From Phoronis australis (Eukaryota; Animalia; Phoronida): 64,000 nucleotides of DNA. The stretch is taken from NCBI GenBank assembly GCA_002633005.1, contig NMRA01000015.1, positions 1,717,766-1,781,765 on the forward strand. The letters run 5' to 3'. Made by a program: the position numbers and the translations under genes. Within the stretch, counting starts at the first letter, position 1, and every line of letters begins with the position of its first letter. This document shows, piece after piece, positions 1 to 64,000 of this stretch. Below the pieces are notes generated by a model, which saw only the letters and a program-made list of their open reading frames with translations, did not search any database and was not told the origin of the DNA.

Positions 1-227
1 ATCATACAGTAATCCCAAACTCCATGTGTAGCTAGTTGGTCGGCTAATACTGTATAATGGGCTAAATAATTAGACAAAGCCCAACATGAACTGTTAACTG
101 TACCTAGGCACAAAATCAGGGAAAAGCTATTGGTAGACTTTGCTCGTGGTAAGCTGACCAGCCATTAAACAGAGACACCGCCTCAGCTTAGCAATGGGGA
201 TGGTGGCACACCCATCATAGTGGTGTT

Positions 228-420
228 AAAATGGCCAGTTGCCGATTTGGGCAACTCAGAGAAGGACTGCTAAAAAAATTGATTACAGGATTATTCGTTT
301 GGAAGAAATTAAAGACGTCGGTGGCCTCCTAAGTCGTCCCTCTATGCTCAAAAGGTACTTATAGCAATGTCACTTTGATGGATTAATCAGTGTGACTGTG
401 AGGCATTATTTGCTGAATAG
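228..420. repeat. Old dispersed repeat, second copy at ~15345-15530
   Basis: Shared blocks in the same order (aatggccagttg..gatttgggc; ttggaag.aattaaa; caaaaggtacttata; ctttgatg; gtgaggcat.attt) with the last intron of D2HGDH copy 1. Confidence 0.6.
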
Positions 421-467
421 ATTCTGTTGTATGAACGCCCTCTGTGATTCAGTATCCTATAATTACC

Positions 468-867
468 ACTGTGGTGCATGAACTTGAAATCCTGCTTAAT
501 CTCAAGATCGCGTATGCGTGAACTTGGAACTGAATATTCATGGGCAATTAGGTGAAATTTTTTATTCAGTTTAAAGAATTTTTGTAATTACTGGCTACGT
601 GATCAACCATTTTCTCCTCGAGCGTAGCTTGTGTCAAAGAATCAGACGAATATGTGAGTAGTTAAATCTGCAATTATTGTTTGGTGAAGATCGCCAATGG
701 TTGAAAAAGGATTGGTTAAAATTTACGTTATTTTATTTAGTGCAGTGAAAATTTTTATCAATGTGAATGTGATTATTTGAGTGAACTAGTCAAGTATCCT
801 AGTTTATGCTAAGTTCACGCATGCGCGATCTTGCTTAACAAGATTCCAAGATAACTGACAGCACCAC
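468..867 (+). mobile_element. MITE family A, copy 1 (~400 bp, terminal inverted repeats)
   Basis: Left end aacttgaaatcctgcttaatctcaagatcgcgtatgcgtgaactt is mirrored by aagttcacgcatgcgcgatcttg..agattccaag; interior matches copies at 3626-4062 and 5056-5489. Confidence 0.75.
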
Positions 868-1014
868 CGTCTCTACATGTAAAGTGTGTTATGGTTCTAA
901 ATTGTTTTTTATGTCAAACTACTTTACCATATTGATAATAAACATTTGGAGTGATTCCTAACTAACACCCCAACCGTAACACATTGATTTGCATTTACAT
1001 AAAAAATTTTAGTG

Positions 1015-2160
1015 TTTATTTATTATTATTATTTATTATTGTGATATTTAAAATGAGGGTGGCCTCTTCAGTGATAGCACTGCTTTCCAAGAGGGCCCTC
1101 AACAAGAAAAACAATAATATAATACAATGAAGTAATAAAACAACAATGAAATATACGTAACAAAGATACAATTAAAACAGGTTGAGAATTAAGACAATAA
1201 CTAAATGACAGATAACGGTAAAAATTTAACTAAGACAGATGAAATAAATTAAGAGATGACTCTAGACAGTGAGAGTATTTACGACAATGAAAAAATGACA
1301 TGATTAAGACAGGCAGGGTATAAAAGGTTTACAAACACTTTTTAATATTTACTTTAAAGGTAGTAATTGAATTGGACCGTTTAATTTCTGGGCTAAAAGA
1401 ATTTCATATTATAGCAGCTGCATAGATAAAAGTTCTCTTGCCCGTCTCGGTTTTAATTTTTTTAGAAGAAACATTGCCAGCAACAGAAGAATGTGTAGAA
1501 TATACAGCCTGACTGCAATTGAATTTACTGCTGAGATATGCTGGAGCCAAGCCATTGATACATCTGTACATACAACAGGCAGAGAGATATTTATTTCTTT
1601 GTCTTACTTTCATAAATCCCAGCTTGGAATACAAGTCGTCAACCCTAGTGTCCCTAACTCTAGTACCTAGGATAGCCCTGGTGGCTCTATTTTGGATTAC
1701 TTGGACTTTGCTGACAAATGTGTCACTAGTGTGCCCCCAAACCGGTAAACAATAATCAATATGAGGCTGAATAATAGAATGGTAAAGGGTCTTAAGAGTA
1801 CTGACATTAAGAAATTTGCCTTGACGTTTAAGTACACCAATTTTCTTTGATAATTTCTTTGTGATATGATCAATGTGCATATTAAATTTAAGATTGGGAT
1901 CTAAAGTAAGGCCCAAGTACTTAAACTTGTCAACATTCTCGATGGGAGAACCGTTGATAGAAAGGGATAGTTTTTGTTGTTTTAATTTCTGGTGGGTTCC
2001 AAACAGCATCGACTTGGTTTTACTAACGTTAAGAGTGAGTTTAGTTTGAATAAGCCAGTCAAGGATAAGGGCTAGCTCATCGTTGAGAGAAGTTTCGAGT
2101 TCTTTCACTGATCCAGCTGTGGACATAATTGCAGTGTCATCAGCGTATAAAACTGAGACA
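1015..2160 (-). mobile_element. 5'-truncated non-LTR retrotransposon (L2/Crack/CR1-group LINE) with 3' UTR and (AAT/AAAT)n tail
   Basis: YADD motif at 2147-2136 in frame with ORF 2126-1404 (LNVSKTKSMLF, KYLGLTLDPNLKF, LYHSIIQPHIDYC..VWG). The frame continues past a TGA to TAA at 1329. A stem-like 3' end (1054-1100) precedes the simple-repeat tail. Confidence 0.9.
1329..2147 (-). pseudogene. C-terminal LINE ORF2 reverse transcriptase fragment with a premature stop
   Basis: In-frame TGA at 1406-1404 where a W of the WNSL-type motif is expected (AII*NSFSPEIK); no endonuclease or N-terminal RT. Confidence 0.8.
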
Positions 2161-3625
2161 CTGTTAACACCATCTTAAACCATTTTTCACTAAAGAGTGT
2201 GCAAAATTCCCTTTCGCCTTGATCCCTACCAGATTCACCAATGTCAATCAGCTACTGTACAACTTAGTAAAGACTTTATACCAAGAACACCACTTGATGA
2301 CTATATGAATTACGTTTACTTGTTCCGTTTAAGTTATTCGAATATTTAGTAAATAATCTGAAAAGTGACTCGGAACTAAAATCACAGCCTCGTCCCCAAG
2401 CCTCAAGATGGCACTGATCCGTTTAGCCCTTTGAGGCTTGGTTATGGGAACTATCTTCTGTGTATTGATTGGCCGTTAGCCTTGAATTCATTAAAACAAA
2501 GGCAGACTGTAATTATTTTCAAAGGTGTTGTTGTTGATCATGAAGTAGAAGGTATTGTTTGGTTATTGTTTGAAATAATGGTTGTTGGCGCACTTATTTT
2601 CAAGTATTCTTTATTAATAGAATCATAGAAATTTTAATTAACTGATTAAAATCAATTTTTGAATAAAAAATACATTATTTTTGCAATGATTTGGACCTAT
2701 AAATTGCTTCAGTATAGCGTCTAGGCAACACGTAGCCCCTCGGTTGGCCGGTTAGGGGCTACAATACTTCCCATCGCTTTCTGTACGAATTTCATCCTGT
2801 GTATTTAAACGGGCGGTAGGCCAAATCTGGTCACTGATTGAGAGTTTTCACTTCATCAAAAATAGATTCTACACTTAATACTATGACTTAAAAAGCGCTT
2901 AATAAATTCATCAGTGTTCCTTTCTATTTCTACATATATCTTCGATGAAGTATAAATACGACAATTAAGATAACTTTGGCAAAGAATTCCAACTCCACTT
3001 TTTGGTCATCATTAACTTTTTCACCACACGAGTGACAACCACAAAGTATTTCAACTGAGTTATGTGAGTTAGGCAAAGCGTAGCGCGAGAGTGAGCAAAG
3101 CACGTGAAGCTGGCCAGTGCGACACTTGCAAAATAGCACGGGAAGGTATCAGGTGATATTTGTAAGATTTGTGACCCTTGGACCTTTTATTTGTCAACAT
3201 GCGCGTGATTTCACGTAATTTCCTCAAAATGGCACCCGGTAAGAGAAACTCGAGCAAACTGCGACAGGTTTTCATCGATTTGTTCAAATTAATTTTTGTT
3301 GACTGAATCGTCTCCAGACTTATGGTATGCGTTAACAACTCCATGTGCATGTAAGCATGTTTCATTTGATTTTATTTTACTGTATTTTGAAATTCGTAAT
3401 TTTTTGTGGGGATGTATCATTGCCCCTGTATGCCTGCGGCATCCAGAGTGATTTAATTGCCTATATACTATTAGTTTTCATTTTTATACTGCAGAACAAC
3501 TCCTGAACATTTCAAAGTTGGTATAACTCGTAAAAAAAGTGTCAGAATTCTGACACATTTCATTTGCCATAACCAAGCGTCAATAGGCTAAGTCGATCAG
3601 TGCCATAATGCTTGGGGTCGAGGCT

Positions 3626-4062
3626 GCTGCTGTGCGTAAACTTGGAATCCTGCTTAATCTCAAGACTAAGCGGAAGTGAGTGTTGCATGAACTTTTTTTG
3701 GAATTGAATATTCTTTAAGGCAAAAAGGTGAAATTTTTGTTCGGTGAAAAGAATTTTTGTAATTATTAACCTCGCCATCAACCATTTTTTCCTTTACCAT
3801 AACTTGTGTAGCTGAACCGCAGGAATATGTGAATGGCTAAATCGATTATTGTTTGGTGAAACTGATTGCCCATATAGTTGAAAAGGTTGGTTAAAATTGA
3901 CATTATTTTATTCAAATGTAACTTGATTAGCGCAGTGCAGTGCAAATTTTGAATGTGATTATTTGCGTGAACTTGTCAAGTTGCCTCACGTATTCCAAGT
4001 TCATGCAACAATCACTTCCGCTTAATCTTGAGATATAAGATTCCAAGTTCATGTACATCACT
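3626..4062 (+). mobile_element. MITE family A, copy 2
   Basis: aacttggaatcctgcttaatctcaagactaagcggaagtga mirrored by tcacttccgcttaatcttgagat..gattccaagtt; interior colinear with copy 1. Confidence 0.8.
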
Positions 4063-4239
4063 GCTAAAATCATGGCTTGGAAACAGGGCAATGCCAATCA
4101 CTTACTTCTGGTTTTCCATACTTGTGGAACTTTCACTTTGACACGGATGAGTTCAACTAACCAATGTGTCCACTACTTTACTCTTTCATGATTAAAGATT
4201 TACCACATCGTACCGATAGTTCACGATACACAACAGAGC

Positions 4240-4407
4240 AGTAATCAGTGGCAGTGTCGAGAGCAGTGAACCCACAACTTCGCTATCCGCACTGACACAA
4301 CTCTCGTGTTTATTTCCGGGTGAGACACGCATGCACAGAAGGCAACAACAGGAAAAGGGTAAAGGTCATTTTTTGACGTTGACCGACGGCACGACAACAC
4401 GGTAAGT
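4240..4407 (+). promoter_or_regulatory. CpG-enriched candidate promoter and non-coding first exon, probably of D2HGDH
   Basis: Local CpG excess, AAAGGTCA half-site at 4361-4368 and a strong donor G|GTAAGT at 4401/4402. The ATG exon of D2HGDH copy 1 begins with an acceptor (AG at 10286-10287), so an upstream exon is expected. Confidence 0.45.
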
Positions 4408-4623
4408 ATGGATGGATTTTATGCGTCCACATACATTTGTGTGGATGTATATTGCCGTTTGTCTCTGTCTAGCGTTTCCGACGTCTTCATGGCATCCCTG
4501 AAGCCTATCGCTTTGCCTTAGTGGTGTTGTATTTTACTGCAGGTTCACTAGCTAGGCCTCCCTGAGTTGCCTGAGTACCCACCAGTTAAAACACAGCTAT
4601 TCAAGCTTCAGTAAAACTCAATC

Positions 4624-4877
4624 CAGCCTCCTGTGCAGTAACGCTAGGACCTCGCTAAAAAGCAAGACTTCGCGAGATTATGTGAGATATTGCCGTGTAT
4701 TTTAAATGAGAACACGACTGACTTTGACTAGGTATTAGCTACTAAGGTCCTAGCGTAGGTCCTAGCCAAAACCTAGTCAAAGTCACGTGCTCTCATTTAA
4801 AATTCACGGCAATATCTCCCGTAATCTCGCGAAGTCTTGCTTTTTAGCGAGGTCCTAGCATTATTGCCCGGAGGCAG
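4624..4877. mobile_element. Near-palindromic (foldback) MITE, family B
   Basis: ~110-bp arms: gctaggacctcgctaaaaagcaagacttcgcgagatta..gagatattgccgtg versus cacggcaatatctc..taatctcgcgaagtcttgctttttagcgaggtcctagc; related element at 44158-44311. Confidence 0.85.
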
Positions 4878-5055
4878 GTGCCCATCCCTGACATCCTGAT
4901 TGCTTGCTGAAAGACTGCCAACAGGGTTCCCGTCAGCATCCGGGGAACCACAAAACTGACAAATGACAAGACACCACAGAAAGATAAAGGACGAATGATG
5001 TTGACGATTACAACAGTGGTAATTTACTTTTTCCCTCTGGTTTGTTCCATAGACA

Positions 5056-5489
5056 TGCTGTGCGTGAATTTGGAATCCTGCTTGATCTCAAGATCGCGTA
5101 TGCGTGAACTTTGAATACGCGAGGAAACTTGACATTAGTTCACTCAAATCAGTAATCACGGATGTTCATAAAAAATTGCATTGCACTAAATCAAATTACA
5201 TTTGAATAAAATGATGTCAATTTAAGCAACCTTTTCAACTACTCAACTACCGATGATCTATTTCACCAAACAGTAATTGATATATTTAGCCATTTAAATA
5301 TTCCTCGGTTCTGCGATACACGTTACGGTAAAGGAGAAAATGGGTGATCAGGAGGCCAATAATTACCAAAATTCGTTTCTCTGAACAAAAAATTTCACCA
5401 GATTGCCTTAAAGAATATTCAATTCCAAGTTCATGCATTATAATGCGATCTTAAGAAGTTAAGCAGGATTCCAAGTTCATGAACAGCAG
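5056..5489 (-). mobile_element. MITE family A, copy 3 (inverted)
   Basis: Same terminal repeats; interior is the reverse complement of copies 1 and 2. Confidence 0.8.
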
Positions 5490-5607
5490 TTCTTCAAAGT
5501 TTCTTAACCAATTTTCATGAAATTTGGTAAACAGTCGCTCGATTTATACTTATGGAGAAAGCAAAGCATCCCCATTTTCGGATGGATGTATTCTGTGGGG
5601 TTGTTGC

Positions 5608-5968
5608 AGCTCAAACTGATGCCTGCGCCAAACTGATTTTGCTCACTTTAAGTTGGCACATGTTCGGTGAGCCAAACTACATCCCCGCGCCAAATTAAGC
5701 AGAATCTACCATAAGTTCTCAAATTACTACCAGTGGCTTATGAGGTTTTTGTCGGTTATTAGAACTGAAATTGCCGACAATGAGTTCTCACATATGCAGG
5801 TCATAAAGATTAATCACATAGGGGAACCGTCCTGAGAAACTATAATGCACCACTTCGCACTCATTGTCGTCAATTTCATTTCTGATAACAGGCAAAAACT
5901 CATAAACCACTGGCAATAATTTGGGAGCTTATGGTAGCTTCAGTTTGGCGCAGGCATCAGTTTGGGCT
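5608..5968. mobile_element. Foldback/MITE-like element, family C
   Basis: Outer arms agctcaaactgatgcctgcgccaaactga / tcagtttggcgcaggcatcagtttgggct plus ~80-bp inner arms (ctaccataag...gacaatgagt / actcattgtc...cttatggtag). Confidence 0.8.
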
Positions 5969-6149
5969 ACTAAAGGTTCACATGGTGGCTATTTTTGTTA
6001 TCTTAATACTGTTTTTTGGCATCCTCCTTGCTTTCTGCTAAACCGATCGAAGAAGAGGACAGCGGATGTTAATTTTCGTACGGGTGACAACTGTAGCATG
6101 TCGTGGTATCTATTTTGCTGTTTTGCCTACCGTTCGATGTGCCATGTTT

Positions 6150-6840
6150 CTTAATGAAATGTGTTGTGTGCAACTGTTCTAATTCAGGAGAGCACAGCTA
6201 TCCTTGATTTTCACCCCCTAGTGCTAGTAGCAATTTTTCCCCTGCCTCAATCGGTTGTTCCTTACAAAGACATCCATACAAATTTTATTTTATGTGTTTC
6301 TATTGAGGTGGAAATAGCTGGTTGATTTCTAGACGAGTCCGTCTGCTGTGACCTTTCCTCGTGGCAGTAAAGTGGTTTTCATTCCACATGCCTAAATTTC
6401 TTCCGTTTCCTTGAAATCCCCATTAAATTTAGCATATAATTATTATATGAAGGCAATTTCAGATAGTTTTGCGGACTTTTTTTGTATCCCTATTGTGGGA
6501 ATTTTTATTATTGTTTGTGTCTGGTTTTGGCATCTGCCACCCTGTCCTCAAACTACTTGAATAATTTTGAAAGATGGCAGATGTGTTCCTATTGAGGAGA
6601 GCATAGGTGACATTAATTTTCGGACTGTTCTGCTATAGTGTCCACTGGTGGCAGTTTTAGTTTCCTCAGCATTTGCCTCAATATCTAGGAATTTTTTCAT
6701 GAAATTTAAGAGGCTCGTATGCTCCTATTGAGAATGACTGGTGCCAATTTTGGTATGGTTCTGACTATAACTGTGATGCGCCCTCTAGTGACAAAGTGTC
6801 ATGTGTCTGCATTTTACAGTCAAATCTCATCAATTTTTCC
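6150..6840 (+). repeat. Degenerate internally repetitive element; similar tracts at ~14340-14870 and (inverted) ~29090-29850
   Basis: Recurrent decayed units such as (t)gaaat(t/g)tggca..tgtgtt(c/t)ctattgag..g and aattt(c/t)gga.tg; boundaries approximate. Confidence 0.4.
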
Positions 6841-8029
6841 TTTAAAGATAGTGCGTCGCACCAACTTATACTTCACTATGTTCAAGTTTTGTACCACAGC
6901 TACCAGCAATACTCTGGGCATTCACAACAATGTTGCAAGCGGAGGTTTAATAGGGCAGAGAATGGGTTCACTCGGTGTCCTGTAGTTGGCTGGGAACATG
7001 CCAGACAGTACTGGCTCTGTTCAGATGGTAGTACTGGATATGCGTATTTTGGACATACTGTATTTATCCGGGTTACTGCCCAAAACACTTAAATTGGGGA
7101 ACTGAAAAATCAAGGTGGGAGTTAAACCAAGCATGGGTACTTAAAAAGAAAATTTTTGAGAAATCGAGAGTGAATGTATACCTGAGTGGATGATTGTTGA
7201 AGTTATGATAATGTCGTACTTCATGTGCAAGAGTCTAATAATACAGCACCGGATTGTTGACGATGTTAAGGTGCTTACAGTGTCTGGACTGGAATGATCT
7301 CGCACAGTAATTTAGAAACGTATTATACGTATATGGCTTTTTATGCAGTGTATCTCTAATATTTTTCGATGCAAACATTACATACAAAATGATCCAACCA
7401 AACCCTGTTCATGCAAATGCTATCCACACTTTTTGCATGTGAATACGATAATATTCGAATGTGCAGGATAGTACAAGTAAGTATTTTCTCCCCTGAATGT
7501 GGCAGTTAAAAGAGTTTCCACTGAAACTTATAAATCGGTAAATAAAACTGTTACTGCAGACTGCAATGTTACGTTATGTTACGTTATGTTATTCCGATTG
7601 GGCGTACGAATACACTTTTTTCCCGCCATGTAAGAGGACTTTCTACACTGTAGTTCTTGCGCCAGATGTCGCTCTCTCTGACTATTTATTCTGGTACCGC
7701 TCTATTTGAACGCCATTCCACAAACGTTTTATGGTGGATGAACGTCAATGTACATAATTAGTTTCTTCGGAATTTTGGTTGGACTTGGGGCGATATTGGC
7801 GTAAGTACTCATGTTTCTTACAATACAGTTTATTTGCATTCATTAGTATGTGAGTACTCATGTTCTCTCAGGTGTACTTAATGTTTTGAACGCTTGTCAT
7901 TAATGTATACCCTTTGCCAGTTATCATTTTACTTGGGCGTTGTCCTCCTAAATGTTACTGTATATACATGGTAGAGCCCTATGCAACATGTAAGCTTGAA
8001 CATGGTTTTTTTTGGTTCTTTCAGTTTAC

Positions 8030-8081
8030 CTACTACTACTACTACGAATACTGCTACTACTATTATCACGCCTCCTACTAC
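8030..8081 (+). repeat. Imperfect (TAC)n microsatellite
   Basis: ctactactactactacgaatactgctactactattatcac..ctactac seen directly. Confidence 0.8.
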
Positions 8082-8255
8082 CGCAACATATGTAAATAAA
8101 GAGTAAAGCCCCCCGAACCTGTTTGTTTTGCTCCAACATTTGTAAAGCCAATGGCCTGCTGTTCCACTGAATGGACTGCGACATGAATGGACTCAATGCG
8201 TATGAGTGCTACAGTGAGTCATTTCTATAGTGTCTTGTGAAGTTCCAGTAAACTG

Positions 8256-8591
8256 NNNNNNNNNNNNNNNNNNNNNNNNNNNNNNNNNNNNNNNNNNNNN
8301 NNNNNNNNNNNNNNNNNNNNNNNNNNNNNNNNNNNNNNNNNNNNNNNNNNNNNNNNNNNNNNNNNNNNNNNNNNNNNNNNNNNNNNNNNNNNNNNNNNNN
8401 NNNNNNNNNNNNNNNNNNNNNNNNNNNNNNNNNNNNNNNNNNNNNNNNNNNNNNNNNNNNNNNNNNNNNNNNNNNNNNNNNNNNNNNNNNNNNNNNNNNN
8501 NNNNNNNNNNNNNNNNNNNNNNNNNNNNNNNNNNNNNNNNNNNNNNNNNNNNNNNNNNNNNNNNNNNNNNNNNNNNNNNNNNNNNNNNNNN
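8256..8591. other. Assembly gap (N run)
   Basis: 336 N. Confidence 1.
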
Positions 8592-9452
8592 GAAGGCATA
8601 GAAGCCTGTACCAAGTTTCTTAGTCAACGTAATAATCCTAATGTACCTACATCTTTTATTCGCTCTCTTCTTGAACATGTACTTACCATGAATCATTTTA
8701 CCTTTAATAATAATCACTATCTCCAAATATTAGGCACAGCCATGGGAACTAGGGTTGCTCCTACCTTTGCTAACCTCTTTATGGGAAATCTTGAAAACAG
8801 CTTCATCAAATCCTGCTCTGAAAAACCCCTTCTCTGGCTAAGATACATTGATGACATTTTTATGATATGGACCCATGGTCCACAAAAATTAGATGTATTT
8901 TTAGAAAATATTAACAAATTTCACCCTACTATAAAGTTCACTCATGACATTTCTCAAAATAAAGTCTCATTTTTAGATGTAACTGTCACTCTTAATAATG
9001 ATAAACTAGAAACTGACTTATTCTGTAAAGAAACTGACAAACACCAGTATCTGTCATATCACTCGTGTCATCCCTTTCATTGCAAGAAAAGCCTTCCATA
9101 TAGCCTTGCCCTAAGAATTCGACGCATTTGTTCAGAAGAAACTTCCTTTAATAACCGTTTAAAAGAACTCAAGTACTATCTAATTCAACGTCATTTCCCT
9201 TTACATCTTATACACAAACAGTTTGACAAAGTCCGCTCAATTACTCGAAATGAATCTTTAAGAACTAAAACTAAAGGCAATACTACTAATAGAATACCTT
9301 TCATAACTATGTTCAATCCATGTTTAAACGGAATTAGCCACGTCTTCAAAAAACATCTTTCTACGCTGCATATTTCCCCTCAAATGAAAAACCTATTTCC
9401 TCATCCCCCTATAATTTCTTGGAGACTTCGATATCTTCCAACACAATTGTAG
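8592..9452 (+). mobile_element. Penelope-like retroelement reverse transcriptase fragment
   Basis: Open from the gap edge (EGIEAC...), GTAMGTRVAPTFANLFMG, WLRYIDDIF, SFLDVTV and thumb region KKSLPYSLALRIRRICS; stops near PPIISWR, before any GIY-YIG domain. Confidence 0.88.
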
Positions 9453-10381
9453 TTCGAGCTCTTAGATTTGGTTATGGATTGTGTTCTATGCAGAATTAGT
9501 CATAAAGATTGTTTCTGCGTTGTATAACATGCACACTGTACTGAAAAGCTGGTAAACAATGTATGACCTTACACTTGAGCCATATATTCAAATACATGTC
9601 CATGTCCTTATGTTTGAAGTCATTTGCATTCTGGGATAAATTAAAGAATGAATTTGAATACGAAATTCGCATCGGTTGGTCATATGTAATATTTTATTTT
9701 TACCTATTATATATTTTCATGGAATGGTGTAAGGCTGAGGGAGATTTGTAAAACCCTGAACCACGCGGTGGATCCACCACTGCTAATGTATTCTGAGAAA
9801 CCAAATTATAGCACTGCTGCTGCTAAAGGACAAGAAACCCGCGCCCGTCACAGATAACTGTTCTAATTATGACCACTGAACGCTATTGGAAACTGATCTG
9901 AACGTCTTCCTAATTCAAGTGATAAGTGGTTCCTGCACTCGGAGAAAATTGTCAGTTACCATTGTTTGAGACCATGCACGCTGTCACATTTGCCAACTAG
10001 TTTCAGAACTTCATCGCAAGCAAGAGAATTAACAATAGTCGGTTTCTCCTTGCTCAGGAGTCACTTCTAACCTACTGTATATCATGTAACAATTTGAGAC
10101 CAATTTCATAACATCATAATAGCAAAAGTGGTCCTAATCTTAAGAAAGTTTCAAGGATGGAAGATGATGTTATTGCCATTTTAAGTCTCAGATTCCTTTT
10201 CTATGCAATAAAACTTACCTGACATAACTGTTAACTTGTTTAAGAGGCATGTCTGTATACTTAATGCTATTCTGGGTTTTGTTTTAGACAAGACTAACCT
10301 CCGATAGTGAACTTTGAGTGTGTGATCAACTATGTAAACAGCAGCTTGAACTGATAAGACACTGACTGGGATGACTGGAAG

Positions 10382-13300
10382 ATGAACTACCTTGCACGCT
10401 GGGCTCTGTCAAGATCTGTTCTCCATTCTTGGCCTGCATTGAGAGGAAGGCTATGGCAGACATCCCGAACACTGACCGGTGTAGTGGACAGCGATGCAGG
10501 TGGACAGGAGTTGGAGTTGACCAGTGTCCGCTACAATGTGCAACGTGGCCAGTACTCGCGAGTTGAAGATAAGGACGTGCAGGTCTTTGAAGGATTAGTT
10601 CCCGGTCGTGTTACGACTACTGACTTGGAAGGATACAATACAGACTGGCTTAAGACATGTAGAGGTATGATGCTCAAGTTAACGTAGAATGACATGCTTG
10701 CTTTTTCTCTTCTGAAAGAATTTGACATTTTTTCTTATCTGAGCTTTTTATAGCGTCTCTAAGGTGTTTGTTCAAGGGAAGGCTGAGATGCCTTCCTTTT
10801 AAATTTTCAGTTTGATGACTTATGCTGCTGGGAATAGAGTATATTCTTGTAGTAGTGGAGATCTGTATCTTGTGACAATAATTATACTGTCCTGGGCTTA
10901 CATCAACACTGGGAGATATCTATCCCTAACTGATATGTGTTTTGAGCTTTTCCCATATCACTTGGATACAAAATTTTGAATAGTTCATGGTAATCACAGT
11001 TGGAACAAGAGTCACTTTGTTTTTATTGGAATGTGAAAGTGTCACCGTTTTGGTTCAGATATACTGGACAACAAAGACACATACACACATATTTGGCTCC
11101 GAAATTCACTGTCTCTGTGGCCCTGTACTTCTGTAATTAATTGTCGATCTGCCACTACAGGTGAAAGCCAGGTCCTGCTGAAGCCAAAGACGACCGAGGA
11201 AGTGTCGGCCATATTGAAGTATTGCAATGAACGCCACCTGGCTGTTTGCCCACAAGGTGGCAACACTGGTCTAGTTGGTGGGAGTGTGCCGGTATTTGAT
11301 GAGGTGATAGTGTCTACACAGCTGATGAATCAGGTGATCAGCCTGGACCAGGTGTCAGGTAATGTTGACTGGATCAAGTGTTAAATATGCTCCTGTGCTG
11401 AGGGGCCCTGTCCACCCTACACGGTCACTCTTCACTCACACTTTGTCATTATACATACCATAGCACTTTCTGCCAAACTTATACTTCTTCTGTCTTCATC
11501 TACATGGAGTGGTTGTTTCCATAAATCTATTATCACATGAAAGCAGTGTCTTATGCTCTGGAATACAAACTGTTATGGAGCCTACAGTATATCTCAATGT
11601 TGTCAAGGCTTCAGTGAACTAGGATACAACATTCTGAATCCTAGAGTGAACAACTGCTCTAAAAATCAGTGGTCATCAATCAGCTAATGAAGCCACCAAA
11701 AGTTTAAAGTATCAGTAAGTTGCAACCCTGTAATCATTCACTTGTTAAATGTTGTCCCTCATTAATTGGTGCATGTCTTTACAGGAGCACTAGTGTGCCA
11801 GGCTGGATGTATTCTAGAGAACTTAAGCACATACTTGTCAGAGTATGACATGATGATGCCTCTGGACCTTGGAGCCAAAGGAAGTTGTAACATTGGTGGT
11901 AACATAGCAACTAACGCTGGAGGACTCAGGCTTCTTAGATACGGATCTCTGCATGGCACAGTGCTGGGAGTAGAAGCGGTAAATACACCAGACCTGCTCA
12001 CATATTTAACAGTTTTAGTGCACGTGCCCTTTGAAAGCTTGCTGTGTTACCAAAGGGACTGGGTAGATGTGCAGTATGAAGTCTTTCTGCGAATACACAG
12101 CATTTAAACATTTGAATTCAGTAATTATTCAGATTATGAATCTTTTAAAGATAGCTGAAAACTGATACGTGCACATCCTATAGCACAAGTTTATGAGATA
12201 TCTTCAGTTGTTGTAACACAGTGATTGCAAAAATATGCATCTCGTCTACTGTACAGTGAAAGGAAAGGGTTGATTTTTGCGACAATTCAAGCAATTCAAC
12301 ATCAATAGCAAAAGAAGCAAGTGATTTGTATTTTTTCAAACATTTTCATTTTCAGGTACTTGCTAACGGTGAAGTGGTTGATTGTCTTTCATCTCTGAGA
12401 AAAGACAACACGGGCTACGATGTTAAACAGTTGTTCATTGGCTCAGAGGGAACCCTGGGAATTGTAACGGCTGCGTCCATTCTGTGCCCTCGGTTACCTA
12501 GTGCGGTCAATGTAGCCTTTCTGGGTAGGACGTTTTAATGTGCATAGACGAAAAGTGTTTGTACCACTCAAGGTTTTGTAACCAGAAACTTCAAAGTAAC
12601 ACAAGAGCAGACAATTTCGCGTATCATCAAAATCCGAATTCCAGACCTCTATCTTACCTCCACTAGATGTCTCTACCATTGCGGTCAGCTTTCTTATACT
12701 TACACACAACAAAAGTGAGAAACCATACTAATGTGTTTAGTATCTTGACTGTGAAGAGCATTCAACGACTCTTGCTTTAGTTAGACTTGAATGAGGTCAT
12801 GGAGGAACCAAGAAAATTGCCCAAATTCGGCTTACAGACTTTGGAATTTCGAATCTCAGAAATGACTGGCAGTGGCACATCTACGTTTTCAGTAAGGGGG
12901 GTTTAGGATTCAAGCGAATCCGAAGCGTGTAGCGCCGAGCGCAGGGAAGGTCCCACGTAAAAATTTTTGTGGTTTTTAATTGCTGATTTCGTTTTTCTGG
13001 CGAAAATTTGTTTAATTTCTATTTTTGACCCTGTCCCGAGGGGGCGTTTGAACCCCCTGAACCCCCCTGTAGATCCGCCTCTGACTGGTTGCCTTGGAGT
13101 CGCGTGAAACTTTCACGCACTATTCATTATGCACTGTTCTCCTGTGAGGAATTGTTTTCAAAATGTTCTACTTTTGCACGAGGGGTTATCAAAAATAAGA
13201 CATTCACGATTTTTATGGAAAATACTCAAAAGTTGTTTGAAATGAAAACAAAATGGGAAGTTAGAAAACTGTAACAGCGTTTTTGAGCTTTGGTTTTGAA

Positions 13301-16054
13301 AATTCATATCAAATGAAATTTGTTGGTCATATTATTGATGTCATTTTTTTGCTATCAATGTACCCTTTTCCACTAAATATTACCAAAAACACATGGTCAC
13401 ACGACTCAATTAAGTTTACAGGCTTTCAACTTTCGCAAAATGTACGGCTAATATTTATAGTTTTCTAAATATTTTGCTGAATACACAAACTTGATAATGT
13501 CTTACACCACCTTAAGTGCAGTTGGAAATGAGATGGATGTGATGACTTTAAGGCAAATAAGAATGGTCTGATTACGTGTAGTCAATAAGTAGAATGAAAG
13601 AAATAGAAATGTACGACAAGTCTGGAACCTGTTGCTGCCAGTCGATGAGTTGCCAAAAGTATTTTGTTGTTGCTAAGCTTATGGGATGAACTTGTTTTCA
13701 TTAAAGAAACGATGTTTCGATGTTATTTAGATAACACACAGTATTTGTGTCCAGTATATCTACTTGTATTGAAGGTGAATGGATACATCAAAATTTCAAA
13801 AATGCTCTGTGATAGAAATTACTGAACTGACTAATTAGTAACACATTCTATGTGATGAATGAAGTACACCATTGATTCATAGCTGTTGAGGAAAACTGTT
13901 TCATTTTGTTTGTTGTAGGTTGTGACAAGTTTGAAGATGTTCTGACCGTGTTCCAAAAAGGCAAAGGAATGCTGGGAGAAATACTATCCGCCTTTGAGAT
14001 GATGGACTCTGAAACTCTCCGTGTTGTTGTTGAAAACTTGAAAGTGTCCAACCCACTGAGTGACTATCCATTTTATATCCTGATTGAGACTTCAGGCTCT
14101 AATGGTGCTCACGATGAGGAGAAACTCAACAGTTTCCTGGAGCATGTTATGTCTGAAGGAGTAGTGAATGATGGACTGGTCTGTATGGACAATACACAGA
14201 TGATGGTGAGTTTTGTGATTAATTTAATGTATATTGTTTTAGTACAGCCATGCCTGTAGCTAGCAGGTGTGTAATTGATGTGAATAAACATCTCCACTTG
14301 CAGCTGAAGTGTTTTTGCTAGGACAATCATTTAGTCTAATGACTAAATTTCTCATGGGTGTCAATTATCGTCGTAACGGCTGGGCAGATTTTGATGAAAT
14401 GTGGCATGTGCGTTTCTATATAGGATGCATTGGCACCGCTTGACTTTCAGACTCACCATCGCTGGCACTTCCTATTGGAATTTTTGTTTTGAATAAACTA
14501 CTTGTCCATTCATTGTTGTCAAAACGACAGATTTTGACAAAACTTTACACAGAAATACACAGTGGGGTTGTGCTGGCATCACTCAGTTTTCGCACAGATT
14601 TGACTTCAATAGCACCAGCTGCTATAGCTTTTTAATTTTTGGCAAGGTTACTTCTTGTTTATCAACACAAGGGCTTATGGTTAAAGTGCCCCTGCAACCT
14701 CTGATTATTGGACAGATTGGACTACCGTAGCATCTCCTGTTGGACATTTTAATTTTGACAAGGTATTGCCTCTTCATTGATTATTGGTAAAATGGCTTGA
14801 CAGACTTTTTGATGGACCTTAATGCAGCAATGTATGGCTGGGATGCACCAGCACCGATGGATTTCAGCTTTAATATCATAGTGTACAAACTATTCTAATT
14901 AGTATGTTAATGATGGTAACAAACACCCTTAGAAGCATGCAGTTTGCTGTGCAGTTGCGGGTGTATTTCAACATTTTGCCTTGCATTTGTATCCAATGAC
15001 GTAAACTAATTTGCGCAGACACTATGAGATGGGTGTTCTTGAGTTCTGGCATTGATGTTTTATTGTAGAATGTGTGGGGTCTTCGTGAACGTGCGGCTGA
15101 AGCGCTGATGCATGATGGTTATTGTTATAAGTATGATGTTTCACTGCCATTGGCTAACTTCTATAACTTGGTGGAAGACATGAGAGTCAGGCTGGCTGGG
15201 AAGTGCACAAGAATTGTGGGATACGGGCATGTTGGAGATGGTGAGTAATTAAAAATAAATTGTTTTCACAGGAAGTGTTGTTGAGTGAAATACAGAACAG
15301 AAATTGGGGCAGACGTGGTAAAATTAGGAGTGTGTGAAATGTAAGAATGGCCAGTTGGTGATTTGGGCTAGACTGCTCGAAGAAGCTTGTTAAGAGAGCG
15401 TCTGTTATAGTTGGAAGGAATTAAAAACATTGACGCCGACGCCCTGGTAAGGTATAACTCTTTGCGCAAAAGGTACTTATAACAACGTGTCTTTGATGTT
15501 TCAATCACTGGTGAGGCATAATTTACCAAAAAGCTTCCTCTGCAAGTATAGGAGCCTCACCTTCTCTGTCTTGGAGCAGATAGAGACATTTTTTACCGCC
15601 TAATCATTTGTATGATTGGTCATACTACCGAATCTCAATGTTATACAAGACATGATTGGTCATAATACCTAATCTCAATGTTACACAAGACATGATTGGT
15701 CATATCAATGAGAACTTGAATGACTTTTTTAATTTTCTTCTTTAATTGTGTAAATCACGTGTCCATAAACAGAGTTAGAATAAGTGTTTTTTTTCGGTAG
15801 GTAACCTTCACTTCAATGTGACCAGCCCGAAATATGACCATGCATTGATGGACTTGATTGAGCCATATATTTATGAGTGGACTTCAAAGTACAGAGGAAG
15901 TATATCTGCTGAGCATGGACTAGGATTTAAAAAGAAAGATTTCATCCATTTCAGCAAATCTTCATCAGCAGTAAACATTATGAAACAGATGAAACACGTT
16001 TTAGATCCTAAAGGCATTTTGAATCCATATAAAGTGCTGCCTGAAATGAGTTGA
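10382..16054 (+). CDS. D2HGDH: D-2-hydroxyglutarate dehydrogenase, mitochondrial, copy 1 (7 coding exons, ~518 aa)
   Basis: Exons 10382-10664, 11161-11358, 11785-11978, 12356-12524, 13919-14205, 15069-15240, 15801-16054 (1557 nt, all GT-AG, phases consistent). Motifs [75 protein letters not shown]. Arg-rich N-terminus. AATAAA at 16692. Confidence 0.95.
12870..13083. mobile_element. MITE family D (CAGTGGCGGAT-type termini), copy 1
   Basis: cagtggcacatctac ... gtagatccgcctctg; ACTGG on both flanks is a possible target duplication. Confidence 0.65.
15611..15703 (+). repeat. ~40-bp tandem repeat, ~2.3 copies
   Basis: atgattggtcata.tacc.aatctcaatgtta.acaagac repeated. Confidence 0.8.
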
Positions 16055-17793
16055 TTTTACTAAATGATCACATTTTGTTGGGTGGTTTTCGATATTAAAT
16101 TTCTTAGTTTCTAGATCAATCTTTAGTAAGCCAATGACAATGAAGAAATTTAGTGCACTTGGAAAATTGGTTTCCAATATTAAACTTAGCTTTTGAAAAT
16201 GATGTGCTGTGCTTCAGATCTTTCTGGTGAACATTATTGTTCTAGTGATGTTGTGAGCAGTGCTGTTTATCAATGTACAGACAACTGTTGAATCTCCTAA
16301 TCACCATGGTGACAGTAGTACAAAATGAACCATTCTGTGTTGGATGCTGGATTTGTTTGTTATTCCTAAGTCTTGTTGTTTGTTTCGTTCATACAGTACG
16401 GGCTGCATTTTCCGTTTGTCTTGTTGACTTCCCACTGAGCTCGAGGGCTCAGGTCTGACTTAGTGATGTTTTTGTCAGAATCAGTTGCAAAGAGAATGGT
16501 CCTCATCTCATCTCAAAGAGAATGGTCCTACTTAAAGTAAAATTATCACTTCATTGGATCCAATAGTAAGATATTCCTGAAGACTGTTTATGTTTGCTGG
16601 TGTAACACTTGCTAATGCCATCAGTCTTAACTTTCGCAGGCTACAAGAATAATGCTTAAGTTATACCTTCTTGTCCCTTGTTGTAAACAAAAATAAATAA
16701 TTTGTAAAAAGTACTTAAATCCTGTTATTATGTTTTGTGTGGCTTGTTTTTTGTAGCACGTGTGTTTCACAGCTTATTCCTGTTGAGAGTCATGAAAACA
16801 TTATAAACCTTGTTCACAATCGAGCAAAATCATCGGCAACTGACCATCTGTGTCTAACGAACTTCTTGAGTCTGATGTAAAACACTAATAACCTGTCAGT
16901 CCTTCTCAAACCTAGGAAGCAAATCTATTCTGAATAAGCAACGACTCAAGTGAGACCGATTTTATAATGGCAACCCAGTAAACATGCCGGTACCGGGCTG
17001 GTGCTGGCTTGGCGGTACCATAATGTTAACTGGAAAGTGGGCTTTCACAAAAGTTATTTTTTAACAGAAGGTGCAGGTGTATTACCCCTTAAAATCATGT
17101 TCTAAAGGTAAAACATTACAAAATAATTTTTAACACAGTCCCTATGTGTCAAAAGCTATGTGTCAATTGACAGTAATTTGAATAAATAATTGTAGGACCC
17201 ATAAACATCGATGGTAGGATCTTAGAAAAATGTCCATATTTGTTCCACTTATACATGATGGTCTATCAAAAAAAAAATAACTTCATTTTTATGAAAATAA
17301 AAATAAAAGTACTTTGCATAAAATGAAAACAAAATGAAAACTCATAAAAATGTAACAAGGTTTTTCAGATTGCATGTTGAACTTTTATGTCAGTCGAAAA
17401 TTGGTCATGTCATTTATACAAACTGTTGTTTTGCTAAATTTTACTTAAAATTCATGGTCTGGTGATCCAATTAATGACAGATTTGTAGAAAGTCACAAAT
17501 CAAATGTTCTATTTTCTACTTTCAGAACTTGTATATTTTTAATCAGTTGAAATCTACAGTTTTGTTGACATCAGGCTATTACAGCCATTTCTATTTCTGT
17601 ATATTTACTTACTAGATTCCTAACAGTGTTTTATCCAGAAGTTTTACTTTTGTCAACTTAGATTTTCATTTCTTATCATTCTCTTTTGAAAGATTCCCAT
17701 AATGCTGTGCTGAACTTTGTCATTTCCTCCTAAACTTGTATAATATGTAAACATCGGCTGCTACTGATAAGATATCAGGGGAGAGAATGCAAG

Positions 17794-20700
17794 ATGAACT
17801 GCCTTGCATATTATTGTCTGTCAAAATCAGTTGTCCCTTCTTGGCCATTATTACGACGGAGGTTTGTGCAGAAGTTGTCCAGAACACTGACCAGTGTGGT
17901 GGACAGCAGGGCAACTGGACAGGAGTTGGAGTTGACGAGTGTCCGTTACAATGTGCAGCGCGGCCAGTACTCGCGAGTTGAAGACAAGGACTTGCACTTC
18001 TTTGAAGGATTAGTTCCTGGTCGTGTGATTACTACTGATTTGGAAGGATACAACACAGACTGGTCCAAAGTATGTCGAGGTATGATACATTATCTAATAG
18101 AGAGTTGTCAACAAGCCTTTTTTATTTGAAGATTGTTTTCTTAAAGCACGTTCTCCTGGATTATTTAACATTATAGGTGAAGTAACTTAAAGTTGCCTTT
18201 CACTTCTGTTTAGCTGTCAATGTTGAATTCTTAACCAAAGTGTCTGGCGTTTAAAAGCATTACCACACCCATTCTATCTTGTATTGTTGTGGAATAAGCA
18301 AGCAACTTGAGTCACTTGGCCTTATTCAGAGCCATGGATTGCGCATGAGTCTGGAATTTTTTGTTAACTAAGCAGGCCCTGAGTTACTTTTGTGCCATCT
18401 CATAAAATTTCCGTTCCCAAAATACGGTCTGATTTGTTTAACTTCAATTTGCAGTATATAGATGTTCTACATACGTGTAGCCCTGCTTTTTGGTTAATGA
18501 GAAGTGTTGCAATTGGTTTTGTAGTTACTGATCATGCTAGAGAATGTATATTTCAGGGGCGAATACAGGATTTTGGGTTTTTGAGTTGGGGGGGGGGGGG
18601 GGNCAGACATTCGCATCCCCGAGCTGCCAAATGGAATCTGGGAGAATTTTAGGGGGCCCTCTTGTCCCTCCCCCCTAAATCCGCCACTGCTTATGTAAAC
18701 TTTATAAAACTGCACCAATTAATGGGCTTTTTTGCACACTTGCCGGAGTCAGAGAAATGAGTTGTTGTGTCACGTGACCATCACGACTGAGGAGGTGCTT
18801 ATAAAATTAGGTAGCCTCGCATAGCAAGGCATCAGTGAGTGTTTGAAACGTAGAATTATCGCGGAGTAAAATGCCAGCGTAAAAGACGAGACGACATTTA
18901 GAACTGGTTCGGAGAGAAGTAAGCGATGTAATCTCTGTACTCGGCTAAGATGTGTGTTCAAATTTCAAAGTAGCTGAGAAACCTTTTTAGAGTTTTCTAA
19001 GCTGCGCTACATCAGAAAACCGGTGGGACAACTAAGAAGCGTTCTCTCAAGCAATGGCATTTCTAAAAATAACTTACGGCCTTAGTTTAATGTTTGAGTA
19101 TCACCTACAATCCTTTGTGAATCCTACGGATAACGAAAGGCAATATTTTAATGCACACAAATCGTCTCTCGAGTTCAAAATAACGCCACTCTCAGAACTG
19201 AATAAGTCAGTGTAGGCCTATCACTCCAGTAACCTTCAGGATTTATGCCGGGGTTATTTACTTGAGTATAATGCACATGCTGAAGTTTATTAGGATTGTT
19301 TCTCGATCGCTTTCCGCTATTAACTGTACAATCGAAGCACACATAACTAGTAGAATTAAAAACATACAGTTAGTACTATATACTTGAGATTCATGGCAAT
19401 AGGGCCGTCCTGGATTACACGACACTTGAATCTCGCTGTATTTACCCACAATGCCATAAGCATTCGTCAGGCACATTTGCTGTCTCATTTTCGAGCCACT
19501 GGAGTTTCAAATGTTATTTGTTGTTGTCTGATTCTGAACAAGTTTTTCTCGGTTGCATTACTCTTTTCGTTCTTCCTATGTTAACGAAGTATTAGTGTTA
19601 TGTTGAGGGCTGCAACACCGGCGTGAAAAAGTTTTATAAACTGGACAAGTACCCGTGGATACGTGATCTAAGTTCTTTGCCTTCCTGACATTAATGAGAG
19701 ACACGAGAATGTGCTTGATTTCAAAAACTAGATCACGTACATTCTTATTTCCATAATAAAGGTTAATAAAAGTCATCTGTAATGCATAAAAACATCTCCT
19801 GTTGAGTGACAATATCTGACGAGTGCAGTTTTCAAATGCATATTCTATGCTACTGTTACTGAGTGCCGAACCGTGTCAGTCTGCATTCTTTCCAGGAATC
19901 GTCATAAAAAATGCAAGGAAAACTATGCCTTGACATTGTTGTTCTCAATGCAGAGTAAAGAATCGTTATCAAATAAATACATGCAAGGTTGGTTACATTT
20001 AATTCAACTGACATCACAACAGTCGCGTTTCAGATTACACTCTTTCCAAGAATCGTCATGAAAAAATGCTTGAAGTGTGCCTCGGGAGTTGTTGTTCTCA
20101 ATGCAGGGCAAAGAATTGTTATCCGATAAATACATATGTACACAGACGTTCTCTTGTACTGCACAAGGTTGATGGCATTCACTTCAACAGACATTACAAT
20201 AGTCGCATTTCAGTTTGCGTTCTTTCCAAGGATCGTCATGAAAAAATGCTTGAAATGCTATTCCCAGAAATTGTTGTTCACAATGCTGGGTAAAGAATTG
20301 TTATCAGTTTTCTGTGTTTTTTGCTTCTTAATTGACCCCAATATCCTCAGAAATTTCAGGCAATATTTCCAATTTCTATTTATTATTATTAGTGAGACAA
20401 TGGATGAGTTAATCCATAACACAAACTATTTCACTGTCCAGCAGCTTCTTTAATTTACATACCACAAAAAATGAGATTTCATGTTTAACTTAAAATTTGA
20501 CACTGATTTTGAGGGAAAACTGATGTACCCGACTGTTAAACTATTTATCAGAGTAGGAATTGTTTAAACTACATTTAGTAATATAACACAAGAAAGTAAA
20601 CTGCAACGCATAGTATGATTCAAATCCTTAACGTAGGGTACGTGTATCACCCATTTATGGCTTTTTGTCTGGTCTGAAGTGCACTGTACTCTTAAGATAG

Positions 20701-23700
20701 GAAACTGGTTGTCTTTCTCATCGGAATGTGTGAATGAATGAGATTATGAAAAACTAGCGTTCATTGCACTGTAGTCATGATATGAATAAAAGAATGAAAA
20801 GAAAAAACAAGAAATTGTGGTTTTAATATGGGTGTGCCGTCTGTATGAAAACATACTTAGTCGGCACGCATCTGTTTGCAAATTTTATAATGAACACATG
20901 ATTTACTCTGTGGATGGGCGTCATTACACAGGTTATAGCTAACAGGTGTTTAGCAGCTTTCGGTGCGACAATAGAGTGAAGACTGGTTCTAGTTAATCAC
21001 TGTATTAATTTTGGCCGCATGTACTCCAGTCTATACTACGTAATGTCTGTTCTATGCTGCAGCTAGTGCTGCAAAACCTCAACCTGGGGCGGATTCAGGA
21101 TTTTGAGTTGGGGGGCAGGGCAGAGTATGAGCCAGGAATTTTCCCGTCTGACACTTACACCCCGAGTTACCAAATTTTATATGGGAGAATTTTTGGGGTA
21201 CCATGGCCCCCTTGGCCCCCCTCTAAATCCGCCACTGTATTTTCATGTAGAAGTTTTTTGGAAGTTTTGTCTGCTGTATTGCCTCAGTTTTGGGGCACTG
21301 TTAATTAAATTATGCAGGTGAAAGTCATGTGCTGTTGAAGCCAAAGACAACTGAGGAAGTGTCAGCCATATTGAAGTACTGCAACGAACGCCACCTTGCT
21401 GTTTGCCCACAAGGTGGCAACACTGGTCTGGTTGGTGGGAGTGTGCCAGTATTTGATGAGGTGATAGTGTCCACACAGCTGATGAATCAAGTGATCAGCC
21501 TGGACCAGGTGTCAGGTAATGCAGTGTGGCACCTTGGTTGTTCAGTATTGTATTATGTGTGATTAGCCTTGAAACAAATCAAGTTTCAGTTAGCCACATT
21601 GTAGAGTTTTCATTGGTACTTCTTCACTTATTTAGCTCACAATGTGGCCGACATGTGGAATTTTATTTTGAAAGATGAAGGAAAAAAGTAGTCTATAGTT
21701 TGTACGGTGTGGATGCCCTAAAACAACATTGGTTAAAGTATGCATTATTTGTAGCCAAATATCGGCCTTTGAAAAAAAGCAAAACGTCTGTAGTTTTCGC
21801 TGTTTTTTATGCGAAATAAGTGGAGATTGATTACAATTAATAGTTGGTTGTAATAACATCAGATGATATGGGTAAGAATCCCCATTGTTGGACTTGCTAC
21901 ATGTAATGAAGGGGAGTTACGTAAATGACAAATGATGAGGACAAACTTTGGTGATGCATCGAAAATTCAATGCTTTTGTGACAAACTTGAGTCAGTTTTC
22001 ATACAACAAGCAGTTGTAACACAGAGTGCATGTCTTTACAGGAGCGCTAATGTGTCAGGCGGGATGTATTCTAGAGAACTTGAACGCATACTTGTCAGAA
22101 TATGACATGGTGATGCCTCTGGACCTTGGAGCCAAAGGAAGTTGTAACATTGGTGGTAACATAGCAACTAACGCTGGAGGACTCAGGCTTCTTAGATACG
22201 GATCTCTACATGGCACAGTGCTGGGAGTAGAAGCGGTAAAGCAGGGCTCAAATTCCAAACATTTTGGAACATAAGGGCTATTTGATTGGATAGTCTCATA
22301 GTTCACAGTTTACGGCATGGGCGCCCCTCATGTGCACAAAATTGTTGAAACCTTCTGGAGGTCCTGGCTACCGTGTGTGGATAGATGAAGTAGTTTTTAA
22401 ATTTAAATGCGGGTGCCTCAATTAAACTTCATGGTCTTACATTTTTCAGTCCTGTTCACATCATGCTCCAAACTAGTTTAACTGCCTTGTCACTTTGTTT
22501 CTTATGTACTCTGACTGTGTTTTTAAAACAGTTTTCTTTTTGAAATTGCACTGGAAGATTATTTTGAAAAATTAATTATGGTAAATCTGCACTTATTTTG
22601 TACAGAAATAAAATAATTTCCTCAAACTTCAGTTTTTCGATTTTTCAATGACAGATTACTTTTCTACAAATAATGGAATTTACCTATAGTCAGTTTATAA
22701 AATATACACAATACAAACCACGCTAAGAATAGACTAAAACTTTCTGCGTATTTATTTCTGTGGAGAAATTCAGCAAAATATATACATAAAACGTACCGAG
22801 AGTGGCGTTGATGAAGTATCGACCTCATTTGACCTGCCTTTTGAACTTTCCATGTCAGCGGTCGCTGTTGAAGTAGTGCGGGAGGTGAATACAGACAACG
22901 TTATAACATGACTGCAATATTTCCCTCGACTGATTCAAGGCGTATGGGATAAAATTTTGTATCTTGGCCAGATTGTGCGCCAAATAAGTGAAGAGTTATA
23001 CAAAATGTATGTAAAACTAGCAAGTCTCACAGAGCTGTTGTTGCTCTTGTTCTCATTATTTTCATTTTCAGGTACTTGCTAACGGTGAAGTGGTTGATTG
23101 TCTTTCATCTCTGAGAAAGGACAACACTGGCTACGATGTTAAACAGTTATTTATTGGTTCCGAGGGAACCTTGGGAATTGTAACGGCTGCATCCATTCTA
23201 TGTCCTCGATTGCCTAGTGCGGTCAACCTGGCATTTCTGGGTAGGAGGATGTTTTCAGTCTGTAATGTTAGTAATTCCAAATTATTTCATGGGTCTGTGA
23301 AGTGGGCTGCATTTTTATTGTGAAAGAGAGGCAACAATTAGACTCTGGGCAGATATCCTTTTGATATTTGAAATTAGTTATGACGAGATTCAGTGCTCAG
23401 TTTCTGTGTCATTGGAAAACTGGACAAAATATGACACTTACGATATGCTGAATTGATCATCAAAGCCCTGATAAATATTTCCCAGAAACATGTTGTGGAA
23501 GAACCTGTGTGAAGTGATTTAAGCCCCTAACTGTTATACCAGTCTCGTCTTGTTCTTTACTCGGAGCAGATTCTGAAATGTTTTCAAGGCTTGAGGAAGC
23601 TGACAGGTTGTTATTGCTTCAGACCAGGCCTGTTCAGTTGCTCGTCTTTGCCAGTTAGTTTCACTCGTCAAGGTAGTATTTTCGTCAGGAATTCCGAGCA

Positions 23701-26700
23701 ATTTACCATTGTCACTTAAAATACAAAGGATAAGAATGTGATGACCTTGATTTGGAAGAGCTGATGAGCCTGAGAAGAAAGTTATGTTGTGATGACAAAT
23801 GTTCTTCAATTTGCTACAACAATCCTAAAATTGCCTTGTTTATATTTTTCAGAGGCTTAATTACCACATTGCCGGAAATGGTCAAAATTTTACCTTTTGT
23901 TGTTTGGCAACAGTTACACCTTACAAACCACGCTAAAAATAAAGTAAATTTTCCTGAAAAGTTATTTTTGTTGGAAAATTTTGACGTAACGAAATTTCAC
24001 CCGTCCACCATATTGTGTCCAACAAGCTGAAAAATTTTTACCCTAATACCAGAACCTGGGCCCGGTCTCCAATCTTTTTACTCGAAATGGAACTCGAAAT
24101 TAGGTTTGGCATTTTCTACTCTACTTTTGGGCGAACTCAAGATAAGTGTCTATTATTCTATGCTCGAGTACACAATAACTTACGTAGATAATTTATTGCC
24201 CTTAGTTCACAGTTTGTAAACCCAATATTAAAGCAGTAAGTTCGAGTTTGAACTCGAAATTTCGAGTTTTTACTCGAGTTTGTGGCACAGGGCAAACTTG
24301 AACTAGAAACTCCTATGCATAAACTATAATGTATTCGAGTACAGTCTGATAACTAATTGTCTTAAGTTCGCACAAAAGGAGCAGAGAAATTGCCAAAAAT
24401 AGTTTCGAGTTCGTTTCGAGTACAAAGATTAGAGACCGGACCCTGGTTTTTAACAACTGTTCAACAGTTTAACAGGCTGTATCAGCAAACAATAGTGATT
24501 TCCTGGCTACACTATTAACTATGAGTTGGGTTCCAGTGAGCTGTGGAGTATATCCTGTCGTGTGATAATATCTCATTGAACTTCAAACAGTTGAGCTTTC
24601 CAGGCTGTCTTCTTTCTGGTAGGTGGACACAGCTCTTGTATACTGTCCATGTGTGGTGACTGATCTTGGGGCAAAACTTGGAGATGTTTGTCATTTAATA
24701 AAATGTTGCTAACTCTAGTTAGCCTATTTTTCTCGATTGTGAATGTGAAGTTACAAGCACGTGCTACTTTGTGTTGCCTAATTTACGCGCATTTTAACGA
24801 TTTCAGGTTGTGAAAAGTTTGAAGATGTTCTTAGTGTGTTTCAAAAAAGCAAAGGAATGCTGGGAGAAATACTATCCGCCTTTGAAATGATGGACTTTGA
24901 GACTGTTAAAGTTGTTGTTGAAAACTTGAAAGTGTCCAGCCCACTGAGTGACTATCCATTTTATATCCTGATTGAGACTTCAGGCTCTAATGGTGCTCAC
25001 GATGAGGAGAAACTCAACAGTTTCCTGGAGCATGTTATGTCTGAAGGAGTAGTGAATGATGGACTGGTCTGTATGGACAATACACAGATGATGGTGAGTT
25101 TTCAATGTGACTGAATATATTGCTTCCCTCAACCAATGAGCTTAAGGCCTCAACATTCACAGTTCTTTTGCTTTTTGACAGGAAGTACAAGTAAACACTT
25201 GCTGGGAACATTGTATCAAAATTCTTACGTCTGCTGTAACAGTATAGGTTTACCTGGGGTACATGAGAATAAAAATAGGCTGCTACACCTTGTGAGAAAA
25301 GAATTTTACCCATGAGAAGTGAAAGCTGTTTAGTGACAATGGTCATGCACTGCCCATGATAGAGGATTGCCCATGCAGGCAAACTTTCCATCAACCAACT
25401 GTTGTATTCACACGTCCAGGCTTAGTGGATGGTGCATCTAAAATTCTTGCCTTCATTTGCTCATTCATCTGCAAACCCCAACTACAACAAACTAAAACAT
25501 TTGGAGAACCTAAACGTTTTAGGTGCACCATCTTAACATGGTGACAACTGAATGCATAAGATACAAGATCGTAAGCTTAAACATTCAACATCAAGGCATG
25601 TCCATGAAGAAACTGGCAGACCCAGTGACCATTCTCTAAACATGGAGACAGTCTTTGAAATTTTCTTTCACTGCACAATGATTTTAAAATAATATCATGA
25701 TTATTTTGTTACACAAAATTGCTCATTAAACAACTAAAACATGTCAGGCAGATGTATGTTGATTTCAGAAAATCTGGAGTCTACGTGATCTAGTTGCTGA
25801 GGCAATGTTCCATGATGGCCACATCTATTTGTATGACATTTCTCTGCCACTGACTCACTTCTACCACCTAGTGGAAGATATGAGAGTGAGACTGTCTGGG
25901 AACTGCACGAGAATTGTGGGATATGGGCATGTTGGAGACGGTAAGTTGGTTTGAGACATGTTCAGTGGTCAGGCTCGTATCTGAAAAGTTTGGTGAAATC
26001 ATGCAAGTCTGTGCGAAAGATCCCCAAGTAGTTTAGGCAAAGCATTTGATTTCACTAATTTTCATTCACGAGTGACTGACTGGTTCAGGCTTTATCATCA
26101 TTGTGAATCTTGGACTGCCAATGGGATTGTGATGGGAAGGAGGGACTTCAAATGGGAAAGATGAACAAAAAATGTGACAAAAAAAACCTAAAACATGGGA
26201 TGAATACACCCCAAACATGTGATGGATGGGCCCAAAAATTAGGATGAATGTATGCAACAAAATGGAACAAAAGAGGGTTGGTAAGAGTTACAGACAATTA
26301 TTTTGCTTCAAAGATTTATGGATCTAGTGTTTTAACAACCATTTGGTCTTTAAAATGTCTCTTATAACAAAGTTTAGAACCCTTTTTAAGATAAATACAT
26401 ACTTGTTGAGACCACTTTCTATTGTACTGACTGTTGCTTTCTTAGTATTCATAGAAAGTGTGACTGCAATGCTGATGGTCATTCACTGTGGATTCTTTTT
26501 GTAGGCAACCTCCATTTCAATGTGTCCAGCCCTGAATACGACCCGGAACTACTGGGAAAAATAGAACCTTACATCTACGAATGGACTGCAAAGCACAGAG
26601 GAAGTATTTCTGCCGAACATGGGCTAGGATTTAAAAAGAAAGATTTCATTCATTTCAATAAATCACCAGCAGTAGTTAACATAATGAAACAGATGAAATG

Positions 26701-26755
26701 TCTTTTAGACCCCAAAGGTATTTTAAATCCATATAAAGTGTTTCCTGGTAGTTGA
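17794..26755 (+). CDS. D2HGDH: D-2-hydroxyglutarate dehydrogenase-like tandem paralog, copy 2 (7 coding exons, ~518 aa)
   Basis: Exons 17794-18079, 21318-21515, 22042-22235, 23072-23240, 24807-25093, 25769-25940, 26505-26755 (1557 nt). Internal exon sizes equal copy 1; no stops or frameshifts; AATAAA at 26801. Confidence 0.92.
18554..18689. mobile_element. MITE family D, copy 2
   Basis: caggggcgaatacagga ... cccctaaatccgccactg. Confidence 0.65.
19870..20305 (+). repeat. Diverged tandem repeat, 3 units of ~155-180 bp
   Basis: tctttcca.gaatcgtcat.aaaaa.tgc ... ttgttgttc.caatgc.g.g.aaagaat.gttatc recurs at ~19887, 20041 and 20221. Confidence 0.75.
21084..21237. mobile_element. MITE family D, copy 3
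   Basis: ctggggcggattcaggattttgagttggggg ... ctaaatccgccactg; shares tgggagaattt with copy 2. Confidence 0.65.
24059..24442. mobile_element. PIF/Harbinger-type MITE with CTG target-site duplication
   Basis: TIRs ggcccggtctccaatctttttactcgaaa / tttcgagtacaaagattagagaccggacc; CTG at 24056-24058 and 24443-24445; long imperfect subterminal inverted repeats. Confidence 0.8.
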
Positions 26756-27197
26756 TGTTAAGTGCAATGTTTAAATCAAAATTTACTTACTGATTCTGCT
26801 AATAAAAGTAACAAATTCTAGAATTGTGAGTTGTGTATCTTGTTCACAGTAACTGTCACATTAGCCCAGGTATAAATCTTACCCAAGATAAGAGTACACC
26901 CTAAATATTGCATTTTCTTGTAAATAGCTTAGGCACACATTTTTCACTTGTAGTCCACATCAAATCGGACTAACCTCTGTGGTTGATGCCTCGTAATTAA
27001 GAGGGTCATGGCAATGAAGGTGCCTTGGAATACAGACACCAACATCTTGCATTAATTGTAAGCATGTCAGGCAGAAAATGATCGACATTCTTGGACATTG
27101 GTTAGTACACCTCCTTTTCCTGCACTTAATGGACTTTTGTAGACATTTGTAGAAGTTTATGACTGGGGTTATACACAGTGGGGCTGTCTATGGGGAA

Positions 27198-27781
27198 TGC
27201 TCGCTGGTTCCCTACATGCCAAGCCAGCACGCAGATATCGCGCAATGGCACAAACTTTAGCATTGGTTGATGAAACCTCAGCAGTCATTGGTTAGCTTTA
27301 CAACACCATGAAAAAATGGCGGACTGTGAACGATTTTTAGCCTGGTCATGCAAGAGGCGTCACAGCAACTATTTCGTTTCTGCAGTGCAGTTTAATAGCC
27401 GCTTGCTTGAAGCACATACGTGTACAATAAACACATATCTGGCCGATTTAACCAGTGTGTTATTCATACAGTATGAATACAGGAAAGTATTGTAAACAAA
27501 AGTCATCGACAGTAGAAAGATGCACTCCGAAAAGGCGCAATCACAATTTCTAGGATTCACATTTCCTGAACATAAATTTTTAGCACGGATTTGTCTGTAC
27601 AACAGACCACATTTACACTTCAGTCCATCAGTCATGCCAGTTTTTTTGCGTAAAGCGCTGCCTGTTGAGAATTTGACTAGCCAATCAGAAACGCCGGTGT
27701 AAAAAAAATTTCCCAAGGAAAATTAAAAGATACCTGTATGCTGGCTACTGACCACCTATCGGCACGCAGGGAACCAGTGAG
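27198..27781. mobile_element. Old inverted-repeat (MITE-like) element
   Basis: ctcgctggttccctacatgcc and agccagcacgcagatatc mirrored by gatacctgtatgctggct and ggcacgcagggaaccagtgag. Confidence 0.5.
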
Positions 27782-30226
27782 TGGGGAAAGGTGCCAGTAC
27801 ATTCTATGGGGTTGTACACAAATGGGACTGTCTATGGGGGGGAGGGGAAGATGCCTGTACATGGGGTTGTACCGGCACATTGCATGATTCAACCATAAGC
27901 ACACATCTGTAATTACACAATTCCCACATAGCAAGCCCATGGGAGTATACAACAACAAATAGGGAAAATGAAATAAAAATGGGAAATTATTTTTGAACAT
28001 TTTATTATCTAAAACACTATACGCTATAACAGAAGTGCAATGAATCTCAATAGCTCCACTGTGAATAACATTTTTTTTAACTATAAAAATAATTTTAATC
28101 TAAGGCTTCATTCATCACTCTGCCAATGCTTGTCACTGTTAAAACATGTCTCAATAATAAAATGCCCAAAGTTAAAAAGATTTAGATTGCTAGCCGTATC
28201 AAGTTCAAAATAAATATTGTTTTAAGAGGGAATGAAAAATCTTTAGAAAACCTGTGTATTTCCAAACTCAGTCAACAGTGACGGTTTAAATTGAAGACAA
28301 TGATCACAATAAATTGAGCGTCCACCAGACAACAATTCAAATACTAAAAAGTAAGGCATCAACAATACTAAAATTTACCTTAAATAAAACATAATGTAAC
28401 AGCTGAACAATAGTTACTCTGCTTGTTTTTTTTCCTACAAATCTGATTTATAATTTTTGGAGGTTTTGAATCGTGAATTTCCTTGAATTGCAACTGATCA
28501 CATTACACTATTTTCTACGGTCAAAACAAGAGAGCAATTTTAACAAAACCACACAACAGTACAAAAATCACGAAAGCACCGTCAGACATTACGCATACAA
28601 CATGCGGTCACAGTCACAATTTCTCTATCATTTTATAGCCTAATCTACCGTGACCTGACCATAGCTTATCACATACATATTGTATTCAGCTCATGCACAA
28701 AACTAGTCAATGTTAACAACAGAACAATTCCAACTACATAACAGACAAGAAACAATGCCAACTAAGGCCAACAGAATCACCGATCATGTGATTTAATCAA
28801 AAGTTAGCCTAACCTGCACATTTAGCTCTGGGGCTCATTCAACAATGCCAGTCATTTGTGAGTGAAAGCTTGTAAGATTATGCCTTGCTTGAAATGTATG
28901 GCGATAATGCGCGCTTCTGTCGTCTCATAAAGCAATACACTAACCATATTGAAGGGATCCTGAACTAGTTTAAACAAAAGCAACACGGTGTTGATATGCG
29001 CCCAGCGTGTGTATCTCAAACGGCAAAGTTATAAGGGGTGCTTGTTTTTCTCAAAAACATTGACTGAACAACATTAGTGAAATTGGAATTGAGTCCACAG
29101 GAGGCAGTGCTAGTCATCCAAAAATTAGCGAATGCAATCCTGGTAGATATTGAGTTTATGACAAAGAAAACTAAGATTATCACTCATAGTCATGGCAGCA
29201 GCCAGATCTATCCAATAATCGATGGGAATAATTGCTCACCTTCATCGAAACTCATTTGCTATCATAATTCTTTTAAGGGGTTCGACAAATGGACAGTAAA
29301 CTAACTAATAAAACTGCCACTAGAGGAATGACAGTGATCAAAACTTAAAAAAATGTCAGCCACAATTCCATGCAACAGAAACACATTCAACAAAAATCGT
29401 TTTAATTCGTCAAACCATTTGGTCGATAGAAAGATGGATGCCAAAAACAGGCACTAAAATGGTGATATTAGCATTAGGGGGCGCAGACCATGCCAGTGCA
29501 AATGCTGTCTTGTTTAAAGAAACACATCTGTCAAATATGAAATTCAACCAAGGAACTCTTGGTATTTACAGGGGGCAGGCCTAAAAAGTAGTCACCACAA
29601 GGGGTGCACCAGTAGACAGATCTGCCCGATAGCCAACATAAGCCACGCTTTCCTTAACACACCTACAAAATTCCATGTCACAAGGGGGCATAGCAGTATT
29701 CCGATCGGTATGTCAGCCACAATGTCGTCAATAAGTCCTTAACTTCCTTGATTATGATTCTAAACCGTTTGGCAGATAGAGAGAAGAATGCAAAAAATAC
29801 AGACATCAAAATAATGAAATTGCCAACATGATGAAACTGTCCGAAAATTGTTAATGACATCTTATATATCAAGGGACTTGGGACTTTGGAGGTACAAAAG
29901 CAAACCAAAAAATAAAATAAAATTGCTACAGCAGTTGCTGAATTAGTCTGAAAGTTACCTTATCTATTGTCATGTTCATAGGACCACACCTGCATGAGGT
30001 TTAGAAGATGCAGCAGCAAACGGACACCCAGAGATGATGGCAATATGCACCCACACATCCATATGTGGGCGCATACACACATAAAAATGATTTGATAAAT
30101 AAGGCAACATAAAAGGCTTACAAATTCAAATTTTTGTTTGGCAAAAAGCTATGACAGATCAATCATGCATCTCCGCACTGCACACTTTCACCAGTCTCAA
30201 AATTGTGCGTACTTCGGTAGAGTGGC

Positions 30227-33200
30227 TCATTTCTTCTTGCGTTCAGTTATACATTTTGGACAGAACCACTTCCCTTTGGGCTTTGTTGTAAGACCAACAC
30301 AAGGAAAGTGAAACCACTCTATAGGGCACTGAAAATAGAAGAAATAAAGACATTATGGTATACTATCCATCAATAATTGTTGAATACATTTACAGTTATT
30401 AGGATCTTGTGTCTTGAATCCTGGTCACATCGAAATTAGTTATTCTAATCAATAAAGTACTGTTTATTGGACATGTAAAATTTTCGAAAAAAGTGTTCTT
30501 TCTCAACAAACACTGCAGAATAGTGTGTAAACATAGAGACCAAATTTGACAAGTTGAAAGTGCTTTACAGATGTGCACTCTCAGTTGGAATGGGAGGAAG
30601 TTGATATTGACCCCAAACTCCACACAAACAATGTGCAAAACGTCATTCGATTGTGTCAAAAAATTTTGAAAACAATCTGACACAAGAAACCAAAATGAAG
30701 AGAAAATAAAACAGCTACAGTTATCCAGAAATTGAAAAAACATATACTCTAACCCATTATCACAGAGCCCTCACTCACCTGAGGGGAAAGGTGCTTGCAC
30801 CTTTTAAAAGGGGAACTTTCGTAGCCCTTTATCTAAGAGGGAAATTTTTTGACCTGATGGGAAAAACTTGAATGTTTTTGAGAGGAGAATGTGGCCAATA
30901 TTCGACCCAATATTGAGGGACAAAGAACCCTGTACCTACAGGTGGGCCCTCAACAAAAAACTCCACCTCTAAGAAGACACAGGTGAACAAGGGCCTTGGG
31001 AAGTGATCAACATCAGGAAAATATATTACTGACAGATTTAAACAGTACAAGAAACTGTCTTCATTTTTGTTGAGAATTTCACTAAATAAAAACTCACTAG
31101 TCCGTCATAATGTGTAAAAAGTCGAATTTCAAATTATTTTGGTAAAACCTCTCAGTGCAGTTGAAGATCACTTAACTTGGTGTTTTACACTTAATATGTA
31201 AGGCCCCTGTGAATTGAAAGTGATGTACAAGTAACTTACATCCATATTATCACAGCCAATCATTTCACCATATGACACCTGGTGGCAGAGACAGTATGTA
31301 GGTTCATTAGGGTCAACTGGCATATCCAGCACATCAGAGGGGTGAGTGATGGACAACGGAATAGCTGGTATGGTGTCTGTAACTGGGATCTCGGGTCTGA
31401 AAAATGACGATGATGTGATACATGACAAATGCAGCAATAGGTATCAAGTAAATTCTCAGCACATTGCTGAATTACAGACATTTGAGGATGGAAAACATGG
31501 TGACCACAGCAGCACAAAGTGGCAGATCCAGAACATCACAAAAAGGGGACTTGACTTCAACACCATAACGCTGAAGATTTTGTGACAGCCCAAACAACGG
31601 TGTGCTACTGTTTTTTCTTTTAAATTTTTAGCATAGCCGGATGGTGAGCTAATGCTAAATGTCTATGGCACAAGCTATTTACCAGTTACAACTCGACTGA
31701 TGGAGAAAGTGAGCATTTCCACGTTGACTGATGGAGAATGTGAACAGTTACTTACTCTGGCGGTGCTCCTTTCTTGTTCTTTTTCTTTCGAGGTATTTCA
31801 TCTTCAAACTCATCTTTCTGACTTTTCCTCTTTTTCTTTTCTGATTTGTCTAATCTTCCTTCTGTTGGAACACATTAAATTTTGAAATTATTCTCACAGC
31901 TCATGATTAAAACGCTGTCACGCCACCTGTTGTTAAGTATCAGGGACCTCAATACCTTGATTTAGCAGGGGCCGAATATCGACGCCATACCGCAAAAAAT
32001 AATATTTAAAAATTAAACAAATTTTCTCTCCTCAAGAAGCAGTCAAATGCTGTGTTGGCAAATTTAAATCCCACCCAATATATGGCTAAGTATTTATTTG
32101 GTATTCAAAATGACCATCACTTCAGCAAATGCCTCGCAGACAATGACAAGAATTGGCGATTTATAATAAAATCACAAAAAAATATTATGGACTTTATTCT
32201 TTACTAGTTTGGTCAAAGCTACTAGCATAAGAATATCAAAAATTACTTTTTGGTTGTAAAAATGATATCCCTTTAAAACACTTTTCAACTTTAAAACTAA
32301 AAAATATCACTTAGGTTTTTGAATTTACCGTTTCTACACTAGTGATAGATTATAACTTACTCTTTCCAACTTCAGGGGAGGTCCCTGACTTAGCATTCAT
32401 TGTTTTTTCCTTGAGTTCAGCTTCAAACCTTGCAAGGTCAGCATCAAGTTTACGGATATGTTTGTCCACCTGTAATGAAGATCACATGCGCGTAACATTA
32501 TGCACAGAAATGATGCTCTGCAGTGAATGTAATCCATGGAGATAATTTTCAGGTCAAAAACACTAGTTACACACTGGAACATCTCACAGGTAACATTACA
32601 TTATGCTGACATCCAACACACACACACAAGAATTTAAGCCATCGCATATAAAAACTGACTCTAGAAGTTACCCCAATACCAAACATAGACCCAGCAAAAG
32701 TAACATTCCGTATTCAACTCATGCCAGTGACGAGCAAGCAAACGAGTAGATAACCTTAAATGCTGATATCCAACACATACTAATACCCTCTCGAAGATAG
32801 CTCCATGTTATGCTAACTCAAGACACACCCTCCTGCTTCTATCTCTAAACTACGCCAAAATCTACCATACACACGACGAGATACCATCTCATACCCAAAA
32901 CAACTAAGAGCGTTTGCCATACTGCAGATAACTCTAACCACATTATGTTAAAATACCACTCGACAAACAAGTTTAGATATATATCATCTAATAGTCAAAA
33001 TAAGAGAATTTATTACTCATAAAAGGTACTTCTTCAGTAAATGAGATCCAATGCACACAACATTAAATACCATCTCCTAACCATCACAAGAGCATTTACC
33101 ATTTGGAAGCCTGCACGACATTAAATGATATCCAGTGAGCACAAAAATATACACTATATACCATCTCTTACCCACGATAAGAATATTTACCATTATGCAA

Positions 33201-35125
33201 GTAACTACAGGATACGATGTGTAATGTAAAAACCAGAGTATATTATTCCATCTTCTACCAACAAAAGTACTTACCAATCCAGGGCCCTTGTTCACTTAAG
33301 GGAAAATGGGCCTGTGCCTTCAACAAGAATTTGTTGGTTCACGGAAAAATACACCCCTGATTACTAACATAGCATCCCATCAGCAATCCCTCACATAACG
33401 GAAACTAACGGTATACAGGTGTGATTCTAAACTTCACCTCATGGAGAATTTTTAGGCCTGATCAGGGGAATTTCGTGTGATTTTTAAGTATTTCTCATAA
33501 AGAATAGAATGGTTATTTGACCCCAAAATTGAGGAATCGAATACCCTATAATCCTCTTCGTTAAAATGACACACAGACAAGAGTATTTACCATCTCATAA
33601 GTCTGCATGGCCAGCTGCACCTTGTCATCACCAAACTCTCGACTTTTTCCATACAGTTTGTACACACCTTCCAGGTGCTTTCTACGCTTCTCTGAAGACA
33701 TTGTCCTCACTCCATCCAGGTATTGGTCAGCTAACACATCTATTTCTTTCATCACATCTACAAATACACAACAACATCCTTTATCCTCCAAGAGATTGCA
33801 GAATATTGGTCAAAAATACGTGAAATATCAAATACGTTGTTTGTTTGAATATTTTGTTCATGAAAATGAGTCTAGACCAATTTCGTCCATTATGAGTATT
33901 GAATTGTGTTCATGCAGTTCGCTGTTGCTATACTGAAACATTGAAATAAAAGAATTGTTCCTTAAGAGAATAATCAATTTAAATGACGGTGATTTCAAAA
34001 TCTTTGCATTCAGTATTTAAGCATGCTCTCCATAATTTGCAAAATGTTCCTAAAACAATGATTGATGGTCCATATACCATGATGTGCACTATACCGAAAA
34101 CAAAGCAGATAACAAAATTGTGTCCACTGAAAATTCAAGTAAGATTTGTAAACTCAGTGAAGCAAATGGTCCTATTCTCACTCAATATTTTTAACAAGTT
34201 ACCACCTTGTGTCGTATTTCTGTTTAACAAACCTTGGGACCTTTGGTCAAGATCTCGCATCAAAGAAAAATTCCTCTGTAATTCACTTGGCAGACTTTCT
34301 AAACCTGAAAAATTCAAGCATGCAGTAGTTCAAGCAAACAATTTTGAACCCAGATGCAAGCATAACTCAGACCTTCCTGCAAATTTTGGCTTCACTTAAA
34401 AGTCCGGATTAGACTTGCCAAGAACACTATCTCTGAGTTTCTTACTTGACAATTTTTTGGGGGAAGATTAATATTGACATTGACAGGCATTGCTAGTGAT
34501 CAAGCTGAGAAAAGCTGATGAAAATATCAACAAACCAAAGAAAAAGTTCAAATCACATTGACTGATTCACCACACACCACGTAGAATGTAATTTTATTGT
34601 ATCAGTAAACAATACCCTATTGATATACAGCAAACAATACGCTATTGATACTCCAGCCACTAAGTCCGTCACCACCAGGCGTCACGCTCGGGGCCATCAT
34701 CTATCAAAGCATTGACACTTGACCGCGACGGCATTTTGGCGCAAAATTTAACTTGCAATCAGGGGCGTAGAAACCCCGGTCACAGTATATATATGGAGAA
34801 AGCATAAACTGCCAACAAAACTTAAGTCAAAGGGTTTAGTTTATTCAAACACCATTTGATACTGGTAACTTGAGTTGAGGATATTGGCATTAAAGTGAAA
34901 TTTGCGCCTTTTCGTCTTTTTTTCTCGGATATTTGAAAATTCTTCGACATCATCAGGACGAAAAAAGGCTATAATCAAAAGATCGGGCGACAAAAATACA
35001 CGAAATAAGTTTTCAATTTGTTAGTGGTTCAAACGATGTTGGGAATGGAGGGTTAAACTAGTGAGACTACGGACAAAAATGAACTTACTGTCAAGATAAT
35101 GCTCCAAATACATCGCAGCCGCCAT
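30227..35125 (-). CDS. ING5: Inhibitor of growth protein, ING4/ING5 co-ortholog (7 exons, ~249 aa)
   Basis: Exons 35125-35089, 34304-34233, 33757-33591, 32469-32361, 31861-31756, 31396-31240, 30328-30227 (750 nt). [13 protein letters not shown] start, [31 protein letters not shown], basic NLS, PHD finger [45 protein letters not shown]4 versus ING5 is not resolvable by eye. Candidate minus-strand AATAAA at 28006-28001. Confidence 0.93.
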
Positions 35126-35364
35126 TTTATCGGTGTCACGTGATGTAAATATATAGGTCAACAAACGTCACTTCCTTGTTATGGTTTTGGAAGGTGACAT
35201 GTTGACGTTGCTGCGTTGCGTCATCTCTTCCAAAACCCTTCGTTTCTGCTCAGTGATGTAATTGTAACGTTTTACACATATTTCGTCAGACAGCAAACAT
35301 ATTGCAGAAAGTCTCTTCACGGAAGATTGCCCCGCTGTGGGCAGTTGCCTCGCGGGAAAGCGCG
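35126..35364. promoter_or_regulatory. Bidirectional promoter region between ING and PINK1
   Basis: 239 bp between divergent ATGs; CpG-rich; GTCACGTGAT 35135-35144, ACTTCC 35170-35175, YY1-like AAAATGGCGGC over the ING start, CTCGCGGGAAA ~35349. Confidence 0.8.
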
Positions 35365-38300
35365 ATGACGTTCCGTGAAATGTTGGTTCGGATTGTGCAA
35401 AATGGACGTCTGGTGGTTCACAATGCTAAACTCAAAACGAAGAAAGTTTTCTCCGGTCATAAGACATCTGAGAATGTAAAATTAGAATCCGAAACTTCTC
35501 GACATGATGAAGTTCGAAGTTCGTCTATCGGGAGACAAGTTGAATCTCGATTTTTCGATCGTCTTGTGTATCGTGGTCGCCAGTCTAACAGCAATGTTAA
35601 ACTAATTGAGCGATTGTCCAAATTGAGACGGGTTAACGCACTGAGTTTTAATCCCGGCGTGGTTCGAAACACTACACTTCTTGGTCTCTTAGGTGTCAGT
35701 TTCGGGGCTCAGCAGTGTGGTGCGATGGAGAGGGATTCATTGGATTCAGTGTGTCTAGATATCCAGGTTTGTTATCTACATCACCATTCCATGTTCCAAA
35801 ATCATTCTGAAACATCAATGCCAAAAAATGGCTTTACTGAGAACTAATTATGTTTTTGTTTTGCATTTCAGGATTGCCAAAGTGTCTTTTGAAAAGTCAG
35901 GAAAAATTAGAAGTAGTCTTAATGCCAAGAACAAGCTTTTCTTTTGTCCAAATTGAACACAATTTCCTGCAGAAAACGCAGCTGTTGATTGTTATCCACT
36001 TAGTACTTCAGCCTTGCGTTTGATGGTAAAACTAAAAAAATCAATAGCTGTAATCAACTGGCACTTTTTCTTACTCATACCTCTATGTATTGCAAACATG
36101 CTAGAACTTTTGTAATTAGAAGTTGATCAATTTATTTCTAGTAATACCGTTTTCTGGTTCCCATATTTTAGAGTGTTTTTGTTAACATTTTTGGAACACC
36201 CTGTATGACTGGAAATAATGTTGTAAAGTTAAACAGGCTTTGTGTCATCATCATTTACTTAACACCTGTGAGCTCTTGTAACTCCATATTTTGCTATTGT
36301 TTTGCTGGTCTTTTAGGGGCTTCAAGTTAAAACAAAGAGGACGTCTTGGTGTGGTGTGTTTGTGGTTATCTGTATTGTGATTATCAGTTCAACAAGACTT
36401 TTGATTACGATGCAAATATTATCTATTTTTCAGGACCTGTTTGGCCAGGAACACAGAGAACCACTGGTTGACAACAAGGCATACACTTTAAAGGACATTT
36501 CATTTGGAAATCTCATTGCTAAAGGTTGCCATGCAGCAGTGTATGAAGCAAAGCTGAAGAGGACCACTGACTATGGTATGGGGGAGTGCTTTCTCTCTAC
36601 CCAAAAGGCCGTTATTTAATCAGATTAACCTATCATACAAAAAGATGTAGCAAACTTTTCTACACTATTATAGAAAATGATTGTCATCCATGAATAGTTC
36701 ATTCAGTGCATCGGCAAGTAAAAAGCATGAAAAAAGTTATAGGCCAACCTTAGAAAAAATGGAAGTAATTATTATCATAACTTGTAAAATTGAGACCTGA
36801 TAGCTATTTCAGTGTTAAATTTGATTGGCCTATTTCATATCCGTTAGATCTGATTGGCCTATTTCATGCTTTTCACGTTCAATCCACTAGAACAAAAGAA
36901 ATGCCACTTACTTAGTTCTTCGTTGGAAATGACATGTTTAGTTCTGGACATTTTTAAAAGACCCTTAATGACGAGCTGGAAAGGGTGTTTGTCTGATTAC
37001 TTTTGGCATGTACTGTAGCTAGGACCTATTTAAATAAGCTTTTTGTCACCAGACAATAAGACATTGATCGAGCTTTTATTGTCAGGACAGATGTAGTGTT
37101 CTACTGCCAGTGATTGCATTCTTGAGATTTTTTGAGTTTTGAAGCCAGTGTCCTTGAATTACCACTGAAATGCGTTTGGAATGTTTAATTGTCTTAACTA
37201 GCCATCGCTTTTGAATATTTCCTTTTTGTTCTTTGGATGCCTCTGTTATTTGTACTGATGTGTTATTTCAGAAGTTAACGGCGGCCATGTTGGACTAAAC
37301 CTAATCTCCATCATTGGCTCTAACAGCTTATCCACCATCACAGAGGAACCTTTAGAATTTGTGGACAACCACTTTTCAACTGAAACAAGTTCTGGGTCTG
37401 ATGAAAGTTTTGAACTTCTGCCTGAATCTGATTCATTTCACCAAAATTCGAGTAAGTTTTCTTCTACAGCTTTCCAAATCAAAAAATGTAATTTTCATCA
37501 TTGCATTTTGGGCTTGGAGGCGTAATTAATACTGCATAGTGGTTCAGAATTATGGACAGTTGTAAATCATGGGTCTCCACACACAATGGGCATTTTTAAA
37601 ATAATTGACGTACAAGGTCTGTGAAGACAGATCTTTGGGAACCCTGGTCTCAGTTATACAACTGTCCCAATTGGACTGTGTAACTAAATACAGCTTAACA
37701 TTTAGGGTTCATGATCCTGACTGAGGAGGTACTTTTTGTTACCCCTTGTAGATACTGGATAGCTGAGCCAGAACAATGTTCCAAGTAACTCTAAATGTAA
37801 GTTGTAGCTGCTACTTTCTTTTCATGACTTCTCAATTGTATTTATAGGCGTGGATGCTTGTGACTTGGATCAAAGCTTTGATTTGGCAGTGAAAGTCATG
37901 TTCAACTATGACACAGAGTCTAATGCCCATGCCATACTCCAAGCAATGCAAAGAGAAATAGTGCCAGCAAGGCATGCAGATACCTTCTCAGACATGGATA
38001 CTTGGGAGAACGGGTGAGTGTATAACCCATTGGGAAGTCGTTGCCAGTGAACTCCCATGAGAGGCCTGTCACACATTCGGTGTAGATAGTGAGGTGTTTA
38101 GAGGTATTGATATGTGACGTTCATAAACAATGCAGCTGAATTCACCATGGCTTGCAATCTGAAATATTGATGTTGGGAGATAATGCCAGATTCACTTCAA
38201 GCATAAAAATCAATTACAAGCGAAAAAATTCTTATAGTGACGAGTTCAGTGTATCTCACTATTCAAGTAGGTTGTAATCTTGTTTTGGTATTCTTCTGCA

Positions 38301-41300
38301 AATGTGGAAGGCATTATGTCACAATGTATGGGTTTGAAGACCTTTGATTTTGTTCTTGCTTGAGACCATACTCAGTGCATAAAATGATACGACTTAACAA
38401 GCCATCTTGTCAGGCCTAGTATCTAGCAATAAGAAAGTGTCAGTTCTGTGTAAGTCCATAAATCGCCTCTAATTTGAAACAAGGAACAAACTGGGTCCAA
38501 TTTCAGAGCTCTTACTGATCTCAATCCTGGGGGAAGATGTTGTGAATTATTTGGGGGTGCATGATTCCTCTTCCTAGATACTTAGACACATCAGACCGTG
38601 CATGATAATATATGGACACGAATGTATAGGTGGTTCTAAGATGGGTGTGGATTCAGCTGGCAACTTAGATGTGATTTTTCTCTGTTTCTGTAGGACAAAA
38701 CAATATGTAATTCGAGCTTTGATTGGAGTTTTTTGTTGCAGGACTCATGTACGAAAGAGACTGCCAGCCCACCCTAATGTTGTTGACATGAGGCTAGTGC
38801 TGGTGGGAGACACTCCTCTTCTCACCTCCGCCATAAAAGAGTTCCCTGCTGCCTTACCACAGAGACTGTGTAGCAGTGGCTGTGCAAGGAATAAGACCAT
38901 GTTTATTGTAATGAAAAGGTAGGTCTTGAGTACTGTCATACTATGCTATATTTAGTTATGGTATGTTGACATTATTGTATCGATTGTGATCAAAAGATTT
39001 AGTGGCATTATCTGCCTACCAAGCACTTTATTTCAGGGAGAACAAATATTGTAGCTTTCAAAATGGATCACACAACCTTTTTAGTTATACCGGCTACTTG
39101 TTTTTGTGTACATTCAACGAATGTATAAAGACTTTGTTGCACTGTCGGACGTTTACTGATGTCTGTAAATGTTCTTGTCGTATTTGCAAGTCAGTCATGC
39201 ATACAATGGATCTGATCTTGTTGTGTAACTGCAAATTTGGCTGATCAGCATAGCCTACACAGAGCAAAAATTAATACCTGTGTAACAGTAAGGTAAATTA
39301 TGATAGCTTGTACAGGCACTGATGATCATTGGATTGATTGACCAGGTACCCTATGACCCTGCGTGACTACCTGCACCAAGACCTGCCACAGCCCAGGGAG
39401 TCCACATTACTGTTGGCTCAGTTACTAGAGGCGGTCTGTCATTTCAACCATCACCAGGTGGCGCACAGGGATCTCAAGTCTGACAACATTCTTGTGGAGT
39501 TTTTACATGGTAATAATGTACTTTGTAATCACTTTGTGATACATGGTAATAACGTACTTTGTAATCACTTTGCACAAGTATCTCTAAATGCTCTGCTCTT
39601 GTTATTTGATTTTGTAGTGAATGTATGTAAGGGAGGGGTTGAGAATGTGAAAGCAATTTCTGGGGATGCGCCAATATTTTGAACTTGCCAAATATGTGTC
39701 AATGAATAGCACAGGATCATGTTACTTTGAAATACAGCACATTTATATTTTATTTGCTTTAATTTAACCATCCGTACGGTGTTTAAATTTGAGCGTGTTT
39801 TTGAAAGAATGGTACAAACAAGGGTAAAGTTCACACTGCATGTACATACCTGGGGTGCACCAAATCATTGGAGGTCATCCATGTGTTTATTAGTTAAAAC
39901 CAGAATGACCAGCTTTTATCGCCTGCTACTGCTTTTGCATACTGGAGGAAATATGCTCAAGGTTATCGTTATTTGCTTATGCTAAAATAGTAATATTTTG
40001 ACATCATGCATGGTTCACTTCATTTTTTGCTGATGCCTGTCCCTACATTTTACCTGAAGATTGCACAGTTTTCAATCTTGAGGTCACCTTAGGCGCTCGT
40101 CTCCTACAATCAGATTTAAACTTTGTTCTTCTTTCAGAGGACAGTGCCAGTCTAGTGGTCACTGACTTTGGTTGTTGCATCAGTGACGGTCCCCTGCAGA
40201 TGCCATACTTAAACTACGAAATATCTAAAGGAGGGAATGCAGCTCTGATGGCACCTGAGGTAGGGACAAACTGAACACTACCAAATTTCTATTTGTTTAA
40301 CATTAATTTCTAGCAACTGTTCATTGATCACAGTGTGCAATGAATTTACATACTGTTTAATTTAACTGTGAACAGTTGTAAATGAAGCTATTGTTCAATG
40401 CTAATAACAGTGCATTCTCCTGTCGGCTTGTGAGCTCATTATTAAGGGGTTTATGAACAAATCAATTTGCCTGAGTTTTTACAAGAATTATTTCTATTTG
40501 GAATTTTTGAAAATCAAAATATTGCAGGTCGAGTTGTTTACCTACTGTTACACAAACTTTCTTTAGATCAGCGTGGAGCGTCCCGGTGTAGGTGCCGTAC
40601 TAGACTTCACCAGGTCAGATGTTTGGGCAGTGGGTGCCTTGGCTTATGAAATATTTGGAATGACGAACCCTTTCTACACATGCAAGGATGGTACAAGACT
40701 GGACAGCAGACACTACAAGGAGAGTGATCTTCCATCACTACCTCTACATGTCCCCGTGTCTGTGAAGAAGGTCATCAGTATGCTTCTCAAGAGGTGTCCA
40801 AGACAGGTAACTTTATTCAAAAAGGTTTTGAGACAAGAGTTTTTTATGTGTAATTGATTTTCAAGAGAAGTAATGCAGTTGGAAGGTTTTCTGAAGTGTA
40901 GTGCAGTAGAGTTCAGTATTCCAATTTAATAGACTAGTGTTCTTTATGAATCATTTGACAACAAACTATTGGACTTTGTTAAAATGGAAAATGTTTGTTG
41001 GAATTGCATTGCAGAGTTGCTTAATATTTGGCCTGAAAGCTCTTTCAGGATATACAGAACATCTGTAATATGGATTGGATGCAGTGAGCCATGAGTTGGC
41101 CAGTAGCTGGGGTTGTCTATTCACAACCTGTTTTAATTTGTTTACAGCTGGTTAATGTGTTCTGGTTGTTACAAGAGATTATCTGTTGTTATAAGGCTCT
41201 GCTTGTTGTTGATGCAATTACTTACTTAAGCAGATGCTTATTCTAGAATGGTTGGTTCCTAAATAAGGGATAGAAAGGCTCTGTAATTTCAGTGCAAAAT

Positions 41301-41569
41301 TACATGGAATTGTTTTCTTACAGAGGCCATCAGCTGCAGTTGCTGCCAACATGCTCTACCTTGGCTTGTGGGCCCCTCACTTGCTCAACGAGCCTCCATC
41401 AAAAGCAGACGTGATCTTATGGTTAGCCCAGCTGACCCTAGAGGTTATAGGTCAGAGGTTACAAAACAACAGAACCAGTGTTGAGATGTTGCTGAAGAAA
41501 ATGTTTTTGTCTCGTGTGAACTTGAATGAGATTTTGCAAGCTTTGCATTTGCTTAACAGCAAGGTGTAA
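35365..41569 (+). CDS. PINK1: Serine/threonine kinase PINK1, mitochondrial (9 exons, ~612 aa)
   Basis: Exons 35365-35766, 36434-36575, 37272-37451, 37848-38013, 38742-38918, 39346-39509, 40138-40259, 40567-40806, 41324-41569 (1839 nt). LLGLLGVSF hydrophobic segment, IAKGCHAAVYEA, LAVKVMFNYDTESNA, HPNVV, FPAALPQRL, AHRDLKSDNIL, DFGCC, GGNAALMAPE, SDVWAVGALAYEIFG..NPFY, LWAP C-terminal region. Confidence 0.93.
39504..39572 (+). repeat. 36-bp-period duplication spanning a PINK1 donor site
   Basis: tacatggtaataa(t/c)gtactttgtaatcactttg twice. Confidence 0.9.
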
Positions 41570-42178
41570 ATTCATAGTCTACACAACATGTCAGTTTGAT
41601 TTCTATTATAGTTTAGGATGGAAAACTGTTCACAGTTAAAGATTTTTCAGTAAGTTGATATTCAAGAAGCCAGGTACAATACTATATGCGCTACAATTTG
41701 TGTTGGTAATACTTTGGTTCTTAAAATTAAGTTATTTAATTTGTGTTTAGTTTCAGTAAGAAGTGTCAAATGTTAATAAATGAAATGTTTAACCTTTGTA
41801 AGGCATAACAACAAAATTGCTCTGTTGTTTGTTCATTGGTGATGAACAATGCATCTGTTATTCTAGAAGTTCTGAATTGTGTGGCAATAACTAAGATTAA
41901 GAACTTTGACAACGGTGTTACTCGGTGAAAAATGAAAATGTTTTTGTTATTTTTCCTCTTAGTTCACTTAAAATGAACACCAGTTATGTTTCAATTTGTT
42001 TTGGTTCACAATTACTTGCTTGATGAAATCAAAAAATTGTTGTTTTTTACTGTTACCAAACGAACACCAATAATGTTTGAAAATGTTTTAATAAATAAAT
42101 CCTTGTTGACTCCATGAATTTGGAAATTTACAGTATATTGTCTCTTCTGCATTGCTTTGAACATTCGGCATTCTATGT

Positions 42179-45100
42179 TCATTTCTTTGTCTTAACTTTT
42201 ATCCAGTCGTCAATTTTCTTCTTCAAATCAGGAACTGAAACAGAATAAGCTATAGGTCAACACTTCAGACGTGACTGGCGAAAAATGTAACACAATAGGG
42301 CCCTTGATGTCTCAATTCTGGGACTGAATATCACCCTAATTCTTTGCTCGAAAACAATTAAAAATCACATGAAAGTCCCCTCTCTCAGCCCAAAAATCCC
42401 CTCTAGGTTAAAATCAAATTGGAATTGAAATTATACATTCCACTTGACATCAAACGGGTTTTATTCACTGCAAAAGTCATTCACTTTTTAGCCATGTAAC
42501 AACCTGGATGTAAAAAACTGCATGTGGCTCTAGTAACTACATAGTATCTACTGGCTCACTAGGGGCAGTGAGAGTGAGAGTGAGAGTGACTGGTCTAGTT
42601 ACAGTACAATAACAGCCAGAAAAATATTTCCAGATTTTGAGCTATGGAATTGAAAACACCAAAAATGCTTGGGTTCTGCCTTAAAGCCCTGTGCATCACC
42701 ATCTCCAACACTATTGTTGTTCCTCTTTTGGAATAGGACCCTTTGTTTTGGTGCGGCTATAAACCAGCATTCTGCCTAAGTGGCAAATTTTTGATATACA
42801 ACTATAAAACTAGTCTCGGATGATTTTAGGACGTGCAAAGAATCAAAACTGTTATTTGTTGAGACCATGCTTGGCGCATAGAGTGACACCATGACCAGTC
42901 AACTTGTAGAACTTGATCTCGAGCAGTAACGAACTATGACTGAGGAACAATTTGAGACTAATGTCATTATAGTAAGTTGCTACTTGTGATGGATGGTGGG
43001 TTTATAGTTACTTTGTATAGCACAAGTCACGGGTCTACAGTTACACAAGATAACAACAGTGAACAAATGGAGTTCACAGACTGAGTTGTCACTGTAACTT
43101 GATGTGACCATTGCAAAACCTAATTATCACGACCTAATTAGCAGACTTTAAGGACTTGACAATGCCAAGACAGTACCGTCCTACCTGGTTCTAACATGTC
43201 CTCGGATAGATGCTGCCTATTGAAAGGGTCTGTGGCCGAGTTGAGCAGATGTCGATGTATAATTGGTCGGTCCATGATAGCACCACTGGGTAGTTTGACA
43301 GGGTCGGTCATCAGAGTGTCCATCAGAGGATCTATGAACATTAAATAATGGAACATCAACAAAGTGCTACTGTTCACATACTTCTACAGTAAGTTAAAAT
43401 TTAAAAAAATATTACAGCTGTTAAGTTCAACCTAGAATCACTTGTCATTTGATGGAAAGATAAGTCGATGCTCATCAATTCACTTTTGTCAAGTAATGTG
43501 GACAGATTGGTTGACAAAACAAGATAGCAACATGCTGAGCAAAGAAACATGACCTGACCTTTGAACTCATCTGGTATATCGCCGTAATCCATCTCCGCCT
43601 GGCTCTTGGCTACAAGTATCTCTTCAACTTTAGTCTGTATACTGTGGAACTGTTCTACCTCTATGGGTGTCTTGATATCGGCCTTCACCATGCGTGCGAT
43701 GGCGTCATCAAACAACTCTTTGTTATATGATCTCTGAAAGTGTCATTAAAGGGATATCTGATTTAAAAAAGTGCTTCTCAAATTTTGCATGATTTCCCCG
43801 ACACTGAGTTGATAACTAAAATATCTTGGTTTATCAAATAAGTACCTGCTGAAGAAAATGAAACCAAGAGGGACATCTAGTAATTAATTGAGTTTGGCTT
43901 AGATGCTCTTTTGTCTAATTACTAACTATAATAACCCAGGGCTGTGTTGCATGAAACTTGTCCACTGGATAATTTTATTGTTGCAACGACAGCGTGATGC
44001 ACCATAGTGTGATGTCACTGCTGTTATAACATACATGCAACAGGGACCAGTGCCAGGTTGCATATAACAGTCCCCACTAGGGACTCTACCAAGTTCCCTA
44101 ACTCTGCGGTGTATTAAAAGCATGAAAATTTTGAGACATACAGTTGAGAAAACAGATCAGCCTCCCGTTCAGTAACGCTAGGACCTAGCTTAAAAGCAAG
44201 ACTTTGCGAGATTACGCGAGATATTGCCGTGTATTTTAAATAAGAACACGTGACCTTGACTAGCTTTTGGCTAGGTCCTAGCGTAGGTCCTAGCGTCTAC
44301 TGAACGCACGCCAAGTTTGTGTATAATACTAGAATAAAAACTAACAAAAATTAGCGACGTTGCGTCCCCATCTCACTTATGATTCGGATATTTTTAGCCA
44401 CCTGTGCACCACTGGACAAGATTTCAATACTGATGATGTCACTATCCTAGACTGTGAGGAAGACTGGTTCAGAAGGGGTGTAAAGGAAGCTCTCCATGAG
44501 CCCATTGACAGTCCCTCTTTAAATAAAAGAGGCGGTTTAAGATTCGATTTGTCACAAGTATGGGATGGTGTTCTGATGTCAATGCCACGCCGTCTGGTCA
44601 AAACGCCACCAATTGGCCAGAATAACGATAACGTCACAAGCCAAGATGAAGTCCGTGAGATGCAGACGCAACGTCGCTAAGTTTTTATTCCAGTATTAGA
44701 CTCAAACTTGATCAACAGTGTATTTGTGGGCCTGTGAAAACACTGATGGTCCTTTCTTATCCTCTTTGAGTTTCATTACTACTAATAAGTCAATTTTTGG
44801 CTTTGATACAAATCGAGAGTGAAGTCTATGAAGAATTCTCAATATTATTGAAAATAAGTAGGGAACTTTTCATGAAACGTCACTAATTTAAGGACTAAGT
44901 GTTTGGTCATATGATCAGTTAATGTCATTACTCAAAGAACAGCTCATAACAAATACAAAATAATAGAAAAAATATGAAACAAATTCGCAAAAGATTCAGA
45001 TAACTTGAATGAATCCCTATTTGGGAATGTTTCATGGAACCAGGCACAGAACTATAATTACACACAATCGTTTACACACAGTAAGTCAACACAAGTTGAA

Positions 45101-48100
45101 AACTGTAATTTGCCCTTGGCAAAACAGAAAAACTCGCCTAAGTTAGGAGAACATAGTTGTATCTTCGCTCAACTAGCAGTACAATCACTCTATTTCGTCC
45201 AACCATCCTCACCACCTTACTAAAATATATTGGTCTGAAATGAGTGCCGTAGATTCTACAGAATCTCAAGTAAACCTAGTTTGATCAGACTTGCACAATC
45301 ATGTGATTTCGTGAGCGCATTACAACTACGAAACAGATGCCTGGTTGCATCCTACATCATCATCTTACTGTTCCTGCCTATCACAAGACCTACCTCATCA
45401 TTGGCGATGGCCTGGGCAAACTGTTGCCTGTACTGACCACTGTCCAGATGGAGATAGATGTCGGTCAGCTGGTTCAACAACTTCTTTGGTTCCCAGCCGT
45501 ACTTGTCCGCCTTCTTCACCTTCAAGTCTTTACACTTCTTGCCACAAAGCTGCTTGAGGTTATAATTCAACATGGCTGCCAGACGGTCGGCTAACTCCTG
45601 GCAATGAACACAAAACAAGGTTACCTGGCTCATGAACACAGACACACAACAGGGAGGAAACGTTAGATAGTTCGATAATACAGACACAGCAAGGCAGCTA
45701 GCTATTACAACAAATCACAGCAGGGTCAGCTTGTTCCAGAACACGAAGAACATACATTTGACCAACAATGACATGTAACATTTAAGTCAGACATTTAGTT
45801 CGATGCTCCAACTCTACATTTACTGAATGAAGGTTTAAATTAGCCATGGAAGTACTGGCACATCATAGCCTAGAAAAAAATCATAGAAATTATCTCAGTA
45901 ACCAGCAGTTATGGGAATGTTGCTATATTATAAAGTGAGTTTTAATTAGCTTTCAGAAATAGTTATGTGGAGTGCTTTAACAGATCCCAGAACACAACAG
46001 CTAGGTCAGTCTGTGTTTGAATACAAGCTCACGGTAGCTAATTCAAATAGTGCAGGACAGATATAAAACAGCTCGTTATGTAACACGAATACAGAACACC
46101 TATGTCTGATAACTCCTAACTACAGACATGTCAGCTCTCCAACACAAACAGCAATTATATCTTTTACAGCTTACACCAACAGCTGGCCTCAAGTTTCTCC
46201 ACTGACAGTACATGTTTTCTAACGGGTAATTTCTAACCAAAAGCATTGCTTTTTAAGCCGGACAATGAAATAATTCTGGAATAAATATTCTTTTACATCA
46301 ATTACATTTTAATACACATTGCAAGGTCAAATACGAAGTAGTTCCACACCCACCAAGTCCAAAAACACCACTTACTGGTACAAGGAAGGGCCCGTGTATT
46401 CTGTTGGTGAGGTAGTGAAACATGTCAACGGTCTCTGCAGCCAGAGTTAGATAGGAGCGACACTGACGCTCATCCTGGCTTAACTGTCTGTTCCTTGCTT
46501 GCTGCTGCTCCTAAGGATGACAAGTGATAAGTTAGGTGGTCAGACATGGCGTTTGTGGTCAGACCTGTGGTTTGTGGGCAGACGTGAGGTTTGTGGTCAA
46601 GCATAGGGTTGATTATACAACCAATGACCATGTAACTACCCAAAGTTGTCTATGAATGGTATAAAACACTTACTTGAATGTATTTGTCCTTAACAGCTGC
46701 AAGGCAAATCACGAGGCTCCAACCTTAAATACACCCCTCAGTTTACCCTACCAAATCACATTGGTCAGTACACACTTCCTCAGTTTACCCTACCAGATCA
46801 CATTGGTCAGTACACACTTCCTCAGTTTACCCTACCAGATCACATTGGTCAGTACACACTTCCTCAGTTTACCCTACCAGATCACATTGGTCAGTACACA
46901 CTTCCTGAGTTTACCCTACCAGATCACATTGGTCAGTACACACTTCCTCAGTTTACCCTACCAGACCACATTGGTCAGTACACACTTCCCATATTTGTAG
47001 CCTCATGGTAGTCCAACATGTCAGCTAACGCATACAACATCTCTAACAAAACAGTCAAACACACACCAACACAAAGCTCAGTCTGTCCCTTTACCTTTAT
47101 GCACCCCTCAACATAACCAGGCCGACCCCTTCTCGCCCCAAGACCCTCACAATGGTCAATCTACCCATACTCCTTAACACACAACATACACTGGTCAGTG
47201 CATCCCCCTTTCCCCTCAGTTATCCCTTTATCACACTTCCCACAATAGACATTGCCAGCCGTCGGCCTATTGACTTTCCCCTTTTATCCTTTTTTGCCAA
47301 AATTTCCTGCCATCTTCAGATAAATCCCTTAGCCCTCCCACAATACAACACCCAAAGTGGACAGCATAGTGGTCAGCTTGACCCTTCTTCCTTACTAGGC
47401 TCAATTTGTCCCAATTCTCTTTATTCTCCATCAGTTCTTGCGCCTCATGGATACTCTTTAGTGTGACCAAGCTTTCGTCCAATAGGAACGTAGTATCGTT
47501 CATCAACATGTTAATGAAGCGAATGAACTGTTTACCAGAGCTGAAACGAACAGTAAGACAAAAACTGTATCATTAATCCGACAACTTTGTTGCCAATGCG
47601 GTAAAATCTCACAAACTTTGTATAAATGTAATAGGTCATTTTTCATTTTACAAAAACTTCTCAACATTGTTGTAAATGGCCACAGTTTCTTAAAACATTG
47701 TACAATGGTAACTATGAAATAGAGCTTTAGACTCATAAAGCCTTTATTTTGAGTTACTTATCTTTTTTATTTGCCTGGCATATTGTGTGTAAACTGGTGG
47801 TCTTCTACTGTATGAATAGAGTTATTAGCCTGGCATATTGTGTGTAAACTGGTGGTATGTTACTGTGTTAATAGAGTTGAAAGTAAATGCAGCCCGATTT
47901 CCACAACTAACACCTGACCACAGTCAACGTACAACTAAATGTGGCCAGGACAATCAAAACCCTGGGAACAATGTTGGCCGTCAAGCAACATTAGCAGTCT
48001 TACTTACTTGGCTTCTGAAATGATCTTCATCTGATGATTTGGTATATTCCATAGCGTTTTCATAATGTTGCTAATGTGATATCGGATACTAAACTTGTCA

Positions 48101-51100
48101 TAAAATTCACTGCTGGCTCCAGTAGTCTCAATGTCTGAAAACAGAAGCAGCAACAAATGAGCAGCACCCTTCAGATACCATGGCAGTATTGCACAATACA
48201 TGACTATTAACTGTTCTAGTAATAAACATAAAAGTATAAAAGTGTAGGGCCCTCGACAGCTCGATTTTGGGTCCAAATATCAGCCTCATTCCCCTCTGAA
48301 AAACATTGTATTTCAAGAAACCTATTCAGCTTACAACATTGTATTTGAACAACATGTTCATCGAGTCAGTACGCACTGAACCATACCGCAGCTTTTTATT
48401 GATATTTAAACAGAGACATAAGGGAATCATAAAATTTTTAAAAACAACACAAGTCTTCACCTTTGATGGTCAATAACTTGGTTGTCAGAGCATTAATAAA
48501 AATCTGTGACACAAACCGCGATAGAGAGAAAACAAAAATGCATCATGTCATGCAAATCAACCAGAACACTAACAGAGAAAATGATTTCAAAACTACTAAC
48601 GGACACGAAAGAAAACATTCAATTGAAACAATCTTTCTCGTGACTTAGCACTGCGCAATCATCGAGATCTGAACTAAATTCTAATCCAACCGACACAATT
48701 CCATGCTCACCGACATAAAACTTCATGAGTGCCGACGGGAGGTGTTGACACGCGATAGGATGAGTGAGGGCCATCTCACAGATGGCCTCAGTGTTTCTCT
48801 GAATGGCAGGGTTAATGATGAAGAGCACCTCAATAAGCTTAGCTGTGAGGTAGGGATTGTTGACGTAGTGACTGCTACAGATGAACACTAGCAGGAACGT
48901 GATGATGTCCTGGACACATGGGTCAGTGAGCACTGCTGGCTGGAATCTAAAGAGGATATAACTTAGGTTACGCGATGGAGACGTCAGTTTAAAGAGCGTA
49001 CATGACAGAGGCTAGAGGATACATGTTAGGAATGAAGATCAAATAATTTACAAGTTACAGTAATGAGACATCTTGGTTTTAAGGGATCAAATTTCTCAGA
49101 TCACTTTATAAAAATATTCATAGTAGAACCATTCAAATTAAAAAAATTTAAAACCCCTGGCGAGCTGTGAACTCCGCTGTCAAAAATTAAGACGTCAAGC
49201 TCCTTGGCAAAACCGTCTTTATTTCCGACATGACCTATAAGGATAAAAGTCTTTAAAAGAAAATCCCAGACATGCCTTTGTTGCTAACAGAATTGCAAAC
49301 TTCGTATGAAAACAATTGAGTTTGTGGAAAATTTAACTATCTTTAAGATAAAATCATATTTTAGAAATTTGATTTTGTTAATAAAGGTATCCAATTACCT
49401 TAAACTACCATCATGCCATCCCATAACTGACCCATATATTTGTATAAAACCTTTGATAGTATCAATAGCTCATAAATTTGAAAAAAACATCACTTACTGA
49501 ATAACAAACAGTAAGAAGTCGGCAATGTCCTCCATGTAATACTCCGGCAGGGCAGCGAAAGCTCCAGGTACTTCATTGGGCAATGGCAGATCTGGCCTGG
49601 GAAACAGCAAGCAGTAATGGTCACAAACATACTATCAGCTGTCACATAACTCATAGTCAAGTTATGCTTAGTACGTGACAGTGTAGTTCTCAACAATTTT
49701 AATTGTCAAGAACTAAACACAAAACATTTGAATTTGTGGCTATGTCATTTTAAAATGTCAACAATGAAAATTTCATATGCTGTAGACATTGAGTAGATGT
49801 TAGAGTCAGAGTGAAGGACACCAAAGATAAGCTGCATCAGCCTATCAGCATCAACCACAAGTCATATCTTGCCAAGTGTCTCCACCCCCCAGCATTTTGA
49901 ATAGTTGCCACCAGATGGCAGAGGAACCCTCAGTAACAATGCCCCAAATTATCACCCAGCCTTGAATCACTCAATGCAAGTCTGCTTCATAAAAACAAGG
50001 AACAACTGACAGTCTCCCCGTGGTGGGAATTTCACAAAAATTAGAAGCCTGTCTCAATCAGCAGGTTGACTATAACGTGTAAATGAAGACCACAGATCAC
50101 AGACGTAGGTCTAACCTTGTACTCGAAATCACTCAGAATCATTTTTAATTTGTCCATTCTGGTTTTGTACAAACTCACGATACATACCAGTTATTCTGTG
50201 CTGAAGTATGGATTACGTGGATAACTGACTATCTCTAGTTTGCACTTGATGACCCCAGCACTAAAGTTATAAAGTCGAATCTTTTATAGCAGTTTGTAAG
50301 TGAATCTAGAGGTCATCGAGTACAAACTTGAAATAGAAAGTTGTCCACATAAACCATAATTTACCTAGCACAGAATAATAGACACGTCCTGAGTTTGCAT
50401 AAAAATAGAACATAATTTCAAGTTCAATTTTGGTAGAAAGATTAGACGCTGGGCACTGAAAGCAAAGTAAACTCACAGTTTGTCGGGAGATACAAGTTTC
50501 ATGATGTACTGTACGATATTGGAGTAAAAATGCAGACAACGCCTTAGCAGGGAGTCATCCAGAAGTCCAGCGTCTGCGCACAGTTTGGCCTTGTGAAGTT
50601 TCTGGAACAAATAACATGGCTGCATGACAACCGAGAGGTCACCGGACTGTTGAATCCCAAGCCCCATAGCCCAAGCAAATGGTTCAAAATCCCATCTCCT
50701 CCTTAGTTCTGACATTTTTTGCTCCACTATAAAATGAACTCAACATGAGTGTTTTTGATATTGTTCTTGTCTGTGCGATGGTTTACATGAATTAATAATA
50801 CACGCTTGCATTTTGACATTCAAACTTCAAACTCAAAATATCAAACATAAATTGCAATTTCAACACTAAAAGCTCATATTGTGGTACTCAGGGTTGTAGT
50901 GCACTAAAACGACAAAATTATCCCCAACATTAGGTGTAGAACAGTTACCCAGTAATTTTACCAACAACACTCTTAACTTTTCAATATCAATAAGCATTCT
51001 TCCTTCATTTAATAAATCCTGTATCTAGAACCACACTGGAAATGAATTTTCAAAACTTTCTTGCATGTAACCAACATCACCATAACACTGGATCAGAACA

Positions 51101-54100
51101 CACTTGCTAAAGAGAGAAGCGATGTAAATACAAAATGCTCCCACAGTAAAAGAATATGTATGCCCCAGAAGCCTTTTATAGCACACGAACCTTCTAAAGA
51201 TAATAAACCAACAACGAAGCATTACCAGTCATGATATGATTACCTTCATCTGTGTTTTCCATACTTTCAACACATGTCTGTTACGATTGGCCATTGGGTG
51301 GTCCTTCCACTGCGGCTGGGACTTCTCTAGATCCTCAATGTATCGGTTTAAATCTCTCATTGACCGGATGCGCCGTTGATATTTACGCAGGATGGGTATT
51401 ACGGATAGATGGTGGCAGTAAAGAGTCAAGAAGAAACACTCGGTGGGGAACTTGGGATCTTGCCAAACATGGGACGGATTATTGTCTGCAAGCAATAAGA
51501 AATTAGGATGAAAATAGTGGTGAAGATCGTAGGGAAATTGATTATGAGCAGCCTGGCTGGTTGGTGGATAGCTTATAACGTAATAGAGAAATAACTCGTT
51601 GAATGTACATGATTTAAACATCAAAACAAAATGTCAAACTTTCAGATGAAAATATTTATTACATGGTTAAACTCAAGATATTAAAGCGAAATGTTCAGAA
51701 TTAAAAAATCAACAAACTAGCAGGTTTTTCAAAATTATTACAAATATTGCACTTTTTACTAAAACCATTAAAGTTTGCGAGTACGCACCACAGAAAATGC
51801 TTAAAAAGTCGTATTTTTTCATGTCTGTTGGCATTACTTAGCAATAAAGTGAACCTACTCAGTTGTTGTAACCATTGGTCAGCCTCAAGTGTGGAGAACT
51901 TGAGTCTGGTCTCATCTGCGAGAGAGAGTCTTGAGCGAGGATGGTGGGGGTAAAGCATGTCCACCTGTGGTCAAGTACGTAAGGGGATCAAGTACATAGT
52001 CTATACACACGCATGAATATCCGCATGCACAGTCAACCACTGATCACTCTGGAGAGAAAGCTTATCAAACGCATAAGAACTAGACAGCACTTTGGAGATT
52101 GCGAATGATTAAAGACAACCAAGATGTATTAAAAGGACTTGCAGAACAAAATAAGTAACACTTAAATCTGCACTTTCTTCAACTTACTGTTAAGTGCAGT
52201 GTGACATATGTTAATTAGTGTGACAAATTTTTCTGTCAAAATAGTATCGGTTGAAACTTTAGGATGAATAGGGACTGAATGAGTGTGCTCAAATTCTGGT
52301 AAACTGACCAGCCCTACGATTTTCAGAAGCATTTTTGACTGGTAATTTGTCATGGAAATGGATTAAATGAAGTTCTATCACAGTAAAGGACATTTTACGA
52401 CCAGTTTTGTTGGGAAAAGTTGCTTAGTAGTAACTTTTGTTTTTAAATAGCTACCATCACTAGATTCATGTCCTTGCAACGAGATGTAACCTCTAAAAGC
52501 AAAACATACCTTATCTAAAACAATTTTTGCTGCCAGCTTCTGTAGTATAGTGACAAAGTTGAGCATGAAACCGTCGGCACAGACAAGGCGCTCGTCGGTT
52601 TGCATCTGGGCTCGCTTCGAGTTACACTCTAGCACTTGAGTGACAAAGGTCATGGTCACGTCGCGTGTCGGACCATTCACAAGTAGAGTGTGAATGATCT
52701 TATACATCTCCTCCTGCAAAAAATAACGTGACACATAATTTTAATCTCTTAAATGGGCAACAATGGCCCAACCTATAAGATCTAACAACCACCTGATAAA
52801 TACACAAATGCTTTAATACGGGACACAAACAATTGCCAAAATTGCTATTTTTCAGTTTTTCATTGAGTAAAACTTCAGTAAAAGCTTTTTTTCTAAAATG
52901 ATATTCCATTTGTTTGTCATACTGTGTCCAAAACCGATGCGAGTTTTACCATAGTAGTCAACACTCCCAATTGAACAACAACTTTTCCATCAACACATTT
53001 TGCATTTGATAGCCAAGATTTCTGTTCTTTCAGTAACTATTGTGTTTTTATTATTGGTTACAGCAAGTGCATCATACAAGACCCACACTGTCAACAAGAT
53101 AACAAAGACTGTTTAATACATAAGACAACACCAGCAAGTATTCTCTTACTTAATTCCAACCAGATCATCTCCACATGCGATATTTCAGACAAATAAAGCA
53201 TGACATCATCTTGTAATATTCGACATCAACAACAATCCCTTCCTCGTAAATCGCCTCTTGCAGAGCTATTTTTGATCTTGAAATGTCACAGATTTACACA
53301 TGTTGCCTGGCAGTTCTAAGTGAGTAAGCTCCCGAACGAGACAGTCTTGCCACCTGGTGGCTGTATCATAAACCCACTCCTGCTCCCACACTTACACGGG
53401 CATACTCCAGAGAGTGTTGTACTGCTTGGTTAAATAGACGGCACTGTTCCTGTGTGGGCATAGTGTCCTTTGGGAAGTGCTTGTCTGCAGCCTTGGGCTG
53501 TAATAAGGCAAAGGTCAGAGGTCATAACACTCAATACAACAGTAGCATCATCTTGAGGTTATGTAGGACCTTATGGACAAGTCAGTGAATGTCAGCAATA
53601 CATTTCAACTCGGTAAAGCATATATATTCTGAAAGTTGTAAGCCTCTGGAAATTGATGTTATAACTTTACATCAATCTGCCACTAATTGGATCGCGTGAC
53701 CATGTCATTTTACTAAAGTTTAGTGAAAAGGAAACTTAAAGGCACATTCATAGGAAAACAAAGGTACAAAGAACATGGGTAAATTTCATTAGATACAAAT
53801 ATTAACTAAAAGTAGCTGTTACAGCTTTCGAAATTATCATTTTGGTTTAAGCACCTTTTCTGAGTATTTTCCCAAAAAATCGTACTAGCCCTTCATGCAA
53901 AAGTAAAAACAATTGCTAAGTTTTGGAGAACTGTGCATAAAGTATGGAATCTGAAAGTTTCATATGAATCTGTAAAACAGTTTCTGAGATATGATGTTCC
54001 AAATTTAAGGGTACTACATAACCTTAAGTTACTGAATTTGTGTTTCTTACCATTTTTAGGCTTTGAAATGTTTGGAATAAAAACAAGACAAGATTTTGAT

Positions 54101-57100
54101 AGGTTTTGCAAAGCTTTGATTTTTTCTTTTGAATCGACAAAATAAGTCTGAGAAACATAGAGGGTAATACGATCACGGCTTTTGTGGATTACTGATAACA
54201 CTTTGTTATGATTATTGTTAGATCTAAGATCGTGCTTCATTCTGTTGCGCGACAGTGCTCAGAACAAGTAGGTGTCTGAAAACGTAATATCTACTGTTAC
54301 AAACACTTACACTGTCATCCAAGAAAACAGAGAGACTAAGAAATGGTCCAAGAAGTGAGTTCTTCTGAATCTCCAAGCCAACGGCATCTGTGATTGGCTG
54401 ACTAGTCCAATTGACTTGTTGAATCATCTGTCAACAAAATCACAATACATGTCTAAAGAGTCCTTTATACTGTCATGATAGCCAATCAAGATTCAGAATA
54501 CATATTACAGCATTGCTCAAATGGCATCCATTTTTTATCTAAAAGATTATTCCACAAAATGTGTGACTGCCGTGTAAAATAGTGTCTGAATATGAACAGC
54601 TGCCACAGCTCTTCTAAATTTTCGAATAAAACATATTTTTTGTAACAAAACGTTCACTAAATGTTGGGTATAGGTCATATCAAGATGAAAATGATAATAA
54701 CAGCTTTGATGTCGAAGTTTATATTCACATTACCTACAAACATGACATTTTTGTTGCATTTTTTAACATGTGCAGCTTTCCTGTAAGTTTTCATTTTGTA
54801 GGCATGTCCGCACATGCAAATATGAACATTATTATCAAAAGTGTCATAGTTAACTTAAAGGTCCATTATTATTGATAGTACTTTCCACTTTTCATCACCA
54901 ATGTACTTATCAAGTTATCAAGTTATATAAGAGTCAAGTATTATTGACAATAAATACCAGGTTACATATAGGAGTAGTATTACTAGCAGTATATACAAAG
55001 TAAGATATAGGCCTAATATTACCAACAGTATTTAAAAAGCTAGATATAGGCCTAGTATTACTAACAGTATTTACAAAGTTAGATGTAGGCCTAGTATTAC
55101 TAACAGTATTTAAAAAGTTACATATAGGCCTAGTATTACTAACAGTATTTACAAAGTTAGATATAGGCCTAGTATTACTAACAGTATTTACAAAGTTAGG
55201 TATAGGTCTAGTATTACTAACAGTATTTACAAAGTTACATATAGGTCTAGTATTACTAACAGTACTTACCAAATTACATGTAGGTCTAATATTACTATCT
55301 GCACTTACCAAGTTGCATATAGGTCTAGTATTACTAGCGGTCTTCACTTCACACATCTCCCTGAGCGTACTCAGAGGTAGGCGGAACTCATCAGTGTCCA
55401 GGGACAGGTGCCTGATGTTATGCAGAAGGCCTTGTAAAACGGGGTTGAACACCTGCACAAACACAAGTGAGCAGACTAAACCAATCACGCAATGTTTTAC
55501 AGTTAAGCTGATGAATGATGAATTGTCACAGTAACGATTTTAATAACGCAACGTGTCCATAATTCCAGTTATTTGTCATTCCAGGCAAGAGGGACTGTAA
55601 AGAGGGGTACCCTCGGGTTCTTTTCTGACATTTTAAAGTATCAACAGTGAGTGAATTTTACAAAAATTGCGGTGGTGCATTATGAAGGTTATCACTGCAT
55701 AAGTAGGCCAGAGGTGACGCACATACAAGCAATACTGTAAGGTCAGTGGTTGACAATATTCACCAATTGACATCATTTTTCATATATCGGCATTCTGTGT
55801 CTACGTAGCAGACGACTGACAGAACAAAATTTCTGCAGGAGATAATTATAATCATACGTAGTAGGTTAGAACTTCCTTTGGTAGTCACTTATTTTAACAG
55901 GTTAAGCTTAATTGAAAACTCACAGCCTTAAAACCGTCTTCGTCTTGACTGAGCGTTAAAATCAATTCTTGTAAAAACCCTCGAGGCAATGCACTGCTCA
56001 ATAAGTAGGGCAATAACAATGAGTCGAGGCAGCTAGACCTGAAAGTAATCCAGATCAGTACTATAACATAAAACATAGTTTGGAGCTTCTATCAACTGCC
56101 AAAAAAGACTAATTCAAAATTCAACAACATGAATAACTTTTATCAACCCATCTTGTACTTTGACAATCTACTCAGATGCTAAAAAGACGGATCTTTTTGA
56201 ATTAGCAAGACCCAGTAAATATGGAGTATCCTATTTTCAATCTTTAAGAACTGAAAGCAGTGTCTTATAATCACTGACTGTAAATAAGATTCAAAGTAAC
56301 ATTTTATAACCACAAGTTAGAAAGTTTTCATTAAATTTCTCAAGCTGTACCTTCAAATATTCTTCCTTTCTACCTTTCAACAAAAGCACAAGTCTGAGAC
56401 AAAAGTACCGTTTTACCCATCATGATGGTGAATTCTATTAAACGCAAAAATTACTGTTAAGAACTGTTAGGGTGGCAAAATTCTAATCTCAAAATGGCTT
56501 AGCCACATTTAATTACTAATTGTCTTATTGATTCCCCATCATTCTCAATCATGAAGGAAGACTACTCTGGCACTGAAATCAGCTTCTGCCCAGACATCAA
56601 GATTGTGAATTTGGGTCATTTTGTTTGAATACTTTTGACTTGCATTGTACACAGATACTAACTGTAAACAAGAGGTCACAAACCTTGGGTGAGTAAAAAC
56701 ACCTTGCACAACAAGCGCCACATACGAGACACACTGAGATCGCGCACTAGTCAGCATAGCAGCAAACGAAGGCTCACTGCAACGCTGAAATGGAGTAACA
56801 ATCAAGTTGTATAACTATGGCAAAAAGCATGATATGTTCAGAATATGTGAAAGAGGAAACAGACAAATGTTCATCGCACAAAAACATGAAAAAAAGCCTT
56901 ATGGATAGCCAATGGTTAAAAGAGAATAATTACAGGCAGACTACATTTTGTACCAGACGTGCTCAGGTCGCTCAGGTGGACCAATGAAAGCATTATTATG
57001 CTTACTTAATATATATTTTAAACCGAGCCGAGGGGCTAGAGACCTGACTCAAGGGTCAAGCAGTGTGGCCCACTGGACTCAAACCCATGACCTTGTACAA

Positions 57101-60100
57101 AGGAATTAGACACTTACCTCACTAGCACTAGGCCAAACTGCCTCTGCCTCTTATAACCAGACATCAGACTTTGCTGCTTTGATTGCAACACGAAATTAAA
57201 GCACTTTGAAACAAGTCATGAACTCATTAAAAAACAAACGATTCATAACCCCTTCACAGTCTGCCTTATGGAAGACTTACTTACCCTGGGGGCGCGTTTT
57301 TCCTCATCCAGCACTCTTTCATAACAGTCTAGCAAATAGTTAATCATCACACATTCAGGCTGGCTCTTTGCTTCAACAGGCAGTTTACGTTCGGGTAATT
57401 TTAACTTTGACTTCATCGGACTCGTACTAAAAATCAAAAAGTCATGACAGTATCATAAAGATGAATAGTGCTTGAATGAGAGTGACAACACATAGACGCT
57501 TAAACTTGACAGAGTGATGTAGTCAGGAGTGACCTAGCAATAAAGTTGACATCAAACCATAAAAATCATAGTTGTTAAGGTTACACAGGACCTTATCGAG
57601 AAGTCCGTGAATTTTACCAAATATCTACAAAGCTATAGATTTGAATACAGTAAAAGTGTATATTTTCTAAAAGAATGGAAGCTAGCAGAATTTGATTTTT
57701 ACTTTTTAAGAACCTGACATTAATTGTGTCATGTCATTTTGGTGAAATTTAACAAAAAAGAAATTAAGGTACATTGATAGCCAAACAACGGTATCAAGAA
57801 CATTCCTAAATTTCATTTGATATAAATGTTCAACAAGAAAATTCAAAAACGCTGTCACAGTTTTCTAAATTATCATTTCGTTTTCGTTTTATGCAACTCC
57901 TGAGTTTTTTCATGACTTTCATAAAAGTCCTACATTTTAATGGACGCTCATGAAAAAATAGAGCATTTTGGAGAACAGTGCACCTGGTACAATAATAAGA
58001 ATCACTTGCAGTAAAACATGCACCATTTAGTTTCTCGAATGAAATGTTATTGTGAAAACCAATTATTGCATCATTGTACATTTTCAATGCACACAATAAA
58101 ATAATATGAAACTATTGTTTTTGCTTATTTGCCTTCAAATATATTTGAGATCTGGGTTTAAGAGATGTACTGAACTTTGAGAAATTGCGTGGAACAAGGA
58201 AACAAAAAACAGACAAAGGTTGCCGCTTGTACGAAACAGTCTCAAATAGGGACTCAACCACACTTACTAAATCTTCTGCATGTCTGTCGTCGTTCACTCA
58301 CCAGTGTTTGTTTTTCTAATACGACAAACACAGAGCACCTTATTTCAGTGAAACTGAATAGAGCCTTGCTCCTTAAAGTTTGGGGCATTTGCATGAAAAG
58401 GTCCCTATTTATTTTCAATAATATTGAGAATTTAACGTAGAATTTTCTCTCGATGTGAGTCAAAGCAAAAACTTGACAAAGCAATGAAGACAAAAGAGCG
58501 CTAGAAAACCCAACCCGTGTTTGGACAAGTCTACAAATGCAAGGAAAATTCGAGCAAAATTTGTTGAGTCTCCATTGACGACTGTTTCATGCAATTGCCC
58601 AATGGTGCGCTGATGAGCGTTACTCACCCTGGTGAGGTGCGTTTGGTAGGAGAGGCAGCAGCTGATGCTGATGAAAGATTCCTGAATGGATCGACTTTAG
58701 ACAACTTGAGCAGCATTAATACTTCAACTAGTATCTGGTTGATAAGGTCTCCACAGTCTGGGACAACTAAAAAAATACAGTACAGTAAAATAGAGTCCAT
58801 CCTCCGTCAAAAGGTAACTTATTAATACTTCAACTAGTATCTGGTTGATAAGGTCTCCACAGTCTGGGACAACTAAAAAAATACAGTACAGTAAAATAGA
58901 GTCCATCCTCCGTCAAAAGGTAACTAAACTTTTGATTTAGACCACTACCTACCACAAAACTGGTACACGCTTGTTCCTGCAAGGGATTTCTAACCGCGGC
59001 ATTGACTGACAGTTTGTTATTGATTGAGACATGACTCCAGTTTTTATGTGCAAAGCATGGTATCGCTGGGCTCAACATAGCAAATACTTTGTCAGTTAGC
59101 CAGTTAATGCAAAGTTGAGAGTTAATGGTTGCTACTCTTTCTACTGAGAAATCAAGAATTTTCAAGACAAGTTTTACTTGTTTCAAAAAAACCTTGGTCA
59201 AGTGAACAACTTCACTGTCATTTATTCATTATTAAAACGATGATTGAATGAAGATGTACTTTATCAATTCAACCAGTGTTTTGAGTGGACATTCAAAAAC
59301 AACAAGGCTACTAAATTCCCTGTGTCAATGGCACTTTGACACGTAGAACACCAAAATAGATTACGCTCCTACCTGATTCAGGTTTACAGGTGTCAGCCAG
59401 GTCAGGTAAAAACACTGTGTCGTCATTGGGCGTCGTCCATGAGACGCAGAACACACGATTGACGGCCAAATTCACGTGTTCAGCACTCGCAGGCTCACTA
59501 CAACTGTCCTGCAACCAAACGCATTATGGGTCAATACTTAGTGAACAAAGTAAAATAAACAAATGTTGGATTAGACACTGTTTTCTAATGGTGTGTCTTG
59601 CCTTCTTTGATATTTTGAATTCATTAAAATAAAGCGACTTAAACACCCCAGTCTGTGCACGATTGTGCTGTGTACAACAAGCAATGTTCAGGCGACATAT
59701 CTGACTAGTTGAACACCTTAAACTAATTCTATCTCAGATATAAGCTGTAGACTTTAGGCACCTGCAGTGTGGCTTTACCCATAACACCAAATGTATAAGA
59801 AACAACAAAGAGCATACAAGTGTGACACTTACTTTCTTTTTCCTCTTACTATCCTGCTCTTCTATATCCATGGTTTCTATGCCCGAGTCAGTGTCTACTT
59901 GGGACTGAGCACTGTAAACAGAGAGAATCACCATCAGCACAAATCTACATCAAATTAAGCATTCATGTATCAGAAATCAACAGTTAATGAAGATGACAAG
60001 TTTTTCTTTGTTAGAACTTCTCTGTGTACAACGTTATGACAATACCAAAGTTGCACCTGGCGAGCTGAGTAAAATCAGAGATTGCCAATTCCAAGTTAAG

Positions 60101-63100
60101 GTTGCAATTTTTTTTAGTTCCGATAAGATATCTCATTTCAAGCCAGTGCTTGATATCAGATTCTACATTAAATGGACCGTGGTGAGCTGAAATTGGATCT
60201 TTTGAATGAAATCTGTGCCCCATTTGTAATTCTTTCATCTATAAGAAATCATTGTAAACTGCCAGAAAGATGACAATTAAGCCCAAGTATTGCATTAAGT
60301 ATGTTTTCTGACTGCTTGTCACCCAAACAAAATCAAAATCAAAATCCAAAGAAAAAGTAAAAAATACATTAATAGCAACTAACAGAAAAATTTATTCTGC
60401 TGGCCATGTCTATTTTTTCTTTGCAGAAGTCAATCCATGAACTTATTCACTCATTAGCATATTCATAAAATGCCAGAGGTTATGATTGGCTAGTAAATAA
60501 ATAATGAGATTTTCCATGATTCTGATTGGACCAAATACATAGTCATAATAACATATTTGATCGCACATGACCTTTTCGAACTTATTTCGTGAAGAAACAA
60601 TAAAAAGTAACTGATCAGTTATATTTCGGTGCCTAAGTGTGCGGGAAAAGTTCAAAATTGTCAACTAGTTTATCACAAGACATGATAAGCTGTGGACAAT
60701 CTGGGAACTCGCATTGTGCATCTAAAATTCAAAGTCGGCACCCGCAATCTGAGGTTGCATTTTTCAAGCTGATACTTATCAAATTGAACCCTGCTTCTGC
60801 TATGCTGAGACACAAACGTAAAACACACCAAGTCATCAACAACACTTAATTACCCTTTATCACAATCTGTGTCCATACTTTCAGATCTACTTCTTCCGTC
60901 AGGCTCATCATATGTAACACGAACTGCAAGGAATGTTTCAGAAAGCTAAGTTAACCAAGGGTTTCTATTCTTCAGATATTTTTTAAACAACAATTGACAA
61001 CCCATGAAACAAGAATTTTTCAAATCTCTGATGATCACAGAAACCCTTTGTGTGCAGGAAATAATGCCCAGCCCGATCCAAGCCCAGACCGGTCCATGCC
61101 CTGCCCGGTCTATGCCCTGCCCGGTCCATGCCTGCCCGGTATTTTGCACTCAAACGACTGACTACCATTTCCTGATTAACAAGGATTTGAAAAACGTAAA
61201 GTTCAACTAGCACATGGTGTTTAAAAAAACATTTGAAAACTGTAATTCATGAAAGCAACTGTTAGGAGTTACCACAAATTTTGTATTAATTTATGCAAAG
61301 GCAACACATGTTCAATGCCCTATACACAAAGAGCAATACTTATGTAATATGCATATAAGAAATGCTGGAGTAAGCCACAGATAAGACTGATGATCAATTC
61401 ACCAGTCATTAAAGCTTCTAACCTGTGTGCATGAGACCAATGTAAACTAAATGAATTGGATTCAACATGTAATAACAGTATTAATCAATAGCTTGTTTCG
61501 TGACTAAACTTGCTTAACACTAACCTATAAACACGAAATCAATTTTCTTCCAGTCATTGACTGCTTAACATCATGACATAGGTTGAAAGCTATCCACTGC
61601 TAATCAGAGCAAGTTAGAAACATTCATTTGTGGCGCTGTCTTGAAACTGGTAGCACCCATCCCTTTATGTAAAACACTAAGTTTTTGATTGAAGAAAGCA
61701 ACTTGCATATGTTGTCTACTAAATACTACGGAGCAGAGACAACTGAGGATCACATCAGTACCAACCAGCAAGACAGGAAAATGATAGGTTCACGGCTGCT
61801 ACCCCCACCACAATTGAGAAACCCTTCTCTCTTGCCATAACTTTAAGTTTTGTGCTGCCCAAAAGTTACAATACACCATTGGGTTGCTGCCCTAAGCAGT
61901 CCTAACTCTACCCCCGCTTTTCAAATAACTCCCTCAAGATCCTGGGCAAGTGATGCACCAGATACTTTAATCTGGCCCTTGCAGAATTCCACTTTTTTCT
62001 CCAAAAAGAGAACAGTTCCATTTAGGAAACTATGACGCATACCAGGAGGGTGAGGCTGTCGTCTGACAGGGGTACCAAGGTCCATGGGAGAAGATTGGCT
62101 GGATGTGGACGGTGCAGACTCAATAGGACTGCTCTGCTGACTGGCTGGAGACGAGGACTGACTTCCTCCTAGACGCGCAAGACGCCTCCTCCGCATCTGC
62201 AATAACCAGTAAGAAAACCATCAGTTACCAGCAGCAGCCTTTCAAAATTTTATAATTCTTTACTAACTACCACTGTTCTCCACAACCTGTTTTGACTCGT
62301 CACTGCATCAAGTTCGAATTTTGTTGTGGCAAGTTTGGCTTACTTGCGTGGAGTTTGAAAGCCTATAAAGTATTGAAGTATTGGTAGATTAGTCGTTTCT
62401 TAAGCAAATTAGGACATTTTAAATTTTTGGTACCAGTTCCATGCATTTAGTCTAAGACTTAACATATAAACTCCCCACAGTAGGAACACAAGTGGATTTT
62501 GTAATTTCAGTTGAGTTTGAGGTTTCTGTTGAGAACACTGAACTACCACATTTTACAAAATATATCATCTTAATGTACCTATTTATATTTTTGATATCTA
62601 CTCATGGGAATTTGAAGTTTTTGTGCCTCTGTTGCGTCCATACTTATGAATGGTAGGCAAACAGGAATATTCTGGTGTCCCACCCATGACATACAGCAGT
62701 GGCATGCACTTGTTTTTTTTTTCCTGAATGTGGTCCTCCCTAACATCATTTAATACCAAAGGACCTGCAAATTGGGTCTAAAACACTGATTAAAATTCGA
62801 GATTCTGAAAAGGCATATAAAATGTAAAACCATGACTTGATAAATGTTTCATCCCATCTCCCATTATTACACTCTCAATCATCAATTGGGCATGTTCTGT
62901 GGATGTTATTGGTTGTCAATGACTTCCAGATAATTTAGACAGCTCAAATGGAGAATTAAGCAATTAGTATCAAACAATGACAGTGCAAGAAAGAGTTTGA
63001 ACGAATATTTGTACTTTAATTTTCAACAAATGGTACATTATTCAGTGCGTGAAACGAGTTAGCAACAGCGACAATCACTGATACCAGTCGCCACAATGCC

Positions 63101-63277
63101 AAATATTGCCATATTCCCGAGTCTGTGATACTGAGACAGGTCTGTCCTCGCGGGTGACTTCAGAGTTCACACAGTTCATTCAAGCAAAAGTCAATAACCT
63201 CCACCGCAAATTGAAAAGAACACGCAGTCTTCGTTACTACAAAACATGGACCTTCTCACCTCATCCAAGTCACTCAT
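42179..63277 (-). CDS. UBE4B: Ubiquitin conjugation factor E4 B (Ufd2 / U-box), 25 exons, ~1102 aa
   Basis: Exons 63277-63260, 62196-62043, 60923-60854, 59911-59833, 59508-59373, 58757(or 58766)-58628, 57426-57285, 56784-56684, 56038-55924, 55452-55309, 54427-54311, 53497-53396, 52713-52510, 51964-51859, 51485-51244, 50601-50477, 49596-49498, 48946-48711, 48134-48008, 47540-47396, 46510-46376, 45597-45394, 43733-43559, 43331-43185, 42234-42179 (3309 nt, phases consistent). MSDLDE|MRRRRLARL start, [50 protein letters not shown]-box [28 protein letters not shown]. Confidence 0.94.
44158..44311. mobile_element. MITE family B short (monomer) form
   Basis: Matches the left arm of 4624-4877 and has its own TIRs cgttcagtaacgctaggaccta / taggtcctagcgtctactgaacg. 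Confidence 0.8.
44312..44710 (+). mobile_element. 5'-truncated Penelope-like element (GIY-YIG tail) with inverted terminal copy
   Basis: [43 protein letters not shown] resembles the C-terminal part of PLE GIY-YIG endonucleases; 44312-44376 is the reverse complement of 44655-44710 apart from a 9-bp insertion and a few mismatches. Confidence 0.8.
46737..46988 (+). repeat. 42-bp minisatellite, 6 near-identical copies
   Basis: ctcagtttaccctaccagatcacattggtcagtacacacttc x6, inside a UBE4B intron. Confidence 0.95.
47773..47878 (+). repeat. ~56-bp tandem duplication
   Basis: gcctggcatattgtgtgtaaactggtggt...aatagagtt twice. Confidence 0.85.
54940..55340 (-). repeat. 39-bp minisatellite (~10 copies) derived from a UBE4B exon end and donor site
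   Basis: Unit ataggcctagtattactaacagtatttacaaagttagat; the first unit overlaps the exon end (NTRPICNL|gtaagt). Confidence 0.92.
57030..57143 (-). mobile_element. Degenerate tRNA-derived SINE head
   Basis: Minus strand has A-box-like TGGCCTAGTG, B-box-like GGTTTGAGTCC and then CCCTTGAG; no complete cloverleaf. Confidence 0.45.
58715..58925. repeat. Identical tandem duplication (period 106 bp) covering a UBE4B acceptor and exon start
   Basis: 58715-58819 equals 58821-58925 by eye. Confidence 0.92.
61066..61140 (+). repeat. GC-rich short-unit repeat
   Basis: gcccggtc(c/t)atgccct-like units, ~4-5 copies. Confidence 0.7.
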
Positions 63278-63463
63278 TGTGTAACCTACACTTCGATTTT
63301 ATGTAGGCACCCAAACAGTACTAAGAGCGAAAACTGCTTTCTGTTTACGCCTGATAAAATTTCCCCAGCTCCACAAAGCTCAGCTGAAAGAAACTTCTGA
63401 TGGGTGTGACGTCAGACAGGAAGTGGGTATGCGTGGTGGTGAGAATTTTCACTTATGCGCAAG
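63278..63463. promoter_or_regulatory. UBE4B 5' region / probable bidirectional promoter
   Basis: Full CRE TGACGTCA 63407-63414 next to ETS-type CAGGAAGTG 63417-63425, between the UBE4B ATG and a divergent ATG. Confidence 0.65.
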
Positions 63464-63475
63464 ATGGTTGTTCAG
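63464..63475 (+). CDS. Candidate first coding micro-exon (MVVQ) of an unidentified gene continuing beyond the window
   Basis: AAGATGG start context followed by a consensus donor CAG|GTGAGT, just downstream of the CRE/ETS motifs. Confidence 0.4.
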
Positions 63476-64000
63476 GTGAGTTGGCGAGTGGAAGCGGCTC
63501 ATAATGAACTGTTAGAAGTTTTAAAGACTTAATGTTATGCATGCATGTGATGCCTTGATGTTGTCGCTACATCAGTGTGGACTATCTATGTGATACCGGA
63601 AAAACAGGCGGTATAACGTACTTAATTTTTTTACTTGGCCGTGTAAGCTACATTCAACGTCAGTCGTCGACCATCGCCTAGGCTAAGGTAGGGAGGACAA
63701 CGTTTTTTAATTTTTTTTACAATACCCATGTGTCATACATTTTTGAAAAGCCCTTGGTGTGAGAAATGAAATGGTGCAAAAATCAGAAAAATTGGATGAG
63801 CGGTTGACGAGAAAATGGCCGTTGAAACGCGACGATTATGCGTAAGATATCTGCCTTTTTACATAATTTCGTAAAAAATAAAAGAATATACATGTGCTGC
63901 ATATAAAAAGATTCGTCTAATTGAGACAAACATGGTGGTGTGTATTATATAAAATTTGGATCGATTTCTACAGAGATATTGCTGTTTAAGTGTGTTGTTA

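Follow-up and report, generated by a model that had tools for sequence, protein, structure and literature searches.

The analyzed window, a stretch of 64,000 nucleotides from Phoronis australis, contains two tandem genes for D-2-hydroxyglutarate (D-2-HG) dehydrogenase (D2HGDH) on the plus strand, each composed of seven coding exons and encoding a protein of 518 amino acids. Comparison of the window with itself revealed seven paired blocks (10331-16043 versus 17744-26747), and the two proteins are 86% identical. Copy 1, the canonical D2HGDH, occupies positions 10382..16054 (+), with coding exons at 10382-10664, 11161-11358, 11785-11978, 12356-12524, 13919-14205, 15069-15240, and 15801-16054. 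In agreement with the original prediction, both reading frames are unbroken; all six introns of each gene are of the GT-AG type, and the intron phases match between the copies. Neither a third D2HGDH copy nor an additional exon 6 was found within the window. Other features of the window include (i) a gene for a UBE4-type ubiquitin elongation factor, with exons matching Ufd2P_core (PF10408) at 43401-52740 (-), (ii) two frames at 39338-40857 (+) with weak protein-kinase matches below the cut-off, and (iii) reverse-transcriptase fragments (PF00078) at 1404-2174 (-) and 8592-9452 (+), the latter adjoining an assembly gap of N at 8256-8591.

Exon 1 of copy 2 (17794..18079; all copy 2 positions are on the plus strand) encodes a presequence-like N-terminus, the first 35 residues of which include six Arg or Lys and no Asp or Glu, as obtained by a composition count and not by a targeting predictor. 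The same exon encodes the equivalent of human Trp92, followed by Ser (18064-18066) at the position of Leu93. Exons 2 (21318..21515) and 3 (22042..22235) match the FAD-binding domain PF01565, and exons 5 (24807..25093), 6 (25769..25940), and 7 (26505..26755, ending in the stop codon) match PF02913, all above the cut-off; the Pfam domain search yielded no relevant match for exon 1 or exon 4 (23072..23240). Intron 4 of copy 2 holds an element (24054-24448) with apparent inverted ends, as judged by eye, and deep reads on both strands, which is likely a miniature transposon.

Exon 6, the candidate specificity exon, differs between the copies at 17 of its 57 residues, 12 of them within the first 24, whereas exon 2 and exon 4 each show a single residue difference; these counts from the original prediction were reproduced in a codon table. 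The codon AAG of copy 1 (15129..15131, Lys398) corresponds to TTG, encoding Leu, in copy 2 (25829..25831), again as predicted. This site had been equated with human Lys401, and the gap-free alignment of exon 6 of both copies to human D2HGDH (6LPN) confirms the assignment: the changed residue is the Lys of YKYD, 15 residues past the catalytic Arg, and human numbering, used below, equals copy 1 numbering plus three (at Trp92, Arg386, and Lys401). Among 121 homologues, comprising the best 120 of 404 (mostly vertebrates) and one from a search with exon 6, this column contains 117 Lys, one Leu, one Thr, and two gaps, so Leu is rare here. Exon 6 alone was too insensitive as a homologue query, yielding one match among five candidates.

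The functional roles of the neighboring residues are known from the human enzyme. According to the accessible text of the structural report (PMC7801405), Arg386, His434, His441, Glu475, and His476 provide metal coordination, C1/C2 binding, and catalysis; Thr390, Lys401, Tyr432, and Asn443 contact the C5 carboxylate; and Glu387, Arg388, and Glu391 line the loading channel. The published structures imply removal of the C2 proton followed by hydride transfer to FAD, and the structure papers, in the portions available, describe Lys401 as strictly conserved and as a determinant of D-2-HG specificity. As had been noted earlier, the five catalytic residues are all kept in copy 2: Arg386 (25784-25786) and His434 (25928-25930) in exon 6, and His441 (26513-26515), Glu475 (26615-26617), and His476 (26618-26620) in exon 7. 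Copy 2 also keeps Trp92, Glu311, Glu391, Tyr432 (25922-25924), and Asn443 (26519-26521). Thus, the C5-carboxylate feature Lys401 is absent, whereas other features of the D2HGDH pocket, namely Tyr432, Asn443, and a small residue at position 390, are present; the last is Ala in both copies and in 14 of the 121 homologues. The charged loading channel Glu387/Arg388/Glu391 is not intact and reads Asp (25787-25789), Leu (25790-25792), and Glu. The Glu387 column contains Glu in 119 of the 121 homologues and gaps in the other two, and Arg388 varies also in some Lys-type insect enzymes. A new His appears in copy 2 three residues ahead of Leu401.

At columns with at least 75% conservation, copy 2 departs nine times and copy 1 twice (sign test p=0.065). 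Three of the nine copy 2 departures (Glu387, Arg388, and Lys401) fall among the seven residues that the human structural report assigns to the substrate tail or the loading channel (p=0.014), an enrichment that drops to p=0.07 when Lys401, the reason for looking, is left aside. Clustering of the conserved-site changes of copy 2 near the pocket was not significant (p=0.12). The residue after Trp92 is altered in three Leu-type proteins (Ser in copy 2, Phe in Eriocheir and Macrosteles) and is Leu, Ile, or Met in the Lys-type rows; it may represent a further pocket position.

By its two domains and five catalytic residues, copy 2 is classified as a VAO/PCMH flavoprotein of the 2-hydroxyacid dehydrogenase subfamily. 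Judged from its placement, it is a D2HGDH by descent, and it lacks the Lys401 that characterizes the D2HGDH function (EC 1.1.99.39), the oxidation of D-2-HG and D-malate. In a quick full-length tree, built without an LDHD outgroup and not resolving the phylum of the animal, copy 2 is sister to copy 1 and nested among animal D2HGDH (SH-aLRT 100).

Long identical tracts between the exons of the two genes (156, 97, and 74 bases) might point to an origin of copy 2 by misassembly or from an allele that was not collapsed. This is hardly credible. The introns of the copies cannot be aligned except for 14-16 nt at two acceptors, and the copies are therefore paralogues, not alleles. Moreover, both forms of exon 6, each of them spliced, occur in all three of the raw-read runs, and the reads confirm the exon 5 tract shared by the copies, with one minor variant.

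For the expression analysis, three stranded raw-read runs were mapped, using about 18-19% of each run. At the exon 5-6 junction, copy 2 has 7, 3, and 2 reads in the three runs versus 18, 29, and 31 for copy 1, where the copy 1 count comprises reads from the shared end of exon 5 into copy 1 exon 6; at the exon 6-7 junction the corresponding numbers are 13, 7, and 6 versus 28, 17, and 25. Thus, exon 6 of copy 2 is transcribed and spliced in every run, as a minor transcript accounting for ~6-32% of exon 6 junction reads. No letter other than those of the Leu codon was listed for this site in the three runs, at a depth of about 4-12. An older contig run contains copy 1 exon 6 only. Exon 1 of copy 2 has read depth, and its first four joints are not among the 15 of 62 joints listed; four of the six introns of copy 1 are. 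The identical exon 5 tract prevents phasing with short reads, and a part of the Leu transcripts could therefore be chimeras of copy 1 and copy 2. Three of the four refutation tests set with the original prediction did not overturn it. We attribute a joint linking 25092 to 15068 to reads mis-mapped at the end of exon 5, where the copies are identical, and not to a rearrangement. Within copy 1 (10382-16054), the reads differ from the window at many sites: 20 of the 23 listed variants are synonymous and seven of the 23 carry the copy 2 base (40 of 368 variant rows being listed).

The original prediction took the contrast between exon 6 and exons 2 and 4 as a sign of remodelling. The residue counts stand, and the interpretation does not, as most of the contrast probably comes from gene conversion of exons 2-5. 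Synonymous divergence (dS) is 0.78 in exon 6 and 1.16 in exon 7 versus 0.11-0.44 in exons 2-5, and synonymous differences are found at 40 of 205 sites in exons 2-5 versus 51 of 94 in exons 6-7 (Fisher p=3e-9). Because synonymous divergence is also far higher in exons 6-7, the contrast between exons is by itself no evidence of remodelling. A run of 62 codons with no synonymous difference was matched in none of 10,000 shuffles. In exon 5, the tract 24940-25093 of copy 2 equals 14052-14205 of copy 1 with no mismatch and is a putative gene-conversion tract; in exon 3, 97 nt (22111-22207) are identical to copy 1 letter for letter. From these patterns, we infer that exons 2-5 were homogenised by gene conversion.

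Pairwise dN/dS is 0.23 in exon 6, 0.09 in exon 7, and 0.14 in exons 6-7 together (95% bootstrap interval 0.07-0.24), compared with an expectation of about 0.5 or more if one copy were neutral throughout; in the 5' half of exon 6 it is 0.31 (interval 0-0.94). The copy pair is under purifying selection in exons 6-7, and the pairwise values are compatible with a recent relaxation. No signal of positive selection on exon 6 was seen in pairwise dN/dS, and thus an excess above 1, for which a per-exon comparison had been proposed, was not observed. The excess of non-synonymous change in exon 6 relative to exon 7 was not significant either (p=0.16).

These data bear on the alternative that copy 2 is a spare gene, weakened or broadened in function or slowly decaying, with only an ancestral side activity and with its decay masked by conversion and by the short time since relaxation. 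Several observations agree with it: the minor share of copy 2 in the junction reads, its larger number of departures at conserved columns, the absence of significant clustering among them, and its longer branch in the quick full-length tree (0.21 versus 0.029 for copy 1), by which copy 2 evolves faster. The loss of the Lys cripples the model enzymes and may slow the reaction with all substrates, as the equivalent Lys of the Pseudomonas enzyme helps catalysis generally (PMC13736859, accessible text). On the other hand, exons 6-7 combine a dS near 1 with low dN/dS and no disruption, the whole catalytic set is intact, and the same site has been repeatedly lost in other lineages that retain their catalytic residues. 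We consider a spare of this kind unlikely, while giving it some weight.

The available parts of the published mutant studies indicate what the loss of Lys401 means for the ancestral substrate. Mutation of Lys401 abolished the D-2-HG activity of human D2HGDH (PMC7801405), and K339M in the Pseudomonas enzyme lowered kcat 750-fold; the Pseudomonas study reports a positively charged residue at this site in 22 of 22 homologues and a cost of about 15-fold even for Arg (PMC13736859). Since loss of the Lys cripples both enzymes, copy 2 should be poor on D-2-HG. It might instead still oxidise D-2-HG through compensating changes and differ mainly in expression or kinetics, given that Tyr432 and Asn443, the other ligands of the C5 carboxylate, are kept and that a new His has arisen close to Leu401. 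This seems very improbable in view of the invariable charge and the cost of Arg at this site; besides, copy 2 has lost Arg388 too, and the new His would lie on the opposite face of the strand if side chains alternate as expected.

The reading we favor, and consider reasonably probable, is that copy 2 is a neofunctionalised D-2-hydroxy-acid dehydrogenase acting on a substrate with an uncharged, medium-sized tail rather than on D-2-HG. It is favored by the constraint on exons 6-7, the splicing of copy 2 exon 6, the departures at tail and channel residues, and the recurrence of non-Lys versions in other lineages. Such an enzyme would be mitochondrial, would bind FAD and a metal, and, by analogy with its family, would convert a D-2-hydroxy acid to the keto acid as D2HGDH does. 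The two basic residues proposed to handle the second carboxylate, Lys401 and Arg388, are both lost, and with Leu at both positions the deep pocket and the channel should be less cationic. Ala390 would leave the pocket roomy, and Tyr432 and Asn443 could still form hydrogen bonds. Candidates for the substrate would include 2-hydroxy acids with an aliphatic or branched C4-C6 skeleton and those with a neutral polar tail (thioether, amide, or hydroxyl). Copy 1 would retain the D-2-HG role. Gene conversion would preserve the similarity of the FAD-binding exons 2-5 and leave exons 6-7 free to diverge, a combination with an effect equal to that of alternative exon 6 segments in the insect isoform models described below.

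Versions without Lys401 were observed in other invertebrates. Among the best 150 of 424 representatives nearest to copy 2 exon 6, Lys is present in 138 and missing from 12. A further 106 proteins, drawn from the best 120 of 461 with a query biased to a Leu isoform, provided 111 segments, with Lys in 101, Thr in four, Leu in three, Ser in two, and Ala in one. Leu at position 401 was found in Periplaneta X2, Eriocheir, Macrosteles, Graphocephala, and Amphibalanus; Thr in Thrips, Frankliniella, Chrysoperla, Timema, and Petrolisthes; Ile in Periplaneta X3; Ala in Anabrus and Gryllus; and Ser in Zootermopsis. The Periplaneta RefSeq isoforms X1, X2, and X3, all of 518 amino acids, differ only in the exon 6 segment and have Lys, Leu, and Ile, respectively. 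We opened 30 chosen protein clusters, bearing in mind that clustering at 90% hides isoforms. Lys and non-Lys members share one cluster in Anabrus, Gryllus, Zootermopsis, Thrips, Frankliniella, and Chrysoperla, and in Eriocheir the Leu and Lys forms are separate proteins; most of the other opened clusters (Penaeus, Procambarus, Homarus, Cryptotermes, molluscs, and amphioxus) contain only Lys among the listed members. From the protein models, the insect alternatives of exon 6 appear to be mutually exclusive exons. In the stick-insect models (Timema and Bacillus), the exon 6-7 unit is present in two or three tandem copies, which carry Lys, Ser, Thr, or Ala and suggest duplicated 3' cassettes. Among the matches listed (best 120 of 404, 150 of 424, and 120 of 461) and in the search with exon 6 alone, no close relative provided an orthologue of copy 2.

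In an alignment of 34 chosen rows, the five catalytic residues are intact in every one of the 13 non-Lys rows, 11 of which have a changed Tyr432, compared with none of the 21 Lys rows. The exon 6 tree of these rows, based on 57 columns with the Lys column removed and containing many open forks, places copy 2 as sister to copy 1 (97/93). In the full-length and exon trees alike, copy 2 and the crab Leu exon each stand beside their own Lys copy. The tests reject monophyly of the five Leu rows (AU p=0.0006) and of the 13 non-Lys rows (p=0.004), and at least seven changes between Lys and non-Lys are required on the exon 6 tree; a clade uniting just copy 2 with the crab Leu exon was not rejected (p=0.12, 57 columns). 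The rejection of a single origin indicates that the non-Lys versions arose separately several times.

A broader model is also possible, and we propose it tentatively, with somewhat less confidence than its rejection. Exon 6 may serve as a swappable specificity cassette, and invertebrates may have repeatedly built a second, Lys401-free enzyme, either by tandem duplication and conversion (the Phoronis window and the crab) or via exons spliced in a mutually exclusive manner (cockroach, termite, crickets, thrips, and lacewing). Such enzymes would have an undescribed mitochondrial dehydrogenase activity and would imply a further D-2-hydroxy acid, distinct from both D-2-HG and D-lactate, as a metabolite. 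The pancrustacean non-Lys versions come from database models that are annotated, without exception, as D2HGDH or hypothetical. A naturally selected and expressed Leu version, together with the repeated appearance of such versions in crabs and insects, would point to a hidden activity mis-annotated as D2HGDH. Pairs that differ in 57 residues only (cockroach X1/X2/X3) or mostly in two exons (copy 1 and copy 2) offer ready tests of specificity and could guide the engineering of D-2-hydroxy-acid dehydrogenases and sensors. Literature searches of listings and abstract openings, which covered few subscription papers, retrieved no report of natural Lys401-free D2HGDH paralogues or isoforms and no characterisation of the pancrustacean versions; the accessible part of a study of invertebrate D-LDH (PMC2570690) makes no mention of D-2-hydroxyglutarate.

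Comparison of copy 2 with known systems revealed both shared and distinct features. The original prediction suggested a preference for D-lactate or hydrophobic D-2-hydroxy acids, on which LDHD acts, in contrast to D-2-HG; in a narrower form of this idea, copy 2 would be a D-lactate or glycolate specialist mimicking LDHD or GlcD. Mouse LDHD (PDB 8JDB/8JDC series; PMC10589216), as described in the accessible text, belongs to the same subfamily, has the same catalytic subsite, and, like copy 2, lacks Lys at position 401, where it has Ser365; glycolate oxidase has Thr there. Human D2HGDH itself is weakly active on D-lactate (0.16 versus 2.02 umol/min/mg; PMC7801405, accessible text). However, LDHD is a distant paralogue, reported in that text to be 27% identical to human D2HGDH, and its positions 390/401/443, aligned via the crab Leu protein, are Trp351/Ser365/Ile407 versus Ala/Leu/Asn in copy 2. 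The LDHD/GlcD pocket, which is closed by a large hydrophobic residue at 390 and has small side chains at 401 and 432 and a hydrophobic one at 443, is not matched by the Ala/Leu/Tyr/Asn of copy 2; an LDHD-like pocket is thus not borne out, as Tyr432 and Asn443 are kept and Trp is lacking, and the deep pocket of copy 2 seems ill-suited to a methyl group. A preference for D-lactate is therefore a weaker guess, which we regard as improbable.

The neofunctionalised enzyme that we favor has its closest structural counterpart in human D2HGDH (PDB 6LPN and related), the best structural-database match of copy 2 exon 6, with which copy 2 has domains PF01565 and PF02913 in common. Relative to the human enzyme, copy 2 has Lys401 replaced by Leu, Arg388 by Leu, Glu387 by Asp, and Leu93 by Ser; Thr390 is replaced in both copies. 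The Pseudomonas aeruginosa D2HGDH variants K339M, K339Q, and K339R (PMC13736859) represent engineered loss of the equivalent Lys; in contrast to copy 2, they are, according to the available text, laboratory-made, were assayed with D-2-HG and D-malate only, and carry no natural co-substitutions. The pancrustacean versions have lost Lys401 in the same 57-residue segment as copy 2. In insects, these are alternative segments of one gene, whereas in the Phoronis window the whole gene is present as a tandem copy. In addition, Tyr432 is replaced in most of the pancrustacean versions, and position 390 is Pro in several of them, whereas copy 2 has Tyr432 and Ala390.
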